Assembly (NCBI GenBank): GCA_013288325.1
Contig: JABDCB010000005.1
Location: 16,484 to 80,483 of the forward strand
Origin: Bacteroidota bacterium
Lineage (GTDB): Bacteria; Bacteroidota; Bacteroidia; Palsa-965
DNA length: 64,000 nt
Direction: 5' to 3'
In this document: one piece after another, positions 1 through 64,000 of the stretch
Position numbering within the stretch: position 1 is the stretch's first letter
Layout: each line of letters starts with the position of its first letter
Made by a program: the position numbers and the translations under genes
The notes under the pieces: generated by a model
What the model was told of the DNA's origin: nothing
The model's database searches: none
Seen by the model: only the letters and a program-made list of their open reading frames with translations

Positions 1-1
1 C

Positions 2-292
2 TTTAACCCGAATAATAATGGGTCTGTGATTATTATCTCCATTCCACCGCTTACGGAAGAAAGAAGAAGGGATCTGGTTAAGCGGACTAAAGCGGAAGGG
101 GAGAATGCAAAAGTAAGCCTACGGAGTGCCCGTAAGGATGCTAATGAGGAAATTAAAGCGCTGCAAAAGAAGGGTTTACCCGAAGATGAGGCGAAAGGCG
201 CAATAGAAAAAATACAGCAACTGACTGATGCTTATTCTATAAAAGTGGATAAGCATTTGGAGTCTAAGGAGAAGGAAATAATGACCGTTTGA
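2..292 (+). CDS. frr: ribosome recycling factor, C-terminal part (5' end cut by window edge)
   Basis: The frame is open from the window edge. The stretch 'IPPLTEERRRDLVKRTKAEGENAKVSLRSARKDANEEIK' matches the conserved C-terminal half of Frr. Stop codon at 290-292. Confidence 0.9.
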   Translation, partial: FNPNNNGSVIIISIPPLTEERRRDLVKRTKAEGENAKVSLRSARKDANEEIKALQKKGLPEDEAKGAIEKIQQLTDAYSIKVDKHLESKEKEIMTV

Positions 293-311
293 TAAGGTTT
301 GTATCACAATA

Positions 312-345
312 AGAGCCGCCTGTTATAGGCGGCTCTTTCTATTTT
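312..345. terminator. stem-loop terminator between convergent frr and radical SAM gene
   Basis: agagccgcc (312-320) pairs with ggcggctct (328-336) around a 7-nt loop, followed by ttctatttt. It lies between two convergent stop codons. Confidence 0.7.
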
Positions 346-1372
346 AAGCCCATACCTTGGTTCCTTCGGAACAATTGGTGCAGATATCAATTTCACTTCT
401 GGATCGCAATACGGAAGAACGAAATTGTTGATACGTCTTCCCTTTCCATAATTCACGGAACGTTTCCTTTTTAAGATCCCCCATGCGATGTCTGGCATCC
501 TTATCAAAGCAACATGGAACAACTATTCCATCCCAGGTAACGACAGGGCTTTGCCAGAGCTTCCAGCAATGATTTTCCATATCGTTCTTAATGCTCCAGG
601 TACCATCAGGCTTCTTTTTATATCTGGAGTAGTAATTATTTTCCGGTATCAGATCATTTCCGTTTTTGTAATCATATACCTGTGCCGTTTTTAACTTTAC
701 TTCATCTACTCCCAGGTCTTCAGCAAGTTTTTTCACATCTTCGATCTGGTGTTCGTTAGGTTTCACCACAAGAAACTGAAAGATCAAAATAGGGGTGGAG
801 GACTTTAATGCTTTTTTCCATTTCACCAGAGACTTCGTCCCTTCTATTACCTTGCTTAGATTACCTCCGACCCGATATGAGGAGTAGGTTTCCTGAGTAG
901 TCCCGTCGAGGGAAATAATGAGCCGGTCCAGCCCCGATAAAATAGTAGCTTTTGCTTCTTCATCACCCAGATAATGTGCGTTGGTAGAGGTAGAAGTGAA
1001 AATATTCTTTGAGTGTGCATATCTAACCATATCCAGAAAATTTGGATTCAGATAGGGCTCTCCCTGGAAATAGAAGGTTAGGTAAACTAAATCTTTATGC
1101 ACCTCATTTATTGTTTTTCTAAAAAACGCCTCTTCTAACATTCCGGTTGGTCTGCTAAAAGATCGGAGTCCGCTGGGGCATTCAGGGCAACGAAGATTGC
1201 AAGAAGTAGTAGGTTCAATGGAAATACTAATAGGCATACCCCAATGGATGGCTGTTTTACCAATCCGGCTTAGGTGGTAAGAACACATAACTTTTGCACC
1301 GTTCCATAGCTTTCGTAAGGTCAAATGCCGCAATAGAAGTAGAGTTCCCGTACGCATAATATGGAAGGGCAA
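344..1372 (-). CDS. radical SAM protein with SPASM/twitch-like Cys-rich C-terminus
   Basis: CX3CX2C motif in 'EPTTSCNLRCPECPSG'. Cys-rich C-terminus 'WDGIVVPCCFDKD...ICTNC'. Start is uncertain (M1, M6 or M29). Confidence 0.8.
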   Translation of the reverse strand: MPFHIMRTGTLLLLRHLTLRKLWNGAKVMCSYHLSRIGKTAIHWGMPISISIEPTTSCNLRCPECPSGLRSFSRPTGMLEEAFFRKTINEVHKDLVYLTFYFQGEPYLNPNFLDMVRYAHSKNIFTSTSTNAHYLGDEEAKATILSGLDRLIISLDGTTQETYSSYRVGGNLSKVIEGTKSLVKWKKALKSSTPILIFQFLVVKPNEHQIEDVKKLAEDLGVDEVKLKTAQVYDYKNGNDLIPENNYYSRYKKKPDGTWSIKNDMENHCWKLWQSPVVTWDGIVVPCCFDKDARHRMGDLKKETFRELWKGKTYQQFRSSVLRSRSEIDICTNCSEGTKVWA

Positions 1373-1487
1373 GATTTAGAGTAAAGATAAGCCTATTAAA
1401 GAGCGAGATTAAAAAAAATACGTAATTTCGGAGATTAAGGTTCCCTAAGGCTTACTGCCAGATAGGGAGTCTTGTACCAACAACTCT

Positions 1488-3944
1488 ATGTGGAAATCCA
1501 TAGCCAGATTTATTCTTAGGAATAGGATAAAGTTTCTGATAGTTCTCGGAAGCATTACACTTGTTCTAGGCTATTTCAGCCGTACTGCTGAAATTTCTTA
1601 TGAATTCCCCAAATTATTACCTAGTACAGATACCACCGATATCAATTTTGAACGTTTCAAACATATGTTTGGTCAAGACGGGACGGTTATGGTTATCGGT
1701 ATTGCGGATTCCACCATATGGAAATATGATAAATTCTGCGGCTGGTATGATTTAACAGAAAGCTTGAGAAAAGTGGGGGGAGTCCAGGAAGTGGTTTCTA
1801 TTGCCAGGTTGTATAATCTTCGGGTTAATGATAGTACCAATAAGTTTGAATTCCGCCCAATTCTTTCTAAGCGCCCTCGTGATCAAGAAGAAGTCGATAG
1901 CATTCACCAGGTGGAAATGCGCTTGCCGTTTTACGAAAATTTCGCCTTTACCAAGAATACAGCATCTACTGTTATAGCTGTGACATTTGAAAAAAAAGTA
2001 GTCAATACCAAAGACCGTTTTCGTGTTGTAGATGAAATAAAAGCGCTCACTACAAAATTTTCGGATAAATTTTCTGTGCCCGTTCACTATTCTGGTTTGC
2101 CTTACATCCGATCGGTAATCGCAAAAAAGATTTCCCACGAAATGTTTCTCTTTATGGGGCTTGCCGTACTCGTTACGGCCATTATTCTATTCGTCTTTTT
2201 TCGTTCCATCCTACCAGTGGTTTTTTCGCTGATGGTTGTGGGGGTTGGTGTTTCCTGGGGACTAGGGGGACTTGTTTTATTTGGATATAAGATTACAGCC
2301 CTTACCGGACTCATTCCTCCACTGATTATTGTTATCGGTGTCCCCAATTGTATTTTACTTTTGAATAAGTATCATTCTGAATTTATCAGACACGGGAATA
2401 AGGGTCTGGCTTTGTTAAGAATGATAGAAAAAATAGGTCCTTCCCTATTCTTTGCTAATGTGACAACGTCTATTGGTTTTGCTGTATTCTGCCTTACCCA
2501 TAGTTCTATTATGATAGAATTTGGACTGGTTTCGTCACTAAATGTGATGGCCACGTACCTGATATCAATGATTTTGATACCTGTTATTTTTAGCTATCTG
2601 CCTCCTCCGTCCATTAAACATACCAGGCATTTGGATGCGAAACGATTAACAAAACTGCTTGCTAAAGTGGACATTGGTGTACATAGGCATAGAAGGAAAA
2701 TTTATGCTTCCGTTATTATTATCCTGCTGATTTCTTTATTTGGAATCATTAAGATAAAGACGCTGGGGTATGTAGTGGATGATTTACCGGAAAAGGATCC
2801 TATCTATTCAGACTTGCATTTTTTTGAAAAAAACTTTAAGGGAGTACTGCCTTTGGAAATTTCAATCGACACGAAAAAAGAAAATGGTGTTTTTGCTGAG
2901 AATGCGGATGTCCTTTATAGAATCGACCGGCTTCAAAAGGTTATAAAGGAATACGCGATTTTTTCAAAACCAATTTCTGTCGTGGAAGGGGTTAAATTTT
3001 CAAATCAGGCTATGAACGATGGCAAACCTAAATATTTTAGATTGCCAGGAGCTGAGGGATTATCTCAGATAAAAAAATATTCTTCGGAAGCAAAGGGTAA
3101 ACAAGACAGATTCAAAGCTTTTCTTGATTCTACCAAGCGTTATACAAGGGTGAGTATTCAGATGGCTGATATCGGATCCATAGAAATGAAAAAATTAATA
3201 AGCCGTTTTCAGCCTCGGGTTGACAGCGCTCTTAATTATGATGTGGAAGCAAAAGCCTGGTTGCCTAAGGAAAAGCGATGCGATTATTCGCTCACAGGCA
3301 CATGCCTTATGTTTCTGAAGGGAAATGATTTCCTTGTCGAGAACCTTGTGGAAAGTGTCGGTATTGCAGTTATACTCATTACGCTGGTTATGTTGAGTCT
3401 GTTTATGTCGTTCCGGATGGTAGTAATTTCTGTGGTGCCAAGTCTTGTTCCTTTGTTTATTACAGCCGCTCTGATGGGCTTTTTTCATATACATCTTAAG
3501 CCGTCTACCATCCTTGTGTTTAGCATTGCATTTGGTATTTCTTCAGACGGTACTATGTACTTTCTTACCAAGTACCGCCAGGAATTAAAGAATCATCAAT
3601 ACAGTATTTCACGCACTGTATCACTTGCTATCAGAGAGACAGGAGTAAGTATGATTTATACTGCTGTAATACTTTTTTGTGGTTTCGGAATATTTATGGC
3701 TTCGGATTTTGGCGGGACAGCCGCTTTAGGTATCCTTGTTTCAATTACTTTGTTAGTGGCTTATTGCTCCAATCTGGTGTTATTGCCATGTTTTCTATTA
3801 AGTCTGGAGAAGAGACTAACCAATAAGGCTTTTATGCAGGAGCCTTTGGTGCAGATCTATGATGAAGATGAGGATATTGAGCAGGAAGATTTGCACATTA
3901 TTCATCATATCAATAATGAATCGGGAACTAAAACTACTCTGTAA
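1488..3944 (+). CDS. MMPL/RND-superfamily membrane exporter
   Basis: 818 aa. Two clusters of hydrophobic helices are separated by large soluble loops, the typical 12-TM RND/MMPL layout. Confidence 0.8.
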
Positions 3945-4804
3945 TGAAAGGAATTATCCTAGCCGGAGGATCCGGAACGCGGTTGCACCCGCTTACACTG
4001 GCTGTTAGCAAACAGTTAATGCCAATTTACAATAAGCCAATGATCTATTACCCCCTTTCAGTTATGATGATGGCGGGTATAAAAGACATATTGATTATTT
4101 CCACTCCACATGACCTACCTAGTTTTGAACGATTACTGGGTGATGGAAAAAATCTTGGTTGTAATTTTCATTATGCAGTTCAGGAAGTACCCAATGGTCT
4201 AGCTCAAGCGTTTGTAATAGGAGAGAAATTTATTGGTAAGGAAAGTGTAGCCCTTATTCTTGGAGATAACATATTTTATGGGGCAGGCCTTGGCAGACTC
4301 TTGCAGCTTCATCAAAACCCGGAAGGGGGAGTTGTATTTGCGTATCATGTTTCGGACCCGGAACGTTATGGAGTTGTCGAGTTTGATAACGATGGTAATG
4401 CTATTTCTATAGAGGAAAAGCCAACAATACCTAAATCCAACTATGCTGTTCCAGGGCTTTATTTCTACGATAATTCGGTGGTTGAAATCGCGAAAAATCT
4501 CAGTCCCAGCCCAAGAGGTGAGTATGAAATAACGGATGTGAATAAACACTATCTGAAATCTGGAAAACTTAAAGTAGGGATACTCGACAGGGGTACAGCC
4601 TGGCTCGATACCGGCACTTTTGATTCCCTGATGCAGGCAGGGCAATTTGTTCAGGTTATAGAAGAACGGCAGGGATTAGGAATAGGCTGTATAGAAGAAG
4701 TTGCTTTTCGTATGGGATTCATTGATGTTGCCCAACTTAGAAAAATTGCAGAACCGTTGCTGAAAAGCGGCTATGGAAAATATCTTCTAAAACTTACGCA
4801 ATAA
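3944..4804 (+). CDS. rfbA: glucose-1-phosphate thymidylyltransferase
   Basis: N-terminus '[18 protein letters not shown]' plus RmlA-like sequence along the full length. The start overlaps the upstream stop (TAATG). Confidence 0.93.
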
Positions 4805-4812
4805 ACCACATT

Positions 4813-5763
4813 ATGAATTTACACAGTTATACCCGTATTCTTGTTACAGGAGGAGCTGGTTTTATTCCCAGCGGACTTGCTGATAAACTCGCTCAGAATC
4901 CTGATAATTATGTGGTCATGGTTGACAATCTTCAGACTGGCTCATTATCCAAGATCCCGGAGTCTCGTTTTCGAAATATTAAGTTTATTAAATGCGACGT
5001 AAATGAATTTCGGGATATCTCCAGCATTTTTTATGCCTATTCCTTCGATTATGTATTTCATTATGCTGCAACAGTGGGAGTAAAACGAACACTTGAAAAC
5101 CCGGTTAAGGTTTTAAATGACATTTCTGGAATCAAATATGTTTTGAATCTTTCAAAAAACACCGGTGTGAAACGAGTGTTTTTTTCTTCTTCCTCGGAGG
5201 TTTATGGCGAACCTGTTGAATATCCTCAAAATGAGGATACGACCCCGCTTAATTCCCGTTTGCCATATGCAATAGTCAAAAACGTTGGAGAAGCGTACCT
5301 TAAATCTTACCAAAAGGAGTTTAATCTTGATTATACCATTTTCAGATTCTTCAATACGTTCGGCCCTAAGCAAAGCCGGGATTTTGTTATTTCTAAATTC
5401 CTTTCTGCAGCATTGCACAATCAGGACATTCAAATATATGGAGATGGAAGCCAAACCCGAACATTTTGTTTTATTGACGATAATGTATTGGCAACAACCA
5501 ATGCTTTTTATCAGAATATGTTTGTAAATGATGTGGTTAACATTGGCGGTAATATTGAAACAAGTATTTTGGAACTGGCAACACTGATTATACGTCTTAC
5601 AAAGTCTAAATCGAAAATAATCCATCTCCCTCCATTAGAAGAAGGGGATATGACCCGCCGCAGGCCGGATACAACCAAAATGGTACAACTGTTGCATCGT
5701 AAATTATTGTCCCTTGAAGAGGGGCTTGAACTTGTGCTAAAAGACACCCGTTTTATACTTTAA
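4813..5763 (+). CDS. NAD-dependent sugar epimerase/dehydratase (SDR family)
   Basis: Rossmann motif 'VTGGAGFI' and catalytic YxxxK in 'YAIVK'. 316 aa. Confidence 0.85.
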   Translation: MNLHSYTRILVTGGAGFIPSGLADKLAQNPDNYVVMVDNLQTGSLSKIPESRFRNIKFIKCDVNEFRDISSIFYAYSFDYVFHYAATVGVKRTLENPVKVLNDISGIKYVLNLSKNTGVKRVFFSSSSEVYGEPVEYPQNEDTTPLNSRLPYAIVKNVGEAYLKSYQKEFNLDYTIFRFFNTFGPKQSRDFVISKFLSAALHNQDIQIYGDGSQTRTFCFIDDNVLATTNAFYQNMFVNDVVNIGGNIETSILELATLIIRLTKSKSKIIHLPPLEEGDMTRRRPDTTKMVQLLHRKLLSLEEGLELVLKDTRFIL

Positions 5764-5770
5764 TGGATTC

Positions 5771-6751
5771 ATGAGTAAGGCAAATGCATACCATGAGTTA
5801 ATTGAGGAGGGGCTCTCATCGATTAATTTTGCGAGCCGCCCGGTTGAATTGTACGAGCCTATGAAATATGTACTTGAAGTGGGTGGTAAGCGTATACGAC
5901 CTCTTCTTACATTGTTGGCTTGCGACTTATTTGAAGGAAGCTCAACAGAGGCTTTACCTGCAGCCCTTGCGATAGAGCTTTTCCATAACTTTAGCCTTGT
6001 GCATGATGATATTATGGATTGCGCGCCATTGCGAAGAAACAGGGCGACTGTACATGAAAAGTGGAATAGCAATATTGCTATACTTAGCGGAGATGCCTTG
6101 CTTATAAAAGCGTTGCAGCAGTTTGAAAAGCTGCCTTCTGAACTTATGGCTAAGGTTTTGCCAGTGTTTAATCTGACTGCATTAAAAGTATGTGAAGGAC
6201 AGCAGTTCGATATGAATTATGAGAAGCTGAGCCAGGTAAGTATTGCCGAATATATTCGAATGATAGAATTAAAGACTGCTGTGCTTCTTGCTGGTGCTTT
6301 GCAGATTGGGGCTTTAATCGGCAAAGCTACGACAGAAGACGCTGGCTTGATTTATGAGTTTGGAAGAAACATTGGTATTGCTTTTCAACTTCAGGATGAT
6401 TTGCTCGATATTTATGCCGATCCTGAAAAATTTGGAAAGCAACCGGGCGGAGATATAATTTCTAATAAAAAGACATTTCTTCTCCTCAAGGCATTAGAAA
6501 TGTCGGCCCAAATGCCATATAAACGCGAAGAGTTATTACATTGGATTGAGGCAAGCCCATTAGACCCTATGGAAAAGGTGGCTGCTGTGAAGGATATTTA
6601 TGATACGCTGCAAGTCCGTTCTCGAGCTAATGAAGAAATGAACCGTTATTATGAAAAAGGGCTGGAGGCCTTTGGCCGTATTTCTGTGGGAAAGGAGAAA
6701 AAAAATGATCTGTATAGCTTGGTAGAAAAATTAAGAATTAGGGAAATTTAA
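5771..6751 (+). CDS. polyprenyl diphosphate synthase
   Basis: Two Asp-rich motifs, 'LVHDDIMD' and 'QLQDDLLD'. 326 aa. Confidence 0.9.
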   Translation: MSKANAYHELIEEGLSSINFASRPVELYEPMKYVLEVGGKRIRPLLTLLACDLFEGSSTEALPAALAIELFHNFSLVHDDIMDCAPLRRNRATVHEKWNSNIAILSGDALLIKALQQFEKLPSELMAKVLPVFNLTALKVCEGQQFDMNYEKLSQVSIAEYIRMIELKTAVLLAGALQIGALIGKATTEDAGLIYEFGRNIGIAFQLQDDLLDIYADPEKFGKQPGGDIISNKKTFLLLKALEMSAQMPYKREELLHWIEASPLDPMEKVAAVKDIYDTLQVRSRANEEMNRYYEKGLEAFGRISVGKEKKNDLYSLVEKLRIREI

Positions 6752-6756
6752 GTGAA

Positions 6757-7077
6757 ATGAAATTCAACAAACATATATTCATTTGTATCAATCAGCGTGC
6801 AGAGGGTGCTGCAAGGCCTAGTTGTGGGGAGGCGCATGGAATGGCAATCGTGGAAGCATTTAAAAAGAAGCTTAAAGATCTAAATCTGTCAATTAATGTA
6901 AGAGCCCAGAGAGCAGGATGTCTGGATATATGTGATTTTGGCCAGACAATTGTGGTTTATCCGGAAGGTGTTTTTTATGTGGGTGTGGAGGTTAATGATG
7001 TGGATGAAATAATTGAGGAACATATAGTCAATGATCGCCCGGTTAAAAGGCTGATTCTTGATAAGGCGAAGTACTGA
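6757..7077 (+). CDS. thioredoxin-like [2Fe-2S] ferredoxin domain protein
   Basis: 106 aa with the Cys pattern 'FICIN...PSCG...AGCLDIC', typical of this small ferredoxin family. Confidence 0.7.
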   Translation: MKFNKHIFICINQRAEGAARPSCGEAHGMAIVEAFKKKLKDLNLSINVRAQRAGCLDICDFGQTIVVYPEGVFYVGVEVNDVDEIIEEHIVNDRPVKRLILDKAKY

Positions 7078-7165
7078 TTAGTACTTCATAAGATAGCCAC
7101 CAATTATTGATTTCCCCTGCAAATTCTGGTCTAAATGTATTATAAATGATAAATAGTGTGTATTT

Positions 7166-7612
7166 TTGAGCTATAAACTGCGTATGCGATACAATATAAT
7201 TTTGATAGTCATTTTGTTTCACTGTGGCTTGTTTTATTTTAAAGCAACGGCATCGGTTCCTGTTGCTAATAAAGTGAAGATATTGGAATCAGGTGCTCGG
7301 TTTATTGATGGTCCATGTGATACCAGTAAAGGATCTTCTTGTATTACTATTCCGAATGTATTCAGCCCGAATAACGACGGCAAAAATGATGTTTTTAAAA
7401 TTACTTCTTCCGGATTGAAAGCAATGACCTGTGGTATATTTAACAGGTGGGGAGTTAAACTATGGGATCTGAAGGGTCCTGAAGAAAACTGGGATGGACG
7501 CGACCAGACGGGAATAGCATGTTCTACTGGTACTTATTTTTACATTCTTGATGCCGTTGGTGTGGATGGAAAGGCCTACCATCAGAGCGGGTTTGTAGAA
7601 CTTATACGGTAG
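7166..7612 (+). CDS. small secreted protein with T9SS type B (gliding-motility CHU_C-like) C-terminal sorting domain
   Basis: Motif 'IPNVFSPNNDGKNDVFKI' and a signal-like N-terminus. The ATG at 7184 is a more likely start than the TTG at 7166. Confidence 0.75.
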   Translation: MSYKLRMRYNIILIVILFHCGLFYFKATASVPVANKVKILESGARFIDGPCDTSKGSSCITIPNVFSPNNDGKNDVFKITSSGLKAMTCGIFNRWGVKLWDLKGPEENWDGRDQTGIACSTGTYFYILDAVGVDGKAYHQSGFVELIR

Positions 7613-7760
7613 TTCCATTCAGTATGCGGCAAAGCCTGTAATTCCTTCCAGGAAGCACAAATCTTATCCCTCCTTTGAATAATATGATCCGCATTATTTA
7701 GACTTGTCGTGATGTCATATTCTTACTGTTTGTCTTTCTGTTAATTTCCTCTGAATTTAG

Positions 7761-7768
7761 TACCTTTG
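7761..7768 (+). promoter_or_regulatory. Bacteroidota -7 box (TAnnTTTG) for sucA
   Basis: TACCTTTG lies 22 nt upstream of the ATG at 7790. This favours 7790 as the sucA start over the TTG at 7766. Confidence 0.5.
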
Positions 7769-7789
7769 CCCTTCAGAAAAAGACGAAAT

Positions 7790-10543
7790 ATGGATAAGTA
7801 TTCTTACCTGGGCAACGGAGATGTTTCGGCTATTGAGGATATCTACAAGCAATACCTTCAGGATAATCATTCAGTAGATGAGAACTGGCAAAAATTTTTC
7901 GAGGGCTTTGAATTTGCCCGAAAGAATTTTGATGAGACGACAATAAACTCCGGAGAAATTCCCCAGAATGTGCAGAAAGAATTCCGGGTAATTAATCTTA
8001 TAAACGGATATCGTTCCAGAGGACATTTATTTACTTGTACAAATCCGGTAAGAGAAAGAAGAAAATACTCTCCAACCCTGGATCTTGAAAATTTCGGTCT
8101 TGATAAAGATGATTTGGATACCTTGTTTCATGCTGGATCTGAAATTGGTATTGGTCTTGCGAAATTAAAGGACATTATTGCTCACCTTGAGCAAACCTAT
8201 TGTCAGTCGATCGGGGCAGAGTTTATGTATATCCGAACTCCGGATGTATTAGGATGGTTGCAGGGGAAAATGGAGAATACCCGTAATACCCCCCATTATT
8301 CAAAGGAGGATAAACAGGAGATTCTGGATAAACTTAGTCAAGCTGTTTTCTTCGAAAATTTTCTTCACACGAAATTCGTTGGTCAAAAACGATTTTCTCT
8401 GGAAGGAGGAGAAACGGTTATACCAACTTTAAACGCTTTTTGTGAAAAGGGAGCTGATTTGGGCATCCAGGACTTTGTCATAGGTATGGCGCATAGAGGG
8501 AGGCTGAATGTTCTAGCCAATGTCCTGAATAAAACATATGCGGATATATTTACTGAATTTGAAGGCCGCTTATCAGAGGACTCCCTTTTTGACGGAGATG
8601 TAAAATACCATATGGGCTATTCCTGTGATAAGGTTAGCAATCATGGTCAGAAAATACATATCAGTCTTACAGCTAATCCTTCCCACCTGGAAGCCGTAAA
8701 CCCGGTTGTGGAAGGAATTTCGCGCGCAAAGATTGAAAACGGACATCAGGGAGATAACAACAAGGTTTGTCCAATTCTTATTCATGGTGATGCCGCTTTG
8801 GCAGGTCAGGGTATCTGTTATGAAGTATTGCAGATGTCTCAGCTGGAAGGATACAAAACAGGTGGTACTATTCATCTTGTTATTAATAATCAGGTGGGAT
8901 TTACCACTAACTATGTTGATGGACGTTCAAGCACCTATTGCTCGGATGTAGCCAAGGTAGTTCTGGCCCCGGTTTTTCATGTTAATGGGGACGATGTTGA
9001 GGCCTGTGTGTTTGTAGCTCAATTGGCTATGGAGTTCAGGCAAAAATTCCACCGGGATGTTTTTATAGATGTACTTTGTTATCGCAAATATGGGCACAAC
9101 GAAGGTGATGAGCCCCGTTTTACTCAGCCGCTTCTTTATAAAGCTATTGCTACCCACCCAAACCCTCGGGAAATTTATATCAAGCAATTGATTGCAGAAG
9201 GGACCGTTTCGGAAGAGCTGGCCAAAACGTTGGAAAAGAATTTTAAACAAATGCTTCAGGATAAACTTGATGAAGCAAAACAGGTAGAGAAGACAAAGGT
9301 GGCATCTTTTCTGGAAGGGCCATGGAAGGGAATTCAAATGGCAGCTCATGGTGTGTTTGATAAGAGCCCCGATACTTCATTGGCACCGGATACTTTTTTG
9401 AAGATTGCGAAAAGCATCACAAGTCTGCCATCAGGAAAGACCTTCTTTAATAAAATTCAAAACATATTTAAGGAAAGATCCTTAATGATCACTTCTGATA
9501 AATATGACTGGGCCATGGGAGAGCTTATGGCTTATGCAACGTTGATGGAGGAGGGGCACCCCGTGCGATTCAGCGGACAAGACGTTGAGCGGGGCACATT
9601 TTCCCATCGTCATGCAGTGTTAAAGGTTGAAGATTCGGAAGAGGAATATACTCCGCTTAATAATTTTGGAGCTAAAGCTAAACTCAGCATTTATAATTCA
9701 TTGCTTTCTGAGTATGGCGTTTTGGGCTTTGAATATGGGTACGCCTCCACCACTCCTAATACACTTACAATCTGGGAAGCTCAATTCGGAGATTTTTTTA
9801 ATGGAGCTCAAATCATGGTGGATCAGTTCATCACATGTTCTGAATATAAGTGGAGAAGAATGAATGGCCTTGTTATGCTTCTGCCTCATGGATACGAAGG
9901 TCAGGGTCCGGAACATAGCAGCGCCCGTATGGAGCGATTCCTGCAGCAATGTGCAGAGGATAATATTCAAATAGTCAATGCCACTACTCCTGCAAATCAG
10001 TTTCATGTATTGCGTCGGCAGTTGAAAAGAGAGTTTCGGAAACCGCTTATCTGTTTCACGCCCAAAAAATTGCTTCGTTACCCGTCGTGCGTTTCATCTG
10101 TTAAAGAGTTTACTGTTGGTGGCTTTAAGGAGGTGATGGATGACGTATCAGCAGATGCAAAAAAGGTTGAAAAAATTGCATTCTGTACCGGAAAAATTTA
10201 CTATGATCTTGCAGAAGATAGGGATAAAAACGGGACAGATCATATTGCCATTATCCGTCTTGAGCAACTCTATCCTTTTCCGGAAAAGCAATTAGCTGGA
10301 ATTTTTGATAAATATAAATCGGCGAAATCTTTTGTGTGGGTTCAGGAAGAACCTGAAAATATGGGAGCCTGGACGTTCATTATGCGCATGTTTATGACTC
10401 ATGCCAAGACATCAGAAATTCGTTTGAGTTATATTGGCAGGCCTGAAAGTGCAAGTCCGGCAACTGGATTTAGCAAGGCACACGCACAACAACAACAGGC
10501 TATTGTCGAGAAATTATTTCTGAAAAGCAGTGTTAAAATTTAA
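7790..10543 (+). CDS. sucA: 2-oxoglutarate dehydrogenase E1 component
   Basis: Full-length SucA-like sequence of about 917 aa ('NGYRSRGH', 'HGDAALAGQG', 'LPHGYEGQGPEHSSAR'). Confidence 0.95.
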   Translation: MDKYSYLGNGDVSAIEDIYKQYLQDNHSVDENWQKFFEGFEFARKNFDETTINSGEIPQNVQKEFRVINLINGYRSRGHLFTCTNPVRERRKYSPTLDLENFGLDKDDLDTLFHAGSEIGIGLAKLKDIIAHLEQTYCQSIGAEFMYIRTPDVLGWLQGKMENTRNTPHYSKEDKQEILDKLSQAVFFENFLHTKFVGQKRFSLEGGETVIPTLNAFCEKGADLGIQDFVIGMAHRGRLNVLANVLNKTYADIFTEFEGRLSEDSLFDGDVKYHMGYSCDKVSNHGQKIHISLTANPSHLEAVNPVVEGISRAKIENGHQGDNNKVCPILIHGDAALAGQGICYEVLQMSQLEGYKTGGTIHLVINNQVGFTTNYVDGRSSTYCSDVAKVVLAPVFHVNGDDVEACVFVAQLAMEFRQKFHRDVFIDVLCYRKYGHNEGDEPRFTQPLLYKAIATHPNPREIYIKQLIAEGTVSEELAKTLEKNFKQMLQDKLDEAKQVEKTKVASFLEGPWKGIQMAAHGVFDKSPDTSLAPDTFLKIAKSITSLPSGKTFFNKIQNIFKERSLMITSDKYDWAMGELMAYATLMEEGHPVRFSGQDVERGTFSHRHAVLKVEDSEEEYTPLNNFGAKAKLSIYNSLLSEYGVLGFEYGYASTTPNTLTIWEAQFGDFFNGAQIMVDQFITCSEYKWRRMNGLVMLLPHGYEGQGPEHSSARMERFLQQCAEDNIQIVNATTPANQFHVLRRQLKREFRKPLICFTPKKLLRYPSCVSSVKEFTVGGFKEVMDDVSADAKKVEKIAFCTGKIYYDLAEDRDKNGTDHIAIIRLEQLYPFPEKQLAGIFDKYKSAKSFVWVQEEPENMGAWTFIMRMFMTHAKTSEIRLSYIGRPESASPATGFSKAHAQQQQAIVEKLFLKSSVKI

Positions 10544-10622
10544 GAAATACTTCATAGGGTTTAAAGATTTCCTTCTGGAGAGTAAATTGCAAATCTTATT
10601 GAAAATCTAAATAAGAAAATAA

Positions 10623-11885
10623 ATGGCTACCATTGAAATGAAAGTGCCAAGTCCTGGAGAGTCAGTTACCGAAGTAACTATTTCACGGTGGATCGTGAAG
10701 GATGGAGATTATGTTGAGAAGGATCAGGAGCTGGCTGAAATTGAATCGGACAAAGCAACACTTACAATTAACGCTGAAGATAATGGTGCTGTTAAACTTC
10801 TTGTGCCCGAGGGGGAGACAGTAAAGGTAGGTCAAGTAGTCTGTTCCATTGATACATCAGTAAAAGGGGAGACTAAGAAGGCTGCTGCGGTGCCAGGTGT
10901 GGTGAAAGAGGGCGCTGGAGCAGGGACCTCAGGCGCTAAAATGGTGGAGAAAGAAGCTGTTTCAAGAAAGGTGATGTCAGATGGCTACAGTAATGGCATC
11001 CCTTCGCCGGCTGCTAAAAAGATAATGGAGGAAAATAAAATCTCTTCTGAAAAGGTTAGTGGCACCGGTAAGGGAGGAAGAATTACCAAAGGAGATGTGC
11101 TGGGAGCCCTTAGCAACGGATTTGATGCAAGGCAATTAAAAAGCTGGAATGGAGGCCGCCAGGAGGATCGTCAGAAAATGTCTCCTTTGCGAAAAAAGCT
11201 GGCGCAGCGACTCGTTGCTGTAAAAAACACAACAGCTATGCTTACAACCTTTAATGAGGTTGATATGAGTCAGATATATGCCCTTCGAGCAAAATACAAA
11301 GATCGCTTTAAAGAGCAATATGGAACAAGCCTTGGCTTTATGAGCTTTTTCACAAAGGCTGTTACAGAGGCTCTTTTTCAGTTTCCTGCAGTGAATGCAA
11401 TGATTGATGGAGAAGAACTCATCTATCATCAGTATTGTGATATAGGGATTGCCGTAAGTGCCCCTAAAGGCTTAGTTGTGCCAGTTCTTAGGAATGCTGA
11501 AGGTATGTCATTAGCTGAAATTGAAGCAGAAATAAAGTTGCTTGCTATAAAGGCAAGAGACAATAAAATTGAACTGAAGGATATGGAAGGGGGAACCTTT
11601 ACGATCACAAATGGGGGTGTGTTCGGTTCTTTGATGTCTACTCCTATTATCAATCCTCCTCAAAGTGCGATTCTTGGAATGCATAATGTGGTGGATCGGC
11701 CTGTAGCTGTTAATGGCCAGGTGGTAATACGGCCTATGATGTATGTTGCGTTGTCATATGATCATCGCATTATCGACGGCAGAGAGAGTGTAGGGTTCCT
11801 TGTTAAGGTGAAAGAAATGTGCGAAAATCCGTTAAAGATGTTATTTAAAGGTAAAGATCCTCAGGATATATTGCTGGGGCTATAA
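10623..11885 (+). CDS. sucB: dihydrolipoyllysine-residue succinyltransferase (E2 of the 2-oxoglutarate dehydrogenase complex)
   Basis: Lipoyl domain 'ESDKATLTI', E3-binding region, and catalytic '[12 protein letters not shown]'. Confidence 0.95.
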
Positions 11886-11940
11886 GCATACATAGGAACT
11901 AGCTATTATTTGACCTAAGGTATACTATTAATAAAAAGCG

Positions 11941-12420
11941 ATGGCTGAATCAATTCATGTACAAGGCTTAGATCGTAAAGCGCAGTACGAAAGCCTTTTT
12001 CCTCAGATCCTTGCTCTTGTAGAAGGTGAAACTGACAGCCTGGCCAATATGGCCAATGTAATAGCTGCCCTTAAGTTCGGAATGGAATTTTTCTGGGTAG
12101 GAGTTTATTTTGTGAAGGAGAATGAGTTGGTTTTGGGCCCTTTTCAGGGACCAGTAGCATGTACACGTATAGCTAAAGGAAAGGGAGTATGTGGATATGC
12201 TTATGCTATTGGGCAAACCGTACTTGTAAAGGATGTTGATCTTTTTCCCGGGCATATAGCTTGCAGCTCTGAATCGAAATCAGAAATAGTAGTCCCTCTG
12301 TTCAATAAAAATAAGGAAGTAATCGGAGTACTTGATATCGATAGTGTGAAGCTTTCGGATTTTGACGATACGGATAAATATTATCTGGAGAAGGTGGCAT
12401 TATTATTAAGTAGCTTTTGA
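11941..12420 (+). CDS. msrC: GAF domain protein (free methionine-R-sulfoxide reductase family)
   Basis: 159 aa resembling YebR/fRMsr ('GKGVCG', 'HIACSSESKSEIVVP'). Confidence 0.75.
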   Translation: MAESIHVQGLDRKAQYESLFPQILALVEGETDSLANMANVIAALKFGMEFFWVGVYFVKENELVLGPFQGPVACTRIAKGKGVCGYAYAIGQTVLVKDVDLFPGHIACSSESKSEIVVPLFNKNKEVIGVLDIDSVKLSDFDDTDKYYLEKVALLLSSF

Positions 12421-12436
12421 TTCGTACACCTGGTTC

Positions 12437-14167
12437 ATGAAATATAACAGAATTCCTTTTTTGCGTTTCCATCTTCCCTTTTTTTTCTGTTGTCTTTTTA
12501 GTTGGTTTAAAATCAGCTCAGTCAGGACTCTTCGGCCTGTTTTTTATTATTGTCTTTTCCTGATGTTTTTTGCTTCATGTGCACAGATTGTAAAGCCATC
12601 CGGCGGACCGCAGGACAAAAAGCCGCCCCATGCTAATTCTTATACTCCTGATAGTGCAGCTGTGTTTTTTAAATCAAAAAAAGTCTCGATCGTATTTGAT
12701 GAATTTATTCAGTTAAAAGACCTGAATAGTCAATTGGTTGTTTCGCCCCCTATGGAGAGAACTCCGGACATAAAAGTAAAGGGGAAAGTGCTTGAAATTG
12801 TGTTTCGTTCTCCTTTGAAAGATAGTACGACCTACACAATTAGTCTTGGTTCTGCTGTCGTAGACCTTCATGAAAGTAATGCCGTTCCCGATTTTAAATA
12901 TGTTTTTTCAACTGGCAGTTATGTTGATTCACTATGGATTAGCGGTACAATTACCAATGCCTTTACACAACTTCCTGAAAAGGGTGTCATGGTGATGCTT
13001 TATAATAAGCTAGATGATTCGATACCTTATAAATCCGTGCCAGCTTATTTTGGGCGTACAAGCGCATCCGGAGCTTATCGTATTAATCATATAAAGCCAG
13101 GAATATACAAGGTGTTTGCCCTGAGGGATCAGAACGGGAACTACAAATATAACCCTGGTGAAATGATTGGGTTTCTGGAAAAGAACATTGAATTGAATAA
13201 TAGTCAGGATAATGTAAATATGCTTGTATTTAAAGAAGAATCAAGCACGCAAAAACTGAAGAGAGCTTATCAGAATGGCTACGGCAAAATCGTTCTTACT
13301 TTTGCTTCTGCAGCGGAAAGGATACACCTTCGTTCAATACGTAAGGACGCGGAACCCATTGGAACTTCTTTTGTTGAGCGAAACGGCAAAGCTGATACCC
13401 TTACCTATTGGTTTGTACCTCCTGCCGCAGACTCCTTATTTATGGAAGTAGGTGATGATAACAAAGTGTACGATACGCTTCGTTATAAGCTCGTTGGCAG
13501 GGATAAGTTTTTGAGCCAGCATAAAACGGAGAAATACCTATTAAAAATCCAAAGTAACGTATCGGGCATGCACCTCTTCGATCTCAATTCCCAGCTTCGT
13601 TTGAGTTTCTCAGCACCGGTTCCGGGGGGTATAAAAGATGCTTCCCGAATGTTTCTTACAGAAGATACTTTGAAGGATAATCTTTTCACAAATGGGTCAT
13701 TTAATTTTACCGATGATATCAAGCGAACCTTGAGCTGGAAATATGATAAAGGAAGTTGGAAGGAGAGCCGGAAATATCATTTGTTGATTCTCCCCGGGGC
13801 GTTCTCAGATATGTACGGTTTTACCAATGACACATTAAAAACGGATTTTAAAACTACAGAACTTCGATTTTATGGAACGCTTAAGCTAAATGTAACCGCG
13901 GCACCTGGCCATTATATACTGCAATTGCTGGATGATAAGGAGGCTATAGTGCGGGAAGAATCTTTCAATAATAATCATGAGTTTTATTTTGAGTATTTGT
14001 CACCAATGAACTATAAGGTGCGATTGATTACTGATAGTAATGAAAATAAAAAGTGGGACACAGGTAACTACCTTAAAAAGAAGCAAGCGGAAGCGGTAAT
14101 TTATTACAAGGATCCTATTACGATTCGGTCAAATTGGGATCAGGAAACTGTTTGGATTGTGAAATAA
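12437..14167 (+). CDS. Ig-like domain lipoprotein, function unknown
   Basis: Lipobox-like 'FFASC' followed by 'PSGGPQDKKPPH', typical of SbsA/Big_5-type N-termini. 576 aa. Confidence 0.6.
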   Translation: MKYNRIPFLRFHLPFFFCCLFSWFKISSVRTLRPVFYYCLFLMFFASCAQIVKPSGGPQDKKPPHANSYTPDSAAVFFKSKKVSIVFDEFIQLKDLNSQLVVSPPMERTPDIKVKGKVLEIVFRSPLKDSTTYTISLGSAVVDLHESNAVPDFKYVFSTGSYVDSLWISGTITNAFTQLPEKGVMVMLYNKLDDSIPYKSVPAYFGRTSASGAYRINHIKPGIYKVFALRDQNGNYKYNPGEMIGFLEKNIELNNSQDNVNMLVFKEESSTQKLKRAYQNGYGKIVLTFASAAERIHLRSIRKDAEPIGTSFVERNGKADTLTYWFVPPAADSLFMEVGDDNKVYDTLRYKLVGRDKFLSQHKTEKYLLKIQSNVSGMHLFDLNSQLRLSFSAPVPGGIKDASRMFLTEDTLKDNLFTNGSFNFTDDIKRTLSWKYDKGSWKESRKYHLLILPGAFSDMYGFTNDTLKTDFKTTELRFYGTLKLNVTAAPGHYILQLLDDKEAIVREESFNNNHEFYFEYLSPMNYKVRLITDSNENKKWDTGNYLKKKQAEAVIYYKDPITIRSNWDQETVWIVK

Positions 14168-14207
14168 GTCGGGCCTGTTTTATTACATTTATTCATAAAT
14201 TAGCCTT

Positions 14208-15176
14208 ATGTCAAGAATACTTACAGGAATACAAAGTACCAATGTGCCACATCTGGGAAACCTTCTGGGGGCCATTCTTCCTGCGATAGCCCTTTCTCAG
14301 AAACCCGGTAATGATTCTCTTTTTTTTATTGCCGATCTGCATACTCTTATTTCCGTAAAGGATGCAAAATTCAGAAAAGAAAGCACGTATGCGGTGGCTG
14401 CTACCTGGCTGGCAATGGGATTTGATACCGATAGAAACATTTTTTACCGTCAAAGTGATGTTACGGAGGTATGTGAGCTGACATGGTATTTAAATTGTTT
14501 TACCCCTTATCCTATGTTGGCGAATGCCCATTCTTTTAAGGATAAAGCATCCCGCTTGAGTGATGTAAATGCGGGATTATTTACCTATCCGGTGTTAATG
14601 GCTGCTGATATTCTGCTGTATGATGCCAATTATGTGCCGGTGGGAAAAGACCAGCTTCAGCATTTAGAAATGGCCCGTGATATTGCCAGAACGTTTAATA
14701 ATGTTTATGGCGAAACGTTCGTTGTCCCGGAACCGATGATTGATGAACGGGTTATGATTGTACCTGGTATCGATGGACAGAAGATGAGTAAGTCATATAA
14801 CAACTTCATTAATATTTTCCTGCCTGAAAAGGAGTTGAAAAAAGTAGTAATGAGTATTGTTACCGATGCCACCCCGCTGGAGTCCCCTAAAAATCCAGAT
14901 ACCTGCAATGTATTCGCGATTTATAAGCTGCTCGCTTCACCTGAACAGATTGTAGAAATGGAAGCGAACTACCGTAAGGGAGGGTATGGATATGGGGCTG
15001 CTAAAACGGCACTATACGATCTGATTATGCAACGTTTTGGTAAGGAAAGAGATTTGTTTCAGCGCTATATGGATGATCGATCCTTACTGGATGTACATTT
15101 GAGTAAAGGAGCGGAAAAAGCCAGGGTAATTTCCGGGAGGGTGTTAAAAAGGGTCAGAGAAAAGTTGGGGTATTAG
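14208..15176 (+). CDS. trpS: tryptophan--tRNA ligase
   Basis: HIGH-like motif 'PHLGN' and 'KMSKS'. 322 aa. Confidence 0.95.
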   Translation: MSRILTGIQSTNVPHLGNLLGAILPAIALSQKPGNDSLFFIADLHTLISVKDAKFRKESTYAVAATWLAMGFDTDRNIFYRQSDVTEVCELTWYLNCFTPYPMLANAHSFKDKASRLSDVNAGLFTYPVLMAADILLYDANYVPVGKDQLQHLEMARDIARTFNNVYGETFVVPEPMIDERVMIVPGIDGQKMSKSYNNFINIFLPEKELKKVVMSIVTDATPLESPKNPDTCNVFAIYKLLASPEQIVEMEANYRKGGYGYGAAKTALYDLIMQRFGKERDLFQRYMDDRSLLDVHLSKGAEKARVISGRVLKRVREKLGY

Positions 15177-16183
15177 TAATATTCGTAGGTATAACGAACG
15201 ATCACAATAGCCTTTTCGCGTTCTTCCCGTGTAAAGTGAGATGTCAGCATTTTTGTCTGACGATCGTATATGTAGTTCAGCTCATGAACAAATACATCTC
15301 CTTCATATCGTTGTTCTACATCCAGTAATTGGGTATCGGGAACATATTTAAATTCCTGATGGTTATTTTCTTCTCCATTTTCATTAGACGAAGTGCTTTT
15401 TTGTATAAGCCGTCCCGATTTGTCATACTTTAATTTGGTAGAAGCCCTCATCCAGCTTACCGTATATGAAGTGTTTTCCTCTGTCAATCTGCCAATACTG
15501 TCGTAATTCATAATACTTTCTTTATAGGTCTTACCTTCATCATTCAGGTGTTTACGTTTCACCTGAAAAGCGGACGTTTTTTCATAACGGAACTCTTCTG
15601 AAGAAAGCATGTTTTGTACTCCTAAACGAAAGATATTTCTGTTTTCACTTGCATTCGTTTCTCTGAATACGCTTTGTTTCTTGATTCGCCCTTCCGGGTC
15701 ATATTCATAGTATATAGCATTGTAGTAATCTCCATCTCGAGTACGTTTAAGACTGATTTGTTTGTTCGAATTGTAGAGGTAAGTGGTGGCAATGGTGTCA
15801 TAAAGATATGTTGGTTCTTCGCTTACCCATGAAGGTTTAATCCTCCGCCCCTTGTGGTATACTGCGGGGTGTTCCACTTCGTGGCTAATAAACCCTCTTA
15901 CGGAAGTAACATAATAGCGTTTTAACAGCCCGTTTTCATCATATTCCCAGCATTTGCAAATGCCTTTATCCAGAATGGGTTCATTATCTCGTTTGTAAGA
16001 AATCGCAGCTTTGACCGTTCGAATTTTGTTTTTAACAATGTAGGCCCTGGTAAAAACAGGCTCAAATGAATAATAGTCGGGAGGGTTTAAGTCAAACGTC
16101 TGAGCATTTATCCTGGAAAAATGTAATAAGCCCGGACCTAATATCATGCAAAAAAGAAGTAATAAAGTAATCTGAAATCGCAT
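15173..16183 (-). CDS. secreted protein with YD/RHS-type repeats, function unknown
   Basis: Repeated 'Y(x)YDxxGR(L/I)' motifs: YEYDPEGRI, NYDSIGRL, KYDKSGRL. Start moved to M41 ('MRFQITLLLLF', signal-like) to avoid overlap with the upstream gene. Confidence 0.6.
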   Translation of the reverse strand: MRFQITLLLLFCMILGPGLLHFSRINAQTFDLNPPDYYSFEPVFTRAYIVKNKIRTVKAAISYKRDNEPILDKGICKCWEYDENGLLKRYYVTSVRGFISHEVEHPAVYHKGRRIKPSWVSEEPTYLYDTIATTYLYNSNKQISLKRTRDGDYYNAIYYEYDPEGRIKKQSVFRETNASENRNIFRLGVQNMLSSEEFRYEKTSAFQVKRKHLNDEGKTYKESIMNYDSIGRLTEENTSYTVSWMRASTKLKYDKSGRLIQKSTSSNENGEENNHQEFKYVPDTQLLDVEQRYEGDVFVHELNYIYDRQTKMLTSHFTREEREKAIVIVRYTYEYY

Positions 16184-16217
16184 AACGAATTCGGTTTGGG
16201 GAGTCGTAAAATGAGTT

Positions 16218-18257
16218 TCAGGATTCATAGGTCTGATGGAGCAACTCCATGGCTTTCGAAACCTCTGTAACCGGGGCAAGACAGACATGATCCTTGCAAA
16301 CATAGAGCAAGGTAACGCCTTCCTTGTATCGGTTTTTTAAAAGAGGCAGATTGGATTCGGAGCTGCTACCTGCAAAGATCAGATTCGGAAGGTAATGAGG
16401 CAGGAGCTCCCTGAGCTTTTCATCAACAGCTTTACCAACAATGGCTACCTGGTAAAATGGGCTGTTTACCCATAACTGCAAAACTCCCCAGTTAGAATAG
16501 CCTTCAGCATATTGCTCGAGTTCCTGTCTGACCTGCTTTAACATGTGGATTGCCTTATCTGTATAGGTGGTATCGCCCAACAGGTTCCCTAAACGGAATA
16601 AAACTTTGGCCATCGATGAATTGGAGGCAGGAATAACATTGTCCGAAAATTCACATTTTCTTGCAATAAGAGCCGGATCAAGAGAAGAAGTGAAATAGAA
16701 AAACCCGGTTTGCTCGTCAAAAAAGTGGAGTATGACATAATCACATAGGTTGGTTGCTTTCTCCAGCCAGTGTTCCTCAAAAGTACATTCATACAGGGCC
16801 AAAATAGCCTCCAGTGTAAAACAATAATCCTCCAGAAAACCATTAATGGAGGCTTTCCCATTTTTATAGTTATGGAGTAACCCGCCTTGACCATTGTTGA
16901 ATTTATCCAAAATGAATAGGGCACAGTGTCTGGCAGTAGTAAGAAAATTGGAGTCTCCAAATGCGCGGTAAGCGTCTGTGAATGCACGAATCATAAGTGC
17001 GTTCCAGGATGCAAGTGATTTGTCATCAAGGCCCGGACGTATGCGTTTTGTCCTTTCCAGCAATAGTTTCTGTTTCAACTTTTGTATGGTCAATTGCAGG
17101 GTATCGACTGTTAGTCCGAAGCGTTTTGCCAATGCTGATTCCTCCTCTTTTCTAAGAAGGATATAATTTCCATGTTCCCAATAACCAGTCTCAGTCACTT
17201 CGTAATAAGCGGCAAAAAGAGGGAAATCACTTCCACAGATATATTCAAGATCCTCCTTTTTCCAGACATAATATTTTCCTTCTATACCCTCAGAATCTGC
17301 GTCCAGAGCAGAATAAAATACGCCTTCCGGCGATTGTAATTCACGGGTTATAAAAGCAAGCGTTTCGGTAACTACCTGTTTGTACAATGGATCCGGGTTT
17401 ACAAGATAAGCTTCCGAATAAAGAGAAACGAGTTGAGCATTATCATACAGCATTTTCTCAAAATGAGGAACTTTCCATAAGGAATCGGTTGAATAGCGGG
17501 CAAATCCACCACCCAGGTGATCATAAATACCACCAAAGGCCATTTTTCTAAGGGTCAGGTGCAGGTGTTTGCGGATGTGGCCTCTCTCTTGTTCAGGGAT
17601 CAAAGCAGACTCTCCAAGATGAAGCAGAAAAAGATAATTATTGGGCAAAGGGAATTTAGGTGCTTTATTAGGCCCCCCTTCTTTATGATCCAATCGTTGA
17701 TTCCAATTGCTCCAGCTAATGCCAAGTGTTTTGGAAGCCGGGGTATCAGCATCGGAAGAGACAGCGATTAATTCGGTTTGTCGTATTCCCTGGGTTAGTT
17801 GATCGGCATAGTGAATAGCTTTGTCAGGCTCCGTTTTCCATATGTCGGCCAGATTAAACAATACGTTCATCCATTCTTCTTTACGAAAATAGGTTCCGCC
17901 ATATACAGGCCTGCCATCGGGCAGTACAAAGCAGTTTAGCGGCCATCCTCCATGCCCACTCATCAGTTGAACAGCTGTCATGTATATCTGATCCACATCC
18001 GGACGTTCTTCCCTATCCACCTTAATGCACACAAAGTGATCATTCATAATCCTTGCTACATGCTCATCTTCAAAACATTCGTGTTCCATTACATGGCACC
18101 AATGACAAGCACTATAGCCAATACTGATGAGAACCAGTTTGTTTTCTTTTTTGGCCTGCATCCAGGCAGTATCATTCCATGCCTGCCATTGCACCGGGTT
18201 GTGAGCATGCTGCAGCAGGTAAGGACTACTTTCATGTATCAGGGCATTCGTATGCAT
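16218..18257 (-). CDS. thioredoxin-domain protein (DUF255/YyaL-like, with an N-acylglucosamine 2-epimerase-like fold)
   Basis: N-terminus '[19 protein letters not shown]...[14 protein letters not shown]'. 679 aa. Confidence 0.85.
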
Positions 18258-18368
18258 AGGGCTAAATTACGGATTCAAGACAATTTTTCGGAGTCAGATA
18301 TTTTGCTGACATGACGTATGGGATTAACCAAGGAAAGAGGTAATAGCAGGCTGATAAAACGAGTCGGA

Positions 18369-18893
18369 TTACTTCTGGTTAAATAAGCTCCCTGCCGCAT
18401 TATTCTCTAATAGTGTATTTTGTTTGCGGTCGATAGGTATTTTTTTTCGAATCAGGCACTTGCCTGCTTTTAGGTTTCCCTTGATTTCAACCTCGGTATT
18501 GTTTTTTGAAAACAAACCGAGTAATGCGGGTAATCCCCCCTGAAGCATCTTATCATAAGATGTTTTGATTAGAAAAGTGTGAGTGTCTTCTGAATTAGCT
18601 TTGATATGTTCCCTTCTTGATAGTCTGGCTACGCCCATATCTGTGCCCGAAAGGCTTATATGAAAAGAAGACGGGTAAACAGAAAAGGAGTAAGCGTTTG
18701 GATTTTTTATTTTCATGCCCAATTCAAGCTCCATTCCATCATTTGTTATTTTTTTAATTTTCACATTACTGATTTGAGAGATTGTTACCTCCTTATATTT
18801 CACACAGGAACATAAAAAAAGTAGTGGGCTCAAAAACAGGAAGGTCCTGCGAAAAAAAAGTGATTGTAATAATCGCGGCATGTTTTCTTTCAT
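18369..18893 (-). CDS. LEA type 2 (NDR1/HIN1-like) family lipoprotein
   Basis: Lipobox 'LFLCSC' followed by a beta-sandwich-like sequence. Start is uncertain (18947, 18893 or 18881). Confidence 0.55.
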   Translation of the reverse strand: MKENMPRLLQSLFFRRTFLFLSPLLFLCSCVKYKEVTISQISNVKIKKITNDGMELELGMKIKNPNAYSFSVYPSSFHISLSGTDMGVARLSRREHIKANSEDTHTFLIKTSYDKMLQGGLPALLGLFSKNNTEVEIKGNLKAGKCLIRKKIPIDRKQNTLLENNAAGSLFNQK

Positions 18894-18931
18894 AGCAATA
18901 TAATTAATGTAGAGAGCCCAAAAATAACCTT

Positions 18932-19600
18932 TTAATGAGGAATGCATACTTCAATACCTACATAACGTCCTTTTTCCCCAAAAGATTGTTTTCCAGGCTT
19001 GGTGACTATTCTGGATGAAGCAATATGAAATTTTGTTTCCAGCAAGTGTTTTATCACCTCGGCCCGGGCAATCATTAATTGGCTTGTTATGGTTATTTTT
19101 CCGTTCAATGTGGCTGGATAGCTGAGAACACAAGAGTCGCTTCCTAAAGGTGCGGTTTTATCTCCGGGATCAGTTCCTGTATTACCTGTTAATGTTACAG
19201 TAGCATTCTTGTTATTTTTGAGATAATGGGCTAATCCTTTTAGTTTACGAGCGGTATCGGAAAGATCAATCAAGGAGTCGGAGTTGGCGAAAAAAAGAGC
19301 ATGTAAGGAGTTGGGAATACAATCGCTGGTTGTTTTAGCAGACAGGTGGGGAGCGGCTTTCCGAAAGCCGACTCGAAAATGTCTGAAATATTTGCTACGC
19401 CTTGCATTTGTTTGGGCGGTCAAGCGTGTACCCGAGAAAGATGCAGTCTTCAGGGGCTTTAATCTTCGTTGTAAGGTTTTATGCTGCGTTTCAGATAACG
19501 GATCGGGGGCGTTACCAGCAGGAAAAGCGCAGACGCTTTCTAAGGACAATAGCAGGCAGCAAAAAACGGTGGCAGAGAATAAAAGGAGAGTTGGCTTCAT
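18932..19600 (-). CDS. secreted protein with a divergent OmpA-like C-terminal domain
   Basis: Signal peptide 'MKPTLLLFSATVFCCLLL'. The C-terminus 'VTLTGNTGTDPGD...ARAEVIKHLL' resembles the OmpA_C pattern. Confidence 0.5.
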   Translation of the reverse strand: MKPTLLLFSATVFCCLLLSLESVCAFPAGNAPDPLSETQHKTLQRRLKPLKTASFSGTRLTAQTNARRSKYFRHFRVGFRKAAPHLSAKTTSDCIPNSLHALFFANSDSLIDLSDTARKLKGLAHYLKNNKNATVTLTGNTGTDPGDKTAPLGSDSCVLSYPATLNGKITITSQLMIARAEVIKHLLETKFHIASSRIVTKPGKQSFGEKGRYVGIEVCIPH

Positions 19601-19718
19601 CAGGTATCTTTGATGAAGTAAGCACAAGATCAATGCCATTACTTAATACAGGCGAGATAATTAATCAGGTTCTAACATCCGGTAAAGGAGAAAAGAACAA
19701 AACAGGTATTCTTCAGGC

Positions 19719-21095
19719 CTATTTTGTCTTGCTGTATTCGGCAAAATATTTATAAAAGAGCGGAATGGTTTCAATTCCTTTCAGGTAGTTAAAAACACCG
19801 TAATGCTCATTGGGACTGTGTATGGCATCTGAGTCGAGACCAAAACCCATTAATATTGATTTCAATCCAAGAACATCCTCAAACAAAGCTACAATAGGAA
19901 TACTTCCGCCTTCGCGTGCCGGAATAGGCTTTTTTCCAAAACTTTCTTCCATGGCTTTGCTTGCCGCCTTATAGGCAATAGTATCTGTTGGTACTACCAC
20001 TGGATTTCCTCCATGATGGGGGCGAACAACTACTTTGACAGAGGAAGGAGCAATACTTTCAAAATGTTTGCGGAAGAGAGCTGTAACCTCATCACTATCT
20101 TGTCCTGGTACCAACCGCATGGATATTTTTGCAAAGGCTTTGGAAGGAAGTACCGTTTTTGCGCCTTCACCGGTATAACCTCCCCAAATCCCGTTTACAT
20201 CTAGTGTCGGACGTATTGATGTACGTTCCCGGGTAGTATATCCTTTTTCTCCCCATACATCACCTATATCCAGATGCTTTTTGTAATCATTCAGATTAAA
20301 CGGAGCTTTGTCCATTTCTGCACGTTCTTCCTTGCTTACCGTTTTTACTTTGTCATAAAACCCAGGAATGGTAATATGATTATCTGCATCGTGAAGCGAC
20401 GCGATCATTTTACACAATGTATTTATAGGATTGGCAACAGCGCCCCCATAAACGCCGGAGTGCAGATCGATATTCGGGCCGGTTATTTCCACCTCCACAT
20501 AGGTGAGTCCCCGTAATCCAACAGTAATTGATGGGGTGTCATTGGCAATTATGGAGGTGTCGGAAATAAGTATTACATCGGCTTTAAGTTTGTCTTTATA
20601 TTTACGTATAAAGGGGCCCAGATTAGAGGAGCCTATTTCTTCCTCTCCTTCAATCATAAATTTAATATTGCAGGGTAAGGATTCGGTTTGCATCATCAGC
20701 TCAAAGGCTTTGACATGCATGAACATCTGACCTTTGTCATCACAGGCTCCACGGGCATAAATATTACCATCACGTACTACTGGTTCAAAAGGAGGAGTAT
20801 GCCATAGTTCCAGTGGGTCAGCAGGTTGTACATCATAATGTCCGTACACAAGTACGGTTGGAAGTTTAGGGTCGATTATTTTTTCTCCATAAACCATTGG
20901 ATGGCCTCCGGTAGGCATAATCTCAACATTCTCAGCCCCAGCTGCACGGAGGCGTTCACTTACTGCTTCTGCAGTACGGATCACATCCGGGGCATATTTT
21001 GGATCAGCGCTTACCGACGGGATGCGCAGAAGTACAAAAAGCTCGTCAAGAAAACGTTGCTGATTCTTTTGAATGTATGATTTGATAGTTTCCAT
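19719..21095 (-). CDS. M20 family dipeptidase
   Basis: Motifs 'GHYDVQP', 'ACDDKGQ' and 'EGEEEIGS'. 458 aa. Confidence 0.9.
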   Translation of the reverse strand: METIKSYIQKNQQRFLDELFVLLRIPSVSADPKYAPDVIRTAEAVSERLRAAGAENVEIMPTGGHPMVYGEKIIDPKLPTVLVYGHYDVQPADPLELWHTPPFEPVVRDGNIYARGACDDKGQMFMHVKAFELMMQTESLPCNIKFMIEGEEEIGSSNLGPFIRKYKDKLKADVILISDTSIIANDTPSITVGLRGLTYVEVEITGPNIDLHSGVYGGAVANPINTLCKMIASLHDADNHITIPGFYDKVKTVSKEERAEMDKAPFNLNDYKKHLDIGDVWGEKGYTTRERTSIRPTLDVNGIWGGYTGEGAKTVLPSKAFAKISMRLVPGQDSDEVTALFRKHFESIAPSSVKVVVRPHHGGNPVVVPTDTIAYKAASKAMEESFGKKPIPAREGGSIPIVALFEDVLGLKSILMGFGLDSDAIHSPNEHYGVFNYLKGIETIPLFYKYFAEYSKTK

Positions 21096-21257
21096 AAAGG
21101 TTGCATTAAATTGAGTGATCTGACAATACCAGCAAATTACTCAAAGGTTTTGATGAATGGCTCAAAGATGCGGAATAATTCGGTATCCGCATAACTTAAG
21201 CGACAGGAAAGACAGGATGAAATAAAGTGAATAATTGATGCAAAGGGATCGTTGATC

Positions 21258-21545
21258 CTATTGATGTTCCTTTTTATACGCCTCGAATGCTTTCTTTAAC
21301 TCCTGAAATTTTCGATTCGATTCAATGTATCGTTCCGTTTCATTTTCAAATTTCTCTTTGTATGTATGCTTGGTTTCTTTTAGCCATGCATTCATCTCTG
21401 CCAGCTCTTCATTTTTCAACCGGGCACTTTCCAGTCGCTCCTTAAGCAAGGTGTTGGCTTTGTTTATTTTCTCGTATTCTTCTCTGTAATTAATCAGTTT
21501 CTCATTTTTTGAGCTCGTCCGGGGAGTAATTCTGTAATTATTCAT
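21258..21545 (-). CDS. small coiled-coil protein, function unknown
   Basis: 95 aa rich in K, E and L with heptad character. I recognise no motif. Confidence 0.5.
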   Translation of the reverse strand: MNNYRITPRTSSKNEKLINYREEYEKINKANTLLKERLESARLKNEELAEMNAWLKETKHTYKEKFENETERYIESNRKFQELKKAFEAYKKEHQ

Positions 21546-21606
21546 GCGAAATAAGGTTCAGTAATTGAAGTGAATAATGGGTGAGGGTTGTTTAGTAAAA
21601 ATACAA

Positions 21607-21750
21607 TTATTTTATTTCCTCAGCTTGTTCTTTATTTTTTTGGTGCTCAGAACGCAATGCTGGCAAGGGTTTGTCTGTCTTGTTACGACGACGAGTGATG
21701 AAAATGTTTCGACCACTACCTCTTGGTTTCATATCAATCCTGCCGGACAT
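21607..21750 (-). CDS. possible small, highly basic protein (C-terminal part of the 147-aa ORF)
   Basis: 'MSGRIDMKPRGSGRNIFITRRRNKTDKPLP...'. The longer 21607..22050 version runs antisense through a better-supported plus-strand mini-gene, so only the short form is listed. Confidence 0.2.
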   Translation of the reverse strand: MSGRIDMKPRGSGRNIFITRRRNKTDKPLPALRSEHQKNKEQAEEIK

Positions 21751-21924
21751 TCGAAAAATAATTTTATTAACTATATTCTGAAATCGATGTTTATAACAGG
21801 ATAATATTCCGTTTCTGACAATCTGATAGAAATAATACGTGGAAATAGGGGTTAGTTTCGAGAACCCTGACTGGGTTAACTGGCCAACCATAAGCAGATA
21901 AGTTGAATCGTATCTTTTTTTTAA

Positions 21925-21932
21925 TACATTTG
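21925..21932 (+). promoter_or_regulatory. -7 box (TAnnTTTG) for the 25-aa peptide mini-gene
   Basis: TACATTTG lies 18 nt upstream of the ATG at 21950. Confidence 0.45.
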
Positions 21933-21949
21933 TTTTAAGTAAAAGAAAA

Positions 21950-22027
21950 ATGAAACGGATTATTACCATTATTGCTGTGTTAGTAGTGTCTGTGATTCTT
22001 GTCACAAGCACATCAGGAATGGTATAA
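21950..22027 (+). CDS. 25-aa hydrophobic peptide (single predicted TM helix)
   Basis: MKRIITIIAVLVVSVILVTSTSGMV. It is below the ORF-track length cut-off. A -7 box lies upstream and a strong intrinsic terminator downstream. Confidence 0.45.
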   Translation: MKRIITIIAVLVVSVILVTSTSGMV

Positions 22028-22048
22028 ATAATATAAAAAATTATTCGC

Positions 22049-22080
22049 AACCATTCCTAGCATACAGGAATGGTTTTTTT
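22049..22080 (+). terminator. intrinsic terminator
   Basis: aaccattcc (22049-22057) pairs with ggaatggtt (22067-22075) around a 9-nt loop; the T run (ttttttt, 22074-22080) starts within the 3' arm. Confidence 0.8.
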
Positions 22081-22096
22081 GCTTTTAATAAGTCAT

Positions 22097-22162
22097 ATGA
22101 TGTCAGTTAACGCAAATATATACAAGGGTATTATAGTCATTCGGAGGTTTAATCCGGAATGA
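22097..22162 (+). promoter_or_regulatory. candidate leader peptide ORF upstream of ilvE
   Basis: MMSVNANIYKGIIVIRRFNPE contains an Ile-Ile-Val-Ile run. A terminator-like hairpin follows it directly. Confidence 0.3.
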
Positions 22163-22185
22163 GAAAGCCGCATTGTTTACAACAG

Positions 22186-22213
22186 CCTTTCTCTTCCATG
22201 AAAGGTTTTTTTT
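22186..22213 (+). terminator. attenuator-type terminator upstream of ilvE
   Basis: cctttc (22186-22191) pairs with gaaagg (22200-22205), followed by T8 (22206-22213). Upstream, ggaatgagaaag (22156-22167) can instead pair with ctttctcttcc (22187-22197). Confidence 0.4.
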
Positions 22214-22282
22214 GAATTCGGGTATATTATATAGGGAATATTAAATAGGAGTATTTTAAAAGAGAAACCAAAACCAATAGTT

Positions 22283-23185
22283 ATGTATTACAAAGAAAAC
22301 ACAATGCTTTATCTCGATGGCCGCTGGCAGAAAGCATCGGAATCGCATGCCGGATTGTATGATCAGACACTTCATTACGGATATGGAGTTTTTGAGGGTA
22401 TCCGGAGCTATACCACACAAGACGGCCCTCGTATTTTTCGTGCCAGAGACCATTATGAGCGGCTTCGACGTTCTTGCGAAAGCATTGGAATCCCATTTAC
22501 TTATGATGTGGAAGAACTGGAGGCAGTAACCTATCAGCTGCTGGAGAAAAACGGATTTAAAGATGCATATATCCGACCTCTGGTGTTTTGTGGCCCGAAT
22601 ATGAGTCTTACATCACCCACTGAAGTACATATCCTGATATGTGCTTGGGAATGGGCTGCTTATCTGGGGCAGAGAAATCTGAAATTGAAGATTTCAGGTT
22701 TTTGCCGGCCACATCCTAAATCTATTCATGTAGAAGCCAAAGCTTGTGGTCACTATGTAAATTCTATCCTGGCAACAACAGAAGCAAAAAAAGATGGGTA
22801 CGATGAGGCTCTTTTGTTGGATTATCAAGGATTTTTGGCTGAAGGGCCGGGTGCAAATCTTTTTTTTGGAAAAGGGATGACACTTTTTACACCGGCAAAA
22901 GGTTCGATTCTGCCTGGTATTACCCGTGACACGATTTTCAAGTTGTGTAGGGAGATGGGAATTACGGTGAAGGAGGGGAACTACTTACCCAGTGAGCTAA
23001 GGGGGGCAGATTATGCTTTTTATTGCGGAACAGCTGCCGAGGTGGCGGGCATTGAATCGGTCGATGGGCATCTGTTTGCATTACCCTGGATCAGTTCATC
23101 AGGCAAAAAGATACAGGAAGCATATACGGCATTGGTACATGAAAAAACAATCCATCATGTATTTCCGATTGCAGGGAAAGTTTGA
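22283..23185 (+). CDS. ilvE: branched-chain amino acid aminotransferase (class IV)
   Basis: 300 aa with 'YGYGVFEGIR', 'EAKACGHYVNS' and 'EGPGANLFF'. Confidence 0.92.
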   Translation: MYYKENTMLYLDGRWQKASESHAGLYDQTLHYGYGVFEGIRSYTTQDGPRIFRARDHYERLRRSCESIGIPFTYDVEELEAVTYQLLEKNGFKDAYIRPLVFCGPNMSLTSPTEVHILICAWEWAAYLGQRNLKLKISGFCRPHPKSIHVEAKACGHYVNSILATTEAKKDGYDEALLLDYQGFLAEGPGANLFFGKGMTLFTPAKGSILPGITRDTIFKLCREMGITVKEGNYLPSELRGADYAFYCGTAAEVAGIESVDGHLFALPWISSSGKKIQEAYTALVHEKTIHHVFPIAGKV

Positions 23186-23644
23186 GAAATGCAATTCCAG
23201 GACTTGGTAAACTAAATTGACTTGCATGAGTTAAAACATAGTCATATGGGGAGGCCGATTTAGGGAACAGGAACATGGAAAGAAGGGGTGTTACCCGATG
23301 GGATTCCTCAATGACAAAAAAAGCTCATCGTTTTGGCAATATCAGCTACGTGAAGTAACCTAGTGTAATTACGTAATCTCTATGTTAAGGTAATTGCCGG
23401 ATTGATTATAATGAGGTGGGTTGTTTGTCAATGAAATCAGCGCGTTTGGCCAGTATTGGGTTGCAATTTCGGGCTTCCGATCAGAAAGAATAGCCGAGAA
23501 GTGAGTTTGATTTGGGACAATATATAAGCCAAATTTGCGTATGTGTTAATAGTCACACCGCCGAAAGGACTAACCCTCCTGTATCAACTTTTATCTCCGT
23601 TGATCACCGAGTAGGCACTAATGTCTGTAGTTGGATTAACTTAA

Positions 23645-23676
23645 CTCATCCGGTGGAGATCGGGTGAGTTTTTTTT
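23645..23676 (+). terminator. intrinsic terminator ending a 0.5-kb ORF-free region
   Basis: ctcatccg (23645-23652) pairs with cgggtgag (23661-23668), including one G-U pair, around an 8-nt loop. T8 follows at 23669-23676. Confidence 0.75.
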
Positions 23677-23695
23677 ATTGCATTTTCGCCGAGAC

Positions 23696-25216
23696 TTATA
23701 CGAGAATATTTCCATCCATTTCTGCCGGTATAGGCAACCCAAGAATATGAAGAATAGTTGGGGCCAAATCTCCCAACTTACCATCCTTTATACTTCTATA
23801 GCCTTTGTCAATTAGAATGCAAGGAACCGGGTTCATACTATGCGCAGTATTAGGAGTCCCATCGGGATTAATCATATAATCTGCATTGCCATGGTCGGCA
23901 ATTATTATAAAAGAATATCCAGCCATTATGCCGGCTTCTACAATCTGTTTAAGACATCCATCCACACATTCCAGAGCTTTTACAACAGCTGGATAAACTC
24001 CTGTATGTCCTACCATATCCGCATTGGCAAAATTCAGACAGATAAAATCGGTCTTCCCTTCATTCAGCTTTGGAAGAATTGCATCCGTAATAAGTTTTGC
24101 GCTCATCTCCGGCTGTAAATCATAAGTGGCTACTTTGGGTGAAGGGATCAGGATTCGCTCTTCACCGGGAAATGTTTCCTCCCTGCCACCATTGAAAAAG
24201 AAGGTAACATGAGGATATTTCTCTGTTTCTGCTATCCGTATTTGTTTGCATCCGTTTTCTGAAAGGACTTCCCCAAGCGTATGGTGCAGGTTATCTTTCT
24301 CGTACAACACTTTAATCCCTTTAAAGCGTTCATCGTATGGGGTCATCGTTATGTAATGGAGAGGAATGGTTTTCATGCCCAATTCAGGCATATCCGTCTG
24401 CGTTAAAACCTGAGTTATTTCCCGACAACGATCGGTCCTGAAATTAAAACAAATCACTACATCCCCTTCCTGAATCGTAGTGAGCGCATTTCCTTCCTTA
24501 TCCGTAATGACTGACGCTTTTATAAATTCGTCGCTTATCTGTTGTGTATAAGAAGCTGCTATTGCCTCTGTTACGGTATTAAAACGAGTACCTTTCCCGT
24601 GTACCAATAAGTCGTAGGCCATCTTAACCCGTTCCCAGCGTTTATCTCTGTCCATAGCATAATACCTCCCTATGACTGAGGCAATCCGGGCCGAGAGAGG
24701 TCTGATATGTTGTTCCAGCTTCTCCAAAAAACCTTTTCCACTATGTGGATCAGTATCTCGTCCATCTGTAAAGGCATGTATAAACACATTTTTTATTCCT
24801 TGGGCGTTGGCTATATCACATAGCTTATGCAAATGTTCCTGAGAAGCATGAACCCCTCCATCGGAAACAAGACCCATTAAGTGGACTTGTTTCTGTTGCA
24901 GTTTCGCATAAGCTAAAGCTTCCAGTAACACAGGGTTCATATCCAGTTTTCCCTGTTTTACGTCTTTGTTGATTCGTACAAGATCTTGGTATACAACTCT
25001 TCCGGCACCAATATTCATATGGCCCACTTCACTGTTTCCCATTTGTCCGTCAGGTAATCCAACCTGTTCACCAAACGTTCTGAGTTTGGAGTGCGGATAA
25101 GTACTCATCAGGCTTTTGAAAAACGGAATGTTTGATGAGGCCATTGCATCCGAACGGGAGCCATCTCCCAGGCCCCAGCCGTCAAGGATGAGTAATGCCA
25201 GTTTTTTATTGTTCAT
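23696..25216 (-). CDS. gpmI: 2,3-bisphosphoglycerate-independent phosphoglycerate mutase
   Basis: 506 aa with 'LLILDGWG', 'MGNSEVGHMNIGAGR' and 'ADHGNA'. Confidence 0.95.
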   Translation of the reverse strand: MNNKKLALLILDGWGLGDGSRSDAMASSNIPFFKSLMSTYPHSKLRTFGEQVGLPDGQMGNSEVGHMNIGAGRVVYQDLVRINKDVKQGKLDMNPVLLEALAYAKLQQKQVHLMGLVSDGGVHASQEHLHKLCDIANAQGIKNVFIHAFTDGRDTDPHSGKGFLEKLEQHIRPLSARIASVIGRYYAMDRDKRWERVKMAYDLLVHGKGTRFNTVTEAIAASYTQQISDEFIKASVITDKEGNALTTIQEGDVVICFNFRTDRCREITQVLTQTDMPELGMKTIPLHYITMTPYDERFKGIKVLYEKDNLHHTLGEVLSENGCKQIRIAETEKYPHVTFFFNGGREETFPGEERILIPSPKVATYDLQPEMSAKLITDAILPKLNEGKTDFICLNFANADMVGHTGVYPAVVKALECVDGCLKQIVEAGIMAGYSFIIIADHGNADYMINPDGTPNTAHSMNPVPCILIDKGYRSIKDGKLGDLAPTILHILGLPIPAEMDGNILV

Positions 25217-26202
25217 GAGGTAGCAGGTAAAACAAATTCAAAGATACTTCCTTTGGGTATATTATTTTTAACGGTAAGTGTCCCTCCGTGCATCACGGAA
25301 AGGTATTTGGCAATATAAAGTCCGAGTCCGGTACCTTGTGTGCTTCTTGTTTCTTCATTACCGGCACGATAAAATTTATTAAATATTAATGCCTTGTCTT
25401 TTTCACTAATCCCGATTCCCTCATCTGCAACTGAAAGTTTTATGCCCCCCGATGTTTGCTTCAGACACACTTTAACAGGTGTTCCCGGAGGAGAATATTT
25501 CAATGCGTTTTCGCAAAGGTTAAGAACAATGGAAGGGAAATTGAATCGATCTATTTCTGCTATCACCCCAGGCTGGATATCGAGTTGTAATATTCTTTGA
25601 CCATGCCCCTGGGTTTGAAACTTATTTGTCAGACTTTGTAACAGCTCACTTAAGTTTGTTTGTTCCCTGTGAATACGAAACGAGCTGTCATCAATTCGGG
25701 CTGCAAGCAGAATGTTTTCTACAAGTGCATTCAAACGGTCTATATCAATCATCGCCCCTTGAATAATTTCTTTTTGTTTCGCTTTTTCAAGGTCACGGAC
25801 TGCAAGCGTTTCCATTTGAAGCCGGGCTGAAGCTAGTGGCGATCGTAATTCATGGGTAATACTGAGAATAAAATTATTCTGCTGCCGGTTAAGGGCATTT
25901 TCTTTGTTAAAAGAGGAACGTGTAATGAGAATTCCTGAAATCAACAATACAAAGAAAACGGAGCCTTCTCCTGTTATCATAACCCACCGGGTATGAAGTT
26001 TTTTTTCCAGGTCATTGCCCAGAGCAATTGTTTCCTGCAGCCCGGATGATTTTGCCACATTCAGCTCCGTTTTGAGATGGTAAATCTCTGCATTTAGTGA
26101 AAACAGCAGATAAGACCACCAACAGAACTGGAAAACAACATACACTACCAAAATATAAAAGCCAAGTAAGGGCCGGCGCTTTTTACCGGAAAAGATTGAC
26201 AT
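25213..26202 (-). CDS. sensor histidine kinase (two N-terminal TM helices, HisKA, HATPase_c)
   Basis: H-box 'ITHELRSPL', N-box 'LCENALKYS', G1 'DEGIGI' and G2 'GTGLGL'. The stop overlaps the gpmI start (ATGA). Confidence 0.9.
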   Translation of the reverse strand: MSIFSGKKRRPLLGFYILVVYVVFQFCWWSYLLFSLNAEIYHLKTELNVAKSSGLQETIALGNDLEKKLHTRWVMITGEGSVFFVLLISGILITRSSFNKENALNRQQNNFILSITHELRSPLASARLQMETLAVRDLEKAKQKEIIQGAMIDIDRLNALVENILLAARIDDSSFRIHREQTNLSELLQSLTNKFQTQGHGQRILQLDIQPGVIAEIDRFNFPSIVLNLCENALKYSPPGTPVKVCLKQTSGGIKLSVADEGIGISEKDKALIFNKFYRAGNEETRSTQGTGLGLYIAKYLSVMHGGTLTVKNNIPKGSIFEFVLPATS

Positions 26203-26299
26203 AGGGGTAAAGTTAGCGTTTTAAAAGACCATTCAGAATAAAAGGATGCGGAAGAGGCAGAGCCCCATTTCAATAGCAATTAAATTCCGGAACCATTTA

Positions 26300-26638
26300 T
26301 CAAGGCCCTGTTAGCCCTTCACTTACAGTATAGTACTGTAAGGTGTCCTGTTTGAAATGAAAACGAAGCAGCCATCGCCTCGAAATCATAAACCGTGCAT
26401 GGCTGTCGGGAGAGATAAACTCCACCAGACTATCACCATAAGATTGAAGAAAAACATGCTTTTCCTGATCCAAAACCATTTTTAAGGTGCTTAAGGAGGT
26501 GTGGGCAGACAGTTTTTTATCAAGTGCAGTCCGAACAGCCGATTCTGTCCTTAATTTTTTCCATTTCAAAGGATTGCCAGGATTTTCGGCCTGAAAGGAA
26601 AAGAAGGAAAAAAGGGGGATTAAGAGCAAAGTTTTCAT
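26300..26638 (-). CDS. small secreted protein, function unknown
   Basis: Signal-like N-terminus 'MKTLLLIPLFSFFSFQA'. 112 aa. Confidence 0.5.
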   Translation of the reverse strand: MKTLLLIPLFSFFSFQAENPGNPLKWKKLRTESAVRTALDKKLSAHTSLSTLKMVLDQEKHVFLQSYGDSLVEFISPDSHARFMISRRWLLRFHFKQDTLQYYTVSEGLTGP

Positions 26639-26787
26639 GGCAAAAGCAGGTCAAAGCTAGGGAATATAACGATATTTCAAAGACCCCTATTTTGGCCTAA
26701 ATGTCTTTGAACCAATTACTTCTAACTAAAACAAAGAGCTTTTACTCCAATTCGAATAATTTATTTACTTTAGACCCTTCTTGAGTT

Positions 26788-26795
26788 TATGTTTG
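26788..26795 (+). promoter_or_regulatory. -7 box (TAnnTTTG)
   Basis: TATGTTTG lies 26 nt upstream of the ATG at 26821. Confidence 0.45.
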
Positions 26796-26820
26796 CACGA
26801 CTAACTTTAAAATCCTGGAA

Positions 26821-28434
26821 ATGAAAAAATTCATTACCTTTTTTGTGTCTTTGTCAGCCGTTTTTAGCCTTGGAAAAGGAGCTTGTAATGCCCAGTCATC
26901 GGTTCCAACGCCGGTTAGTCCTTTATATGCCGCTGATATTACAGTAGAGTCTAATAATTTAGCCAACCAACGTAACGTAAAAATAGCTGCCGCCTCCAAT
27001 GGATGGCTTTTTGCAGCTTATCTGGTAAATGATTCAGTTTCCGGAAAAGGCGGTGTTGTGGTACGCTATTCCAAAAACGGAGGTATCAACTGGATGCCTT
27101 TCAATAATTATCCTTATTTCAGGCATTCTGAATACAAAGCATGTGATATCACGGTATCAGGTGCTGATACAAATCACCTGAATGTATTTGTTGGAGATGT
27201 TCGCATGGATCTGACAACCAAAAAATACGAAGTAGAAGTACAACGTTATATCAAAAATACAGCGTATCCATCGACAGAAGTATTCTTTCAGCAATTGGAT
27301 ACTAATCAGGTATATGATATAGCCCTGGCAAATAATTACCGTCAGATAACCAGCAAAGACTCCCTGTATAATGTGGGACTTATCTATTCCCATCGGGGAA
27401 TAGGAAAGGACTCGATTGTATTTGCAACGACAGAAAAGAAGCTGGCTAATAAATTCGGAAAGCCTGTTGTAATTGCCAATGCACCTCATTACCGCAAAGT
27501 GTCGCTGGCATATATGCATAGCAGTAGTATCCACGGCGCTTATTGTGCTGCATGGGAATTGCTTGATACTACATACAGCACCGTTGGTCATATCCAGTTT
27601 TCAAGAACAATAAGAAATCTTGATTCTGCCTGGAATAAACCAGTTTACCTGGATTCTCTTCTTTCGGCGACAACGGATAAAGTACGTAGCCCAAGTATTT
27701 CCTGCCAGTATAATGCTGCCGATAACGACAGTGCCAGTGCCAGCATTGCAGTATCGTATGATTATTACAATGGAAGCAATTTTGATATAATCGGAAGCTA
27801 CAACATGAGAGGTGATTCCACTAATTTCTGGAATTCATTTGTTATCGATAGCACGGGTCATAATGAAATACAGAGCAAACTGAGTTATGACCCTTTTGCC
27901 AATAATTTTGTGACCACTTTTTATGATTCCACATCAGGTGCATTACAGTATATGAGTCAGTCGGCTAATTTTACTACTCCCCGTACCTGGACCGTAAACA
28001 ATACCCAATACAACAACAATACGGCCAATCTGAAAGCGCCATGGCCGCAAGTGGTTATGAATCCATCTAACAACAAAGCATTCTTTGCATGGGTCATGGA
28101 TCCTTCCAACAATAATGGGGTGGTACTATGCGATGGAGAATATCTGTTTACCGGGATTTCAGAGCAAAGCATGAGCGGCTTTGATGTTTTAACCCCATAT
28201 CCTAATCCGGCCAATAGCGGGGCTTACCTGCCTGTTTCCAGTGATATTCCGGTAGTGCTTACCATTTCATTATACAATGCGATGGGGCAACTTATGAATA
28301 CAAGTACCGAACACATCGGTGGGGGCATTCAGTTGCTGGAACTAAATACGTCTACTTATGCTGCCGGTGTTTATTTCTGTCATATTGCAACAGCAGAAAA
28401 AACAATAACCCGTCGTTTGGTGGTTGAACACTAA
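26821..28434 (+). CDS. secreted protein with T9SS type A C-terminal sorting domain
   Basis: Signal peptide, a BNR-like 'YSKNGGINW', and a C-terminal domain of about 80 aa ('TPYPNPANSGAYL...GVYFCHI...RRLVVEH'). Confidence 0.75.
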   Translation: MKKFITFFVSLSAVFSLGKGACNAQSSVPTPVSPLYAADITVESNNLANQRNVKIAAASNGWLFAAYLVNDSVSGKGGVVVRYSKNGGINWMPFNNYPYFRHSEYKACDITVSGADTNHLNVFVGDVRMDLTTKKYEVEVQRYIKNTAYPSTEVFFQQLDTNQVYDIALANNYRQITSKDSLYNVGLIYSHRGIGKDSIVFATTEKKLANKFGKPVVIANAPHYRKVSLAYMHSSSIHGAYCAAWELLDTTYSTVGHIQFSRTIRNLDSAWNKPVYLDSLLSATTDKVRSPSISCQYNAADNDSASASIAVSYDYYNGSNFDIIGSYNMRGDSTNFWNSFVIDSTGHNEIQSKLSYDPFANNFVTTFYDSTSGALQYMSQSANFTTPRTWTVNNTQYNNNTANLKAPWPQVVMNPSNNKAFFAWVMDPSNNNGVVLCDGEYLFTGISEQSMSGFDVLTPYPNPANSGAYLPVSSDIPVVLTISLYNAMGQLMNTSTEHIGGGIQLLELNTSTYAAGVYFCHIATAEKTITRRLVVEH

Positions 28435-28456
28435 TCGAAAAAAAACTACTTGATTC

Positions 28457-28492
28457 AAAACCGGGGTGATTCACTTCCGGTTTTGTTTTTTT
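28457..28492 (+). terminator. intrinsic terminator
   Basis: aaaaccgg (28457-28464) pairs with ccggtttt (28477-28484) around a 12-nt loop. A T-rich tail follows. Confidence 0.7.
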
Positions 28493-28534
28493 AGAGAAAC
28501 GTTCATTTCATTCCTCATTCTTAATAAAATCAAG

Positions 28535-29479
28535 ATGGCTACCCATTGTATTGTTATCCACGGAGGTGCAGGAACGATCCTTCGCAGTAGTATGAATCCG
28601 GAAATGGAAGCAGCCTATCGGAGCGGGCTTAAAGCTGCTCTCGAAAAGGCAGATGAGCTACTCCATAAAGGGGGAAGTGCACTTGATGCCGTTGAATTGG
28701 CTGTGTCTGTCATGGAAGATAATCCCTTGTTTAATGCAGGGAAAGGCAGTGTATTTACACACGATGGAAAAAATGAAATGGATGCATCCATTATGTGTGG
28801 TAATACACTCAAGGCAGGAGCAGCGTCTGGTTTGATGCATATAAAAAACCCTGTTCGTCTGGCCCGTGAAATCATGGACCATTCAGAGCATGTCTTCTTA
28901 TGTGGCAAAGGAGCAGAAGAATTTGCTCAAAGCCGACAGATGCAAATGGAGCCCGAAAGTTATTTTTATACCAAACAGCGCTATGATCAGTTGCTGGAAA
29001 TACGTGATACCGGGAAAACTCAAATGGACCATTCGGCTCCTGCTGAAAAACCTTCGGAGAAAAAGTTTGGTACAGTTGGAGCTGTAGCGCTTGATACGTA
29101 TGGTAATCTGGCAGCGGCAACTTCTACCGGCGGAATGACGAATAAGCGCTTTGGAAGGGTTGGAGATACCCCCATCATCGGAGCCGGCACTTATGCCAAT
29201 AATAATAGTTGTGCAGTATCCTGTACAGGCCATGGAGAGCTTTTTATACGTGCGGTTGTAGGGCACGATGTGGCTTGTATGGTAGAATATGGAAAACGGT
29301 CGTTACATGAAGCCTGTGATGAAGTAGTAAATAAAAAGCTGGTCAAGTTGGGAGGAGAAGGAGGATTGATAGCCATAGACCGGCAGGGAAATGCCGAAAT
29401 GATTTTTAATTCCGAAGGGATGTACCGGGGCATTAAAAAGGCAGACGGGGATTTCCAGATTGCTATTTACCGGGACTGA
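28535..29479 (+). CDS. iaaA: isoaspartyl peptidase / L-asparaginase (Ntn hydrolase)
   Basis: 'IVIHGGAG' and the autoprocessing site 'GTVGAVALD'. Start set at the ATG at 28535, after the terminator. Confidence 0.9.
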   Translation: MATHCIVIHGGAGTILRSSMNPEMEAAYRSGLKAALEKADELLHKGGSALDAVELAVSVMEDNPLFNAGKGSVFTHDGKNEMDASIMCGNTLKAGAASGLMHIKNPVRLAREIMDHSEHVFLCGKGAEEFAQSRQMQMEPESYFYTKQRYDQLLEIRDTGKTQMDHSAPAEKPSEKKFGTVGAVALDTYGNLAAATSTGGMTNKRFGRVGDTPIIGAGTYANNNSCAVSCTGHGELFIRAVVGHDVACMVEYGKRSLHEACDEVVNKKLVKLGGEGGLIAIDRQGNAEMIFNSEGMYRGIKKADGDFQIAIYRD

Positions 29480-29488
29480 AATGATAGA

Positions 29489-30364
29489 TTACTTGATCGG
29501 GTGCTCTTGCGGAGCAATTGCATAAAATTTACGCTCCTGCAAATGATAAAAATTCCCTTTTGCCATTACATGAACCACCATATTTTCAATAGAGATAGGA
29601 GCGCCTTCGGGTAAATCGGCAATATTGGAATAACGGATATTATGTCCGTCAAAAATAAGGATAAGTCCCGATCCGATAGCCTCCATACGATCTCCATCGG
29701 TAATCAGCACTCCCGTATCTTCTCCGAGACCAATACCTATACATCCCGGATTGCTTGCCACGGCTTGTGCTAAACGGCCGAACCGCCCTCTGGTAACGAA
29801 GTGGGAATCGATAATAACATCTTTAATAAAAGCAAGCCCGGTCGTAATCTTTACCTCCCCTTTTTGCAAAGCACCGGTACTGCTACCTTGGTATATCATT
29901 GTATTCGACATAGCCATTGCTCCGGCACTGGTACCTGCAATGACAAAATTTTCGTGCATATAACGTTCTGTGAGCACTTTCAGGAATTCAGTACCTCCGA
30001 AAATCATGCTGAGGCGAAGCTGGTTGCCGCCTGTAAACATCACTCCGTCGGCTTTGCGTATCCTTTCGGTATATTCCGGAAGCAGCACATCATTCCGATT
30101 TTTGATATGAATCACTCCTACCTTATTGCATCCCAGTTTGCCGAATGCCTGAATATAATTTTCACCTACTTCTTCCGGTATTACGGAAGCGGTTGTGATC
30201 ACTTCCACCAATGAATCCGGGCCTTTCATTTCGGAAAGGATACGTTTCAGTATTCCAAATTCAAAGAAATTCAAATCGACTTTCTGTGTAAAGTTTGGCT
30301 CTATGCCAGTACCTTTATCTTCACTCCCCCCGATAGAAATCAGCTTTCCTTTAGGAATACTCAT
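29489..30364 (-). CDS. cphB: cyanophycinase (S51 peptidase), no signal peptide
   Basis: 291 aa with 'ISIGGSEDKG', 'FTGGNQLRL' and 'AGTSAGA' (nucleophile Ser). Confidence 0.88.
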   Translation of the reverse strand: MSIPKGKLISIGGSEDKGTGIEPNFTQKVDLNFFEFGILKRILSEMKGPDSLVEVITTASVIPEEVGENYIQAFGKLGCNKVGVIHIKNRNDVLLPEYTERIRKADGVMFTGGNQLRLSMIFGGTEFLKVLTERYMHENFVIAGTSAGAMAMSNTMIYQGSSTGALQKGEVKITTGLAFIKDVIIDSHFVTRGRFGRLAQAVASNPGCIGIGLGEDTGVLITDGDRMEAIGSGLILIFDGHNIRYSNIADLPEGAPISIENMVVHVMAKGNFYHLQERKFYAIAPQEHPIK

Positions 30365-30502
30365 GGCAAACAGATTGATTTAGGAACAAAATTAACAGAA
30401 TAGCAAGGATTCCTTAATTCCCCAGCTTACAATTATCACATTATTTTGAACATCCAATGAAAGCCGGAGAATAATCCGTACATTCATCAAAATCCTAGCG
30501 CT

Positions 30503-33175
30503 ATGAAGATAATTGAAATCCGTGCTATGCGCGGCCCGAACTACTGGTCGATATGGAGACATAAACTGATCGTGATGAAGCTGGATATAGGCGGTTATGA
30601 AGAACGGCCTACCGACAAAATAGACGGATTTTCTGAGCGTTTGGAAAAGATGTTCCCAAGCATGTACGAACACCGCTGTTCGGAAAATTGCCTCGGGGGA
30701 TTTTTCTCCCGGGTAAAGGAAGGTACCTGGATAGGACATGTTATTGAACATATAGCCCTGGAAATACAAACTCTGGCAGGAATGGATACTGGTTTTGGCC
30801 GTACCCGATCAACCGGAGAAAGGGGGGTATACCACGTCGTATTTTCCTATATGGAAGAAAAAGTCGGCATTTTTGCTGCCCGATCGGCCGTTAAAATTGC
30901 ACAAGCATTGGTAGATGGCCATCCTTATAACCTGGAAGAGGATATTCAAACTATGCGTGAAATACGGGAGGAAGAACGTTTGGGTCCTAGTACCGGATCA
31001 ATTGTTCAGGAAGCGATGAACAGGGGGATTCCATATATACGGTTAAACCGTCATTCCCTGGTGATGCTGGGGTATGGTGTAAACCAGAAACGGATTCAGG
31101 CTACTGTCTGCAGCAGCACCAGTAATATTGCCGTTGATCTGGCCTGTGATAAAGAAGAAACCAAATCCATGCTGGAAGCAGCATCTATCCCCATCCCCAA
31201 AGGCATTATTACGAGTATAGAAGAAGATGTGGAAGGGGCCGTGAAGAAGCTTGGATTTCCACTCGTGATAAAACCGGTAAATGGAAATCATGGAAGAGGA
31301 GCTACCATCAATATCAAAACGCTGGAGCAGGCCATAGAAGGATTTCAGGTGGCTAAGAAAATATCCAGAACGGTCATCATAGAAAAATTTGTGACCGGTT
31401 TCGACTATCGTTTGCTGGTAATCAATTACAAATTGGTAGCCGCTGCCAAACGAACACCCGCGGCGGTAACGGGTGATGGAAAATTAACGATAGGTGAGCT
31501 GGTAGAGAAAGTGAACAGCGACCCGCGCAGAGGCTATGGTCATGAAAAAGAGCTTACCAGTATCAAGATTGATGAGATGACCTTAAATATCCTCCGCGAT
31601 AATGGGCTTACCATTGATTCCATACTTGGAAAAGACGAAGTGCTGCATCTTAAAGCTACCGCTAATCTGAGCACCGGAGGAACAGCCACCGATGTAACAG
31701 ATATGGTGCATCCGTATAATGTGTTCATGGCCGAACGCATTGCCCGTATTATAGGTCTGGATATCTGTGGTATTGATATTATGGCTCCTGATCTTACCAA
31801 TCCGATTAACGAAAATGGGGGTGCTGTACTGGAAGTAAATGCAGGTCCCGGGTTCCGTATGCATATAGCTCCCACAGAAGGGTTACCGCGCAATGTAGCC
31901 GAACCGGTGATAGATATGCTTTATCCTCCGGGAAGCCCTGTTAAGATTCCGATTATTGCGGTTACAGGTACCAATGGAAAAACCACTACCACCCGTTTGG
32001 TTGCACATATCATGAAAACAGTGGGATATAAAGTGGGTTTCACCACTACGGATGGAATTTATATTCAGAATCGGATGATGGAACAAGGTGATTGTACAGG
32101 GCCGGTAAGTGCCGAGTTTGTACTCAAAGACCCAACGGTTGATTTTGCCGTGCTTGAATGTGCCCGAGGAGGTATTCTGCGTGCAGGCCTGGGTTTCCAT
32201 AATTGTGATATCGGAATTGTTACCAATGTTGCAGAGGATCACCTGGGTTTAAAAGATATCCATACCCTGGAAGATCTGGCACGGGTAAAGGCCGTGGTAC
32301 CCGAAAGTGTATTGCCGGAAGGGTATGCCATCCTGAATGCAGATGATGACCTGGTATATGCTATGGCCAGAGGACTGGATTGCAAGGTGGCTTACTTCAG
32401 TATGGATGAAAACAACCCCCGGATCAAAAAGCATTGCCGTAACGGAGGCATTGCTGCTGTGGTAGAAGATGGTTATATAAGTATTTGCAAAGGCACCTGG
32501 AAAATAAGGATAGAAAAAGTGGTGAACATACCTCTTACTTTTTCCGGCAAAGCCATTTTTATGATCCAGAATATATTGCCGGCGGTATTATCAGGATTTC
32601 TGAGTAATGTAAAAACGGAAGATATTCGTCTGGCATTGGAAACATTTATTCCTTCGCCGACACAAACTCCCGGCCGAATGAATCTGTTCCAGTTCAAGAA
32701 ATTCCAGGTAATGGTGGATTATGCACACAATACTGCTGGATTCCAGGCTCTGGCCAAGTTCCTTGAAAAAACAGATGCGAAACCTAAAGTGGGCATTATT
32801 GCCGGAGTCGGCGACAGAAGGGATGAAGACATCGTTAGTCTTGGTACCCTGGCGGCACAAATGTTTGACGAGATTATTATTCGTCAGGATAAAAACCTGA
32901 GAAACCGTACCGGGGATGAAATCATACGCCTGATTGTAAAAGGGATAGAAACAGAAAATGCAGCCATCCCATATAAAATTATTCCTTCAGAGGCAGAAGC
33001 CATACAATATGCCATCAAACATGCCAAGAAAGGTTCTTTTATAACTATTTGCAGTGATGTGGTTCCGGATGCGCTGAATGCCATAATGAAATATAAGGAA
33101 GAGGATGCGGAATTCGAAATGCTGATAGAAGATATTCCCAATCAGCACGGAACAATACCGTCGCTCGGAAAATAA
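30503..33175 (+). CDS. cphA: cyanophycin synthetase
   Basis: 890 aa. 'MKIIEIRAMRGPNYWS' N-domain, an ATP-grasp domain, and a Mur-ligase-like domain containing 'GTNGKTTT'. Confidence 0.95.
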   Translation: MKIIEIRAMRGPNYWSIWRHKLIVMKLDIGGYEERPTDKIDGFSERLEKMFPSMYEHRCSENCLGGFFSRVKEGTWIGHVIEHIALEIQTLAGMDTGFGRTRSTGERGVYHVVFSYMEEKVGIFAARSAVKIAQALVDGHPYNLEEDIQTMREIREEERLGPSTGSIVQEAMNRGIPYIRLNRHSLVMLGYGVNQKRIQATVCSSTSNIAVDLACDKEETKSMLEAASIPIPKGIITSIEEDVEGAVKKLGFPLVIKPVNGNHGRGATINIKTLEQAIEGFQVAKKISRTVIIEKFVTGFDYRLLVINYKLVAAAKRTPAAVTGDGKLTIGELVEKVNSDPRRGYGHEKELTSIKIDEMTLNILRDNGLTIDSILGKDEVLHLKATANLSTGGTATDVTDMVHPYNVFMAERIARIIGLDICGIDIMAPDLTNPINENGGAVLEVNAGPGFRMHIAPTEGLPRNVAEPVIDMLYPPGSPVKIPIIAVTGTNGKTTTTRLVAHIMKTVGYKVGFTTTDGIYIQNRMMEQGDCTGPVSAEFVLKDPTVDFAVLECARGGILRAGLGFHNCDIGIVTNVAEDHLGLKDIHTLEDLARVKAVVPESVLPEGYAILNADDDLVYAMARGLDCKVAYFSMDENNPRIKKHCRNGGIAAVVEDGYISICKGTWKIRIEKVVNIPLTFSGKAIFMIQNILPAVLSGFLSNVKTEDIRLALETFIPSPTQTPGRMNLFQFKKFQVMVDYAHNTAGFQALAKFLEKTDAKPKVGIIAGVGDRRDEDIVSLGTLAAQMFDEIIIRQDKNLRNRTGDEIIRLIVKGIETENAAIPYKIIPSEAEAIQYAIKHAKKGSFITICSDVVPDALNAIMKYKEEDAEFEMLIEDIPNQHGTIPSLGK

Positions 33176-33262
33176 TCGGCAGAAACAAATGACATATAAT
33201 CGCACGGGCATTTAAACCTCCTTGTATATAGAATAGCCGATTAATTTTTCCTTTCAGAACTA

Positions 33263-33272
33263 CCCCCCCCCC
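33263..33272. repeat. homopolymeric C10 tract
   Basis: Ten consecutive C residues counted directly. Intergenic position. Confidence 0.95.
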
Positions 33273-33286
33273 TTTAATATTAACTA

Positions 33287-33324
33287 CTTCCATAACCCCG
33301 CGCTTAAGCGCGGGGTTATGGAAG
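33287..33324. terminator. perfect 38-bp GC-rich palindrome (likely cphA terminator or protein-binding site)
   Basis: cttccataaccccgcgc, then ttaa, then gcgcggggttatggaag: 17-bp arms with no mismatch. Confidence 0.6.
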
Positions 33325-33335
33325 CCAACCTGAAA

Positions 33336-33351
33336 TTGGGCTTTAGCCCAA
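33336..33351. repeat. second short hairpin
   Basis: ttgggct, then tt, then agcccaa. Confidence 0.5.
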
Positions 33352-33491
33352 AGATTTGCAGCTAACAACCTTGTAGTTTTAAAACAAGCTATATTAATCG
33401 TTCAAATATAACGCTATATGGGTTTCTTTTATGTAACATTTTTGTAAGAAACACGTAAAACAAGCGATTGAGATTTGGGAATTTAATAATG

Positions 33492-33499
33492 TAATTTTG
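33492..33499 (+). promoter_or_regulatory. -7 box (TAnnTTTG) for the LytTR regulator
   Basis: TAATTTTG lies 18 nt upstream of the TTG start at 33517. Confidence 0.45.
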
Positions 33500-33516
33500 A
33501 AACAAAACAGGGTCAA

Positions 33517-34212
33517 TTGAATGCAATATTGGTTGATGATGACGAGTTCTCGTCTCTGGCAACGGCTCATTTAATAGAGCATGTAAATTATATCAATCTG
33601 CTTAAAACCTGCAGTGGTCCCATGGAGGCTGCAGAAGCATTGATGAATGAGGAGATAGACCTTCTTTTTCTGGATGTAGAAATGCCGGAAATGAATGGGA
33701 TGGAGCTTATTAAAAGCCTTTCCGCGCCTCCTCTTATTATTTTAACCACTTCACATGCCCGCTATGCCCAGGAAGCGTATGACTATGATGTGGTGGACTA
33801 TCTTTTAAAACCTATTGAGCTGCATCGCTTTATAAAGGCAGCAGCCAAGGCAAAGGAGCGGTATGATCATCGTCAGGAGGAGCAAGGTGAATTTACGGAA
33901 GACTATATCTTCGTCCGCAAAAATGCTGTTCTGAGTAAATTGGTTATCAAGGATATTCTCTGGATCGAAGCCCTGGGCGATTATGTTACCATTAATACCT
34001 TTGATAAGAAATATACCCTTCACCTTACTCTTAAATCCCTGGAACGCAAATTGCCCCCAGAGCGTTTTGTCAGAGTTCATCGCTCCTTTATCGTTCAGAT
34101 TGAGCATATTAATACCATCGATGATTCTGTTATCTCCATTAACAATAAACCAATCCCGGTAGGAGCCTTGTACCGGGAAAGCTTTCTGAAAAGGCTTAAT
34201 GTATTAAGCTGA
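33517..34212 (+). CDS. LytTR-family response regulator (REC plus LytTR DNA-binding domain)
   Basis: 'ILVDDDEF', 'LLFLDVEMPEMNG', 'DYLLKPI' and a C-terminal LytTR domain ('FVRVHRSFIV'). A TTG start is required because an in-frame stop lies at 33487. Confidence 0.88.
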   Translation: MNAILVDDDEFSSLATAHLIEHVNYINLLKTCSGPMEAAEALMNEEIDLLFLDVEMPEMNGMELIKSLSAPPLIILTTSHARYAQEAYDYDVVDYLLKPIELHRFIKAAAKAKERYDHRQEEQGEFTEDYIFVRKNAVLSKLVIKDILWIEALGDYVTINTFDKKYTLHLTLKSLERKLPPERFVRVHRSFIVQIEHINTIDDSVISINNKPIPVGALYRESFLKRLNVLS

Positions 34213-34355
34213 TTAGCGTATTTCTGTACCACCCCCTCCTGTATTCCGGCTCAATTCTGACGCCCCTTCACCGCTTATTCTGTCTTATTCACCGAAAAAG
34301 AGAAAGTCTTGCAGATCTTGTCCGTTATACTCCTTAAGGATCAGCAACTACTAAC

Positions 34356-34865
34356 ATGACGGTGAAAAAGCAGCCATCCAGGCAGAATCTGATATTTATT
34401 GTGGAGGATAATGAGCTGTATTCCTTTATGTTGGAGTATATGCTATCAGAAGTCCACATGGTACGATGCCTTAGGTTTGAAAAGGGAGAAGAATGTATCC
34501 GCAACCTCGCGCTTGAACCCGATATGATTATTCTGGATTATGTCCTGCCGGGAATTGATGGTCTGGATACATTCCGGAAAATAAAGCAGGCAAAACCGGA
34601 AGTGCCGGTAGTAGTACTGACCGGCAATTTTGACTCGCATGCAGCTCAGCATTTTATGGAAGAGGGTGTATATGATTATATGCTGAAGGAAGAAAGTGCA
34701 GCCGGTAGAATCAAATCGCTGGTGGAATTTGTGATGGGAAAGAAAAATAAAGAAGAAGAAATTAAAGAAGAACAGGAAGGACGACAACGGATTGTTCGAA
34801 TAAGTCTACTGGTGTTTTTCGTTTTTGCACTTGCAATTAGCATTACGTGGCTTATAATTGGATGA
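34356..34865 (+). CDS. receiver-domain protein with acidic linker and C-terminal TM anchor
   Basis: REC motifs 'IFIVEDNE', 'IILDYVLPGIDG', 'VVVLTG' and 'DYMLKEE'. Then 'KNKEEEIKEEQEGRQR' and the terminal hydrophobic 'ISLLVFFVFALAISITWLIIG'. Confidence 0.85.
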   Translation: MTVKKQPSRQNLIFIVEDNELYSFMLEYMLSEVHMVRCLRFEKGEECIRNLALEPDMIILDYVLPGIDGLDTFRKIKQAKPEVPVVVLTGNFDSHAAQHFMEEGVYDYMLKEESAAGRIKSLVEFVMGKKNKEEEIKEEQEGRQRIVRISLLVFFVFALAISITWLIIG

Positions 34866-34896
34866 AACAGGATGAGACATTTTAACGCTATCTGTC

Positions 34897-35403
34897 ATGA
34901 AACAGAACGAGGATGTGACACGGGTGTTCATCGTAGACGACGACCCCGTTTTCAGCAAGGCATTGGAAACCTACCTGAAAAAAGAAGTGCCAAACGTGGA
35001 GGTAGCCAGTTTCTCCAATGGAGAGTCTTCCTTGCATGAACTACACCGTTCGCCGGACCTGCTGTTGCTGGACTACCGTCTCGACTCCGAATTTGCATAT
35101 GCCTGGGATGGGCTTCAAATATTAAAAAAGATTAATAATATCGACCCCGGATTAAGTGTAGTGGTGATGTCGGCAAAGGAAAGTGTGGATACGGCTATGA
35201 ATTGTATCAAGATGGGGGCCATGGAATATGTGGTAAAAAACGAACAGGCATTTCCAAAAATAAAAGGAATTGTTTCCGAATTAAAACAAGAGATAAAAGA
35301 GGAAAAAGAGGAGGAAGAACTGGAAGAGAAAAGTAACATGCCTGCCTGGTTAGGACTTCTGTTGCTGCTGATACTTCTTATCTTTTTTCTTTATCGTTTA
35401 TAA
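34897..35403 (+). CDS. receiver-domain protein with acidic linker and C-terminal TM anchor (second copy of this architecture)
   Basis: REC motifs 'VFIVDDDP', 'LLLLDYRL', 'VVVMSAKE' and 'EYVVKNE'. Then 'KQEIKEEKEEEELEEK' and the terminal 'AWLGLLLLLILLIFFLYRL'. Confidence 0.85.
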   Translation: MKQNEDVTRVFIVDDDPVFSKALETYLKKEVPNVEVASFSNGESSLHELHRSPDLLLLDYRLDSEFAYAWDGLQILKKINNIDPGLSVVVMSAKESVDTAMNCIKMGAMEYVVKNEQAFPKIKGIVSELKQEIKEEKEEEELEEKSNMPAWLGLLLLLILLIFFLYRL

Positions 35404-35464
35404 GATGTATGGCATAGCAGGCAATGCAATTTTTGGTATGAATATATTCAAAGGAGAACGGCCT

Positions 35465-35824
35465 ATGAAAATCTTAATAGTAGATGATGATCCGCTTACT
35501 CTGGAAGCCATCCGGTGTTGTCTGGTTGCAGGAGGTAATGAAGTGATTGCTGCCAGCAGCGGGTTTGATGCCATCGGTATAGCGAAAAACGAACACCCGG
35601 ATCTGATTATCAGTGATATTATGATGCCTGAAATGTCGGGACTCAGTTTACTGTGTTTATTAAAACAAGTATACTTCAGCCGGATACCGGTGATTATTAT
35701 TTCATCGCTTGATAAGGCCGATGTTATTCTTTCTTCGCTTGGATTAGGGGCCGATGATTTTATAAGTAAGCCTATTGATTTTGACCGGCTTTCATCACGA
35801 GTAAAGAGTTACTACCTGGATTAA
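35465..35824 (+). CDS. single-domain (CheY-like) response regulator
   Basis: 'MKILIVDDDPLT', 'DLIISDIMMPEMSG', 'IIISS' and 'DFISKPI'. The ATG at 35465 is preferred over 35405. Confidence 0.88.
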   Translation: MKILIVDDDPLTLEAIRCCLVAGGNEVIAASSGFDAIGIAKNEHPDLIISDIMMPEMSGLSLLCLLKQVYFSRIPVIIISSLDKADVILSSLGLGADDFISKPIDFDRLSSRVKSYYLD

Positions 35825-35896
35825 ATAACCTTTCCATGCTTTTTTCAGATCGCGATGATCGGAAAGGCGGGAAGAGAAACCTGAAACCAAAAAATA

Positions 35897-36271
35897 ATGG
35901 AAACGCAAAAAATAATTGATCTGAGCTATCTGCGCCAGTTGGCCAATGGAAGTGACGAGTTTATGCAAACGATGATCAGCATTTTTATTGCTGAAACACC
36001 TGCCGCGTTAGATAATATGGAGAAAAGCTGGGAACGTAACGACTGGTCCGGCATCAAGGCTATGGCTCACAAAATGAAACCTTCTTTCGGGTTTATGGGT
36101 ATAGCGAGCATGAAGGATGTGATTACAGAATTGGAAGCAGATGCAGAACGGGGAGCGTATCCGGAAGTAATAAGAGAAAAAATAACCCGTATAAAAGCAG
36201 CCTGCACGGCTGCAATAGTGGAGCTCAGAACAGAGCTGAAAAAGTATCAGAAATCCGCTTCCCGTATTTGA
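35897..36271 (+). CDS. Hpt (histidine phosphotransfer) domain protein
   Basis: 124 aa, four-helix-bundle-like, with the phosphorylatable His in 'AHKMKPSFGFMG'. Confidence 0.85.
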   Translation: METQKIIDLSYLRQLANGSDEFMQTMISIFIAETPAALDNMEKSWERNDWSGIKAMAHKMKPSFGFMGIASMKDVITELEADAERGAYPEVIREKITRIKAACTAAIVELRTELKKYQKSASRI

Positions 36272-36278
36272 AAAGGGA

Positions 36279-38480
36279 TTAGTTCCCTACTTCAGAAATA
36301 AACTTGATACGCATGAGACGGATCTCCTCTTCGGTATAATCGTTTTCGCCCAACTCTTTTAGTGCATCGGCAACAGAATCACTGTCCGATTCACGGAAAT
36401 AGTCATATACTTCTTCCTGTTTCTCTTCATCCAGCACCTGATCAATATAATAGCTGATATTGACACGTGTACCGGAGGCAACAATGGTTTCTATCTCACC
36501 CAGCAAATCTGTCAGGGAAAGTCCCTTGGCACTGGCTACATCTTCCAGACTCAGCTTACGGTCAATACTTTGTATGATATGTACTTTCAGCCCCGATTTG
36601 TTCACCACTGATTTTACCACCATATCCATGGGCCGCTCAATTTCATTTTCGGTCACATAGGTGGCAATAAGTTCTACAAACGGTTTGCCGAATTTGGCTG
36701 CTTTACCTGGACCTACCCCTGTAATATGGGTCAGCTCTTCCATGGTGGTTGGATACTGAATAGCCATTTCTTCCAGCGATACTTCGGAAAAGATAACATA
36801 GGGAGGCAGGTTTTTGGCCTTTGCTGTTTTCTTTACCAGATCTTTCAGCATGCTGAAAAGCAACTCATCCGAACCGGCGCCTTTATGTCCGGGTCCGGCT
36901 ATATCCTCATCATCTGCGTCGGTACCTTCATAATCATGATCCTTGGTGATCATAATGGAATGAGGGTTTTTCAGAAAATCTTTTCCTTCCTTGGTCAGTT
37001 TCAGCAAGCCGTAACTCTCAATATCTTTGGAGAGGAATCCGTTTATGATGGCGTGACGAACTACTGCGTTCCAGAATTTTTCATTCTTATCATCCTCCAC
37101 ACCTTTTCCGAACTGATCCAGTTCATTGTGTTTGTATGCTTTGGCGGTTGCGGTAAGAGTTCCCAGCAGCACATTAATCACATCCCGTGCTTTGAATTTT
37201 TCCTTCATTTCAAGGATTGTCTCCAGCACCAGTTCTATCTCGTCTTGTCCTTCAAACTTGGTTTTAGGCTGCATACAATTGTCGCAGCTGCCACAATTGT
37301 CCTGTGTATATCCTTCTCCGAAATAGTGTAACAGTACTTTCCGGCGGCAAACCGATGTTTCGGCATAAGCTACTGTTTCCAGCAGCAGTTGTTTGCCTAT
37401 TTCCTGTTCGGCAACAGGTTTGCCTTTCATAAACTTTTCCAGCTTCTGAATATCGTCATAGGAATAAAAGGTCAGACAATGACCTTCACCTCCGTCACGT
37501 CCCGAACGTCCTGTTTCCTGGTAATAGCCTTCCAGCGATTTTGGAATATCATGGTGTATCACAAAACGGACATCCGGTTTGTCGATACCCATTCCAAAAG
37601 CGATTGTGGCTACAATTACATCAATATCTTCCATCAGGAACTGATCCTGAGTCTGGGCACGGGTGGTAGCATCCAAACCGGCATGATAAGGCTTGGCCTT
37701 TATTCCGTTAACTTGCAGGGTTTCAGCTAGTTCCTCTACCTTCTTACGGCTCAGACAATAAATAATGCCTGATTTTCCGGTGTTTTTCTTTACAAATTTG
37801 ATGATCTCCTTGGCCACATTGACCTTGGGTCTTACCTCATAATACAGGTTGCCCCGGTTAAAGGAAGATTTATAGATATCAGCTGTCTGCATCCCCAGAT
37901 TTTTGAGGATATCCTGCTGAACCTTAGGAGTTGCGGTAGCGGTAAGGGCAATGATGGGCACTTTGCCAATCTCTTCAAAAATAGAACGCAGGCGTCGGTA
38001 TTCGGGGCGGAAATCATGACCCCATTCAGAAATACAATGGGCCTCATCAATGGCGAAAAAGGAGATATTGATATCCCTCAGAAAGGTGACATTCTCTTCT
38101 TTCGTAAGGCTTTCGGGGGCTACATATAAAAGCTTGGTCTTTCCATCGGCTATATCCTTCTTTACTTTCAGAATTTCAGCCTTGCTAAGCGATGAATTCA
38201 GGAAATGGGCAACACTATCTTCCGATCCGAAGTTACGGATGGCATCCACCTGATTCTTCATCAGGGCAATAAGCGGTGATACAATAATACCCGTTCCTTC
38301 ACTGATAAGGGCGGGCAACTGATAACAAAGCGATTTGCCCCCACCGGTAGGCATGATTACAAACGTATCCCTTCCCTCCAGAACACTGGTAATAATCTCT
38401 TCCTGCTCGCCTTTAAATTTATTGAAACCGAAATATTTCTGAAGTGCTTCGGGAAGGGCTACTGATTCTAATTCTAGCAT
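36279..38480 (-). CDS. recQ: ATP-dependent DNA helicase RecQ
   Basis: 'FKGEQEEII', 'MPTGGGKSLCYQ', 'DEAHCISEWGHDFRP', a Zn-binding Cys cluster, and a C-terminal HRDC domain. Start set at M33 ('MLELES'). Confidence 0.95.
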   Translation of the reverse strand: MLELESVALPEALQKYFGFNKFKGEQEEIITSVLEGRDTFVIMPTGGGKSLCYQLPALISEGTGIIVSPLIALMKNQVDAIRNFGSEDSVAHFLNSSLSKAEILKVKKDIADGKTKLLYVAPESLTKEENVTFLRDINISFFAIDEAHCISEWGHDFRPEYRRLRSIFEEIGKVPIIALTATATPKVQQDILKNLGMQTADIYKSSFNRGNLYYEVRPKVNVAKEIIKFVKKNTGKSGIIYCLSRKKVEELAETLQVNGIKAKPYHAGLDATTRAQTQDQFLMEDIDVIVATIAFGMGIDKPDVRFVIHHDIPKSLEGYYQETGRSGRDGGEGHCLTFYSYDDIQKLEKFMKGKPVAEQEIGKQLLLETVAYAETSVCRRKVLLHYFGEGYTQDNCGSCDNCMQPKTKFEGQDEIELVLETILEMKEKFKARDVINVLLGTLTATAKAYKHNELDQFGKGVEDDKNEKFWNAVVRHAIINGFLSKDIESYGLLKLTKEGKDFLKNPHSIMITKDHDYEGTDADDEDIAGPGHKGAGSDELLFSMLKDLVKKTAKAKNLPPYVIFSEVSLEEMAIQYPTTMEELTHITGVGPGKAAKFGKPFVELIATYVTENEIERPMDMVVKSVVNKSGLKVHIIQSIDRKLSLEDVASAKGLSLTDLLGEIETIVASGTRVNISYYIDQVLDEEKQEEVYDYFRESDSDSVADALKELGENDYTEEEIRLMRIKFISEVGN

Positions 38481-38618
38481 CGGGTTGGTCTGTATTTCCG
38501 TATTATGGGATGAAAAATGCGATATTTCTTTATTTTTGCTTCGCTTAGGTAAAGATATAATAAAAATTCCTTTCAAAAGCTAATTTTATATCGCTCAATT
38601 AAAAAAAACCACCAAGGC

Positions 38619-39584
38619 TTGAAATCAAACGACGAACTAAAATTACTGGCGGTTAATACATTACTTTTAGAAGCAGAAGCGGTTAAAAATCTGGTCTCGC
38701 AGGTGGGCGACGATTTCATAAAATGTATCCGGCATATCCTTGCATCGGAAGGCAGGGTGGTGGTAACCGGAATAGGTAAAAGCGCCATCATTGCATCCAA
38801 AATAGTAGCTACCCTGAACTCAACCGGCACCCCTGCCATTTTCATGCATGCAGCCGATGCTATTCATGGCGATTTGGGAACCATTCAAAGAAACGATACC
38901 ATTATTTGTATTTCCCGTAGCGGCAATACCCCCGAAATAAAGGCCCTGATCCCATTGCTTAAAAAGGGAGAGAATAAGCTCATCGGAATGATCGGGAACA
39001 AAAGTTCGTATCTGGCTACCCAGTCCGATTATATCCTGGATGCAACCGTAGAACGCGAAGCCTGCCCCCTTAATCTGGCGCCTACCAGCAGTACAACAGC
39101 TCAGCTGGCCCTAGGTGATGCGTTGGCCGTTTGTTTGCTCCAGGCCCGGGATTTCAGCGAAAAGGATTTTGCCCGTTTTCATCCCGGAGGAGCGCTGGGC
39201 AAACGTCTCTATCTGAAAGTGAGTGATTTAAGCTCTCAAAATGAAAAGCCGATTGTAAAACCGGATGATGATATCCGAAGTGTAATTCTGGAAATCTCAT
39301 CCAAACGACTCGGTGCAACAGCTGTTGTGGGACCGGAGGGATTACAGGGAATTATTACGGATGGGGATTTGCGTCGTATGCTTGAAAAATCCATTCACAT
39401 CGAAGGATTTAAAGCGGCTGATATCATGAGCCGTAATCCAAAATCAATTGACGCCTCCGAGCTGGCTGTAAGTGCCGTGCGGCAGATGGAAAAACATCAG
39501 GTTACCCAACTCATCGTAACGGATGAAGGCCGGTATGCCGGTTTTGTTCACATGCACGATCTGATGCGGGAAGGACTGCTTTAA
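38619..39584 (+). CDS. kdsD: KpsF/GutQ-family arabinose-5-phosphate isomerase (SIS domain plus two CBS domains)
   Basis: 'VVVTGIGKSA', 'SRSGNTPE' and C-terminal CBS repeats. TTG start. Confidence 0.9.
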   Translation: MKSNDELKLLAVNTLLLEAEAVKNLVSQVGDDFIKCIRHILASEGRVVVTGIGKSAIIASKIVATLNSTGTPAIFMHAADAIHGDLGTIQRNDTIICISRSGNTPEIKALIPLLKKGENKLIGMIGNKSSYLATQSDYILDATVEREACPLNLAPTSSTTAQLALGDALAVCLLQARDFSEKDFARFHPGGALGKRLYLKVSDLSSQNEKPIVKPDDDIRSVILEISSKRLGATAVVGPEGLQGIITDGDLRRMLEKSIHIEGFKAADIMSRNPKSIDASELAVSAVRQMEKHQVTQLIVTDEGRYAGFVHMHDLMREGLL

Positions 39585-39590
39585 CACCCT

Positions 39591-39625
39591 CTTCTGACTT
39601 CTGACTTCTTGCTTCTTACTTCTTA
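39591..39625. repeat. five tandem 7-bp units (cttctga x2, cttcttg, cttctta x2)
   Basis: Read directly from the sequence. The last two units encode the C-terminal ...KK plus the stop of the minus-strand gene. Confidence 0.8.
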
Positions 39626-41664
39626 TGTTGTAATGCCCAGTTCAGGTTATTCTTAGCCAGTTCAAAATCGGGTCTGATACGCAGGGCTTCTTTACAAGCT
39701 TTTATTTCCTCCTCCCAGTTTTCCTGTTGGCCATAACAGGCTCCTATATTGTTCCAGGCTTCGGCAAAATCTTTTTTTAATTTCAATGCTTCCTGAGAAG
39801 CCGTAATACATAATGCATATTTGCCGGCATTGTAATAAGCAAGGCTCAGCTCCAGATAATTTTCGGGCGAAGGCTGGTTGCTTGCTTTTATGATCAGGGC
39901 ATCCAGGTAACTGGTGTTTCCGGCCGGGTGCAAAAGATAATTTTGAGCAATAGGATCGTTGGGCGACAGTTGAAGGGTTTGCTGTGCAGCAGCTTTTAGC
40001 TTATCGGATTGTCCTTGTTGCTGATAAATTTCCATCTGAAGATAACGCCCGTTCAGATGCCCCGGTGAAATGCGGAACAGCTGATCCAACAGATTAAGCG
40101 CTTCCGGAAAACGGTTTTGATTTTTCAAAAAGCGGGCATAATAAAAATAGCATTCCGGGTTCGCCGAGTTTTTTTCTTTAGCTAAAGCCTGGTCACAGGC
40201 CAGGGCTTTTTTAAAATAAGCTTCTGCTTCGGCCGGGTTGCCCTGAGCTTCTTTCAACACACCCATATTGATGTGGAGGTAAGAATAGTAGGGCCACAAT
40301 TCCAACCCCTTTTTAAAATAGATTTCAGCTCCGGCATAATCGCCTTTCTGCATCAGGTTGAGGCCATAATTCATTTGCCCTCTTCCATTCTCAGGGCTTT
40401 TAATGGTTACATCTTTCCACAAACGTTCCTCATCATGCCATACCACATTGCGTTCGTGGGTGCCAAATGCATAGGCGCCTAAAAAAAGAAAGCATACAAT
40501 GCCCAGTACATCTTTATGCATACGCAAAGGAGCCAGGAAAGGCAATTTGCGCAGCAGGATAAATGCCGTCCAGCTTACACTGATAACTAGCCCTACATAG
40601 GGAAAAAACATACGGTGATCGTTCATTACTTCAGCCAGGGGGGTAAGACTGGTTGGAAGCAGGGCCAGAAAAAACCAGCTGAGACCGAAGGCAACCGGTT
40701 TCCAAACTTTTTTCTGAGAAAGCAATAAGATGGAAACCAGCAGGAACAGAAGAAAGATAAAACCAATGATGCATTTGATATCCAGCAACGAAGTGAACGG
40801 TTTCCAGTCGGTATCGGCACTTAGATCAACAGGCAGGAAGAAGGTGTAGAAATACCGGAACAACACAAAGGGCTGTGTGATGAGGTAATTCAATTTGGAT
40901 GTTTCTCCGCCGGGCACCCAGGTTGCGGGTTCCATGATCCGGGTAAAGTAATAACAGCCTATACAGAAAAGGAGGGCAGGAGTTGTTTTAATAAGTATGT
41001 GGCGGATACGGGTAAACAATTTTTCATCGCCCGGTGATTCTTCAAAAAGAAAAACATAGACAGCCAGCATGGGGCCGAACATAACAGCGGTTGGTTTGGC
41101 CAGGGTGCCCAGCGCAACGGGAATGAGATACAGGAAATATCGCCGGCAGAAGGGAGAGCAGGCATAAAGCATAAAGGCTATTACGACAAACAAGGTGCTG
41201 AGGGTATCGGAGCGGGAAATGATATAATTGATAGTTTCCGCATTGGCCGGATGCAACAGATACCAGGCAGTGGCAAAAAGTGCCGTAACGGAAACAGAGG
41301 TTCCGGGTAGTGTTAAGGAGAAAACGGTACGGATCAAAAAGAACATACACACCCCTTGTAAAAGGAAGAGGAGAAAGGTGCTGAAATGAAACCAGAACAT
41401 ATTCTTATCGCCTCCCAGGGCATAATCAATAGCCAGGGTGGTACTTACCAGCGGACGATAGCTCTGATTGCTGGGCAGGGAACTGAAGGTGGTACCATCT
41501 TTAAAAAAGCGGGGAATATTGTGAATATCCCGGATATAAGCATTGTTGACAATAGTATGCGAATCGTCAAAATGAAAAGAATTATGAAAATGATTGGAAT
41601 AGGTAAGAAGCACCCCCAGAAAAAGGCCGACAAATAAGAATGGCAGCTTCCATTTTTGTTGCAT
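39616..41664 (-). CDS. GT-C-type polytopic membrane protein with C-terminal TPR repeats (TMTC/PMT-like putative protein mannosyltransferase)
   Basis: N-terminus 'FHFDDSHTIVNNAYI', about 10 TM helices, and about 250 aa of TPR-like C-terminus ('AEAWNNIGACY...'). Start set at M25; CAAATTTA at 41670-41677 is a minus-strand TAnnTTTG box. Confidence 0.7.
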   Translation of the reverse strand: MQQKWKLPFLFVGLFLGVLLTYSNHFHNSFHFDDSHTIVNNAYIRDIHNIPRFFKDGTTFSSLPSNQSYRPLVSTTLAIDYALGGDKNMFWFHFSTFLLFLLQGVCMFFLIRTVFSLTLPGTSVSVTALFATAWYLLHPANAETINYIISRSDTLSTLFVVIAFMLYACSPFCRRYFLYLIPVALGTLAKPTAVMFGPMLAVYVFLFEESPGDEKLFTRIRHILIKTTPALLFCIGCYYFTRIMEPATWVPGGETSKLNYLITQPFVLFRYFYTFFLPVDLSADTDWKPFTSLLDIKCIIGFIFLLFLLVSILLLSQKKVWKPVAFGLSWFFLALLPTSLTPLAEVMNDHRMFFPYVGLVISVSWTAFILLRKLPFLAPLRMHKDVLGIVCFLFLGAYAFGTHERNVVWHDEERLWKDVTIKSPENGRGQMNYGLNLMQKGDYAGAEIYFKKGLELWPYYSYLHINMGVLKEAQGNPAEAEAYFKKALACDQALAKEKNSANPECYFYYARFLKNQNRFPEALNLLDQLFRISPGHLNGRYLQMEIYQQQGQSDKLKAAAQQTLQLSPNDPIAQNYLLHPAGNTSYLDALIIKASNQPSPENYLELSLAYYNAGKYALCITASQEALKLKKDFAEAWNNIGACYGQQENWEEEIKACKEALRIRPDFELAKNNLNWALQHKK

Positions 41665-41828
41665 AATGGCAAATTTATGCAATTGGAGAGAATGGCTCTT
41701 TAAAAGATATGCGACAATTGCGTAGGCCAGGAACAAACCTGATCACGGTAATGATTGTTTGGATCAAAATATAAGATCAATTAGTGAGTAAATTAAACTT
41801 AGATACAAAAGTTGGGTTTACCAGTGAA

Positions 41829-42227
41829 AACATCCCGATTACTAAAGGAATTTCCTTGATTGCTAAAGGAACTTCCTTGATTGCTAAAGGAATCATCCCG
41901 ATTACTAAAGGAATTTCCTTGATTGCTAAAGGAATCATCCCGATTACTAAAGGAATTTCCTTGATTGCTAAAGGAATCATCCCGATTGCTAAAGGAATTT
42001 CCTTGATTGCTAAAGGAAACATCCTGATTGCTAAAGAAATTTCCTTGATTGCTAAAGGAAACATCCTGATTGCTAAAGAAATTTCCTTGATTGCTAAAGG
42101 AACTTCCTTGATTGCTAAAGGAAACATCCTGATTGCTAAAGAAATTTCCTTGATTGCTAAAGGAAACATCCCGATTGCTAAAGGAACTTCCTTGATTGCT
42201 AAAGGAAACATCCTGAATCAAGAGGTA
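41829..42227. repeat. tandem array of 21-bp units: 18 complete copies plus a partial 19th
   Basis: Units parsed by hand into two subtypes. Subtype A is a[at]catcc[ct]gatt[ag]ctaaag[ga]a (8 copies). Subtype B is a[tc]ttccttgattgctaaagga (10 copies). The subtypes mostly alternate. Confidence 0.97.
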
Positions 42228-42298
42228 GGGAAGTCGAGACCTAAAATTATCACTGGCCCGGAAACGGTTTCTTTTCATTCCGAAGTCCGATTTTCCCT

Positions 42299-42306
42299 TA
42301 TCTTTG
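42299..42306 (+). promoter_or_regulatory. -7 box (TAnnTTTG) for tatC
   Basis: TATCTTTG lies about 75 bp downstream of the repeat array and 49 nt upstream of the ATG at 42355. Confidence 0.45.
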
Positions 42307-42354
42307 CGCCCTTAAATGGCGCTATTCGGCAAATCTACTGGTAAAGACAACGAA

Positions 42355-43149
42355 ATGTCCTTCCTCGATCATATCGAGGTATTGCGCTGGCATTTAGTAC
42401 GTTCGGCTATTGTGGTGGTTATCATGGCCGTCGTTCTTTTCTGTTATAACAACATTGTTTTCGACGTTATCATATTCGGTCCCAAGCGCCCCGATTTTAT
42501 CACCTATCGTGTTTTATGTAAGCTGGGACATATGTTTCTTCACAACGATTCCATGTGTATCGGGGTGGCACATTATGAACTGGTAAATCTGGAATTGTCG
42601 GGTCAGTTTACCACGCATATCTGGATCTCCCTGGTAGGTGGATTGATCTTGTCCGTCCCCTATCTGGTATGGGAAGTATGGCGTTTTATTAAGCCGGCAC
42701 TTAAACTGAAAGAAAAAACGGCTGCAAGGGGTTTTGTATTGTATGCCTCCCTGTTGTTCGTAATAGGTATCCTTTTCAGCTATTTTGTCATTGTGCCCAT
42801 GACGGTCAGTTTTCTGGGATCGTATCAGATGAGTACGTTGGTGGAAAACCGGATTTCCATGGATTCCTATATATCGCTGGTTACCACCCTTACACTGGCC
42901 ATGGGATTGGTATTTGAATTGCCTATCCTGGTTTATTTCCTAACCAAGATCGGATTGCTGAGTCCTGCTTTTATGAGTCACTACCGCAAACATGCCATTG
43001 TGGTGATTCTTATTGTAGCGGCATTCATTACCCCGTCGCCCGATATTACCTCTCAATTATTGGTTGCATTCCCCTTATATTTGCTTTATGAAGTAAGTAT
43101 ACTTGTTGCAAAACGAGTGGATAAGAAAAAAGCTAAAACAGCTGCCTGA
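42355..43149 (+). CDS. tatC: twin-arginine translocase subunit TatC
   Basis: 'MSFLDHIEVLRWHL' and six TM helices. The ATG at 42355 is preferred over 42316. Confidence 0.92.
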   Translation: MSFLDHIEVLRWHLVRSAIVVVIMAVVLFCYNNIVFDVIIFGPKRPDFITYRVLCKLGHMFLHNDSMCIGVAHYELVNLELSGQFTTHIWISLVGGLILSVPYLVWEVWRFIKPALKLKEKTAARGFVLYASLLFVIGILFSYFVIVPMTVSFLGSYQMSTLVENRISMDSYISLVTTLTLAMGLVFELPILVYFLTKIGLLSPAFMSHYRKHAIVVILIVAAFITPSPDITSQLLVAFPLYLLYEVSILVAKRVDKKKAKTAA

Positions 43150-43490
43150 TGTCTGAAGCCATAAACGAATTCAACGCCTACCGGGAAAAGATGAATGAAA
43201 AGATTCTCGGGGCTGATAATATTGTCCTCAAACGTCTTTTTAACCTGGATACCAATACCTATCAGGAAGGGGCTTTGCCGGTTAAAACAAAAGAGATGCT
43301 TGGTTTGGTGGCTTCCATGGTATTGCGTTGCGATGATTGTATCAAATATCATCTGGGCAAGTGCAAGGAAAGCGGAGTGAGTACTGCCGAGCTGTTTGAA
43401 GTATTTGCTGTTGCCAATATTGTGGGTGGAACGATTGTGATTCCGCATACCCGCCGGGCGGTTGAATATTGGGAGGAGTTACAGAAGTAA
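43149..43490 (+). CDS. carboxymuconolactone decarboxylase (AhpD-like) family protein
   Basis: 113 aa with the CxxC motif 'RCDDCIKYH'. The start overlaps the tatC stop (TGATG). Confidence 0.8.
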   Translation: MSEAINEFNAYREKMNEKILGADNIVLKRLFNLDTNTYQEGALPVKTKEMLGLVASMVLRCDDCIKYHLGKCKESGVSTAELFEVFAVANIVGGTIVIPHTRRAVEYWEELQK

Positions 43491-43536
43491 AGATCAGCAT
43501 TCTGTTTTTCAAGCTTAAATTTGCAGACCAATTCCT

Positions 43537-44262
43537 ATGCTTCTCCGGGCCGACAATATCATTAAAAAATACAGAAACCGTACGGTTGTAAAAGGCGTGT
43601 CTTTCCAGGTAAAACAAGGAGAGATTGTAGGTTTGCTGGGTCCCAACGGAGCCGGAAAAACCACTTCGTTTTATATGGTGGTGGGAATGATCAAACCCAA
43701 TTCGGGCAGTATTTTTCTGGATGATCAGGATATTACCCAGGAGCCCATGTATCGCCGGGCACAACGTGGCATCGGTTATCTGGCTCAGGAAGCATCTGTT
43801 TTCCGGAAACTGAGCGTAGAAGATAATATCAAGGCCATTCTGGAAATGACTCAGATACCCAAGAACGAGCAGAAGGAAAAATGTGAAATGCTGTTGGAAG
43901 AATTCGGGTTACAGCATATCCGTAAAAGTCTGGGCGACCGGCTTTCAGGTGGAGAACGTAGAAGAACGGAAATAGCCCGTTGTCTGGCAGTTAATCCCAA
44001 ATTTATTTTGCTGGATGAACCTTTTGCCGGTGTAGATCCTATTGCGGTAGAAGATATTCAGGCGGTGGTAGGACGTTTGAAGGAAAAAAATATCGGCATC
44101 CTCATCACCGACCACAATGTACATGAAACATTATCCATCACCGAGCGGGCCTATCTTCTTTTTGAAGGCAGTATTCTGAAGGCAGGCACAGCCGAAGAAC
44201 TGGCCAATGATGAGCAGGTGAGAAAAGTATACCTCGGAAAAAATTTCGAACTCAGAAAGTAA
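43537..44262 (+). CDS. lptB: LPS export ABC transporter ATP-binding protein
   Basis: Walker A 'GPNGAGKTT', signature 'LSGGERRR' and Walker B 'ILLDEP'. 241 aa. Confidence 0.92.
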
Positions 44263-44282
44263 CCCCGGTCTTCAGACCGGGG
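44263..44282. terminator. GC-rich hairpin between convergent lptB and purS
   Basis: ccccggtc, then ttca, then gaccgggg. No clear U tract on either side. Confidence 0.55.
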
Positions 44283-44301
44283 AAGCGGGGGGAGTTTATG
44301 A

Positions 44302-44553
44302 TTAATTCTCTGCGATCTCAAATTCATAAAACTCCATAATCTGGTTGCAGAGGAGTTTCTTACAGGCATCATCCACTTTTTTCCTGGCTTCGTCTTTTGA
44401 CCCGGCTTCCACTTCCAGGCTGATATGCTTGCCTATACGTACCTGTTGTATTTCGGCCAGTCCCAGGTTTTTCATGCTGCGTGTAACGGCTTTGCCCTGT
44501 GGATCCAGCAATGCTTTAAGCGGCATTACATCTATTTCAGCTCTGAATTTCAT
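44302..44553 (-). CDS. purS: phosphoribosylformylglycinamidine synthase subunit PurS
   Basis: 83 aa with 'LDPQGKAV' and the characteristic PurS length. Confidence 0.88.
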   Translation of the reverse strand: MKFRAEIDVMPLKALLDPQGKAVTRSMKNLGLAEIQQVRIGKHISLEVEAGSKDEARKKVDDACKKLLCNQIMEFYEFEIAEN

Positions 44554-45388
44554 TTCCGCGTTTGTTTAGAAGATTATTTACAATGGATAAAAAGATGTAC
44601 AAAAATAAGATAATAGGGATAGCGAGATAGAGGAATATTATCAACAATACCAAGGCGCTTAGGATGAACAAATAACGAAGTTCATTGCCTTTCCACCCGA
44701 AATTTTTGAATTTAAGGGCAAACAAGGGAATAGGAGCCACCAGCAAAAAGGATTGAAGAACAGTCAAACCAATCAGGAACCAGGGAGTGAGAATGTATTC
44801 GGAAAGCCTGGAGCTGGGCTCCACGGCATTGATAGCCAGTTTAAAAATAGAAAGAGGAGCAGGGGTGCCTGTTACATCGGGTGAGGGGAGGTGTAAAAAA
44901 AGCGGAATGGAACAAATCAAAATCGTATTGGCCGGCGTGGGTAAGCCAATAAAAGAATCATGCTGACGGGGATCGATATTAAAGTTGGCCAGACGAAGTG
45001 CAGAGAATATAGTGACCAGGAATCCGCAAAATGGAAGCCACATGGGGTAGGGATTACCGGCCTGCATATCGCCGTTAAATAAATTGCCCAGATCAAAATG
45101 AGCAATGGTATGTTGTAAAATACTGAGACTGATTAGCTGAAACAACATCACCCCGGGCAGGAATCCAAAGCTCACCATATCGGCCAGCGAATCCAGTTGT
45201 TTCCCAAATTCACCGCTCACTCCCAGCATACGGGCAAACAAGCCATCAAAAAAGTCGAGGAATGCAGCCAGCCCTACCATATAAGCGGCCCACACCAGAT
45301 TGCCCTGAAAAGCAAATACCACCCCCAGACAACCGCAAAAAAGATTGCCGCAGGTAATGCTATTGGGAACAAAGGCTTTGAAATTCAC
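44537..45388 (-). CDS. pssA: CDP-alcohol phosphatidyltransferase (phosphatidylserine synthase-like)
   Basis: Motif 'DFFDGLFARMLGVSGEFGKQLDSLADMV' (DGx2ARx8Gx3Dx3D). Confidence 0.75.
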   Translation of the reverse strand: MNFKAFVPNSITCGNLFCGCLGVVFAFQGNLVWAAYMVGLAAFLDFFDGLFARMLGVSGEFGKQLDSLADMVSFGFLPGVMLFQLISLSILQHTIAHFDLGNLFNGDMQAGNPYPMWLPFCGFLVTIFSALRLANFNIDPRQHDSFIGLPTPANTILICSIPLFLHLPSPDVTGTPAPLSIFKLAINAVEPSSRLSEYILTPWFLIGLTVLQSFLLVAPIPLFALKFKNFGWKGNELRYLFILSALVLLIIFLYLAIPIILFLYIFLSIVNNLLNKRGNEIQS

Positions 45389-45422
45389 AGGGCGAATTTA
45401 GTCAAAAACAGCATACTGCTTT

Positions 45423-45490
45423 CCTCCCCCTTGCCCCCTCCAGAGGGGGACACGGTTTTCTATCCCCCTTTGGAGGGGGCAAGGGGGAGG
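45423..45490. repeat. long GC-rich hairpin: 20-bp perfect arms, a G-T wobble and a 7-bp inner stem
   Basis: cctcccccttgccccctcca (45423-45442) pairs with tggagggggcaagggggagg (45471-45490). The inner stem is aggggga/tccccct. The loop is 12 nt. Confidence 0.9.
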
Positions 45491-45492
45491 AC

Positions 45493-46932
45493 TTACAATC
45501 CCGTATTTTCATAAAGAACCAAATACACCTCCCCCTCCCTAAACTCTTTGACCAGCTTCCATTTCGTTTTTATTTCTTCTATCTGAGGCAGCAAATCCGT
45601 ATTACAAACATTGGAGTGGAGGTAGTAATGAAATTTACTGACGGGTCCATCGAGTGCGTTGGTATAATGACAGTTGAAATCGAAATAGGCGATTATATCC
45701 GGAGTAGAACCTGGGCTCAGATAAGTTTCGGCAGGAGAATAGATCAAAGGGAATTGTGTTCCGATATTATAAGGAGACAGCTGTTTGTCTCGCAAGCTAT
45801 GCGTATAGATATATTCCCTCATTTGTTGTTCCAGGCTAAAGAAGGGTAATACTTTCAAACTGGTATCCCATTCATTACTGAGTCGTTCGGGATAGATCCA
45901 GAAATTGCCACTTACTAAAACGATAGCGATTAGCAATACAGAGATTCTCTGATAAGTAGTTTTCCATTGTTGTATCAGATAACAAACTGGCAGGATAAGT
46001 AATGCAAATACCGGCATGAAATACCGTGCACCGATGGGGTTGGAAAGGGGGATGAGCAATAGGGAGAAAAAGAAAAGAGGAGGCAGGAGCAGGCGCAGGA
46101 GGCGGTAAAAAACGGGATCCTTGGAACCGGCTTTTCGGAAATAGACAATGGCTGCAGCCAGAAAAAGCCAGAGGATGATTCGTCCGGAATCAGCCAGTTT
46201 CCAGAGTACAAGCATGACATGTTTTAGCATGATGGTTATGCTCACGCCATGTTCATCCGTTTTTTCTCTCCACGGGGAAAAGAAATACCAGCCTGTAACA
46301 GCGTGATGATACAGAAACCACACTGCGCTAAAGACAAATACAGGCAGCCAGGCAAACACTTTGTTTTTATTCCATCGTTCGGAAGGAGAGGCGAACAGGA
46401 AATCCATAATCAGCAAGGAAGCTGCTGCCGGCAATCCGCGCATATTGCAAAAGACCAGCAGGATAAGAAAGATGGAGAACAACAGCCGTTTGTTTTCCAA
46501 CAAGGCCATCAATGCCAGCAGAAAAAATGCCAGGAGCATCAGATCCGGTGCTGCCAATATACTTTGGGTAATGAAACAAGGCTCGAGAAATAATAACAAC
46601 AGGGCAACCGAAAGCATGGTATTGTTCAAAAACCGCCGGCCTATGCGATAAAAAGCAAATACACTGCCCAGCAAAAAAGGAAGCAAGGCGAGATGGACAG
46701 ACAAAAGACCGGTGCCGCATAACCGGAAAAAAAGAGATAGCCAGGCAGCATAAAAAGGAAAGCCTCCTGTATCCAATGATTCGGGAATATGAAAAGGGGT
46801 AAACTCCTTTCCGCCTTTTAATACCGGCAGGGCATAATACACACTATCCCAGAAAAGCGGAATGCCTGAAGCGACAAGAGTAAGCAGGAGACAGATCAGA
46901 AAAGCAAGGGCCAACGGAAGATTAAGCTTCAT
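45493..46932 (-). CDS. polytopic membrane protein, ArnT/GT-C-like (function unknown)
   Basis: 479 aa with 10 or more hydrophobic helices and a soluble C-terminal domain of about 130 aa. I found no diagnostic motif. Confidence 0.5.
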   Translation of the reverse strand: MKLNLPLALAFLICLLLTLVASGIPLFWDSVYYALPVLKGGKEFTPFHIPESLDTGGFPFYAAWLSLFFRLCGTGLLSVHLALLPFLLGSVFAFYRIGRRFLNNTMLSVALLLLFLEPCFITQSILAAPDLMLLAFFLLALMALLENKRLLFSIFLILLVFCNMRGLPAAASLLIMDFLFASPSERWNKNKVFAWLPVFVFSAVWFLYHHAVTGWYFFSPWREKTDEHGVSITIMLKHVMLVLWKLADSGRIILWLFLAAAIVYFRKAGSKDPVFYRLLRLLLPPLFFFSLLLIPLSNPIGARYFMPVFALLILPVCYLIQQWKTTYQRISVLLIAIVLVSGNFWIYPERLSNEWDTSLKVLPFFSLEQQMREYIYTHSLRDKQLSPYNIGTQFPLIYSPAETYLSPGSTPDIIAYFDFNCHYTNALDGPVSKFHYYLHSNVCNTDLLPQIEEIKTKWKLVKEFREGEVYLVLYENTGL

Positions 46933-47092
46933 AAAGGGCTTTCTGAGGATGAAAATTCCGTAAATGGACTAAGAACCGTATAAATTTAAGCTTTTGAACC
47001 TGAATTCTTTAGGAAAGGTAATAAAACCCCTCTTTTATGCGTTTGAGGAAGGATCAAATTGGTTTTTTTTCTCTATTTTTATAGTCTGATCT

Positions 47093-48181
47093 ATGCTGAA
47101 ATCCAATAAATTACTCCTTGCCGGTCTTTTTTGTTTAACCGCGTTATTTTCTGTTGGTCAAACCAGTGCTCCTAAGTATAGTAATGAGTTTCTGGATGTT
47201 GGGGTAGGTGCACGGGCCTTGGGAATGTCAAATGCTCAGGTGGCATCGGTCAATGATGTAACTGCAGGCTATTGGAATCCAGCTGGTCTTACCGGTATCA
47301 CCACCACATTCAGCCTGGGGCTGATGCACAGCGAATATTTTGCCGGTATTGCCAAATACGATTACGCCGGTTTTGCCAAACGGATTGATACCAACAGTGT
47401 ATTTGCCGTAAGTATGATTCGTTTTGGGGTGGATAATATCCCGAATACCACCGAACTTATTGATGCCAATGGAAATGTAAACTATGATAATGTAAGCACG
47501 TTCAGCTCGGCCGATTATGCCTTTTTGCTTTCCTATGCCCGTGTGACCAAGATAAAGGGACTACGCTATGGAGGCAACGTTAAGATCATCCGTCGTGTGG
47601 TTGGTGATTTTGCCGGGGCCTGGGGTTTTGGTTTTGATCTGGGTGCACAATACGATTATAAGAAATGGAAGTTCGGGGCCATGTTCAGGGATGTGACATC
47701 TACCTTCAACGCCTGGAGTTTTAACCTGAGTGATGCCATGATACAAGCCTTTAAGCAGACACTTAACACGTTGCCAACAAACTCCGTGGAGGTAACACTC
47801 CCCCGTATGCTTTTAGGTGCAGCGCGGAAATATGAATTCGGAAACGGACGCTACTCCATTATGCCGGAAGTGGATGTGGATGTTACATTTGACGGACAGC
47901 GGAATGTGTTGCTGCATTCATCTGCTGCCAGTGCCGATCCGCATATGGGGATAGAAGCAGGATATAAAAACATGATTTTCCTTCGCGGAGGAATCGGTAA
48001 TATTCAAACAGAAACAGATATTTCGGGGAATAAGTTTACCAGTTTTATGCCCAACATTGGTGTAGGGATAAAATTCAAAGCTTTTACCCTTGATTACGCA
48101 CTGACAGATATAGGCGATCAAAGTGTTGCCTTATATTCCAACGTATTTTCCCTTAAACTCGATCTTAATCACCGTAACTAA
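47093..48181 (+). CDS. PorV/PorQ-family outer-membrane beta-barrel protein (T9SS-associated)
   Basis: Signal peptide, then 'VGARALGMSNAQVASVNDVTAGYWNPAGL', the PorV/PorQ N-terminal signature. Alternating beta-strand pattern and an aromatic-rich C-terminus. Confidence 0.75.
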   Translation: MLKSNKLLLAGLFCLTALFSVGQTSAPKYSNEFLDVGVGARALGMSNAQVASVNDVTAGYWNPAGLTGITTTFSLGLMHSEYFAGIAKYDYAGFAKRIDTNSVFAVSMIRFGVDNIPNTTELIDANGNVNYDNVSTFSSADYAFLLSYARVTKIKGLRYGGNVKIIRRVVGDFAGAWGFGFDLGAQYDYKKWKFGAMFRDVTSTFNAWSFNLSDAMIQAFKQTLNTLPTNSVEVTLPRMLLGAARKYEFGNGRYSIMPEVDVDVTFDGQRNVLLHSSAASADPHMGIEAGYKNMIFLRGGIGNIQTETDISGNKFTSFMPNIGVGIKFKAFTLDYALTDIGDQSVALYSNVFSLKLDLNHRN

Positions 48182-48186
48182 TTCAA

Positions 48187-51100
48187 ATGGGAAAGAAGTA
48201 CCCTGTCGCACTTCTCTTCTTGCTTTGGGCTCTCCCGATCTTATCACAGACATTCGGGAATGAGTGGATCAACTATTCCCAAAAATATTATAAAATACTG
48301 GTAACCCGCGACGGGATTTATCGCCTCGATTCCGCCACACTGGCCAATGCCGGCGTTCCGCTTGCCACGGTAAACCCCAAACACATGCAGATTTTTGGCA
48401 GGGGTAAAGAACAATATATTTATATCAAAGGCGAATCGGATGGTGTTTTCAATACCACCGATACCCTTGAATTCTATGGCAAAGCCAATGACGGTTTTTT
48501 GGATTCCGCCTTATACAATGGCGCTACCGCACCCAACCCCTATGTAAGTCTCTTCAACGATACTGCCGTGTATTACCTTACCTGGAACAGTTCCCTGAAC
48601 AACCTGCGTATGGTAAACGGTACGGATACAACCTTCAGCTCTGTGCATACGCCCAATCCGTTTATGTATAAACAGGATATCAGCGCTTTTCGGGGAGATT
48701 ATTTTCAGGGTACCACGGATTATAATAACATCACCGATCCGGAATACCTGCCCATGGAAAGTATCGTGTGTACAACCATCTATTACGGAGGAAGTATTAC
48801 GGCGAATATGAATACCGCCAACCCTTATACGGGTGCGGCACCAGCCCAGAAAACACATTTGCAGGCAAGGGTTTCAACACGATCCAACGATTTTTCCGTC
48901 TACCCCGATTATCAGATACAAATCAACTATCCCGGTTCTGTGTATACCAAGTATGTGGATGGATATACCACTTTTTTGCTCGATACGTTGCTTCCCACAT
49001 CTTCACTTCCTACTGTTGCTCCCAGTGTCACTACCAGCCCTGTTACTCTTTACAGCATTAACCCCGGTACCAGTGTTTCCAGCGGTGATGCAGCGTTTGT
49101 GTATGTAAGCATCAGATATCCGCATACCATGGACCTGGAAGGGCTCAGCGAATTCAAAATGTATGTGCCTGCCAACGGAGCTCCTAATAAGTCCTATCTC
49201 AATCTGACCGATTTCAATACCTCCGGATCTACCATGCGGTTTTATGATCTCACGTATCATCGCCGTATTCAACCGGTGTTTGCAGGTAGTAAATACCAGG
49301 TGTTAATCAGCGACAGCCTTGGAGCGGAAAAATTCTGTTATGTAACAAGCGATAATAATACCCAGCATGTTACTTCGCTGATTCCTGTAAATGGTAATGG
49401 CTATTTCACCAATTATCATCTTCAATCCGGCGATTCGGCATTTGTGATTGTGACCAATGCCTTGTTATGGTCTTCGGCAGAATCCTATAAGCTATACCGC
49501 AGCTCGGTACAGGGTGGAGCCAATCATGTGGTGCTGGCCGATGTAGCCGATCTGTATGATCAGTTTGCCTATGGTATCCGCATGCACCCTTTATCCATCC
49601 GCCGTTTCTGCAGCTATTTGATGAATACCTATCCTTCTAAACCTAAATACCTGTTCCTGATCGGTAAATCGATAGATGCTTATCGCATGCAGTTCAGTCC
49701 TTTCCCTATCACAGCACTGGTGCCTACCATTGGTTATCCTCCCAGTGATAATTTGTTTACCAGCAAGCTGATCGGTAACAGTTACGCTCCCTCGTTTGCC
49801 ACCGGTCGTATTGCCTCCATGACCAATACGGATGTAATGACCTATCTGAATAAGGTAACAGCTTATGAGCAGAATGCGGCAGCATCCTGGATGAAACAGG
49901 TATTGCATTTTGGTGGAGGTGATAATAGCAGTGAACAAATCCAATTTAAAAACTATCTGACTAATTTCAAAACCATTATAGAAGCCGATACAAATTATGG
50001 CGGGCATGTCACTTCTTTTTACAAAACCTCCAGCGCGCCCATTCAGATTAACCAAAGCGATTCGCTGAAGCAGATTATCGATAATGGAGTAAGCATTATG
50101 ACATTTTTCGGACATGCTTCCGGAAGCGGTTTTGACCAAAGCATTGACGATCCATCCAACTATAATAATGCACCCCGTTTCCCGCTTATCATTGCCAACT
50201 CCTGTTATGCAGGAAATATTCATACGTATCCAGCCAGCACCAGCGAAAAATTTATCAATATCAACCGGGGGGCCATTGGTTTTGTGGCCAGCACGTACCT
50301 TGGTATTGCAACTGAATTATATCCCTATACCACCGGTCTTTACCGCGATCTGGCCCGTTATGATTATGGAAAAAGCATCGGGAAGCATATCCAATATGCC
50401 GTAAAAGCAAGAGAAGCGATGGGCGGTTTCGGGCTGTATGCAAAAACCACCTGTCTCACGATGACACTGGACGGAGATCCTTCTGTTGTTATTGCTTCGC
50501 CCCGTTTGCCCGATTATGCCATTACCAACCCGGATGTTAGTTTTGATACGCATTCCAATCCCGATTCGGTTACGGTGATAGCCCTTATGCATAACAACGG
50601 AAAAGCAATCCGGGATTCGTTTTTTGTGCATCTGCTTCGTAAGTATCCAAACGGTGATACCGATACCTATCGCAAATATGTAAAAGCCCCGGCCTGGGAA
50701 GATTCGGTGAAATTTAAAATACCCGTTGATTTTAACCGGGGACTTGGGTTAAACAAAGTATCGGTGATACTTGATTTTACCAACCGCATACGGGAAATAA
50801 CCAAGTCCAATAATTCCACTACCGATGTGGATCTGTTGTTGCAGGGTAGCTCTATCTTACCTGTCTGGCCGTATAATGACGCCATTTATCCCTATGATAC
50901 AGTCACGCTGAAATCGTCCACTGCCAATGCGCTGGAGCCGGCGCACAACTACAGGATACAGTTTGATACAACGGATAGCTATAACAGTCCGTTTGCAAAG
51001 ACTGCAATTCTCTTAAATAAGCCCGGGGGGGTAATTACATGGAAGCCTCCCGTAGCACACCTGACTGATAGTGTGGTTTATTACTGGCGCATTTGCCCCG

Positions 51101-53247
51101 ATACGGTGGGTACTACCAGCAAGGCCCGCTGGAAAGAAAGTTCGTTTCAATACATCACCAATAAAAGAGGGTGGGAGCAAGCTCACTTTTTCCAGTTTAA
51201 GAATGATGCTTATCAGTTTGTGAAATTTGTGCGTATCGGTCGCAAATTCACTTTTGTGAATGATCTGAAAACTGTTGAAATCAATAATGCCATCATGGCT
51301 TTTAATGGACACGACTGGCCGGATGTGAATTACAAGATCAACGGAACCACCATGGAAGAATCTTCCTGTGCCATCCCTGGTTTTTCTTTTGCAGTTATCA
51401 ATCCGGTGAGTCTGGCCCCCTGGGGTTTTGACACCCTATGTACCACGAATATCTCATTGCCTTATGTAGACCCACGAACCAATAATACCGTTTGTGTTTG
51501 CAATACACCGCTTTATGCCTATGATTTTTATGATGCTCCGGGGTCTCAGCAGTTAGGTATGTTAGGATTTCTGAATGCGATACCAAACGGATATTATGTA
51601 CTGGGCTTTTCCAATGCCACAGCGGGAGCGTATGATTCCGTTAATACCTATTCTGCATCTCTTCTTAATTCATTTAGAAACCTGGGATGTCATCTCATCA
51701 CAAGCGGAGGAGTCGGCACCCATAACTCGTATGTGTTCCTTGGCAGAAAAGGAGCGCCGGCCAATAGCGCAAAAGAACTTATATCGTCCAATGAAGGGCA
51801 GAAAATTACTCTGGATTCAACGCTGAGTACCAACTGGAATTCAGGATATATTGCTTCCGAAGTAATTGGTCCCGCCAAAAGCTGGGATGAGTTTCACCTC
51901 CGGATGAAACACCTGGAAGTGCCCGATTATGACAGTGTGGTGATTCGTGTGGTGGGGATTAATGCTGCGGGCACACAAGTAACCCTGGCCAATCTTTCGG
52001 ATACCACCAGGGATATGTATAACCTGGCCAGCTATGTAAATGCTGCCATTTATCCCTATATCCGTTTGGTGGCTTATATGAGCGATGATACCAACCGTAC
52101 GCCGGCACAGCTTAAACGCTGGCAGGTGATTTATACCCAGGCCCCTGAAATGGCCGTAAACCCTGCCCTGAATTTTAGCTTTGTAAAGGATACCACACAG
52201 GAAGGATCTACCATTACGATGACCTGCGCGGTGCAGAATATAAGCGACAGGAATTTTTCCACTACTGATTCCTTGCAGATCAATTACTGGATCATGGATA
52301 AAAACCATGTGCGGCACAATCTGGTGCTGGCTAATGGCAAGACTTTTAAATTACGCAAGCCTCCGTTTAATGCAGGTGCCTGGTTTATAGATACGGTACA
52401 TATTGTTACCACCGGATATCCTGGCCTTAATACCTTCTGGATGGAAGCCAATCCGCTTTCCACTGTCCACACACAAAATGAACAATTCCATTTCAATAAC
52501 CTGGTTGAGAAACAGTTTTATGTGACCGGCGACAAGGTAAACCCATTATTGGATGTAACTTTTGACGGGGTTCATATTCTGGACGGTGATCTGGTATCAG
52601 CCAAACCGAATATCCTCATCAGTCTGAAAGATGAAAATCAGTTTCTGGCTTTGAATGATACATCCGATTTCAAATTGTTTATTCAGAATCCGAATGCAAC
52701 GACGGTGCAACCTGTTTATTTCAGAAATCAGATTACGTTTACTCCTGCTGTACTGCCCAAAAACAGTTGCCGTTTAAACTACACCCCTACATTGACAGCG
52801 GATGGTATATATGCTTTAATTATACAAGCCAAGGATAGATCCAACAATGCCAGCGGCGCTATCGATTATCAGATCCATTTTGATGTGGTCAACCACGCTT
52901 CTATTACCAATGTGATGAATTACCCGAACCCGTTCAGTACGGCTACACACTTTGTGTTTACCATTACAGGTTCGCAGGTGCCTACGATGTTCCGAATTCA
53001 GATTATTACGGTAACCGGAAAGCTGGTGAGAGAGATAGAACGCGATGAGCTGGGTTCGCTGCATATAGGCAGAAACATAACCGAATATGCCTGGGACGGC
53101 AGAGATCAGTTTGGAGACCGCCTGGCCAACGGTGTTTATTTTTACAGAGTACTCACGAAAATCAATTCAGAAAACATTGAGCATATGGATAGTGGGGCCG
53201 ATGACTATTTTAAAAATGGGTATGGCAAGATGTATCTGATGAGGTAA
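48187..53247 (+). CDS. very large PorU-like C25 (gingipain-type) cysteine peptidase
   Basis: N-terminus 'GNEWINYSQKYYKILVTRDGIYRL'. His/Cys dyad context 'FFGHASGSG' (His643, codon 50113-50115) and 'IANSCYAGN' (Cys673, codon 50203-50205). C-terminal Ig/CTD-like 'NYPNPFS...GVYFYRVLTK'. Confidence 0.8.
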   Translation: MGKKYPVALLFLLWALPILSQTFGNEWINYSQKYYKILVTRDGIYRLDSATLANAGVPLATVNPKHMQIFGRGKEQYIYIKGESDGVFNTTDTLEFYGKANDGFLDSALYNGATAPNPYVSLFNDTAVYYLTWNSSLNNLRMVNGTDTTFSSVHTPNPFMYKQDISAFRGDYFQGTTDYNNITDPEYLPMESIVCTTIYYGGSITANMNTANPYTGAAPAQKTHLQARVSTRSNDFSVYPDYQIQINYPGSVYTKYVDGYTTFLLDTLLPTSSLPTVAPSVTTSPVTLYSINPGTSVSSGDAAFVYVSIRYPHTMDLEGLSEFKMYVPANGAPNKSYLNLTDFNTSGSTMRFYDLTYHRRIQPVFAGSKYQVLISDSLGAEKFCYVTSDNNTQHVTSLIPVNGNGYFTNYHLQSGDSAFVIVTNALLWSSAESYKLYRSSVQGGANHVVLADVADLYDQFAYGIRMHPLSIRRFCSYLMNTYPSKPKYLFLIGKSIDAYRMQFSPFPITALVPTIGYPPSDNLFTSKLIGNSYAPSFATGRIASMTNTDVMTYLNKVTAYEQNAAASWMKQVLHFGGGDNSSEQIQFKNYLTNFKTIIEADTNYGGHVTSFYKTSSAPIQINQSDSLKQIIDNGVSIMTFFGHASGSGFDQSIDDPSNYNNAPRFPLIIANSCYAGNIHTYPASTSEKFININRGAIGFVASTYLGIATELYPYTTGLYRDLARYDYGKSIGKHIQYAVKAREAMGGFGLYAKTTCLTMTLDGDPSVVIASPRLPDYAITNPDVSFDTHSNPDSVTVIALMHNNGKAIRDSFFVHLLRKYPNGDTDTYRKYVKAPAWEDSVKFKIPVDFNRGLGLNKVSVILDFTNRIREITKSNNSTTDVDLLLQGSSILPVWPYNDAIYPYDTVTLKSSTANALEPAHNYRIQFDTTDSYNSPFAKTAILLNKPGGVITWKPPVAHLTDSVVYYWRICPDTVGTTSKARWKESSFQYITNKRGWEQAHFFQFKNDAYQFVKFVRIGRKFTFVNDLKTVEINNAIMAFNGHDWPDVNYKINGTTMEESSCAIPGFSFAVINPVSLAPWGFDTLCTTNISLPYVDPRTNNTVCVCNTPLYAYDFYDAPGSQQLGMLGFLNAIPNGYYVLGFSNATAGAYDSVNTYSASLLNSFRNLGCHLITSGGVGTHNSYVFLGRKGAPANSAKELISSNEGQKITLDSTLSTNWNSGYIASEVIGPAKSWDEFHLRMKHLEVPDYDSVVIRVVGINAAGTQVTLANLSDTTRDMYNLASYVNAAIYPYIRLVAYMSDDTNRTPAQLKRWQVIYTQAPEMAVNPALNFSFVKDTTQEGSTITMTCAVQNISDRNFSTTDSLQINYWIMDKNHVRHNLVLANGKTFKLRKPPFNAGAWFIDTVHIVTTGYPGLNTFWMEANPLSTVHTQNEQFHFNNLVEKQFYVTGDKVNPLLDVTFDGVHILDGDLVSAKPNILISLKDENQFLALNDTSDFKLFIQNPNATTVQPVYFRNQITFTPAVLPKNSCRLNYTPTLTADGIYALIIQAKDRSNNASGAIDYQIHFDVVNHASITNVMNYPNPFSTATHFVFTITGSQVPTMFRIQIITVTGKLVREIERDELGSLHIGRNITEYAWDGRDQFGDRLANGVYFYRVLTKINSENIEHMDSGADDYFKNGYGKMYLMR

Positions 53248-53260
53248 AATGTATTGAACT

Positions 53261-53707
53261 ATGAACCGATATTTTCTTTTCTTCCTGGTGTTTTGTTTTT
53301 GTTTCACTTCCTGTATTATTCGCTCTCCTAAGTTTGCTTCTCTCGATCAGGCTTTTGCTGTTAAACCTGGAATGACGCTGGAGCAGGTAAATACCACGTT
53401 GGGGATAACACCTTATGCATTGCGGTCCAAGACAGACAGTGCGACGGTTTATGTTTATAAATACAGAACGATGGAGCGAAGGACAGCGCCTCTGCTTCGA
53501 AAAAGGACAAATGGGGTAAAAGCCACCGGCCCGTTAATGGATCTGAATGTGACCTATAATTCAAAATCGGTTGTCACGGCACTGAAATCGAAACCCTCTC
53601 CTAAAGAAGAGAAGAGCCAATATACCATCGATGTCAACTCGGTTTTTACTTTATTAACGGTAACAGCTCCGGCATTATTGGTTTATCTGGGACTTCAGCA
53701 TAACTAG
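53261..53707 (+). CDS. BamE/SmpA-OmlA-like lipoprotein with hydrophobic C-terminus
   Basis: Lipobox 'CFTSC', 'VKPGMTLEQVNTTLGITPY', and a terminal hydrophobic 'VFTLLTVTAPALLVYLGL'. Confidence 0.55.
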   Translation: MNRYFLFFLVFCFCFTSCIIRSPKFASLDQAFAVKPGMTLEQVNTTLGITPYALRSKTDSATVYVYKYRTMERRTAPLLRKRTNGVKATGPLMDLNVTYNSKSVVTALKSKPSPKEEKSQYTIDVNSVFTLLTVTAPALLVYLGLQHN

Positions 53708-53759
53708 CAGCCTATTTATTAAATGGCGGCTAAGGGGATAAATTCTCTAATTTTGGATT

Positions 53760-55400
53760 GTGAATTTCAGGCATCCTCTTTTTTTGGTTCTTCTAAGCGG
53801 TCTGCTTTTTGGTTTTTCCTGGCCGGAAACAGGCGGGCTAACCTTTCCTGTTTTTTTTGCATTCGTTCCCTTGCTTCTTCTGGAGCGTCAATTATCGGTG
53901 TCTACTCGTAAATACCGTTCCTGGAAATTATTCTTACTATCCTATCTAGCCTTTTTTATCTGGAACCTGATCAGTACCTGGTGGGTAAAGAATGCTTCTT
54001 TCGGAGGAGCTATGCTGGCATTTATATTCAATACCCTGTTTATGGCTCTGGTGTTTCAGGCCTACCATATTACCATGAAGCGTTTGTCGCTCCGTTTTGC
54101 CTTTCTGGTATTAACGTGCTATTGGATGGGGTTTGAATTTCTACACCTGCGTTGGGATCTTACCTGGCCCTGGCTCACACTAGGAAATGTATTTGCCTCC
54201 AAACCCTGGATGATTCAGTGGTATGAATATACCGGAGTATTCGGCGGAACGCTGTGGGTGTTTGGCATCAACTTCCTCATATTCCATTTTTTACTGAAGT
54301 ATAGAAAGGAAACGAATCCAGTTTTCAGATCATCTATCCGTTTGGCTTTTTTACTTCGTTTGGGAGCCATGTTGTTGTTACCCATTTTGATTTCCTTTTG
54401 TATCGGGTGGATGGAGATCTTTCCATCGGTGATGGGTGATGCAGGAAAGAGGAAAAATGTGGTCATTGTGCAGCCGAATATAGATCCTTATCACGAAAAA
54501 TTTAACGGAACCTATAAGGATCAGCTTGGCAGGATGCTGAATCTGGCCGAAACAGAAATAGATACAAATACCTGTTGCGTGGTTTTTCCGGAAACAGCTA
54601 TTCAGGAAAACCTTTGGGAGAATGATATTGAGCGCAGCTATAGCGTTCATACGTTACGTTATTTTCAGGACAAACATCCGGGGTTGGATATTGTAATAGG
54701 GGCTACCTCCGGGTATCAGTATATGCCGGGAGAGAAACGATCTCCTACAGCCCGCAAATTCACCGATAGCGATGAGTATTATGAAGATTATAACACCGCC
54801 CTGATGATGTCCGGTAAAGGCCCTTTGCAGATTTATCACAAGTCCAAGTTTGTGCCGGGCTCCGAGCGAATGCCTTTTCCTGCTTTGTTCAAGCCACTCG
54901 AAAAATATGCGATTGACCTGGGTGGAACCACAGGTTCGTTGGGAGAGCAGGAGGAGAGGACTGTTTTTAAATCCACTCAGCATACGTTAAAGGTTGCTCC
55001 GGTGATCTGTTATGAATCTGTTTTTGGAGAATATGTAAGCGATTATATTAAAAACGGAGCCAATGTTATTTTCATCATTACCAACGACGGATGGTGGGGT
55101 GATACTCCCGGCTATCAACAACATCTGGATTATGCACGTTTGAGGGCCATTGAAACAAGACGTTGTATAGCTAGGTCGGCTAATACCGGCACCTCCTGTT
55201 TTATCGACGAAATGGGAGCTGTTTCACAGGCTACCTCCTGGTGGAAGCCTGGAGCTATCAAAGGTGTTGTGAATGAGCACAGCGAGTTGACGTTTTATGT
55301 AAAACATGGCGATTATATGGCCCGTTTGGCTATCGTGTTGGGAGGGATCCTGTTAGCCTGGAGCGTGATTATCCGTATCAGAGCGTTTAAAAAGTCATAA
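53760..55400 (+). CDS. lnt: apolipoprotein N-acyltransferase
   Basis: N-terminal multi-TM region plus a nitrilase-like domain ('VVFPETA', 'KSKFVPGSERMP', 'ICYESVFG'). GTG start. Confidence 0.9.
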   Translation: MNFRHPLFLVLLSGLLFGFSWPETGGLTFPVFFAFVPLLLLERQLSVSTRKYRSWKLFLLSYLAFFIWNLISTWWVKNASFGGAMLAFIFNTLFMALVFQAYHITMKRLSLRFAFLVLTCYWMGFEFLHLRWDLTWPWLTLGNVFASKPWMIQWYEYTGVFGGTLWVFGINFLIFHFLLKYRKETNPVFRSSIRLAFLLRLGAMLLLPILISFCIGWMEIFPSVMGDAGKRKNVVIVQPNIDPYHEKFNGTYKDQLGRMLNLAETEIDTNTCCVVFPETAIQENLWENDIERSYSVHTLRYFQDKHPGLDIVIGATSGYQYMPGEKRSPTARKFTDSDEYYEDYNTALMMSGKGPLQIYHKSKFVPGSERMPFPALFKPLEKYAIDLGGTTGSLGEQEERTVFKSTQHTLKVAPVICYESVFGEYVSDYIKNGANVIFIITNDGWWGDTPGYQQHLDYARLRAIETRRCIARSANTGTSCFIDEMGAVSQATSWWKPGAIKGVVNEHSELTFYVKHGDYMARLAIVLGGILLAWSVIIRIRAFKKS

Positions 55401-55430
55401 ATTCGCAGAGCGATAGAACAAATAAAGACT

Positions 55431-56834
55431 ATGGAAAAATTTGATGTAACAGTTATTGGTTCAGGCCCGGGAGGTTATGTAGCCGCTATACGTTGTGCCC
55501 AGCTGGGAATGAAAACAGCCATTATTGAGCGTTACCCGACTCTTGGGGGGACATGTCTCAATGTAGGCTGTATTCCTTCTAAGGCACTACTCGATTCATC
55601 CGAACATTTTCAGAATGCCAGGTTGCATTTTAAAGAACATGGTATTGATCTGAAAGATCTGAAGGTAAACCTGGGGCAGATGATAAGCCGGAAAACAAAG
55701 GTGGTAAAAGAGAATTGTGATGGTATCAGTTTTCTGATGAAGAAAAATAAGATCACCGTGTTTACCGGACATGGCAGTTTTTTGACTAAAAACACCCTGG
55801 AGATTACAGCTGCGGATGGAAAGAAAACCCAGCTTGAAACAGCCCGTACCATTATTGCTACCGGATCCAAACCAAGCACATTACCCGGTATAACGATTGA
55901 TAAAAAGAGAGTGATTACTTCTACCGAAGCATTGAATCTGACAGAAGTGCCTGGTCACCTGGTTATTATAGGCGCAGGAGTGATAGGCCTGGAGCTTGGT
56001 TCTGTGTATGCGCGTTTAGGAGCTAAAGTATCGGTGGTGGAATTTACGGATTCGATTATTGGTACCATGGACAAGTCCCTGGGAAGAGAGCTGCAGAAAG
56101 TATTGAAAAAGGAAGGATTTGAATTTTACCTGAAACATAAAGTAACAGGGGTAACAGTGAAAGGAAAAGAAGTCACAGTGGGGGCGGAGAATGAAAAAGG
56201 GGAGAAAGTGGAATTTAAAGGTGATTATTGTCTGGTGGCCGTAGGAAGAAAACCCTATACGGATCAGTTGGGTCTGGATAAGGCAGGGGTTAAAATGGAT
56301 GAACGTGGACGGATAGAGACGGATGGACAGCTTCAGACAAATGTAGCAGGTATTTATGCAATCGGTGATGTTGTTAAAGGGGCTATGCTGGCCCATAAGG
56401 CTGAGGAAGAAGGTGTTTTTGTAGCAGAGGTAATGGCGGGACAAAAACCGCATATTGATTATAACCTGATCCCTGGTGTGGTATATACCTGGCCGGAAGT
56501 GGCTTCTGTGGGATTAACAGAAGAACAATTAAAAGCTCAGGGTAGGAATTTTAAGACAGGATCTTTTCCGTTTAAAGCCAGCGGACGTGCAAGGGCTTCT
56601 ATGGATACCGATGGTTTTGTAAAAGTGCTGGCTGATGAAAAATCGGATGAGATATTGGGTGTTCATATTATAGGTCCACGGGCTGCTGATATGATTGCTG
56701 AAGCGGTGGTAGCCATGGAGTTTAGAGCGTCGGCCGAAGATATAGCCCGTATCAGTCATGCTCATCCCACTTACACCGAGGCTATTAAAGAAGCCTGTCT
56801 CGATGCAAGTGGGAAAAGAGCCCTTCATATTTAA
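55431..56834 (+). CDS. lpdA: dihydrolipoyl dehydrogenase
   Basis: 'VIGSGPGGY', the redox disulfide 'GGTCLNVGCIPSK' and 'HAHPT'. Confidence 0.95.
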   Translation: MEKFDVTVIGSGPGGYVAAIRCAQLGMKTAIIERYPTLGGTCLNVGCIPSKALLDSSEHFQNARLHFKEHGIDLKDLKVNLGQMISRKTKVVKENCDGISFLMKKNKITVFTGHGSFLTKNTLEITAADGKKTQLETARTIIATGSKPSTLPGITIDKKRVITSTEALNLTEVPGHLVIIGAGVIGLELGSVYARLGAKVSVVEFTDSIIGTMDKSLGRELQKVLKKEGFEFYLKHKVTGVTVKGKEVTVGAENEKGEKVEFKGDYCLVAVGRKPYTDQLGLDKAGVKMDERGRIETDGQLQTNVAGIYAIGDVVKGAMLAHKAEEEGVFVAEVMAGQKPHIDYNLIPGVVYTWPEVASVGLTEEQLKAQGRNFKTGSFPFKASGRARASMDTDGFVKVLADEKSDEILGVHIIGPRAADMIAEAVVAMEFRASAEDIARISHAHPTYTEAIKEACLDASGKRALHI

Positions 56835-56835
56835 T

Positions 56836-59385
56836 CTAGCGGATAACCATTTTGCCTGATCCGATCATATTGTTTCCGTTACGTACAGAGTAGAAGTACA
56901 TGCCTGCTCCCAGTGAGCTAAGTTCCATCGGATAAACCAGGGTGTTAGCTTGTGTTGCGCTGTAAGCTCCTGCAGGGATTATTACTGAACTCAATTCTTT
57001 TCCTACTGCATCATATACACTGCAACGGATTTCAGAACCTGCATTGATACCTTGTGTATTGATCTCGATATTAGTTGAACCATTTGATGGGTTTGGGTAG
57101 ATACGGGTGGCTGATGGAGCCTGTGCTGCTACTGGAGCCTCACCGGTAACCAAGAGGATGGTATTTACAGTGGCATTGGTCAGTACCGGTTTGTTAAGAT
57201 CAAATACAACACTGGAACGGGTACGGATCACAGACCCACCTGGGTTGCCGGCTTTCTGAGATATACGGTATCTGATAAAACCAACACTTCCCGCTTGGTT
57301 ATGTCCGCTGTCTGCAAGCATGATGTTATTTAAGTGCCATACTACCAATCCGTTTGAATTTACACTGTAGGAATAAGGAGCACTGGCGCTGATTGGTTCC
57401 AGAGTAGAAAGATCAAGCAGGGAAGAAAGACTGTCGGTTACAGTTACATTCATGGCAGGAGCTGTTCCGGTATTCTGAAAAGTAACCAGGAAACTAAGTC
57501 TGTCTTTTGCCTGGATTGTTTCTTCTGTTACATATCCATTGGTATGAAACGCTTGTGATTTTACCTGTCTTTCGTTTGGATCCATAGAGGAGTTGATAGT
57601 GTGACAATCGGTAGAAAGATTGTCAGTAGTATCACATTCTGAAATAGAACCGGCGATGTGTGCGTTTACACAGGCATTTACTCCCATTGGTGCAGTGCAG
57701 GATACTGAATCAAGGATGTTGATGGATCCGCTTTGACCGGGTTGCAGGGAGCCGATGTTAAAAGAATAGGTATGTGCGCCGGTAGCATTCCAGGGAGTAG
57801 AGCTGCTCAGGAAAATGATGTTGCTGTCAACACTCATGGTGATAACCACATTGCTGTCGGCTACAGTTCCCTGATTGCTGTAATTTACATAGTAAGTGTT
57901 TTTGAAACAGGCTCCGAAACCGCAGGTGTTGATGCTTACGGTAAGATCGGGGCAGGAAGACTGAGTAGTATCAGCAAAGTTTTTGTTGCTGGCTGTATCA
58001 CCGAGACTAGGGAAGTTAACAGTATAGCCATTCACGCCTGGGCAGGAAAGTCCATAGTATTCTGCATCCGGTAAAGTAACGGTGTAAGTACCGGCAGGAA
58101 CATTGAAGGAGTAGTTACCAAGGCTGTCGGTATTGGTAACCACAAAACCTGGATTTAGTACCACTTGTCTGTTGGCAAGACTAATTTCTCCTGCATCCTT
58201 TGAGCAGTTATGGTTTTTGTCTACAAACAGGTTCCCAAGGATCGCGTTTATCCAGTTACCGTTATCATCAGTTTTTCTTAAAAAGAGGCTGGATTCATTC
58301 AGGTTGTAATTCTGGTAAAATCCGCATTCTACCAAGCCGTTATCATTGGCAATTAAGGAGGAATAGATTGGAATGATCACATTGCTGCCTTCGGTATATT
58401 TTTTTACCCAGGCAAGTGCTCCGGTTGAATCAGTCTTAATCATTAAAGGATTGGAAGAATCATCTCCAAGGATGATGTAACCCTTGTTTGAAGTCTGATA
58501 GATAACAGCATTACCGAAATTGGTATTGGGGTTGTTATAGTTGCGGGTCCATAAAGTATCGCCTTGAGCAGTTGTTTTTGCAACAAACAGATCACTGGTT
58601 GAATTGCTGCTTTGGCCAAGAATCACATAACCTCCGTCATTCACTTGTTTTACAGAAAGTCCTTTGATTGAATAAGCATTGTTGTTGATTGATTTCATCC
58701 AGATGCTATCGCCGCTTGCATCTGTTTTTATCATCATCATGTTTCCACCGTTGTTTCCGGCAAGGATAAACCCACCATCGTTTGACTGCTGAATGCTGGA
58801 TCCCATTACCTGTGTATTCCCGCCTATTACATGAGACCAAATGCTGTCGCCGTTAGCACTTACTTTCTGTATATAGGCTCCGTTCATATTCTGACCGCTT
58901 TTACCGATCATTACAAAACCGCTGTCTGAAGATAAGGTCATAGATTCAGGAGATAAAGGAAGACCAACCAGACGCAGGTTTGCAAAAAATTTGCACCAAA
59001 CTGTGTCACCCTGAGCGTTAAGCTTTATCAGGCCTCCGTATGCGAAAGGGGCTTTATGATTCAATAGCATGCTTCCGAACATGATATATCCGCCTTCAGG
59101 AGTCTGACGAATTACAGAAGGGTTGAAATTGATACAGATCTTTTTCTCCCATACCTTGTTCCCTAAGGCATCCATCTTTACAATAACGGGTCTGTTGCAG
59201 GTCTGAGACGCAGAATCAACAAAAGAGTAATTGGCTCCTATAACATATCCTCCGTCAGAAGTCTGACCGATACACATTCCTGATTGAAGACCATTTTCAG
59301 GCATTGCGATTTGGAATGTGTTTACCTGAGCATAAGAACTCAGAAGTGATGTTAAGGAGATCAGGAGTGTGGCGAACTTTTTCAT
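56836..59385 (-). CDS. large secreted beta-propeller-like protein with T9SS type A C-terminal sorting domain
   Basis: Signal peptide and six or more repeats ending in 'GD(S/T)(I/L/V)W'. The C-terminal domain is 'RIYPNPSNGSTNIEI...GMYFYSV...GKMVIR'. Confidence 0.8.
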   Translation of the reverse strand: MKKFATLLISLTSLLSSYAQVNTFQIAMPENGLQSGMCIGQTSDGGYVIGANYSFVDSASQTCNRPVIVKMDALGNKVWEKKICINFNPSVIRQTPEGGYIMFGSMLLNHKAPFAYGGLIKLNAQGDTVWCKFFANLRLVGLPLSPESMTLSSDSGFVMIGKSGQNMNGAYIQKVSANGDSIWSHVIGGNTQVMGSSIQQSNDGGFILAGNNGGNMMMIKTDASGDSIWMKSINNNAYSIKGLSVKQVNDGGYVILGQSSNSTSDLFVAKTTAQGDTLWTRNYNNPNTNFGNAVIYQTSNKGYIILGDDSSNPLMIKTDSTGALAWVKKYTEGSNVIIPIYSSLIANDNGLVECGFYQNYNLNESSLFLRKTDDNGNWINAILGNLFVDKNHNCSKDAGEISLANRQVVLNPGFVVTNTDSLGNYSFNVPAGTYTVTLPDAEYYGLSCPGVNGYTVNFPSLGDTASNKNFADTTQSSCPDLTVSINTCGFGACFKNTYYVNYSNQGTVADSNVVITMSVDSNIIFLSSSTPWNATGAHTYSFNIGSLQPGQSGSINILDSVSCTAPMGVNACVNAHIAGSISECDTTDNLSTDCHTINSSMDPNERQVKSQAFHTNGYVTEETIQAKDRLSFLVTFQNTGTAPAMNVTVTDSLSSLLDLSTLEPISASAPYSYSVNSNGLVVWHLNNIMLADSGHNQAGSVGFIRYRISQKAGNPGGSVIRTRSSVVFDLNKPVLTNATVNTILLVTGEAPVAAQAPSATRIYPNPSNGSTNIEINTQGINAGSEIRCSVYDAVGKELSSVIIPAGAYSATQANTLVYPMELSSLGAGMYFYSVRNGNNMIGSGKMVIR

Positions 59386-59593
59386 GGCAATGGGTTTGTT
59401 TGTTTTTCTGATACAAGATTACGGCAGCCCTGAATAATATATTTCACGAAATAGGGACCTTGCTTGCCTCTGTAAGAAATCAAAGAGTTATGTAGCCCAT
59501 TACATGGCCTGGATGTAAGAAATGAAAGGTTTGTGTAAGCAAATAAAGAAATCCTAAATTTGCCAGCCTGGATAATGAGAGGAAAAGGCATAC

Positions 59594-59615
59594 TAACCCT
59601 ACTATAACCCTACTA
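59594..59615. repeat. perfect tandem duplication of an 11-mer (taaccctacta x2)
   Basis: Copies at 59594-59604 and 59605-59615, ending 8 nt before the hemH ATG. Confidence 0.9.
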
Positions 59616-59623
59616 AATAAGGA

Positions 59624-60652
59624 ATGAAAACAGGAGTATTATTAATTAATCTGGGTACGCCTGATAGCGCTTCGACCGGTGATGTGCGGAAATACCTTAC
59701 CGAATTTCTGAATGATCCGAGAGTCATCGATATAAACCCCATTGGCCGGTTCTTACTGGTGAATGGGATTATTGTCCCTTTTCGGGCTCCTAAATCGGCT
59801 AAACTATACCAGCATATCTGGACAAAGGATGGTTCCCCGCTTCTTATTTATGGAAATAAAGTAAAAAAGAGCCTGCAGGAAGCTTTGGGTAATGAATTTG
59901 TAGTGGATCTGGGCATGCGTTATGGGAAGCCTACTATTGCAGAGGCGCTGGACAGACTCAGAAAAGCACAGGTAAGCAGAATGGTACTCATCCCGCTCTA
60001 TCCCCAGTATGCCTCTTCCAGTACCGGGTCATCGGTGGAAAAGGCATTGGGTGTTATCAAAGGCTGGGAAGTAACGCCATCCCTCGAAATAATAAGCTAT
60101 TTCTTTAATCAGCCTTCATTTCTGGATGCCTGGGTGGAGGTGGCCCGTAAATACAATATAGCGGATTATGACCATGTTCTGTTCAGCTATCACGGGTTGC
60201 CGGAACGACATATATATAAGAGCTCGGCCCATTACGGGGGAGGGATGTGTAATCTGGGTTCGTGCTGTGATGAGATTAAACCAGGTAACCAGTATTGCTA
60301 CAGAGCTTCCTGTCTGGCTACAACACGTGCCCTTGTTCAACGGCTGGGGATACCGGAGGGGAAGTATACAAGCAGCTTCCAGTCCAGATTGAATGATAAG
60401 TGGATAAAACCCTATTCGGATAAAGTATTGGAAGAACAGGCAAAAGCAGGAGCGAAGCGGATCCTTGTTTTTTCACCGGCCTTTGTGGCCGACTGTCTGG
60501 AGACATTATATGAAATAGGAACGGAATACAATGAGCTGTTCCGTAAGCATGGAGGGGAAAAAATACAATTGGTGGAAAGTCTGAATGACAGCCCTCGCTG
60601 GATAGAAGGACTTAAAGAAATGGTACTTGCCAAAACGCAGGTTAACGTATGA
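59624..60652 (+). CDS. hemH: ferrochelatase
   Basis: 'GVLLINLGTPDS', 'LYPQYASSSTGS' and 'FSYHGLPE'. 342 aa. Confidence 0.94.
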   Translation: MKTGVLLINLGTPDSASTGDVRKYLTEFLNDPRVIDINPIGRFLLVNGIIVPFRAPKSAKLYQHIWTKDGSPLLIYGNKVKKSLQEALGNEFVVDLGMRYGKPTIAEALDRLRKAQVSRMVLIPLYPQYASSSTGSSVEKALGVIKGWEVTPSLEIISYFFNQPSFLDAWVEVARKYNIADYDHVLFSYHGLPERHIYKSSAHYGGGMCNLGSCCDEIKPGNQYCYRASCLATTRALVQRLGIPEGKYTSSFQSRLNDKWIKPYSDKVLEEQAKAGAKRILVFSPAFVADCLETLYEIGTEYNELFRKHGGEKIQLVESLNDSPRWIEGLKEMVLAKTQVNV

Positions 60653-62336
60653 CGAACTTCTTTTTGTAAATAGTGTTATCGGAAGAGGCGGTAATAATGT
60701 AAAGTCCTGGTGGGAATTTACTGGTCCCATCCAGAATAGAGATATTGTCCTCATCCTTTCTCAGAACCTGAACTTTTGAATAGAGTTCCACTCCGGAAAC
60801 ATCCTGAACAATGACAAGTACCTCCTTGTCGGCATCCGAATGGAGCGCAATACTCGGGGGCTGATTTACCATAGAAGGATTGGGGTAAATATTAAAAGAA
60901 AATACACCCGTATAATCAACAGGTACCACTTTTGAATAGGTTGTTTTCCCGTCGTAATCTGTCTGTTTCAACCTGTAATAAGAATATCCTTTCAATGGAT
61001 TTTCATCCTCCGTTTCATATTGAAGTATAGAGGAACTATTACCGGCACCTTTTACCTGTGTAATCGATTCAAAGGCTGTTGCATCGGCAGAACGCTCTAC
61101 CGTAAAATAATCATTGTTTGTTTCAGAAGCAGTGGTCCAGGTCAGGTTTACCTTTCCGATATTGTCTGGCAGCGCATTGAAAGCAACTAACTCTACCGGT
61201 AATGGACTGTTGGTTATTTCCCGGATCCGGTTGTTGTTCCAGTCGGCAATAAATACATTGCTTGCCCACATCTGGTAAACGCCTTGCAGCGGACCATTCA
61301 GTTTGGCAGCGGTAGGAGATCCTCCATCTCCTCCAAAGCCGGCGGTACCGTTCCCGGCAAGGGTTGAAATAAAACCTGTTGTTCCGTCAACCAGCCGAAT
61401 CCGGTTATTGGCGTAGTCGGATATAATAATATTGTAATTCTGGTCTACGGATATACCATAAGGCTGATTGATTTCAGCTGCTGTGGCTGCAGCACCGTCG
61501 CCCATAAATCCGCCAGTACCATTACCTGCAATAGTCGAAATAATACCGGTGGAGGCCGTTATCATCCGTATTCTGTGATTTAAGTAATCAGCAATGTAAA
61601 CATTGTCCAGTGCATCTACGCAAACTGCAGCCGGTTGATTTAATTTTGCAAGTGTAGCCGCTGCACCATCACCTCCATATCCTGCTGCTCCAGTGCCTGC
61701 AATGGTTGAAATATTCCCGGTAAAGGCACTGACTTCCCGTATCCTGTTGTTGCTCTGGTCAGCAATATAAATATCTCCATACTGATCTACAGATACTCCC
61801 TGAGGGTTATTTAGCTGAGCGGCCGTGGCAGCTGCTCCATCTCCAGAGAAACCGGCAGTTCCATTACCGGCAACGGTGTGAATGATACCATGCGGATCAA
61901 CTAACCGGATGACATTGCTGGTCTGTTCGCAAATATAAAGGGAGATTCCGTCGGGACCCAGGGCAACTACCTCCGGATTGTTCAGTGTGGCTGCCGTTGC
62001 AAGCCCCCCGTCGCCGGTATGACCTGCTGCTCCGGTTCCTGCTACGGTGGTAATAATACCGGTAGCAATTGTTACTTTCCGAACCCTGTTATTTGAAAAG
62101 TCAGCGATATAAATATTTCCGACATTATCTACACAAGCACCCGTAGGTGTATTTATTTTTGCAGCGGTAGCTGCGGCACCATCGCCTGAATAACCAGCTG
62201 TACCATTGCCGGCAACAGTATTAATAGTTTGTCCCCCAACGGTAATGGCTACAAACGTCAAACACAAAGAAGCCATTTGTATAAGCCCTTTGCCTTTTAT
62301 AATAGTCCTGAATCGATTTGTAATCCCTTTTAGCAT
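60642..62336 (-). CDS. six-bladed NHL-repeat protein with Ig/Fn3-like domain and T9SS type A C-terminal sorting domain
   Basis: Six repeats of about 56 aa ('T(V/I)AGNGTAG(F/Y)SGDGAAATAA.LN.P.G..VD..GN.YIAD..NNRIR') and the C-terminal domain 'NIYPNPS...GLYIITA...KKFVIR'. Confidence 0.85.
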   Translation of the reverse strand: MLKGITNRFRTIIKGKGLIQMASLCLTFVAITVGGQTINTVAGNGTAGYSGDGAAATAAKINTPTGACVDNVGNIYIADFSNNRVRKVTIATGIITTVAGTGAAGHTGDGGLATAATLNNPEVVALGPDGISLYICEQTSNVIRLVDPHGIIHTVAGNGTAGFSGDGAAATAAQLNNPQGVSVDQYGDIYIADQSNNRIREVSAFTGNISTIAGTGAAGYGGDGAAATLAKLNQPAAVCVDALDNVYIADYLNHRIRMITASTGIISTIAGNGTGGFMGDGAAATAAEINQPYGISVDQNYNIIISDYANNRIRLVDGTTGFISTLAGNGTAGFGGDGGSPTAAKLNGPLQGVYQMWASNVFIADWNNNRIREITNSPLPVELVAFNALPDNIGKVNLTWTTASETNNDYFTVERSADATAFESITQVKGAGNSSSILQYETEDENPLKGYSYYRLKQTDYDGKTTYSKVVPVDYTGVFSFNIYPNPSMVNQPPSIALHSDADKEVLVIVQDVSGVELYSKVQVLRKDEDNISILDGTSKFPPGLYIITASSDNTIYKKKFVIR

Positions 62337-62690
62337 TTATCTGTCTTCTCAGTAAAGAAAAATCCTTACAAATGTTTCAACATGTATTAACTTTAGAGTC
62401 GTTCTTATCACAAAAGAAAAAATCGTTGTCTGTGCTTGCAAAAATAATAATAGCTTACCATTGAATATTAACCGAGCAATAATGTTAATAGCATTGCATC
62501 GTTAATATCTCAATCGAAGTGTTTCCTAAGGCTTTTGATATTGAAAGATACATAAAAAGCGGAACATGACTGCAACTTTTCGGACACTAGTTCAAGAACA
62601 GGACTGTTTTACGGGAGATAAGGAAAGAGGTTACATAAATTTATCTTGTTTGTTTTGTTTTTAATCGCCTGAAAGTCAGAATAGTGAAAT

Positions 62691-63932
62691 ATGTTTTCCA
62701 CGCCTTCTAATTTCTTAATTATAAAAGAAAACGACGAATCTCCATATGGAGATGATGGAATTATTATTGCTATAGACGAAGAGGATACATTGAAAAATGC
62801 AAATAAAGGTGATATTAATCATAGTAAAATCGGTTTTCCTGACTTCAATCATAAAACATGGAAATTTGGCTATTTCTCCTATGACTATAAAAACAAACTC
62901 GAGCAATTATACTCCGCCAACCTTCCCTTTTTAGACGTTCCTGACCATTATTTTCTTGACCCCGGATTTGTAATAAGAGAGAAAAAAGGAAGAAGAGAAG
63001 TATTAAAAAATGACTACGAGTTTGATAATCAGTATATTGATGATATTTTAACAGCATTTACTTCAAACCGGGCATCTTCCATACCTCCCCTCTCTATCTA
63101 TGCCCGCCAAAGTCGTAGGTCTTACCTGGAACAAGTGGAAAAAATAAAAGGACACATACAGGCCGGGGATATTTATGAATTGAACTTTTGCATGGAATTT
63201 TATGCGGAGGATGTCCATATTGACCCTTTTGTGATCTATAACCGGTTGAATAAGGTTTCCAAAGCTCCGTTTTCGGCTTTTTGCCGTTTTGGTGATTTGT
63301 ATGTTATCTCTGCCAGCCCGGAGCGATTTCTGAAAAAAAGCGGCCCCCGCTTATTATCTCAACCTATTAAAGGTACTAGGCGAAGGGGCATTGATACGAA
63401 AGAAGATGACCAGCTCAGGAAAGAGCTATTAAAGGATGAGAAAGAACGATCGGAAAATGTGATGATCGTAGATCTTGTCAGGAATGATTTAAGCAGAGTG
63501 GCAAGGAAGGGAACTGTAAAGGTAGATGAGTTATTCGGCATATACTCTTTTCCACAGGTGCATCAGATGATCTCTACGGTTTCATGCGAATTGAATCCGA
63601 AAGCTTCTTTTCATGATATCATTAAGGCTACATTCCCGATGGGATCCATGACAGGAGCACCCAAAGTAAGGGCTATGGAATTAATTGATGAATTTGAAAA
63701 TTCACGGAGAGGGCTCTATTCGGGGGCTGTTGGTTATATCACCCCGGAAGGAGATTTTGATTTCAGTGTGATAATCCGGACAATTTTGTATGATTCTAAA
63801 CAACATCGTCTTTCTTTTTCTGTCGGAAGCGCTATTACTGCTTTGAGCGACCCTGAAAAGGAATATGAAGAATGTCTTTTGAAAGCCAAAGCCCTGATCG
63901 ATGCCCTGAATGCCAACATAGTTAATGAATAA
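62691..63932 (+). CDS. pabB: aminodeoxychorismate synthase component I (chorismate-binding enzyme)
   Basis: 'SPERFL', 'PIKGTRRRG', 'ENVMIVDLVRND' and 'FPMGSMTGAPK'. 413 aa. Confidence 0.85.
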   Translation: MFSTPSNFLIIKENDESPYGDDGIIIAIDEEDTLKNANKGDINHSKIGFPDFNHKTWKFGYFSYDYKNKLEQLYSANLPFLDVPDHYFLDPGFVIREKKGRREVLKNDYEFDNQYIDDILTAFTSNRASSIPPLSIYARQSRRSYLEQVEKIKGHIQAGDIYELNFCMEFYAEDVHIDPFVIYNRLNKVSKAPFSAFCRFGDLYVISASPERFLKKSGPRLLSQPIKGTRRRGIDTKEDDQLRKELLKDEKERSENVMIVDLVRNDLSRVARKGTVKVDELFGIYSFPQVHQMISTVSCELNPKASFHDIIKATFPMGSMTGAPKVRAMELIDEFENSRRGLYSGAVGYITPEGDFDFSVIIRTILYDSKQHRLSFSVGSAITALSDPEKEYEECLLKAKALIDALNANIVNE

Positions 63933-64000
63933 CTATTCCTGGTCGAAAGCCAGGTTTGGGAATTTAAATCATAAGTCATACACCATAAATCTTAAATTTG

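Follow-up and report, generated by a model that had tools for sequence, protein, structure and literature searches.

A probable kinase-depleted derivative of a modular phosphorelay, with a LytTR regulator, a free Hpt protein and predicted membrane-anchored receivers, in an uncultured member of the Bacteroidia

Phosphorelays divided among separate proteins are known from Vibrio, where LuxN and LuxQ signal via LuxU to LuxO, and from Pseudomonas aeruginosa, where hybrid kinases signal via HptB to HsbR. In such relays, a free Hpt protein with one phosphorylatable His stands between the receivers of the hybrid kinases and the downstream receivers, the kinase genes can lie apart from that of the Hpt protein, and a single Hpt protein can serve several receivers. 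Furthermore, single-domain response regulators such as Sinorhizobium CheY1, Caulobacter DivK and Bacillus Spo0F act as phosphate sinks or allosteric adaptors. ArcB, BarA and TorS hold kinase, receiver and Hpt domains in this order on one chain, and BtsR (YehT, the partner of BtsS/YehU), AgrA, AlgR and YpdB combine a receiver with a LytTR domain. Here we describe a cluster of five plus-strand genes in a 64-kb stretch of DNA (called the window), located between the end of cphA at 33175 and the end of the minus-strand recQ at 36279, which brings several of these elements together. It comprises the following features:

33492-33499, plus strand: TAATTTTG, candidate -7 promoter element (Bacteroidetes consensus TAnnTTTG), 25 nt 5' of the LytTR-RR start codon
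33517-34212, plus strand: LytTR-RR, regulator with receiver and LytTR domains, 231 aa, TTG start (ORF, Pfam)
34267-34298, plus strand: TTCACCG-N14-TTCACCGAAAA, direct repeat with a half-site distance of 21 bp, candidate operator of the LytTR regulator and candidate promoter region of the RECtm1-Hpt operon
34356-34865, plus strand: RECtm1, receiver with charged helical linker and C-terminal transmembrane anchor, 169 aa (ORF, Pfam)
34897-35403, plus strand: RECtm2, tail-anchored receiver and paralogue of RECtm1, 168 aa (ORF, Pfam)
35465-35824, plus strand: REC3, soluble single-domain receiver, 119 aa (AGGAG, orthologue lengths)
35897-36271, plus strand: Hpt, free-standing phosphotransfer protein, 124 aa, with His58 (ORF, Pfam)

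The preliminary description of this DNA, which listed four receivers and one Hpt protein, gave coordinates that agree exactly with the ORF boundaries. The proposed intact catalytic residues of all four receivers were borne out by alignment to E. coli CheY (D7/D8, D53, T78, K98 in LytTR-RR; E17/D18, D61, T89, K111 in RECtm1; D14/D15, D59, S92, K114 in RECtm2; D7/D8, D51, S80, K102 in REC3), with the specification that the acidic pocket of RECtm1 is E-D, not D-D, which is invariant within the RECtm1 family. LytTR-RR matches Response_reg (PF00072, 6e-18) and LytTR (PF04397, 5.6e-20, 92 of the 98 profile positions covered), and the latter is indeed the only output domain, as RECtm1 (2e-20), RECtm2 (3.5e-20) and REC3 (1e-26) gave Response_reg and no other Pfam domain. 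The predicted phosphorylatable His of the Hpt protein (Pfam Hpt, 2e-10) corresponds to His58 within AHKMKPSFGFMG, and this residue is present in 21/21 Hpt sequences of the family that were aligned, both free and fused. With a functional-looking Hpt protein and four receivers, the gene set can be regarded as a putative His-Asp relay module. Neither ORF calling nor Pfam revealed a kinase between cphA and recQ, in agreement with the reported absence of a kinase or CheA from the cluster, and CheA, CheW and MCP families were found neither in the Pfam-scanned window ORFs nor among the called genes of related loci. Also, no publication describing this gene set or anything relevant on LytTR together with Hpt in Bacteroidetes was found in the literature searched.

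TAATTTTG is weak evidence for a promoter. It is the sole intergenic match to the -7 consensus in 33176-36271, which could be due to chance because the window contains 0.64 occurrences of the consensus per kb. A scan for sigma-70 promoters and terminators yielded no more sites than shuffled sequences and one strong hairpin, the palindrome 33286-33325 3' of cphA, while an Rfam scan of 33000-36500 gave sub-threshold chance matches only.

Two of the receivers have a predicted membrane anchor. RECtm1 and RECtm2 both end with a hydrophobic segment of 17-22 residues (Kyte-Doolittle 2.8) followed by only 1-2 further residues, and among the RECtm orthologues the hydrophobic character of the anchor is kept, not its sequence. 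RECtm2 is 33% identical to RECtm1, and the loop that follows its phospho-acceptor Asp contains an insertion of approximately 5-6 residues. In the AlphaFold2 model of RECtm1 (mean pLDDT 87), alpha-5 forms a continuous helix from residue 115 to 168 that enters the anchor, and a Foldseek search with this model against the PDB returned generic receiver domains, none of them with a membrane tail. The RECtm1 family counts 12 close relatives, and a C-terminal anchor was found in 29 of the 42 small single-REC proteins among the top 150 library representatives, each of which represents proteins clustered at 50% identity or more. Hence, the predicted C-terminally membrane-anchored receivers form a real family, and the literature searched contained neither a description of tail-anchored or transmembrane receivers nor experimental work on them. 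The ORF of REC3 is open from 35405, an AGGAG motif is situated 8 nt upstream of 35465 and the orthologues have 117-120 aa (69-81% identical), such that REC3 probably starts at 35465 and the longer form is not used. Like CheY1, DivK and Spo0F, these three proteins have no enzymatic or DNA-binding output, and their neighbourhood to Hpt makes roles as sink, shuttle or adaptor the obvious options. Unlike them, RECtm1 and RECtm2 would be fixed to the membrane via an anchor that, according to the model, continues alpha-5.

The origin of the cluster becomes apparent from related loci (given here by their L numbers). The cphA-recQ slot of L004/L005, L010 and L011 contains a hybrid kinase of 939-943 aa with the domain order REC-PAS-HisKA-HATPase-REC-Hpt, whose C-terminal Hpt domain is 46-50% identical to the window Hpt (50% over 113 aa for residues 829-941 of the L004 kinase) and shares with it the motifs DL(S/T)YL...NGS.EF...AHKMKPSFGFMGI. 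The free Hpt of the window is evidently an orthologue of this domain. In NCBIfam, it matches best with the Hpt ends of ArcB, TorS and BarA, at scores far below the equivalog cutoffs (27.7 versus 838 bits for ArcB). The kinase of the relatives keeps the same one-chain order as these enzymes; it differs in being cytoplasmic with extra N-terminal receiver and PAS domains, whereas the window retains only the Hpt part. The kinases form a large, conserved family with 57-71% identity for the top 120 clusters, of which 46 include a fused Hpt and 74 do not, and a free Hpt gene follows directly 3' of the kinase in L015, L016, L018, L099, L104 and one JGI contig. Compared to the LuxU and HptB relays, the window also possesses a small free one-His Hpt protein. 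It differs from them because this protein is evidently a domain that became detached from one particular REC-PAS-HK-REC-Hpt lineage, a LytTR-type protein and not an NtrC-type protein or anti-anti-sigma module serves as terminal regulator, two receivers are tail-anchored membrane proteins, and phosphotransfer is a prediction from gene content.

The family hybrid kinase is encoded in L004, L010, L011, L013-L020, L023, L026, L028, L097, L099, L103 and L104. The window cluster does not contain it, yet it has the orthologous LytTR regulator, Hpt, anchored receivers and repeat. Fuller islands hold at least one sensor kinase and a cytoplasmic hybrid kinase (REC-PAS-PAS-HisKA-HATPase-REC, with the Hpt fused or encoded immediately downstream) together with a REC-LytTR factor and between one and four small receivers, and some of these receivers, several in number, are predicted to be tail-anchored in the inner membrane. 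Among non-redundant loci with a tail-anchored small receiver, 28/42 have a kinase, 26/42 an Hpt and 17/42 a LytTR regulator within 10 kb; without such a receiver, a LytTR regulator occurs in 1/42 loci. The idea that the five-gene order is a conserved unit did not hold, as the exact set was found, apart from the window species, in a single close relative (L002). Partial sets exist in L003 (without LytTR), L006 and L009 (without LytTR and Hpt) and L097 (without anchored receivers and Hpt), a piecemeal loss that fits a relaxed constraint on the module.

Likewise, the tree placement argues against the kinase-less state as a design principle and for a derived deletion. The free-Hpt genomes form one clade with 100% bootstrap in the trees of CphA (window, L003) and RecQ (window, L002, L003), while their neighbours L097, L010, L004 and L011 as well as the deeper outgroups L019, L026, L028 and L013-L020 are all kinase-bearing; all trees are neighbour-joining trees, and the placement of L097 conflicts between CphA and RecQ. 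The trees of RECtm1, RECtm2 and REC3 are mutually consistent, with the window proteins in orthologous clades. Since the free-Hpt clade is nested among kinase-bearing genomes, the kinase body was apparently lost and the Hpt kept: in the common ancestor that the window species shares with its two closest relatives, a kinase body of approximately 825 codons would have disappeared from the cphA-recQ slot, and the Hpt domain would have outlived it as a separate gene. Our main reading, to which we assign a probability of about 60%, is that the cluster derives, by depletion of the kinase, from a larger, modular phosphorelay island widespread among uncultured Bacteroidia from soil, peat and groundwater. 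The possibility that REC3 is a leftover internal receiver of the lost kinase was considered as well and could be ruled out by an identity of only 28% and by the coexistence of REC3 and kinase in L004, L010 and L011.

LytTR-RR itself is well conserved (79% identical in L002 and 69% in L004), and a non-ATG start is common to 5/6 orthologues. Its top NCBIfam match is BtsR (NF008677 equivalog), where 107.6 bits versus a cutoff of 246 imply that it is not a BtsR orthologue. It shares the domain order with BtsR, and differs from the BtsS/BtsR system in having no LytS-type or HPK10-type kinase partner: no kinase gene of the LytS type or any other type adjoins the gene, nor was a LytS-type kinase matched by Pfam or profile among the window ORFs. 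Its input would instead come via Hpt from a HisKA hybrid kinase, an arrangement of which we know no characterised example.

The gene is followed after 55 nt by the direct repeat at 34267-34298, which was absent from the preliminary description. It is the only such site in the window (PWM score 38, compared to 13 for the next best site and no more than 17.6 in shuffles), and its general form, TTyrCC-N15-TTCACCGAAAA, is kept upstream of the first anchored receiver in approximately 20 loci. The repeat is also present in loci outside the training set (L097, L021, L012, L103 and L108). The phasing is specific, because the first half was found at offset -21 for 15/56 second-half sites and at other offsets only 0-3 times, and 15/18 intergenic bipartite sites lie upstream of tail-anchored REC genes. 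LytTR sites consist of two repeats of 9-11 nt with a spacer of 11-13 nt (PMC4847170). The repeat of the window matches this layout of two direct repeats with a period of approximately 21 bp, and its half-site ACCGCTTA is identical to a half-site in the yjiY oligonucleotide of E. coli YehT/BtsR (PMC4847170). Based on this operator architecture, the LytTR regulator probably drives the operon from RECtm1 to Hpt via the candidate operator. The repeat also suggests autoregulation and a division into two transcription units, one consisting of the LytTR gene and the other of RECtm1-RECtm2-REC3-Hpt.

Alternatively, the repeat might represent a promoter of an alternative (e.g. ECF) sigma factor or the site of another regulator, with the LytTR targets elsewhere. 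Conservation is much stronger in the promoter-proximal half (TTCACCGAAAA) than in the distal one, no Bacteroidetes -7 box is present downstream, and three loci without a LytTR gene within 10 kb (L003, L006 and L009) retain the repeat, meaning that the regulator acts there in trans or that a different factor binds. Nevertheless, we regard this alternative as unlikely, given that the half-sites share the TTyrCC core at exactly the 21-bp distance of the LytTR layout (PMC4847170), that the regulator's best NCBIfam match is the very protein whose yjiY half-site equals ACCGCTTA, and that in most loci the LytTR gene lies immediately upstream of the repeat.

As to the phosphate source, a single kinase was found among the window ORFs scanned, a 329-aa 2TM-HisKA-HATPase_c protein (25213-26202, minus strand), 7.3 kb from the cluster; this search used Pfam over the window ORFs, with three ORFs beyond 59.6 kb covered by a purpose-built kinase profile only, and that profile detected no other kinase anywhere in the 64 kb. 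As a relocated cluster kinase this protein could be ruled out, because it is approximately 30% identical to all cluster kinases, whose catalytic cores are more than 50% identical among themselves. It could still serve a self-contained relay via REC3 or another single-domain receiver to Hpt and the LytTR regulator, a four-protein chain that would resemble the Spo0 or Ypd1 relays. Such a conventional transfer from a kinase over a free receiver to an Hpt is chemically plausible, no response regulator gene adjoins this sole kinase of the window, and its position 7 kb from the cluster is kept in L003/L008 and L006. But the low identity to the kinases accompanying these clusters applies here too, six unrelated genes lie in between (a T9SS-tail protein, isoaspartyl dipeptidase, cphB, cphA and others), the gene is on the opposite strand with its last codons overlapping the gpmI start by 4 nt, and the conserved position corresponds to regional synteny. 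Hence, we consider this relay quite improbable.

Feeding by a hybrid kinase encoded elsewhere, as envisaged in the preliminary description, finds partial support. For the hybrid type speaks that the kinase of relatives is fused to, or encoded directly upstream of, the orthologous Hpt, which makes a hybrid kinase the natural phosphate donor for this lineage of Hpt proteins. Concerning its location, the window's own genome offers none within the 64 kb, while a sister genome with a kinase-less cluster has one: the MAG GCA_044448685.1, which harbours L003, encodes on another contig P0035, a 939-aa REC-PAS-HK-REC-Hpt kinase that is preceded by the same repeat and a further tail-anchored receiver. 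P0035 thus supports a putative input into the window relay from a kinase elsewhere, although its assignment could be a binning error of the MAG. The closest relative of P0035 is P0027 at L108, a locus from the same JGI sample series as the exact proteins of the window; the link of L108 to the window genome, by sample series alone, is circumstantial.

The adjacency to cphA, cphB and the isoaspartyl dipeptidase gene could be explained if the module were a dedicated regulator of the nitrogen reserve cyanophycin. CphA is found within 10 kb in 14/42 loci with a tail-anchored receiver versus 0/42 without, in three arrangements: a tandem order in the window clade, a divergent orientation of cphA and the LytTR gene in L019/L023/L026/L028, and a spacing of 6 kb in L025/L033/L035/L037. 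However, these loci are phylogenetically related and the adjacency may be inherited synteny, the single repeat in 64 kb is not upstream of cphA, cphB or the dipeptidase gene, and many family clusters (L011, L013-L018, L099, L103, L104) have no cphA nearby. Nothing relevant on cyanophycin with response regulators was found in the literature searched, and we judge this function very unlikely.

Between the window and L002 or L003, Hpt is 62-63% identical, and pN (0.22) and pS (0.73-0.77) are given here since saturated synonymous sites make the dN/dS ratio unusable; the free Hpt evidently is under purifying selection. A decaying, non-functional remnant left after kinase deletion, to which the stepwise loss of LytTR, Hpt, kinase or anchored receivers in relatives and the faster evolution of the signalling genes (60-67% identity versus 92-95% for CphA and RecQ) might point, is hardly credible in view of five intact ORFs with every catalytic residue conserved, non-synonymous divergence far below the saturated synonymous one in all five genes, a free-Hpt arrangement that survived at least two speciation events and a perfectly conserved core of the upstream repeat.

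For the kinase-depleted derivative, the following mechanism can be proposed from the gene content. His58 of Hpt would be phosphorylated by a hybrid kinase encoded elsewhere, or by another kinase through a single-domain receiver, and would reversibly transfer the phosphoryl group to the LytTR regulator, RECtm1, RECtm2 and REC3. The phosphorylated LytTR regulator would bind the 21-bp-phased repeat and control transcription of RECtm1-RECtm2-REC3-Hpt, which would amount to a feedback on the relay's own branch components. As the preliminary description suggested, the layout may correspond to a branched His-Asp-His-Asp relay or to a set of phosphate sinks. The tail-anchored receivers may drain phosphate at the membrane or may signal to membrane partners through alpha-5, linker and transmembrane helix. 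A more far-reaching version, which we regard as speculative and rather doubtful, takes them as true outputs and not as sinks, with phosphorylation altering the packing or dimerisation of the membrane helix. In this case, a cytoplasmic PAS hybrid kinase together with the Hpt relay would control membrane partners, such as 2TM/7TM kinases or transporters of the larger islands, resulting in an inside-out two-component signalling in which the LytTR regulator sets the dose of receivers via the repeat.

Generally, the cluster varies ordinary two-component signalling in a new way and does not constitute a new kind of system, and its chemistry is unsurprising because every part is a familiar two-component domain. 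Its kinase-less state would nevertheless have a concrete origin in a defined hybrid-kinase lineage reduced to its Hpt domain, and the other partial losses in neighbouring species provide a natural series on how a phosphorelay is dismantled and rewired. Moreover, the 21-bp-phased repeat would connect the LytTR regulator to the receiver/Hpt operon in a way that can be tested directly, and this in organisms without a cultured representative. If the anchored receivers indeed signal to membrane partners, they would extend the repertoire of response regulators by a further output mode.

ORF calling reproduced exactly the positions of the five plus-strand genes in the preliminary description. Its claim of a real cluster, in which five genes with intact residues stand without a kinase at the locus, is upheld. 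As the flanking genes are those for cyanophycin synthetase (cphA) and RecQ, the cluster is correctly described as kinase-less, i.e. no kinase is encoded between the end of cphA at 33175 and recQ.

Features of the cluster and its flanks in the window
28466-29479, isoaspartyl dipeptidase, part of a complete cyanophycin gene set
29489-30364, minus strand, cyanophycinase, part of the same set
30503-33175, cyanophycin synthetase, CphA
33517-34212, plus strand, LytTR regulator
34267-34298, repeat, candidate operator
34356-34865, plus strand, RECtm1, receiver with C-terminal membrane anchor
34897-35403, plus strand, RECtm2, receiver with C-terminal membrane anchor
from 35465 (most likely start), plus strand, REC3, soluble receiver
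35897-36271, plus strand, Hpt, free phosphotransfer protein
36279-38576, minus strand, RecQ

Pfam assigned Response_reg and LytTR domains to the first gene product, Response_reg only to the next three and Hpt to the fifth, all well over the gathering scores. NCBIfam returned generic matches only, every one under its curated cutoff, hence no named orthologue is applicable. The best of these matches for the LytTR regulator was BtsR, which belongs to the same LytTR family, but the regulator is no BtsR orthologue (107.6 vs. 246 bits). The alignment to E. coli CheY shows that acidic pair, phospho-acceptor Asp, Thr/Ser and Lys are intact in each of the four receivers, as had been read from the sequence; throughout the RECtm1 family the acidic pair is Glu-Asp instead of Asp-Asp. 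The start of REC3 is most likely at 35465, because AGGAG is found 8 nt upstream, the orthologues comprise 117-120 aa and one public gene call concurs. The LytTR regulator starts with TTG in the window (33517) and in the related loci L002 (588), L004 (8935) and L097 (8701), with GTG in L010 (264) and with ATG only in L011 (9126); such a conserved weak start codon suggests that regulator levels stay low.

RECtm1 and RECtm2 end with a strongly hydrophobic stretch of approximately 20 residues, after which only 1-2 residues remain; ahead of it come basic residues and a linker rich in Glu/Lys. Among the orthologues the hydrophobicity of this anchor is kept, not its sequence. An AlphaFold2 model of RECtm1, built from 13 family members (mean pLDDT 87), has a standard receiver fold in which alpha-5 extends as a single helix (115-168) across the linker and on into the anchor, and a Foldseek search with this model found generic receivers only. 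In RECtm2 and its orthologues, the loop that follows the phospho-acceptor Asp (window 35071-35112, residues 59-72) is longer by about 5-6 inserted residues (DYRLDSEFAYAWDG). Most receivers have D-x-x-M-P-x-M-D/N-G at this place; the insertion could alter partner choice or phosphate stability.

The sole kinase that Pfam detected in 30 further large ORFs of the window is a 329-aa 2TM-HisKA-HATPase_c protein (25213-26202, minus strand), and across all window ORFs our own kinase profile added none. It is unrelated to the kinases that accompany such clusters in relatives (approximately 30% identity) and was therefore rejected as a relocated cluster kinase; nothing beyond general synteny evidently links it to the cluster. 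The gene is an orphan with no response regulator gene adjoining, it shares 4 nt at its last codons with the start of gpmI (23696-25216), and it occupies the same position in L003/L008 (76% identical) and L006. Among other features of the window, a perfect palindrome with an 18-bp stem, GCTTCCATAACCCCGCGC TTAA GCGCGGGGTTATGGAAGT, lies at 33286-33325, 110 nt past the stop codon of cphA. It has no second copy in the window, its Rfam matches are at chance level, and it probably serves as terminator of cphA or as an insulator that separates cphA from the relay genes. Type IX secretion genes encode a PorV-like protein (47093-48181) and a 1686-aa Peptidase_C25 protein (48187-53247), and two proteins carry Por_Secre_tail sorting domains (26821-28434 and 56836-59385). 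Three minus-strand ORFs had no Pfam match at E <= 1e-5 (15173-16303, 376 aa; 18932-19639, 235 aa; 45493-46932, 479 aa).

Close relatives of RECtm1 are rare, only about 12 among 5.8 billion proteins, all of them from uncultured Bacteroidia. On their contigs the receivers again lie between cphA and recQ, and the accompanying genes vary.

Content of the cphA-recQ slot in the window and related loci
Window, L002: LytTR, RECtm1, RECtm2, REC3, free Hpt
L003: RECtm1, RECtm2, REC3, free Hpt, without LytTR
L006, L009: three receivers only
L004/L005, L010: LytTR, three receivers, 943-aa REC-PAS-PAS-HisKA-HATPase-REC-Hpt hybrid kinase in place of Hpt
L097: LytTR, one receiver, 817-aa kinase without Hpt; anchored receivers absent

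The neighbourhood comparison thus did not bear out the five-gene order as a conserved unit, the full set being found only in the window and L002. L011 has the gene order of L004/L010 with a 939-aa hybrid kinase in another genomic context. From end to end, the window Hpt can be aligned with the L004 kinase at residues 829-941 of the latter (50% identity, E = 5e-38), and both have family motifs in common, including AHKMKPSFGFMGI.

Lineage-specific loss explains the kinase-less state. The three groups of receiver orthologues gave neighbour-joining trees of identical topology, and the free-Hpt genomes sampled for CphA and RecQ fall into a single clade in the bootstrapped trees of these proteins (100% support), neighboured by L097, L010, L004 and L006/L009, with L019, L026 and L028 as deeper outgroups. 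Since every lineage around this clade except the doubly reduced L006/L009 pair carries a kinase, the parsimonious reading is that the kinase body would have been lost once, at the base of the window clade. LytTR would have been lost in L003 subsequently, and independent losses would account for L006/L009 (kinase, Hpt and LytTR) and L097 (Hpt and anchored receivers). The order of these events is less certain than their direction, because the CphA and RecQ trees conflict on the placement of L097 and are distance-based. Among the window, L002 and L003, synonymous sites are saturated (pS 0.72-0.89) and non-synonymous divergence amounts to 0.13-0.26 for the five genes (0.22-0.23 for Hpt); at the codon level, the signature of purifying selection is shown for the five surviving relay genes. 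The signalling genes diverge several times faster than CphA and RecQ, which are 92-95% identical.

The proposal that a hybrid kinase encoded elsewhere feeds the cluster is plausibly right. The sister MAG GCA_044448685.1, which has the kinase-less cluster of three receivers and free Hpt on contig 12 (L003), encodes on contig 3 a 939-aa REC-PAS-HisKA-HATPase-REC-Hpt kinase of the family (P0035), and the protein accessions MFI5148443 and MFI5149351 are consistent with a single submission. Immediately ahead of P0035 is another tail-anchored receiver of 171 aa, itself preceded by TTTGCCC-N14-TTCACCGAAAA. L108 represents an orthologous, syntenic second locus, whose kinase is 76% identical to P0035 and which stems from the same JGI soil-metagenome series as the exact RECtm1 sequence of the window. 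Because of P0035 and this shared series, a trans-encoded hybrid kinase is our best guess, on circumstantial grounds, for the window organism. In L108, about 2.3 kb without a large ORF (8688-11051) separate the tail-anchored receiver from the hybrid kinase, compared to only 150 bp in the orthologous L103; an inserted segment or the decay of a gene may explain this stretch.

Searching 185,579 species-representative genomes with the RECtm1 alignment yielded 80 loci. Profiles built on window and L004 proteins, together with a hydropathy test, served to annotate them; true tail-anchored small receivers are present in about half. Within 10 kb of an anchored receiver (42 non-redundant loci), a kinase was found in 28, an Hpt in 26 (15 fused, 11 free), a LytTR regulator in 17 and cphA in 14, compared to one LytTR regulator and no cphA in the 42 loci without anchored receiver. 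The typical island reads REC-LytTR / small REC / sensor kinase(s) / REC-PAS-HK-REC-Hpt / one to four REC-tm (L013-L020, L023, L026, L028). Apart from LytTR and the hybrid kinase, very large islands in L014, L017 and L020 (~370-14900) hold an 813-aa tm-HK-REC protein on the opposite strand, a 650-aa kinase, a multi-pass membrane kinase with 4-7 predicted TM segments, a small REC plus three further small receivers, two REC-tm and a tandem-USP protein; they are probably the full form of the module. Across Bacteroidia MAGs, cphA adjoins relay or anchored-receiver genes in three arrangements (including L019, L023, L026, L028, L025, L033, L035 and L037). The hybrid kinase family is large and tightly conserved: in its best 120 clusters, identity to the L004 kinase is 57-71%, and Hpt is present in 46 (median 934 aa) and absent from 74 (median 812 aa). 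Where the neighbourhood is visible, a free Hpt gene lies directly 3' of an Hpt-less kinase (L015, L016, L018, L099, L104 and one JGI contig); therefore, detachment of Hpt is common in this family, and the peculiarity of the window is the missing kinase, not the detached Hpt.

Between the LytTR gene and RECtm1, alignment of the intergenic spacer of five species revealed one conserved block that the preliminary description lacks, in the window the repeat cTTCACCGcttattctgtcttaTTCACCGAAAA (34267-34298), 55 nt past the LytTR stop codon and 59 nt ahead of the RECtm1 start codon. Its second half-site, TT[CT]A[CA]CGAAA, occurs 56 times across all loci; a TTCACCG-like first half (at least 5/7 matches) stands at offset -21 in 15 of these 56, and 0-3 times at every other offset from -33 to -9. 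Among 24 bipartite sites 18 are intergenic, 15 of them upstream of a tail-anchored receiver gene and two upstream of a small receiver following a LytTR gene. In the 64-kb window a weight matrix picked out one site only (score 38, against 13 for the next best and 17.6 for the best in shuffled sequence), and it found further sites in loci outside its training set (L097, L021, L012); plain motif search added L103 and L108, and the generalised motif is TTyrCC-N15-TTCACCGAAAA. The repeat is not found upstream of the cyanophycin genes (dipeptidase, cyanophycinase, synthetase). LytTR binding sites generally consist of two 9-11-nt repeats with 11-13 nt between them, and the half-site ACCGCTTA is identical to one in the E. 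coli YehT/BtsR site oligonucleotide (PMC4847170); together with the BtsR match, this identity is a lead only towards a LytTR operator. In the simplest reading, the LytTR regulator would control the RECtm1-RECtm2-REC3-Hpt operon via this candidate operator. The LytTR gene would have its own putative promoter, and a -7-like box, TAATTTTG, lies 25 nt before its TTG start. Since L003, L006 and L009 have the repeat and no LytTR gene nearby, the factor acting there must work in trans. Repeat-like sites in L025 (5865-6050), L035 (~5865) and L033 (6031-6066) are located between divergent genes, ahead of an apparent operon for a 234-aa protein of unknown kind, a GH15 glucodextranase-like enzyme and two tail-anchored receivers, a hint that a glycoside hydrolase can belong to the regulon.

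Regarding the mechanism, we propose that His58 of Hpt would be loaded by a hybrid kinase, or by a conventional kinase via a single-domain receiver, and that phosphoryl groups would equilibrate via Hpt between the LytTR regulator, REC3 and both anchored receivers. Once phosphorylated, the LytTR regulator would act at the repeat on the operon of those branch components, resulting in feedback. Conservatively read, the anchored receivers would be sinks tuning the flux to the LytTR regulator; alternatively, they may be outputs acting on membrane partners through their continuous helix. In its predicted working, the module would resemble split phosphorelays with free Hpt (LuxU, HptB) and ArcB/BarA/TorS-type hybrid kinases. 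It differs from multistep phosphorelays in that the kinase itself is absent at the locus, and no component of the chemotaxis pathway accompanies it. Open-access full texts contained no publication on tail-anchored receivers or on this relay gene set. Experimental follow-up is worthwhile for the family of tail-anchored receivers and for the operator-like repeat.

Follow-up and report, generated by a model that had tools for sequence, protein, structure and literature searches.

The window, that is the whole stretch of 64,000 nucleotides that was analysed, contains two adjacent open reading frames, hereafter A and B, which encode short proteins consisting of a receiver (REC) domain and a hydrophobic C-terminus (REC-TM). 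The genes are preceded by that of a LytTR-type response regulator, which is the transcriptional branch of the cluster, and followed by genes for a soluble CheY-like regulator and a stand-alone Hpt phosphotransfer protein (Table 1). The CheY-like ORF yields 139 aa when read from position 35405, or 118 aa from the ATG at 35468. The ORF bounds, the linker and tail peptides and their nucleotide coordinates reported in a preliminary description of this DNA were all exact on re-check.

Table 1. Coordinates of the REC-TM genes, their predicted functional elements and the neighbouring signalling genes, numbered along the window.
Feature	Position	Strand	Details
LytTR-type response regulator, REC + LytTR	33517..34212	+	231 aa; Pfam LytTR 5.6e-20, Response_reg 6e-18
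REC-TM protein A	34356..34865	+	169 aa; REC 13-114, alpha5 and charged linker to 148, predicted TM tail 149-169
Asp61 codon of A, predicted phospho-acceptor	34536..34538	+	invariant in 12/12 A-family members
Predicted TM tail of A, ISLLVFFVFALAISITWLIIG	34800..34862	+	end of protein, 0 residues after; preceded by RQRIVR
REC-TM protein B	34897..35403	+	168 aa; REC 10-116, acidic helical linker, then predicted TM tail
Asp59 codon of B, predicted phospho-acceptor	35071..35073	+	invariant in 121/121 aligned family members
Predicted TM tail of B, MPAWLGLLLLLILLIFFLY, then RL	35338..35400	+	2 residues before stop codon
Soluble CheY-like single-domain regulator	35405..35824	+	Pfam Response_reg 1e-26
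Stand-alone Hpt phosphotransfer protein	35897..36271	+	124 aa; Pfam Hpt 2.1e-10

Judged by profile, switch residues and predicted (beta-alpha)5 fold, both A and B are REC domains. Response_reg was the sole Pfam match, covering residues 13-114 of A (E=2.2e-20, 73.3 bits) and 10-116 of B (E=3.5e-20, 72.7 bits), with a cut-off of 30.2 bits, and profile searches of Pfam, NCBIfam and PDB found no second domain in either protein. The phospho-switch set is intact in A (E17, D18, D61, T89, Y108 and K111) as well as in B (D14, D15, D59, S92, Y111 and K114), and the acceptor Asp equivalent to Asp61 of A is also unchanged in sets of 52 and 121 diverse members. B has an insertion of 5-6 residues C-terminal to its acceptor Asp. 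Its AlphaFold2 model (pLDDT 89.2) displays the canonical fold with five strands and five helices. The top 50 Foldseek matches, with target TM-scores up to 0.90, are all receiver domains except for one AI-designed response-regulator-like protein.

The C-terminal segments are predicted to be membrane-spanning helices by means of two hydropathy scales, conservation and the helices of AlphaFold models. They comprise 19-21 residues, none of which is charged. The mean Kyte-Doolittle value of the C-terminal 19-mer is 2.67 in A and 2.54 in B. The summed Hessa apparent insertion free energy of the tails is -3.6 kcal/mol (-3.56) for A and -2.9 kcal/mol (-2.93) for B, as compared to +9.5 or +11.5 for the best 19-mer within the REC domains and +9 to +15 for non-tail regions. 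Hydropathy scans detected no N-terminal hydrophobic segment, and the N-termini MTVKKQPSRQN and MKQNEDVTRV are polar. The window has 49 non-overlapping ORFs of 100 aa or more, and A and B are the only ones whose sole TM segment lies at the C-terminus.

The tails are conserved as hydrophobic segments. A tail with negative insertion energy and only 0-5 residues beyond it ends 11/11 orthologues of A (46-67% identity) and 7/7 orthologues of B (47-63% identity). Loss of the tail in homologues, which the preliminary description had regarded as evidence against a membrane anchor, was thus seen in none of the 18, which renders a chance occurrence or a mis-called ORF end not credible. The architecture it had proposed, a REC domain followed by a charged linker and a single C-terminal hydrophobic helix, is borne out by Pfam, hydropathy and this conservation. 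The sequence of the tail drifts and its hydrophobicity stays, both among the 18 orthologues and among some 130 members that are less closely related. A-orthologues share a small-xx-W motif, and in most of the seven B-orthologues the tail starts with P-x-x-x-G and ends with K, R or H; one of them (P0023) lacks both the Pro and the basic end residue. No Pfam or NCBIfam model was accepted as matching tail or linker. The weak sequence conservation of the tails fits a passive anchor and a signalling helix equally well.

AlphaFold2 modelling, which the preliminary description had suggested as a check, gave the REC fold and one continuous helix into the tail for both proteins. In A this is a single unbroken helix of residues 115-168, with pLDDT of about 92 in the tail; in B it covers residues 118-167 after the REC domain, with pLDDT dropping to 61 in the linker. 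Such a continuous alpha5-to-TM helix may be an AlphaFold default in monomer models. Across the family the distance from the conserved Lys to the TM segment is tightly distributed, with a median of 33 aa and an interquartile range of 30-34. The charge bias across the family, +2.3 preceding and +0.45 following the TM segment, fits an N-in orientation. The juxtamembrane linker of B is net acidic (-6; orthologues -2 to -8) and a basic residue lies past its TM segment, which is contrary to the local positive-inside rule; N-in is otherwise argued from the lack of an export signal. We infer an N-in, C-out topology for both A and B. The linkers had been characterised beforehand as acidic or charged: they are indeed charged, but the acidity is restricted to the B lineage and the family at large is basic.

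Searching for the same architecture elsewhere, as had been proposed, showed that the pair belongs to a large Bacteroidota family. Profile searches retrieved hundreds to thousands of REC proteins of 160-185 aa with a C-terminal TM helix. Taxon-named members are Bacteroidota without exception, and the labels taken from cluster members are confined to 'Bacteroidia', 'Bacteroidota', 'Chitinophagales' and 'Flavipsychrobacter' MAGs. A scan of GTDB species representatives found the combination in 28 of the 46 loci examined among the 80 matches listed, all from Bacteroidota, and no C-terminal TM segment was found in the non-Bacteroidota REC matches at the loci examined. Among the best 150 matches of an exhaustive profile search the tail is present in 40-43 of 56 short single-REC representatives, and among further best matches, out of 3001 at E<=1e-15, in 91/101 with six more borderline.

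The family is also recognisable by its receiver domain. The acceptor Asp, the switch Tyr and the Lys are invariant and the Ser/Thr is present in 121/121 members. A Lys followed by a cis-Pro (K-P) is typical of REC domains, albeit not obligatory. The Pro is found in 0/121 members (S 37, G 36, N 28, E 17, D 1, Q 1 at this position) and 120/121 have the motif K-[SGNE]-E-x-A-F, unlike the LytTR and CheY-like regulators encoded by this operon, in which K-P is present. The signature GA[YF]DY..K[SGN]E.AF, followed after about 33 residues by a C-terminal TM segment, could serve as a database model. Existing annotations of members read either 'response regulator' only or 'DNA-binding NtrC family' (also 'AtoC' at JGI). 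An NtrC/AtoC identity was rejected: A and B are 168-169 aa long and hold a REC domain only, without AAA+ or HTH, and the NCBIfam NtrC models match just the first 120-140 positions, far under their cut-offs. Members have been systematically misnamed as 'DNA-binding NtrC/OmpR family response regulator', an error that recognition of the family corrects.

A and B share 33% identity in the REC domain, and for each there are dozens of family members that are closer than its neighbour. They are therefore anciently diverged paralogues rather than the result of a recent duplication, as had already been surmised. Tail-less members are interspersed among tailed ones in a neighbour-joining tree of REC domains, a rough tree of a tail-enriched sample which supports only the distance between A and B and the scatter of tail-less members.

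The Hpt, CheY-like and LytTR proteins singled out earlier as candidate interaction partners recur as neighbours at distant loci. The same LytTR gene adjoins REC-TM genes in L004, L088, L089, L092, L094 and L096. The CheY-like protein, which has a canonical K-P and lacks a hydrophobic tail, has an orthologue downstream of REC-TM genes in L004, L007 and L008. In L088, L089 and L093 they are followed by a similar gene for a soluble REC protein, not called orthologous. An Hpt domain, either stand-alone or at the C-terminal end of a PAS or H-NOX hybrid kinase devoid of TM segments, is present in the same cluster in 12/15 contexts outside Prolixibacteraceae (the window and 11/14 other loci). No Hpt is found nearby for about 25 Prolixibacteraceae homologues, nor in L087 and L008. 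The REC-TM genes themselves occur as tandems of 2-3 copies in L008, L092, L094 and L096.

The window encodes no hybrid kinase, its sole kinase being a 329-aa histidine kinase at 25213-26202 on the minus strand. A hybrid kinase is present in L004, where it occupies the syntenic position, and in L037, L088, L089 and L091-L095. The L004 hybrid kinase found at the position of the Hpt gene is 943 aa long; its residues 829-941 share 50% identity with the Hpt of the window and retain the motif H57-K-M-K of the latter. All nine adjacent hybrid kinases (9/9) lack TM segments and 6/9 have an extra N-terminal REC domain. The order hybrid kinase, Hpt, REC-TM is seen in L037, L091 and L095; L088 contains H-NOX, an HNOBA hybrid kinase, LytTR, REC-TM and a CheY-like protein.

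A recurrent gene for a membrane-protein partner was not found across the family loci. Usp-domain proteins are encoded at three loci (L089, L092 and L094) and not in the window. Cyanophycin genes lie directly upstream of the cluster. A functional tie to these was rejected, as the synteny is limited to the window, L004 and L007 and is missing in L008 and every more distant locus; we treat the adjacency as inherited gene order rather than functional coupling. The Prolixibacteraceae homologues have housekeeping surroundings (rpsB-tsf-pyrH-frr, a SPOR protein, an S41 peptidase and RsgA). These copies were not accepted as a functional guide, since such neighbours are uninformative on signalling partners.

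We lean towards the reading that A and B are tail-anchored single-domain regulators which act as terminal acceptors of a branched His-Asp-His-Asp phosphorelay and control a membrane-resident target. The C-terminal TM helix would tether a cytoplasmic, phosphorylatable REC domain to the inner face of the cytoplasmic membrane, and alpha5, continued by a linker of about 20 residues, would enter the bilayer as one rigid helix. A soluble PAS or H-NOX hybrid histidine kinase, here encoded outside the window, would autophosphorylate and pass the phosphoryl group to its own REC domain and from there to Hpt, in this case the stand-alone protein, which is the probable direct phosphodonor of the receivers. 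Hpt~P would then share the phosphoryl group among four receivers: the LytTR regulator, the soluble CheY-like protein, A and B. Upon phosphorylation the alpha4-beta5-alpha5 face of A and B would switch, probably altering homodimerisation or A/B heterodimerisation and thereby controlling the target, such that the relay obtains a fast membrane output beside a transcriptional one. We infer both the phosphotransfer from Hpt to A and B and the kind of output. Since the family usually adjoins soluble sensor kinases and Hpt proteins, the membrane and not DNA is the probable end point of this branch of signalling. A more specific and rather doubtful form holds that phosphorylation changes the geometry of a homodimer or A/B heterodimer and that this change is transmitted through the rigid, length-constrained alpha5-linker-TM helix, so that the pair of helices acts directly on machinery of the membrane or envelope, either gating or assembling it. 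Such machinery could be a transporter, an enzyme of the envelope or a component of secretion or gliding.

Two other roles for anchored receivers have to be considered. A and B might be phosphate sinks parked at the membrane, draining Hpt~P by competition and fast autodephosphorylation and hence tuning the share of the LytTR regulator, in which case the anchor merely keeps them aside or limits their diffusion. The ratio of four receivers to one Hpt and the absence of an output domain would agree with this, as would the tandem copies at several loci, which a dosage-type buffer would predict. We nevertheless consider it unlikely, because a sink needs neither the switch Tyr and Ser/Thr nor a set Lys-to-TM spacing, it leaves the retention of the anchor over hundreds of lineages unexplained, and orphan copies exist without any relay gene nearby. 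The invariance of Tyr and Ser/Thr and the fixed spacing argue for regulated output over a passive sink. It is similarly improbable that A and B serve to localise the kinase or to regulate it allosterically, either by drawing Hpt or the hybrid kinase to the membrane or through feedback of the kind that DivK exerts on PleC and DivJ, such that the output is the location or activity of the kinase. Recruitment of a partner had been suggested in the preliminary description, and the lack of TM segments in all neighbouring hybrid kinases, as well as the extra REC domain in the majority of these, is in line with it. Yet in both the window and L007 the locus keeps A, B and Hpt but has lost the kinase gene, the Prolixibacteraceae orphans have no kinase nearby, and binding to kinase or Hpt is putative.

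The alternatives that dispense with a membrane anchor fare worse. The proteins could be soluble and the hydrophobic C-terminus a helix for protein contacts or oligomerisation, a tag for degradation or an artefact of gene calling, given that the TM call derives from hydropathy scales and AlphaFold helices and that tail sequences are poorly conserved. This is very unlikely considering the length, lack of charge, hydropathy and insertion energies of the tails, the preservation of hydrophobicity despite sequence drift and the flanking basic residues, typical of TM helices; moreover, Escherichia coli anchors insert at far lower hydrophobicity (GRAVY 1.0-1.6; PMC6794478). We attach next to no weight to the idea that the tail is a C-terminal sorting signal of an exported protein, either LPXTG/sortase-like or exosortase-like. 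It stems from the last 44 residues of B, which score 17.7 bits on the TIGR01167 LPXTG_anchor model (cut-off 15.9). That match was rejected as compositional: the model is short and biased in composition and only its hydrophobic stretch is matched, A gives no match at all, and the LPXTG motif is absent (MPAWLG in B, P-x-[LI]-[LI]-G in orthologues). In addition, A and B lack an N-terminal signal peptide and their REC domains require cytoplasmic phosphodonors.

The way in which receivers without an output domain act is among the less understood aspects of two-component signalling. The REC-TM family is large and easily recognised, has a built-in localisation signal and a fixed geometry, and is encoded beside soluble hybrid kinases of the PAS or H-NOX type. 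It suggests that phosphorelays in Bacteroidota, a phylum with poorly studied signalling, have a non-transcriptional branch directed to the membrane, and its predicted topology, with a soluble kinase and a membrane-bound receiver, is inverted with respect to the textbook arrangement. Were the direct-gating form true, this would be a widespread Bacteroidota route in which a soluble sensor kinase acts on a membrane-embedded effector-receiver. The family is hitherto unnamed. A full-text literature search, the scope of which did not include the censuses of Galperin (2006, 2010) and Jenal and Galperin (2009), returned no description of a C-terminally anchored receiver.

A and B resemble CheY, Spo0F, DivK and CpdR in that a REC domain with a complete phospho-switch lacks enzymatic or DNA-binding output, and the signal is expected to be passed on by protein-protein contact, often from a terminal or intermediate acceptor of a phosphorelay. 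These regulators are soluble and about 120 aa long, whereas A and B add a helical linker and a predicted C-terminal TM segment, and in the family the conserved Lys is never followed by the canonical Pro. In NtrC1/LuxO-type receivers an extended alpha5 governs regulated dimerisation. Receivers of NtrC1, DctD and LuxO (PDB 1zy2, 1ny5, 4l4u and 3cfy) are the closest matches in sequence and fold (1zy2, E=3.6e-22 over profile positions 8-141; Foldseek 4l4u, E=4.6e-10), and their alpha5 likewise runs past the REC core as a long helix. There it leads to an AAA+ ATPase and HTH, in A and B to the predicted TM helix. In the H-NOX/HnoK networks of Shewanella and Vibrio a single cytoplasmic kinase supplies multiple receivers that differ in output, an arrangement mirrored by L088 with its H-NOX, HNOBA hybrid kinase and several receivers. 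Known Hno regulators are soluble and have EAL, HTH or HD-GYP outputs; we know of no membrane-anchored one.

Membrane-anchored regulators have been noted in a census as MetOD3-REC-MetOD2 proteins of Methanoregula (Galperin et al. 2018, PMC5847659). These are only four proteins from one archaeal genus, anchored by an N-terminal domain of about 180 aa and provided with a separate output domain, and are unrelated to a C-terminal single-helix anchor. A and B also resemble bacterial tail-anchored proteins, among which PMC6794478 and PMC3087755 count E. coli Flk, DjlC, ElaB/YqjD/YgaM and TssL and 20 candidates from Streptomyces coelicolor, in a single predicted TM domain at the extreme C-terminus and the lack of a signal peptide; the N-in/C-out design of these proteins is the one predicted for A and B. 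The main text of PMC3087755 makes no mention of a regulator or two-component protein among them, and A and B differ from the proteins described there in having REC as cytoplasmic domain. A similar circuit comes from the same phylum. RgzA of Flavobacterium johnsoniae, a soluble hybrid kinase with GAF, contains an internal REC domain and a C-terminal Hpt, and is reported from experiments to pass phosphate via its own Hpt to the adjacent output-less receiver RgzB (bioRxiv 10.64898/2026.07.01.735801). RgzB is described as a CheY-type single-domain protein, with no membrane anchor mentioned, and is likened here by that description; the design of the circuit is that seen in L004, L089, L091, L092 and L094.

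The adjacent ORFs of proteins A and B were found at the positions given in a preliminary description (see table), separated by a gap of 31 nt. Each contains a receiver (REC) domain (A, residues 13-114, 2.2e-20; B, residues 10-116, 3.5e-20; Pfam/NCBIfam) with a complete phospho-switch (E17, D18, D61, T89, Y108 and K111 in A; D14, D15, D59, S92, Y111 and K114 in B), and these databases recognised no other domain in either. Both lack a hydrophobic N-terminus and end in a very hydrophobic stretch of 19-21 residues without any charge (mean Kyte-Doolittle hydropathy 2.67 in A, 2.54 in B), with summed Hessa apparent insertion energies of -3.6 and -2.9 kcal/mol, respectively, versus +9.5 or +11.5 for the best 19-mers within the REC domains. 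No residue follows the tail in A, and Arg-Leu alone in B. Hydropathy and insertion energy bear out the described architecture, a REC domain with a single C-terminal hydrophobic helix (hereafter REC-TM), and only A and B have a lone C-terminal transmembrane (TM) segment among the 49 non-overlapping window ORFs of at least 100 aa.

Genes of the window and gene content of loci from relatives
Feature	Locus	Position	Strand	Remark
REC-TM protein A	window	34356..34865	+	ORF, 169 aa
REC-TM protein B	window	34897..35403	+	ORF, 168 aa
LytTR response regulator	window	33517-34212	as A, B
Soluble CheY-like receiver	window	35405/35468-35824	as A, B
Stand-alone Hpt protein	window	35897-36271	as A, B
Small membrane HK	window	25213-26202	opposite to cluster	only kinase of the window
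Por_Secre_tail (T9SS-cargo) protein	window	26821-28434
Isoaspartyl peptidase/asparaginase_2	window	28466-29479
Cyanophycinase	window	29489-30364	minus
Cyanophycin synthetase	window	30503-33175
Tandem-Usp gene	L089	6534-7427
Tandem-Usp gene	L092	7355-8224
Tandem-Usp gene	L094	7175-8434
H-NOX, HNOBA hybrid kinase with Hpt, LytTR, REC-TM, CheY-like	L088	869-6760
LytTR, hybrid kinase with Hpt, three genes without Pfam match, REC-TM, Usp, CheY-like	L089
Hpt, REC-TM, 173-aa gene without Pfam match, TPR kinase	L090
Hybrid kinase, Hpt, REC-TM	L091, L095
Hybrid kinase, Hpt, REC-TM	L037
LytTR, REC, PAS kinase, hybrid kinase with Hpt, 2-3 REC-TM, Usp, further receivers	L092, L094
PAS kinase with Hpt, REC-TM, CheY-like	L093
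Dense cluster, two REC-TM genes	L096

Matches of A and B to NtrC, LuxO and AtoC models are confined to the receiver part and fall far under the cut-offs. The JGI/IMG names, 'DNA-binding NtrC family response regulator' for A and 'two-component system response regulator AtoC' for B, are wrong, as neither protein has an AAA+ or DNA-binding domain; mis-naming of this type recurs throughout the family. The B tail (35338-35400) scores 17.7 bits against the NCBIfam LPXTG cell-wall anchor model TIGR01167 (curated cut-off 15.9). LPXTG motif and signal peptide are both absent, and the B tail illustrates how tail anchors can trigger false matches to this short model.

Word-indexed searches yielded 18 orthologues, 11 for A (46-67% identity) and seven for B (47-63%), all with a terminal segment of negative insertion energy followed by 0-5 residues. 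The hydrophobic tail, whose retention in relatives had been named as a check, is thus present in 11/11 and 7/7 orthologues. Its sequence drifts, and each lineage retains a few features: in A, a basic residue preceding the helix, which bears a small-xx-W motif close to its end; in B, for most orthologues, a P-x-x-x-G start and then K/R/H after the tail, with P0023 lacking both this Pro and the basic residue. A and B share only 33% identity, each is closer to dozens of other members than to its partner in a rough REC-domain tree, and two relatives (L004, L007) have the tandem pair and another (L008) a triple, which upholds the proposal of a conserved design as opposed to a recent duplicate. Directly after the acceptor Asp, in the beta3-alpha3 loop, the B lineage has a conserved insertion of 5-6 residues (LDYRLDSEFAYAWDG; B residues 60-72, window 35074-35110). 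It adjoins the face at which a phosphodonor normally docks and has no counterpart in the A lineage.

The architecture was then found to define a large Bacteroidota family, answering the suggested search of other genomes. In a scan of GTDB species representatives, 28 of 46 examined loci encode REC with a C-terminal TM segment, all 28 of them Bacteroidota (Bacteroidia MAGs, Prolixibacteraceae, Marinilabiliales, Tangfeifania, Mariniphaga, Sunxiuqinia and Draconibacterium), and the tail is absent from the other-phylum matches among these loci. When 1.84 billion cluster representatives were searched exhaustively with a profile, 457 proteins matched at E<=1e-30; within the top 150 matches, 40 (plus 3 borderline) of 56 short single-REC proteins have the tail. 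A second profile, built from 52 diverse members, gave 3001 proteins at E<=1e-15, with the tail in 91 (plus 6 borderline) of 101 new top matches and a median of 6 residues after it. Named sources were Bacteroidia, Bacteroidota, Chitinophagales and Flavipsychrobacter. Members are annotated as 'response regulator', 'hypothetical protein' or, wrongly, 'DNA-binding NtrC/OmpR family', and no Pfam or NCBIfam model covers either the linker or the tail. Variants (among P0030, P0057, P0098, P0147 and P0155) include a 376-aa REC-TM-REC protein, or fused gene call, and several proteins of 208-217 aa in which a hairpin of two C-terminal hydrophobic helices replaces the single one.

The switch residues are strictly kept in an alignment of 121 members: all have the acceptor Asp, the Lys and the aromatic switch Tyr, and all have S or T at the Ser/Thr position. 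The Pro after the conserved Lys occurs in 0/121, with S/G/N/E there instead (K-[SGNE]-E-x-A-F; family motif GA[YF]DY..K[SGN]E.AF); the two other receivers of the operon, LytTR and CheY-like, show the usual K-P, unlike A and B. The K-[SGNE]-E-x-A-F motif is also present in tail-less relatives (P0024-P0026). The distance from this Lys to the TM start is tightly constrained (median 33 residues, IQR 30-34). Net charge is +2.3 over the 12 residues ahead of the TM segment and nearly neutral (+0.45) after it, a bias as expected for a putative N-in anchor. The strongly acidic linker of the preliminary description is peculiar to the B lineage, where net charge over 22 residues is -2 to -8; the A lineage is mixed and the family median +2. 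The B linker (window 35275-35337) is net acidic in 8/8 B-lineage members (B and P0017-P0023) and the TM segment is followed by a basic residue in 7/8 (all but P0023), a charge pattern opposite to the basic bias of the family and to the local positive-inside rule.

The AlphaFold2 model of B (121-sequence alignment; pLDDT 89.2, pTM 0.77) is a canonical (beta-alpha)5 receiver in which helix alpha5 runs unbroken from residue 118 to 167, with a confidence of ~61 in the acidic linker and 90-93 in the tail; a shallower model of A has the same single helix (115-168). By sequence and fold, the nearest solved structures are the receivers of Aquifex NtrC1 (1zy2, 1ny5, 4l4u) and LuxO (3cfy). An extended alpha5 serves NtrC1 and DctD as a regulated dimer interface, and dimerisation of this kind is a lead as to how REC-TM proteins might work.

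In the window, the LytTR regulator, A, B, the CheY-like receiver and the Hpt (phosphotransfer) protein form a tight cluster on one strand, with no convincing terminator between the genes from LytTR to Hpt. The 64-kb window contains no hybrid kinase, and the cluster no Usp gene. The CheY-like gene could start at ATG 35405 (139 aa), one base past the B stop codon (35401-35403), or at ATG 35468 (118 aa), giving a typical MKILIVDDD start; in sister contigs gene callers picked 128 or 119 aa. A complete cyanophycin set (28466-33175) lies immediately upstream, a synteny restricted to close relatives. A perfect palindrome with an 18-bp stem (33286-33325; ACTTCCATAACCCCGCGC TTAA GCGCGGGGTTATGGAAGT), single-copy in the window, lies 111 nt past the cyanophycin synthetase stop and 190 nt ahead of the LytTR gene and could be a bidirectional terminator or protein-binding site.

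Neighbourhoods were compared in a small sample picked for long contigs (15 contexts besides the Prolixibacteraceae group). L004 encodes, in synteny with the window Hpt, a TM-less hybrid kinase of 943 aa (REC-PAS-PAS-HisKA-HATPase-REC-Hpt; 11591-14422), whose last 113 residues are 50% identical to this Hpt; judged by identity and position, the stand-alone protein is the orthologue of the kinase's C-terminal Hpt domain. L007 has a stand-alone Hpt (9444-9818), as in the window. Because only the Hpt part is found in these two, either the kinase was lost or relocated there or a fusion took place in L004. Modules of this kind recur around distant members (27-36% identity to A). A window-Hpt homologue occurs in 11 of 14 compared loci, with none near REC-TM in L087 and L008, and 9/9 hybrid kinases of the compared loci lack TM segments. 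In L088 the hybrid kinase (1108-aa HNOBA-GAF-PAS with Hpt) follows an H-NOX gene, a candidate gas-sensing (NO or O2) input to one family branch. Three distant loci have tandem-Usp (universal stress protein) genes interspersed among their REC-TM and CheY-like genes. About 25 Prolixibacteraceae orthologues stand alone in a housekeeping neighbourhood. Single orphan REC-TM genes of Prolixibacteraceae and Marinilabiliales (L009-L034, e.g. L015 7989-8504) have a conserved tail, SNKRYKxG-TM-YPxKF, and a fixed setting (upstream rpsB-tsf-pyrH-frr, a divergent SPOR-domain gene, downstream an S41 (Ctp-like) peptidase and RsgA), with no kinase or Hpt within 8 kb.

REC-TM genes thus recurrently lie with Hpt domains and soluble hybrid kinases, and their products share a conserved REC domain, phosphorylation-competent by its residues, joined through a helix of fixed length to a predicted C-terminal TM anchor. 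The proteins would be oriented N-in, phosphorylated Hpt would pass its phosphoryl group to the receivers, and their output would be directed to the membrane. The receivers might instead serve as a passive phosphate sink, for which an anchor would be superfluous. A regulated output is favoured over such a sink, which would require neither the switch Tyr nor the Ser/Thr nor a set linker length, all three of which are conserved. Weak tail conservation is compatible with a mere localiser and a signal-carrying TM helix alike. The design inverts the textbook arrangement, in that the kinase is soluble and the receiver membrane-bound.

REC domain and TM tail are each well known; their combination, the family signature and the circuit context appear undescribed. 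No description of C-terminally anchored receivers was found by full-text search, which leaves classic architecture censuses uncovered and an earlier passing mention possible. The only membrane-anchored regulator mentioned in the literature found has an N-terminal MetOD3 module (four Methanoregula proteins; PMC5847659), and the main text of the S. coelicolor tail-anchor paper mentions no regulator or two-component protein (PMC3087755). Tail-anchored proteins are an established class in bacteria: even much less hydrophobic tails insert N-in/C-out in E. coli, and very hydrophobic ones depend on SRP (PMC6794478). In Flavobacterium johnsoniae, the hybrid kinase RgzA transfers phosphate through its Hpt to the output-less receiver RgzB, with no anchor reported (bioRxiv 10.64898/2026.07.01.735801); this system of the same phylum, studied by experiment, is analogous to the soluble part of the REC-TM circuit.

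Follow-up and report, generated by a model that had tools for sequence, protein, structure and literature searches.

A 21-bp repeat array upstream of tatC in an uncultured soil Bacteroidia bacterium as a probable locus of an interspersed minisatellite family

The window, as we call the whole 64-kb stretch of DNA analysed here, carries a tandem array of 21-bp units between tatC and a divergently transcribed gene for a membrane protein with TPR repeats (GT-C/TPR). More likely than not, this array belongs to an interspersed minisatellite family that is non-coding and specific to the lineage and that can be compared to MIRU or BrickBuilt, and it represents one of the family's loci. Arrays of the same units lie at several other intergenic loci, the corresponding locus of a sister species is free of them, strains differ in array length, and substitutions have run through the array as a whole.

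In the mechanism that we favour, replication slippage or unequal recombination would add and remove whole A-B dimers and would also homogenise the units of each array, leading to concerted evolution. Turnover of the array sequence would be two to three times as fast as that of the unique flanks. The family would be seated at many unrelated intergenic sites of the chromosome, always as long arrays, and at the tatC locus it would act mainly as a spacer of variable length (~0.4 kb) that separates the GT-C/TPR promoter from the divergent promoter of tatC; steps of 42 bp (~four helical turns) in its length would keep the helical phase. Intrinsic curvature is predicted for the array, as for any 21/42-bp repeat. 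No sequence-specific cellular function is evident and we infer that the array lacks one, while any effect on the expression of tatC or the GT-C gene would presumably be incidental.

Anatomy and setting of the array

We read positions 41500-42600 of the window and cut the sequence every 21 bp from 41829, which gave exactly the 18 complete units and partial nineteenth that had been parsed by hand in the first-pass annotation (Table 1). The two subtypes described there, eight A units and ten B units, agree exactly in number and consensus with our parse. Type A (units 1, 4, 6, 8, 10, 12, 15 and 17; n = 8) reads A[AT]CATCC[CT]GATT[AG]CTAAAG[GA]A, the remaining 10 units are of type B and read A[TC]TTCCTTGATTGCTAAAGGA, and the two types differ only at positions 3-8. 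Unit positions 9-19 form the conserved core GATT[AG]CTAAAG. At the right edge of the array the orthologs in relatives end with ACACAACCTGA, one base longer than the truncated unit of the window.

Tandem Repeats Finder assigned the array a period of 42, with 8.8 copies, 91% matches, no usable indels and a score of 499, and this is the strongest tandem repeat of the 64-kb window, the runner-up scoring 59. The basic period is therefore the 42-bp A-B dimer of two 21-bp half-units, in line with the higher-order period noted at first pass and with the near-strict ABAB order of units across the family, which likewise makes the dimer the module. The 13-nt core reported as common to all units, GATTRCTAAAGRA, occurs 18 times in the window with up to one mismatch; all 18 copies fall within the array, only 0.55 were expected, and the count was reached in none of 100 shuffles of the window. 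A CRISPR array consists of repeats with unique spacers of similar length between them. Here every 21-bp slot is taken by an A or a B unit without unique spacer sequence, and the earlier conclusion that this is not a CRISPR array is upheld.

Table 1. Positions of the array and of neighbouring features in the window.
Feature	Position	Strand	Remarks
Repeat array	41829..42206	+	18 complete 21-bp units, order ABBABABABABABBABAB
Truncated 19th unit, AACATCCTGA	42207..42216	+	Right edge of the tatC-locus array; ~first 10 bases retained
Stretch without alignable counterpart in L001	41627..42290		664 bp in the window vs ~80 bp in L001
tatC	42355..43149	+	Pfam TatC, E 9e-65
Divergent multi-pass membrane protein with C-terminal TPR repeats (TPR/GT-C)	39616..41664	-	Likely ATG at 41664 (MQQKWK...)
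-7 promoter box of tatC, TATCTTTG	42299..42306	+	Fits TAnnTTTG; 93 bp past the last full unit

The location of the array in the divergent spacer between the GT-C/TPR gene and tatC was also checked and is as first described. TatC is on record in two forms, one of 264 aa from 42355 (MSFLDHIE...) and one of 277 aa from 42316. The open frame of the TPR/GT-C gene spans 39616-41736 on the minus strand; its real start is probably at 41664, and the product in relatives has 682 aa by the JGI gene call. The consensus of the Bacteroidetes -7 promoter element is TAnnTTTG, and the tatC box that fits it is kept in the sister species and in strain-level relatives. Its measured distance from the array confirms the earlier estimate of ~90 bp. 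Scans of the array and its surroundings for sigma-70-type and Bacteroidetes-type promoters returned nothing beyond this box, and in particular no TTTG-N17-23-TAnnTTTG promoter adjoining the array. Its position upstream of the tatC -7 box places the array outside the tatC leader.

Tandem repeats invite the suspicion of a collapsed, expanded or chimeric assembly, and some behaviour of these arrays would suit it. Many short contigs end inside the orthologous array (L093, L096, L097, L099 and L100), one contig (L105/L108) passes from the kinase locus to the tatC locus within an array of 8 units, and in another relative (L094) the run of identical units is as long as the assembler k of 141. Nonetheless, it is scarcely credible that the array of the window is an artefact of this kind. 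Its longest exact internal repeat is 73 nt, well under read length, and the contigs L093 (400 nt, window positions 42073-42472) and L106 (300 nt), which are independent assemblies from other samples and other assemblers, are identical to the window, array units included. The orthologous array was also assembled full length in three further samples. Given the short internal repeat and the two identical assemblies, the window array is not an artefact, and the objection anticipated at first pass, examined in short-read assemblies, leaves the array standing.

The locus in relatives and the dispersed family

The best TatC match among species representatives, 90% identical, belongs to the MAG 'Bacteroidia bacterium GcC11-26' (L001), and judging by the TatC relatives the host is an uncultured Bacteroidia bacterium. 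The gene order in L001 is the same divergent GT-C/TPR-tatC order as in the window. Homology between the two ends at 41626 and restarts at 42291, at the -7 box, and the stretch in between holds the array together with ~200 bp of unique spacer on its left and ~85 bp on its right. By eye, the left homology to L001 may reach ~41690. No tandem repeat was found upstream of tatC in L001, L002, L003 or L004; L002 and L004 also have no GT-C gene at all. As these four relatives have no such repeat, the array and a little unique spacer on each side are specific to the lineage of the window, and the -7 box of tatC is older than the array. A strict two-core DNA pattern matched none of 185,579 species-representative genomes of GTDB, which marks the family as rare; this count is to be read with the caveat that the same pattern misses true members such as L095, in which alternate units end in GAT.

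Strain-level relatives from several soil samples (TatC identity of at least 90%) do carry the orthologous array, with flanks that are 93-95% identical. These relatives are short-read metagenome assemblies whose unit counts are less certain and partly lower bounds: 20 units in L095 and in L098, at least 22 in L094, where the identical A-B dimer run equals the assembler k at 141 nt, and 18 on a 257-kb contig of sample 3300050821, the last deduced from an ORF call of 129 aa as against 143 aa in L095. The differences in copy number fall within a run of identical A-B dimers. Because this run is resolved in L095, where it measures 99 nt, and the 22 units of L094 are only a lower bound, copy number truly differs between populations by at least one 42-bp dimer. 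Of the three roles proposed at first pass, that of a copy-number-variable spacer therefore fits best, the orthologs having 18, 20 and at least 22 units in 42-bp steps.

The sequence of the units has changed along with their number. Between the window and L095 the units differ at 3.3 of 21 positions (~16%) array-wide, compared to 5-7% in the flanks. From window to L095 the array-wide changes are G13 to A, G20 to A and A21 to T, with A1 to G in B units, such that the window units use GATTGCTAAAGGA while those of L095 use GATTACTAAAGA[AT] and its B units begin with G. Counted per unit, the window array has fewer differences from its paralogs L082 (0.92) and L090 (1.34) than from the ortholog in L095, and a few variant units recur at different loci. 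This is concerted evolution with a pool of variant units common to loci; the sharing of variants could be caused by ectopic conversion or by independent homogenisation of shared ancestral variants.

Membership of a dispersed family is invisible from one window alone. A search for the core and unit in relatives, in which metagenome contigs were scanned for pairs of cores spaced at 21 bp, located the same A/B-unit arrays at no fewer than eight further intergenic sites, each with 16-24 units. Sample Ga0210396, which is also the source of L095, the close relative of the window genome at the tatC locus, has them on seven long contigs (36-161 kb), and Ga0210406 on one contig; L086 and L089 are one and the same locus. 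Across the family the arrays are ~340-500 bp long and the 21-bp register is exact, with zero indels over ~170 units. The array edges are degenerate, similarity of the contigs to the window is limited to the arrays, and no solo core or unit was found in ~160 kb of DNA of the lineage. Tetranucleotide correlations to the window are 0.90-0.97 for most loci and GC matches; the values are lower for L085 and L090, each of which is dominated by one large repetitive gene. The shared sample, the similar GC and tetranucleotide composition and the chimeric contig L105 suggest that all the arrays would belong to one genome.

The surroundings of the arrays are diverse. The flanking genes are divergent in the window and at L082, convergent at L081 and L090, and in tandem at L085, L086, L087 and L092, and they are unrelated to each other, including gyrB, hisG, a class-V aminotransferase, an HWE histidine kinase, PEBP, a T9SS cargo protein and TPR proteins. 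No conserved gene accompanies the arrays among the family loci examined, and the orientation of the arrays relative to adjacent genes is inconsistent among loci. As the arrays occupy all three intergenic settings beside unrelated neighbours, a role tied to tatC, or to promoters generally, is unlikely. The idea of a promoter function specific to tatC is weakened by the sister arrays between convergent genes and by L001, which has no array and keeps the -7 box.

We regard it as improbable that the arrays spread by a transposition-like process, either as a BrickBuilt-like MITE or as REP-like units mobilised by a RAYT. The presence of at least eight unrelated intergenic sites would suit such spread, as would a left flank of ~100 bp common to L081 and L087, a similar truncated unit, (C/T)TTATTACTAAAG or TCATTACTAAAG, with which three of the left edges open, and a RAYT gene (NF047646, 106 bits, cutoff 80) 2 kb from the array at the kinase locus. 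Against this, no shared leader, tail or terminal inverted repeats were found at the nine loci, neither in flanks of 200-500 bp compared by blastn-short and local alignment nor anywhere within 500 bp on either side. Left flanks scored no higher than 23 against reverse-complemented right flanks, with a shuffle-null maximum of 24, and the lone exception to the overall dissimilarity is the L081/L087 pair of left flanks, with a local score of 49 vs a null maximum of 24. The units are direct and do not alternate in orientation. The inverted repeat that flanks the RAYT itself, CCCTGCCTATTTTT/AAAAATAGGCACGG with its GTAG motif, is unrelated to the array units, and the RAYT was for this reason rejected as a mobiliser of the arrays. 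A transposition-like origin, in which the minisatellite is the cargo of a non-autonomous element, would concern dispersal only and is compatible with the minisatellite explanation. At the loci examined no mechanism that seeds new arrays was found, and no plasmid or phage sequence resembling the array was matched.

Coding, RNA and protein-binding readings

The first-pass annotation had offered a repetitive coding sequence as one option for the array, and three of the six frames are indeed open across it, one on the plus strand and two on the minus strand. The product would be a heptad-repeat protein, of xSLIAKG/xIPITKG on the plus strand or of PLAIKE... or SFSNQG... on the minus strand. Two of the frames are open in all arrays examined, JGI calls plus-strand ORFs of 129, 143 and 157 aa in relatives, and the plus-strand ORF matches Pfam DUF7470 at 34 bits, a match that we rejected, as it covers 32 residues of low-complexity repeat. 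The existence of such a protein is nevertheless highly improbable. By our own estimate ~3 open frames are expected by chance for an AT-rich unit of 21 bp. Across eight arrays the open frames stop 6-131 nt past the repeats, in unrelated tails, and share no consistent start, the JGI ORFs begin at a TTG within the second unit, and the SFSNQG frame is broken by stops in two of eight arrays (L087 and L090). The frame that enters the right flank differs between window and ortholog, the last partial unit of the ortholog being longer by one base; another 1-nt indel follows in the tail, at GACCTAAA(A)TT, and the tail reads NQEVGKSRPK... in the window and TQPESRGREVET* in the ortholog. All of the array-wide differences between the orthologs are non-synonymous in both of the always-open frames (for example G to or from E/D, A to or from T and P to or from L).

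Protein searches agree. None of the three window ORFs is present in a collection of 15 billion proteins, and they are thus called by neither NCBI nor JGI. When 5.8 billion protein clusters were searched with the plus-strand ORF, the only match was P0006, an unrelated repeat; its contig, L104, holds a different 21-bp repeat, GTCTTATAGTAGAGGGAATAA, in eukaryote-like DNA, and the protein resemblance is spurious. With an unconserved frame into the flank, no consistent start and one frame broken, the coding option falls, and the array is non-coding and not a gene.

The internal symmetry of the units had also been emphasised. The perfect dyad TTCCTT-N8-AAGGAA is indeed present in all ten B units of the window, and the junction palindrome AAGGAA-T-TTCCTT is found at seven of the ten, so the description itself stands. 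The weight placed on it is weakened, since the dyad is perfect in none of ten B units of the ortholog, in only 30 of 93 across the family and never in A units, and the junction palindrome follows a parallel pattern. The dyad is accordingly a property of the current unit variant of the window and not of the family. At L086, T6 together with A20 gives a perfect stem in a shifted register, which is suggestive, while the stem of most units is imperfect.

Folding of the first 252 nt gave z = -3.0 on the plus strand and -2.6 on the minus strand, owing only to the hairpins of the B units. These values, and the transcription of BrickBuilt repeats from both strands (PMC4596501), are what would speak for an array that is transcribed into an active repeat RNA, which might offer an RNA-binding protein a multi-site sponge or give tatC or the GT-C gene a structured 5' leader. 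We consider an RNA of this sort very unlikely from the predictions at hand. The only predicted structure is the short B-unit hairpin, whose dyad is missing from the ortholog and from two thirds of the B units of the family. Rfam 15 gave no match at the gathering score (the best was PyrR, with 28.8 bits vs 54). Further, no Bacteroidetes-type promoter adjoins the array, the position upstream of the -7 box excludes it from the tatC leader, and its orientation with regard to neighbouring genes is inconsistent. Predicted curvature, computed from wedge parameters, is above that of 99% of genomic windows, yet 48% of shuffled 42-mers repeated nine times are more curved still. As shuffled 42-mers in tandem match it, curvature would be a by-product of the period, and we rejected it as a selected property.

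Three features sit less easily with a purely neutral minisatellite. Array length is narrow, with 16-24 units at nine loci and no short arrays or solo units, whereas MIRU and BrickBuilt loci may have as little as one unit; variation in the core is a third of that elsewhere in the unit, and the same variant units recur across loci. Deviations from the local majority inside arrays amount to 3.5% at positions 9-19 vs 10.4% elsewhere (Fisher p 6e-17, calculated over events that are not independent), and half of the deviations in the core fall at position 13. Together the narrow length, the low variation of the core and the recurring variants could reflect a trans-acting constraint.

One form of such a constraint, in line with the iteron-like platform suggested at first pass, would be a lineage-specific DNA-binding protein that reads GATT[AG]CTAAAG every two helical turns, with the arrays as its multi-site platforms. 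At many sites of the chromosome it would cover one face of ~400 bp of DNA, and the arrays might be nucleoid-organising, silencing or centromere-like elements, akin to iteron or sopC arrays though dispersed over the chromosome. We think this unlikely, though less so than the other alternatives. The conserved 11-nt core beside the variable 5' part of the units, the exact 21-bp register without an indel in ~170 units, the strict alternation of A and B, the narrow array length without solo units and the variant units common to different loci are all features that such a protein would explain. On the other side, no conserved gene accompanies the arrays, and they are absent from the locus of the sister species and, by the strict pattern, from all GTDB representatives. 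The array-wide substitutions between close strains strike core position 13 and the flanking positions 20-21, the dyad expected of a dimeric binder is lost in the ortholog, and no match to partition or replication regions of plasmids or phages was obtained. In addition, the conservation of the core is partly a by-product of A and B units differing only at positions 3-8.

A more specific proposal, which we hold to be quite a long shot, is that the arrays are genome-wide, length-controlled (~20 sites, ~420 bp) and helically phased binding arrays, a predicted 'functional satellite'. If true, it would organise or insulate chromosomal domains, and units and protein would co-evolve; the protected core, the A/B alternation, the shared variants and the want of short arrays and solo units would be explained at once. 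The narrow length, the protected core and the seeding of loci keep a protein-binding role alive as a small but real chance. Protein binding, if it were to be found, would make the arrays a chromosomal element of a new kind, but the present evidence does not require binding.

Comparison with known repeat systems

As expected of a minisatellite or VNTR family, the units fall within the 10-100 bp range, run head-to-tail without spacers at several loci, differ in copy number between strains and are non-coding. The closest described case is BrickBuilt of Porphyromonas gingivalis, a set of 23-nt spacer-less direct repeats at 19 intergenic loci in ATCC 33277, in arrays of 1 to 22.8 units with a conserved leader and tail that carry IS-related terminal inverted repeats (Klein et al. 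2015, PMC4596501). The likeness is considerable: both are found in Bacteroidota as short direct repeats without spacers (23 vs 21 nt) at many intergenic sites with unrelated neighbours, and in both the units are imperfect and differ between loci, reach up to ~23 per array and have been miscalled as hypothetical ORFs. The present family differs in having no common leader, tail or terminal inverted repeat, always 16-24 units and a 42-bp A-B module, the units of the two systems being compared by length only. Thus neither a leader and tail of the BrickBuilt type nor its IS-related terminal inverted repeats were found in the tatC-array family.

MIRU have units of 46-101 bp and occupy 41 loci in M. 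tuberculosis H37Rv (summarised in PMC3914561). They resemble the present arrays as tandem repeats over many intergenic loci, with copy number that varies between strains and neither transposase nor inverted ends. In contrast, MIRU are usually present in a few copies and lie within operons, while here ~20 units of the 2 x 21 bp design occur in any intergenic context. MIRU often carry small ORFs coupled to flanking genes, and the tatC-array family is without such ORF coupling.

REP units are palindromic, alternate in orientation in BIMEs, and have a cognate RAYT that is flanked by REP units. The present units share with them a short, partly palindromic, extragenic, dispersed and sometimes clustered nature and a RAYT gene in the lineage; unlike REP units they are all direct, their palindrome is unconserved, and the RAYT flanks carry an unrelated repeat. 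The sopC site of the F plasmid consists of twelve 43-bp direct repeats, and iteron and centromere arrays of plasmids are in general single-copy, conserved and located beside rep or par genes. What sopC and the tatC array have in common is a row of direct repeats, about ten to twelve in number and ~42-43 bp in length, which carry a short dyad each and lie on one face of the helix. However, the latter lies on the chromosome, belongs to a multi-copy family, has no partner genes, is missing from the sister species and matches no plasmid; no rep or par gene is adjacent, the neighbours being tatC, the TPR membrane protein, gyrB, hisG and others. We therefore class the array with the interspersed minisatellites of bacteria, as a sequence family that is new and unusual in its architecture: the module is dimeric, only long arrays occur and mobile-element ends are missing.

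Few bacteria, all of them cultured, have well-characterised interspersed minisatellites, while this family comes from uncultured soil Bacteroidia, where it would offer a clean case for the study of array seeding and of homogenisation across loci in bacteria. It also has consequences for annotation: the arrays break and mis-join short-read metagenome contigs, and in public catalogues they give rise to spurious 'hypothetical proteins' 60-160 aa long. The arrays could also serve as a marker for strain typing in soil metagenomes.

The contig scans returned a few further candidates. Three two-unit matches on viral contigs all fell in sequence that is coding or unrelated. The pair L083/L088 has a 21-bp array of 6-7 copies with the same 13-nt core and another 8-mer, and L091 is a coding duplication; neither was counted as a relative, since their number is about that expected by chance among 21-bp tandem duplications, by a rough estimate. 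L084, maybe a distant relative though an uninformative one, has 2-3 units, an A-like plus B-like pair in non-coding DNA of 32% GC.

The junction of two array loci on one contig

One 52-kb metagenome contig (ENA ERZ27253726 k141_4208123; L105 and L108 are extracts of it) joins two loci that carry arrays of the 21-bp family. Its left part matches the kinase locus, L087, at 99.95% identity, and its right part matches the tatC locus of the strain-level relative L095 at 99.4%. The two parts meet within an array, which has just 8 units there, and the exact stretch common to both arrays at the junction is 42 nt only. The join is either the product of ectopic recombination between two dispersed arrays, leading to a chromosomal rearrangement, or a jump by the assembler from one array to the other.

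When the paralogous arrays were compared, no flank similarity was found beyond one stretch of approximately 100 bp that the left flanks of the L081 and L087 arrays have in common (L087 1650-1745). A second 42-bp repeat, differing from the repeat of the adjoining array, lies immediately left of the L081 array.

Features at the array loci and in the loci compared
Feature	Location	Strand	Remarks
8-unit array, kinase/tatC junction	L105 2603-3000 = L108 9603-10000		ENA contig
Second 42-bp repeat (ATCTACATTCATACAC...)	L081 12667-12754		2.1 copies
Heptanucleotide repeat CTTCTTA x5	window 39591-39625
TPR membrane protein gene	window 39616-41736
Public gene calls wholly on arrays	L094 621-1094; L095 and L098 2499-2930; L105 2669-2854
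Tandem arrays, unrelated unit sequences	L003 139-414; L049 8188-8461; L014 4967-5174; L047 6733-6847
21-bp array, 6-7 copies	L083 1232-1380; L088 89-216		organism with 30% GC
REP-associated tyrosine transposase gene	L108 7017-7586	(-)	NCBIfam NF047646, 106 bits
Inverted repeat CCCTGCCTATTTTT/AAAAATAGGCACGG	L108 6964-6996 and 7656-7687		either side of transposase gene

Genes and gene calls around the tatC array

The TPR membrane protein gene beside the array is present in L001, the nearest species-level relative, and missing in L002 and L004, where a kpsF-like SIS/CBS gene immediately adjoins the tatC upstream region; this is a gene-level indel adjoining the array site. The heptanucleotide repeat lies in the small space that separates the SIS/CBS gene from the TPR membrane protein gene, whose 3' ends converge.

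The public gene calls on the arrays, of 61-157 amino acids with a TTG start within a unit, are very likely spurious "hypothetical proteins". For tatC itself there are two candidate starts, 42355 and 42316, and public annotation has both the corresponding 264- and 277-residue forms of TatC. The 264-residue form opens with MSFLDHIEVLRWHL, a typical TatC N-terminus, and with the -7 box at 42299-42306 a start at 42316 allows nearly no leader.

Arrays of similar period and a REP/RAYT system

Among other Bacteroidota loci retrieved for the tatC comparison, four carry arrays of 5-7 copies with the 42-bp or 21-bp period of the window family, and the L003 unit contains a palindrome with a 9-bp stem (CACAATCTCAATTGAGACTGTG). 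For intergenic minisatellites of Bacteroidota, a repeat length equal to two or four turns of the helix may be favoured. In the metagenome matches L083 and L088 the unit has a 13-nt core, GATTACTAAAGGA, identical to that of the window family and a different 8-mer (TCGCTTGG), and a GC-rich hairpin, CCGATCCCCCTGGATCGGGGG, precedes the array. Given the search design this likeness is compatible with chance, although the array could instead be a distant relative.

The transposase gene of L108 and its flanking inverted repeat, which contains a GTAG motif, indicate that the array-bearing lineage also has a REP/RAYT system; the repeats flanking this gene are unrelated to the 21-bp array units.

Follow-up and report, generated by a model that had tools for sequence, protein, structure and literature searches.

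Gene content of the locus

The locus lies in a window of 64,000 nt (i.e., the whole stretch of DNA analysed here) from an uncultured soil Bacteroidia MAG that is 59.6% complete. ORF calling recovered three plus-strand genes, lying 5 and 13 nt apart, for proteins of 362, 1686 and 148 aa, exactly as the initial annotation had described them, and the sequence motifs quoted there were found as well. The first gene (47093-48181) encodes an outer-membrane beta-barrel of the PorV/PorQ family that carries a Sec signal peptide (PorV2), the second (48187-53247) a cysteine peptidase of family C25 that resembles PorU and is putatively also a transpeptidase (PorU2), and the third (53261-53707; gene 3 hereafter) a lipoprotein with a predicted BamE fold. 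After a further 52 nt, also on the plus strand, follows lnt (53760-55400), a housekeeping neighbour encoding apolipoprotein N-acyltransferase (TIGR00546, 234.9 bits). On the minus strand, a gene for a GT-C-like polytopic membrane protein (45493-46932; weak Pfam PMT_2 match, 18.2 bits) is divergent from PorV2, and a pssA-like CDP-alcohol phosphatidyltransferase gene (44537-45388, minus strand; TIGR00473, 94.1 bits vs. a cut-off of 107) represents a syntenic housekeeping neighbour. The window also contains the four cargo ORFs with sorting domains that had been reported, three with type A CTDs (at 26821, 56836 and 60642) and a short one with a type B CTD (at 7166). Scans of the window for sigma-70 promoters and terminators returned counts at background and were uninformative on operon structure.

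The barrel and the peptidase are members of a catalogued family

The PorV2 protein passed, by a wide margin, the curated cut-off of the NCBIfam PorV2 model NF052325 (PorVQ2; 503.6 bits vs. a cut-off of 325) and fell below that of canonical PorV (NF033710; 41 bits vs. 250). It also matched Pfam PorV (30.8 bits) and the solved Flavobacterium johnsoniae PorV (6h3i_F, E 8.6e-5), in agreement with its earlier assignment to the PorV/PorQ family. Similarly, PorU2 scored 683 bits with NF052324 (PorU_rel_Nterm; cut-off 450), with residues 9-876 aligned to model positions 5-879, and only 187.6 bits with canonical PorU (NF033707; cut-off 420). The PorU2 family has at least 899 members, which are uniform in length (~1660-1700 aa). 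At 65 of 80 loci, the PorV2 gene lies immediately 5' of the PorU2 gene and on its strand, the two usually overlapping by ≤4 nt or being ≤26 nt apart. The window pair matches the two NCBIfam families in scores (with alignments along the entire models), gene order, length and domain make-up, with no difference of substance, and is an ordinary member of the catalogued PorV2/PorU2 family. It is important to note that these proteins already carry names in NCBIfam, RefSeq and UniRef ("putative T9SS sortase PorU2", "PorV2") and hence, the interpretation as a second pair is not new. The two NCBIfam models are annotation-only, and our literature search returned no paper with experiments on PorU2 or PorV2 (the name matches were artefacts of superscript citations).

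The N-terminal signal peptide of PorU2 (48187-48246, plus strand) reads MGKKYPVALLFLLWALPILS followed by Gln21, a residue that is invariant in the family alignment (A1) and before which cleavage would be expected for a Bacteroidota signal peptide. The C25 catalytic domain (49441-50487, plus strand; residues 419-767) matched Pfam PF01364 at 186.9 bits, above the gathering score, and the PorU2 family profile aligned this region to residues 407-787 of Porphyromonas gingivalis PorU (6za2_A). The proposed catalytic residues, His643 (50113-50115, plus strand) and Cys673 (50203-50205, plus strand), were numbered correctly in the initial annotation. Both are invariant in A1 and align with the His of "YAGHGG" and the Cys of "TATCDF" in 6za2, respectively, and PorU2 is therefore a member of peptidase family C25 whose dyad coincides with that of a solved PorU. 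Among PorU and PorU2 sequences combined, the His column is occupied by His in 53/53 and the Cys column by Cys in all 52 sequences that cover it, although the surrounding motifs differ between the two groups ("FFGH[SA]" and "N[SG]C" in PorU2 vs. "GHGG" and "TATC" in canonical PorU). A phmmer search of the PDB with full-length PorU2 found no match; with the family profile, PorU was the sole solved structure recovered.

The PorU-type N-terminus and the CTD-like C-terminus noted previously were both recovered, and the canonical PorU model aligned to residues 31-774 and ~1446-1663 only, which means that ~535 residues of PorU2 are extra. PorU2 carries a specific insert (residues 775-1445; 50509-52521, plus strand) consisting of a chain of beta-sandwich domains (CARDB/FN3/macroglobulin-like), within which lies an ILEI/FAM3-like alpha/beta domain (residues 1111-1190; 51517-51756, plus strand). 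The insert was modelled by AF2 with a pLDDT of 89.2 and a pTM of 0.78, and Pfam ILEI and CARDB matched 27 and 20, respectively, of 73 family members. Foldseek searches with the 671-residue insert returned generic multi-beta-sandwich chains only (TM ≤0.22), which point to no specific function. The PorU-type C-terminal region that follows (52522-53244, plus strand) aligns to NF033707 positions 873-1083 and ends in a type A-like CTD (residues ~1579-1686), which aligns with the CTD of the solved PorU (residues 1038-1137). This CTD scored 21.4 bits with the type A model TIGR04183, just below the cut-off of 23, and a paralogue in Phnomibacter scored 56.5 bits.

Accordingly, the window pair shares with the canonical PorU-PorV pair (6za2, 6h3i) the PorV-family barrel, the PorU-type N-terminus, the C25 domain with the aligned dyad, and a type A-like CTD of the presumably retained type, but differs from it in scoring below the canonical model cut-offs, in belonging to a separate clade, in the reversed gene order (barrel first), and in the extra beta-sandwich and ILEI-like residues that canonical PorU lacks between its C25 domain and its C-terminus. 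The statement in the initial annotation that canonical PorU is shorter and that its gene usually precedes porV holds for other genomes, where this order was found with PorU frames of 1076-1427 aa.

PorV2/PorU2 is an ancient paralogue of the canonical pair

A canonical PorU (629 bits with NF033707) is encoded on another contig of the same MAG, whose composition falls within the bin, and the gene runs off the contig end. Since porV normally follows porU, it would be expected beyond that end; a canonical PorV was not found in this MAG at its 59.6% completeness. Among the relatives, canonical PorV was present in 20/20 genomes, and PorU and PorU2 occurred together in all 15 genomes of high quality. 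The phylogeny separated PorU from PorU2 with 100% SH-aLRT, with the window protein nested among the PorU2 sequences and genomes that encode both types represented on both sides of the split. The co-occurrence in all high-quality relatives, together with the fully supported split, indicates that the pair is an ancient paralogue, and the earlier view that this is a second PorV/PorU-type pair rather than the core one is borne out. The pair is also widespread in the Bacteroidota: at least 588 PorU2 relatives were identified in a one-genome-per-species collection, and the curated cut-off was passed in 53 of the 401 Bacteroidota genomes that were sampled, as well as in 19/21 relatives. In most genomes, PorV2/PorU2 coexists with the canonical pair, including in the cultured, fully sequenced Fluviicola taffensis, Crocinitomix algicola and Terrimonas ginsenosidimutans, whereas in some genomes PorU is replaced.

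Canonical PorU was missing from 11 of the 47 PorU2-positive, fully complete genomes, and all 11 belong to the Chitinophagaceae (e.g., Phnomibacter sp. MR). These genomes keep PorV2, and 10 of the 11 also keep PorV; further, the four that were checked encode 7-66 type A CTD genes, and no PorU remnant was seen next to porV in the three checked for it. The retention of PorV, PorV2/PorU2 and type A cargo genes in the PorU-less genomes indirectly suggests that PorU2 is itself a working sortase. Two PorU2 copies tended to be commoner in the PorU-less Chitinophagaceae (6/11 vs. 1/8), a trend that is not significant (one-sided Fisher p ~0.08) and involves genomes that are not phylogenetically independent.

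Proposed function and alternative explanations

Taken as a whole, the data are probably best explained by PorV2/PorU2 being a second sortase-like T9SS pair that acts on cargo, with gene 3 being unrelated to it. Using the PorU sortase mechanism as a template (PMC10202324), PorU2 would use first Sec and then the T9SS for its export, the latter via its own type A-like CTD. This CTD would be retained, as in PorU, and at the cell surface would dock the enzyme on PorV2. There, the CTDs of T9SS cargo would be cut off by the C25 domain via a thioester intermediate, and PorU2 would subsequently either release the cargo or ligate it to an amine-bearing acceptor in the envelope. The ~535 extra residues would form a beta-sandwich stalk that includes a lectin-like domain of the ILEI/FAM3 type; their role is probably to hold the enzyme in position or to bind the acceptor glycan, although this is a guess on our part. 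The model for the choice between release and surface attachment of T9SS cargo draws almost wholly on P. gingivalis and its PorU/PorV/PorZ/PorQ complex, and the sortase-like pair described here is widespread. Clean genetic tests would be feasible in cultured bacteria, of which some have both systems and Phnomibacter sp. MR has PorU2 only.

A more far-reaching version of this model, which we find rather doubtful, is that PorU2/PorV2 is a self-sufficient attachment machine. Under this hypothesis, PorU2 would be a complete CTD peptidase/sortase that replaces PorU in Chitinophagaceae of the Phnomibacter and Puia type, with the ILEI/FAM3-type domain taking over the acceptor-presenting role of PorZ. 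Cargo would then be ligated to a non-canonical envelope glycan or glycolipid that is built or decorated by neighbours acting at the periplasmic face, namely the GT-C-like protein with an ArnC/PgfS-like GT2, MBOAT with a DltD-like protein, and Acyl_transf_3.

Alternatively, PorU2 might be a gingipain-like degradative protease with a role in nutrition or adhesion, either surface-anchored or secreted. In this case, it would simply be T9SS cargo itself, with PorV2 dedicated to shuttling or anchoring it, and would process no other cargo. The C25 family does include degradative proteases (PorU2 and the gingipain-type peptidases of PF01364 have this catalytic domain and its His/Cys dyad in common), PorU2 has its own CTD, and the long beta-sandwich/lectin-like stalk recalls the architectures of adhesins or proteases. 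However, similarity to the PorU sortase model runs through all 774 N-terminal residues and is not confined to the C25 core, and the recovery of PorU alone among solved structures by the family profile points in the same direction. Unlike gingipain-type peptidases, PorU2 has PorU-like N-terminal domains, is obligatorily paired with a barrel gene, and shows no sign of degradative specificity. Further, PorU2 occurs across orders as a single copy of uniform length that is strictly coupled to a PorV-family barrel, and it is the only PorU-type enzyme in the four PorU-less genomes checked for type A cargo genes. Hence, we consider the degradative explanation unlikely and favor the sortase-like pair.

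The initial annotation had further proposed that all three genes form one module, possibly for cargo with type B CTDs. In its fullest form, this hypothesis would have the BamE-like lipoprotein and Lnt help assemble or lipidate PorV2/PorU2 for type B cargo, all three genes, or all four if lnt is included, acting as a single unit. The shared strand and the short gaps (5, 13 and 52 nt) are in its favor, as are the conservation of the arrangement in the nearest relatives (e.g., gene 3 is present at L129, the locus of a close relative) and the recurrence of lnt 3' of PorU2, in whose flank it was found at 16 of 81 loci. The description of gene 3 itself was accurate. The protein has a lipobox, with Cys18 invariant in its family, and a hydrophobic tail that corresponds to a C-terminal TM helix, and the C-terminal "FTLLTVTAPALLVYLG" is conserved. 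It scored 21.3 bits with Pfam BamE (PF04355), just below the cut-off of 23.2, and several of its relatives carry a precomputed match to this model. The core of the AF2 model (pLDDT 85-90) had E. coli BamE chains as its best Foldseek matches (5d0o_E, E 2e-4, TMt 0.68; TMt 0.6-0.68 across chains), and gene 3 therefore encodes a lipoprotein with, in its predicted structure, the alpha-alpha-beta-beta-beta fold of BamE. Like BamE (SmpA/OmlA) of the BAM complex, it combines an N-terminal lipobox with this core, but it is only ~21% identical to BamE and has the extra, highly conserved TM helix at the C-terminus.

What gene 3 does not show is a lasting association with the pair. A homologue was missing at all 80 of the more distant PorU2 loci and at the syntenic locus L130, whose PorU2 is 62% identical to that of the window and lies 67 nt ahead of lnt. 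The gene 3 family is small (~48 clusters at E ≤1e-10), and its distant members sit in unrelated gene contexts. On these observations, we rejected the lipoprotein as a third component of the module; judged from the sequence comparisons, gene 3 is a lineage-specific and recent insertion between porU2 and lnt with no conserved link to the pair. Likewise, lnt is a single-copy housekeeping gene in the MAG that lies directly adjacent to PorU2 at only five loci, in a minority of lineages. As to the cargo, export of type B CTDs requires PorP/SprF proteins, not PorV, and type B CTDs are probably not cleaved (PMC10202324); in addition, genomes that have PorU2 as their sole PorU-type enzyme retain 26-66 type A CTD genes. 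Nothing ties the PorV2/PorU2 pair to type B cargo, and we regard the one-unit hypothesis as highly improbable. Finally, that the window pair is the genome's only, and thus canonical, PorU/PorV system, for which the failure to find a canonical PorV in this MAG might speak, is already refuted by the PorU gene cut by a contig end in this incomplete assembly and by the relatives, which have canonical PorV throughout and, where of high quality, both sortase types.

Other neighbours of the pair

The pssA-like gene was found in 38 of 81 loci and is divergently adjacent to PorV2 in ~30 of these. We considered whether it might encode a dedicated synthase of an anchor lipid, as in archaeosortase systems, and rejected this idea because pssA is single-copy and distant from PorV2 in five genomes (G038, G158, G006, G346 and G403). 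The position of the GT-C-like gene is conserved in the close relatives (loci L129 and L130), and members of its family occur together with an ArnC/PgfS-like GT2 beside the pair at four other loci (L010, L013, L019 and L056); the GT-C-like protein is a possible functional associate of the pair, outside its core. More generally, envelope-modifying enzymes recur beside PorV2/PorU2, such as GT-C with ArnC/PgfS-like GT2, MBOAT with a DltD-like protein, and Acyl_transf_3.

A second, paralogous PorU/PorV pair

Three plus-strand ORFs lie at 47093-48181 (gene 1, 362 aa), 48187-53247 (gene 2, 1686 aa) and 53261-53707 (gene 3, 148 aa), with spacers of 5 and 13 nt that agree exactly with the initial annotation, followed by lnt at 52 nt and then lpdA at 30 nt. 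Gene 1 matched the NCBIfam model NF052325, "putative type IX sorting system protein PorV2", with 503.6 bits (cut-off 325) vs. 41 bits for the canonical PorV model, below its cut-off of 250, and was only weakly matched by the solved PorV of F. johnsoniae (6h3i_F). Gene 2 matched NF052324, "putative type IX secretion system sortase PorU2", with 683 bits (cut-off 450) vs. 187.6 bits for the canonical PorU sortase model, below its cut-off of 420, and carries a Pfam Peptidase_C25 domain at residues 419-767 (186.9 bits). The PorU2 label is already attached to relatives in RefSeq and UniRef, and our literature search for a PorU2/PorV2 paralogue found no paper, the text matches to these names being superscript artefacts. 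Judged from sequence, the pair adds one more, unremarkable member to a named family with a putative function. The proposed reading as a second, paralogous type IX secretion system (T9SS) sortase-like pair is supported but already catalogued.

The source genome also encodes a canonical PorU (629 bits), located on contig C25, the composition of which falls within the bin, so the pair studied here is not the only one. The C25 ORF runs past the contig end, and porV is expected just beyond it because the order porU then porV, given as usual in the initial annotation, was observed in genomes G401, G402, G403, G409 and G412. Canonical PorV itself is missing from this metagenome-assembled genome (MAG), which is 59.6% complete, yet is present in 20/20 relatives. 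Canonical PorU and one PorU2 occur together in 15/15 high-quality relatives, and both types were also found in four genomes of the same genus. In a maximum-likelihood tree built on the shared N-terminal and C25 region, a 100% SH-aLRT branch divides the two types, genomes with both types are represented on either side of it, and PorU2-like proteins of other classes that score under the cut-off occupy the base of the PorU2 side. This split, together with the co-occurrence in relatives, indicates that PorV2/PorU2 is an ancient paralogue of the core pair. Beside their one PorU2, three genomes of the genus (G405, G406 and G409) have two canonical PorU genes, both full-length.

Catalytic residues and architecture of PorU2

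On translation, residues 643 and 673 are the His and Cys initially proposed as a catalytic dyad, and both are invariant across 15 aligned family members. Among solved structures, the profile of this alignment matched P. gingivalis PorU alone (6za2_A, E 3.7e-10), with "FFGH" corresponding to "YAGH" and "ANSC" to "TATC", and the PorU2 C-terminus matching up with the C-terminal sorting domain (CTD) of PorU itself. When 20 canonical PorU sequences were aligned jointly with 33 of PorU2 type, the column of residue 643 held His in 53/53 and that of residue 673 Cys in 52/52 sequences spanning it; H643 and C673 thus align with the PorU His and Cys. PorU is described as a peptidase of the Cys/His type that removes CTDs and, in a sortase-like reaction, joins cargo to A-LPS, while retaining its own CTD and thereby staying bound to PorV (PMC10202324).

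The canonical PorU model covers PorU2 residues 31-774 and about 1446-1663, and residues 775-1445 stand in for about 135 model positions, leaving about 535 residues extra. This insert was predicted with high confidence (pLDDT 89.2, pTM 0.78) to be a chain of beta-sandwich domains, with CARDB (Pfam) matching 20/73 and an embedded ILEI/FAM3-like domain 27/73 family members. A structural search with the insert returned generic macroglobulin- or complement-like chains only, with no second enzymatic fold evident.

Distribution of the pair

Scanning one genome per species revealed at least 588 relatives, those listed including Crocinitomix algicola, Fluviicola taffensis, Terrimonas ginsenosidimutans, and Saprospiraceae and Bacteroidales MAGs. 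PorV2 lies directly upstream of PorU2 on the same strand in 65/80 fetched loci, most of the remaining 15 being interrupted by contig ends, and the gene 3' of PorU2 is variable. Among 400 Bacteroidota genomes, each at least 90% complete (counts over 401), PorU2 exceeded its own cut-off in 53/401 and canonical PorU in 272/401. Other classes of the phylum encode full-length PorU2-like proteins (about 1650-2440 aa, 240-440 bits) below the NF052324 cut-off, for example at G288:C51:32690-35239 and G129:C19:32376-34895, and their basal branching in the PorU2 clade indicates that the curated model under-calls the family. One PorU2 match (G254:C3:277109-279757) contains in-frame TGA and TAG stops and is possibly a pseudogene; this genome also has canonical PorU. 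In five Chitinophagales loci (L052, L065, L072, L083 and L084, about 5150-5890), the gene immediately preceding PorV2, and co-oriented with it, encodes a 218-226-aa product matched by neither Pfam nor NCBIfam; in most cases the two genes overlap or lie only a few nt apart. This product may be a lineage-specific third component.

PorU2 in genomes without canonical PorU

With every candidate scored, 11/47 PorU2-positive genomes of the window's class lack canonical PorU. These genomes are fully complete and, by the tree and protein names, represent one family, the Chitinophagaceae (e.g., the closed genome of Phnomibacter sp. MR, G038, and G158, whose relatives are labelled Puia). Ten of the 11 keep a stand-alone canonical porV, with no PorU remnant beside it in the three genomes inspected, and PorV2 is also kept. 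They have one or two PorU2 copies each (loci L132-L134 and L137-L139), the second, where present, flanking a single PorV2 (e.g., PorU2b-PorV2-PorU2a on contig C7 of G346). The four such genomes checked carry 7, 26, 47 and 66 type A CTD genes, and PorU2 is the sole PorU-type enzyme available there for processing type A cargo. This is the best indirect evidence for PorU2 as a working enzyme, and it suggests a putative CTD peptidase or sortase rather than a factor with a specialised, accessory task. The same evidence speaks against a dedicated role in type B cargo, the link raised initially; type B export is reported to need PorP/SprF, not PorV, and to leave the CTD uncleaved (PMC10202324).

The four cargo ORFs annotated in the window are all real: those at 26821, 56836 and 60642 have type A CTDs, and the type B ORF (7166-7612, 148 aa, TTG start) may be a fragment or mis-started gene. 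Type A CTD matches number at least 90 in the source MAG (G000) despite its incompleteness, indicating heavy dependence on the T9SS.

Genomic neighbourhood

The window includes the housekeeping genes tatC, lptB, purS, pssA-like, lnt, lpdA, sucA, cyanophycin synthetase and recQ. When flanking genes of all 81 loci were clustered, the commonest neighbours after PorV2 were pssA-like (38), lnt (16), lptB (14) and tatC (8). The pssA-like CDP-alcohol phosphatidyltransferase gene (44537-45388, minus strand, in the window) sits next to PorV2 and points away from it in about 30 loci, and belongs to a block tatC-(829 aa)-lptB-pssA, adjoining PorV2-PorU2; in five genomes pssA is single-copy and far from PorV2, so the adjacency reflects housekeeping synteny. 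The placement of lnt beside the pair is likewise of a housekeeping kind and confined to a minority of loci.

The slot beside the pair is repeatedly occupied by varied membrane enzymes acting at the periplasmic face, which is more suggestive. MBOAT/DltB-like (111.9 bits to TIGR04091, under cut-off) and DltD/DUF1574-like genes lie directly upstream of PorV2-PorU2 in the same direction in L009, L011, L014, L018, L020 and L028 (about 3500-5900 each), and an Acyl_transf_3 gene adjoins the pair in L041. In several lineages (L010, L013, L056, and L019 at 11924-14881), PorV2-PorU2(-lnt) is accompanied by a member of the GT-C-like family found in the window, as a rule together with genes for a 200-aa protein and an ArnC/PgfS-like GT2; in the window's MAG the GT-C-like gene (45493-46932) alone adjoins PorV2, its two partners being on contig C66 (1702-3233). 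This recurrence, observed without a control set, feeds the reading that PorU2 may ligate cargo to a different acceptor glycan.

The BamE-fold lipoprotein

Gene 3 had been proposed as a third module member, which we reject. Relatives were undetectable in 80 distant PorU2 loci, and the gene accompanies only the closest PorU2 relatives; it is absent from locus L130, where PorU2 is 62% identical, synteny is otherwise identical and lnt follows PorU2 by 67 nt. The family is small (about 48 clusters at E<=1e-10 in an exhaustive profile search), and the two distant members looked up are both in unrelated contexts. Gene 3 is a recent insertion. Its modelled core (AF2, pLDDT 85-90), with E. coli BamE as the best Foldseek matches, and a lipobox Cys18 invariant within the family mark it as a genuine BamE-fold lipoprotein. 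The C-terminal membrane helix is conserved as well, and a protein both lipidated and tail-anchored is unusual. This hydrophobic segment, FTLLTVTAPALLVYLG (53633-53701, residues 125-147), is the best-conserved part of the family.
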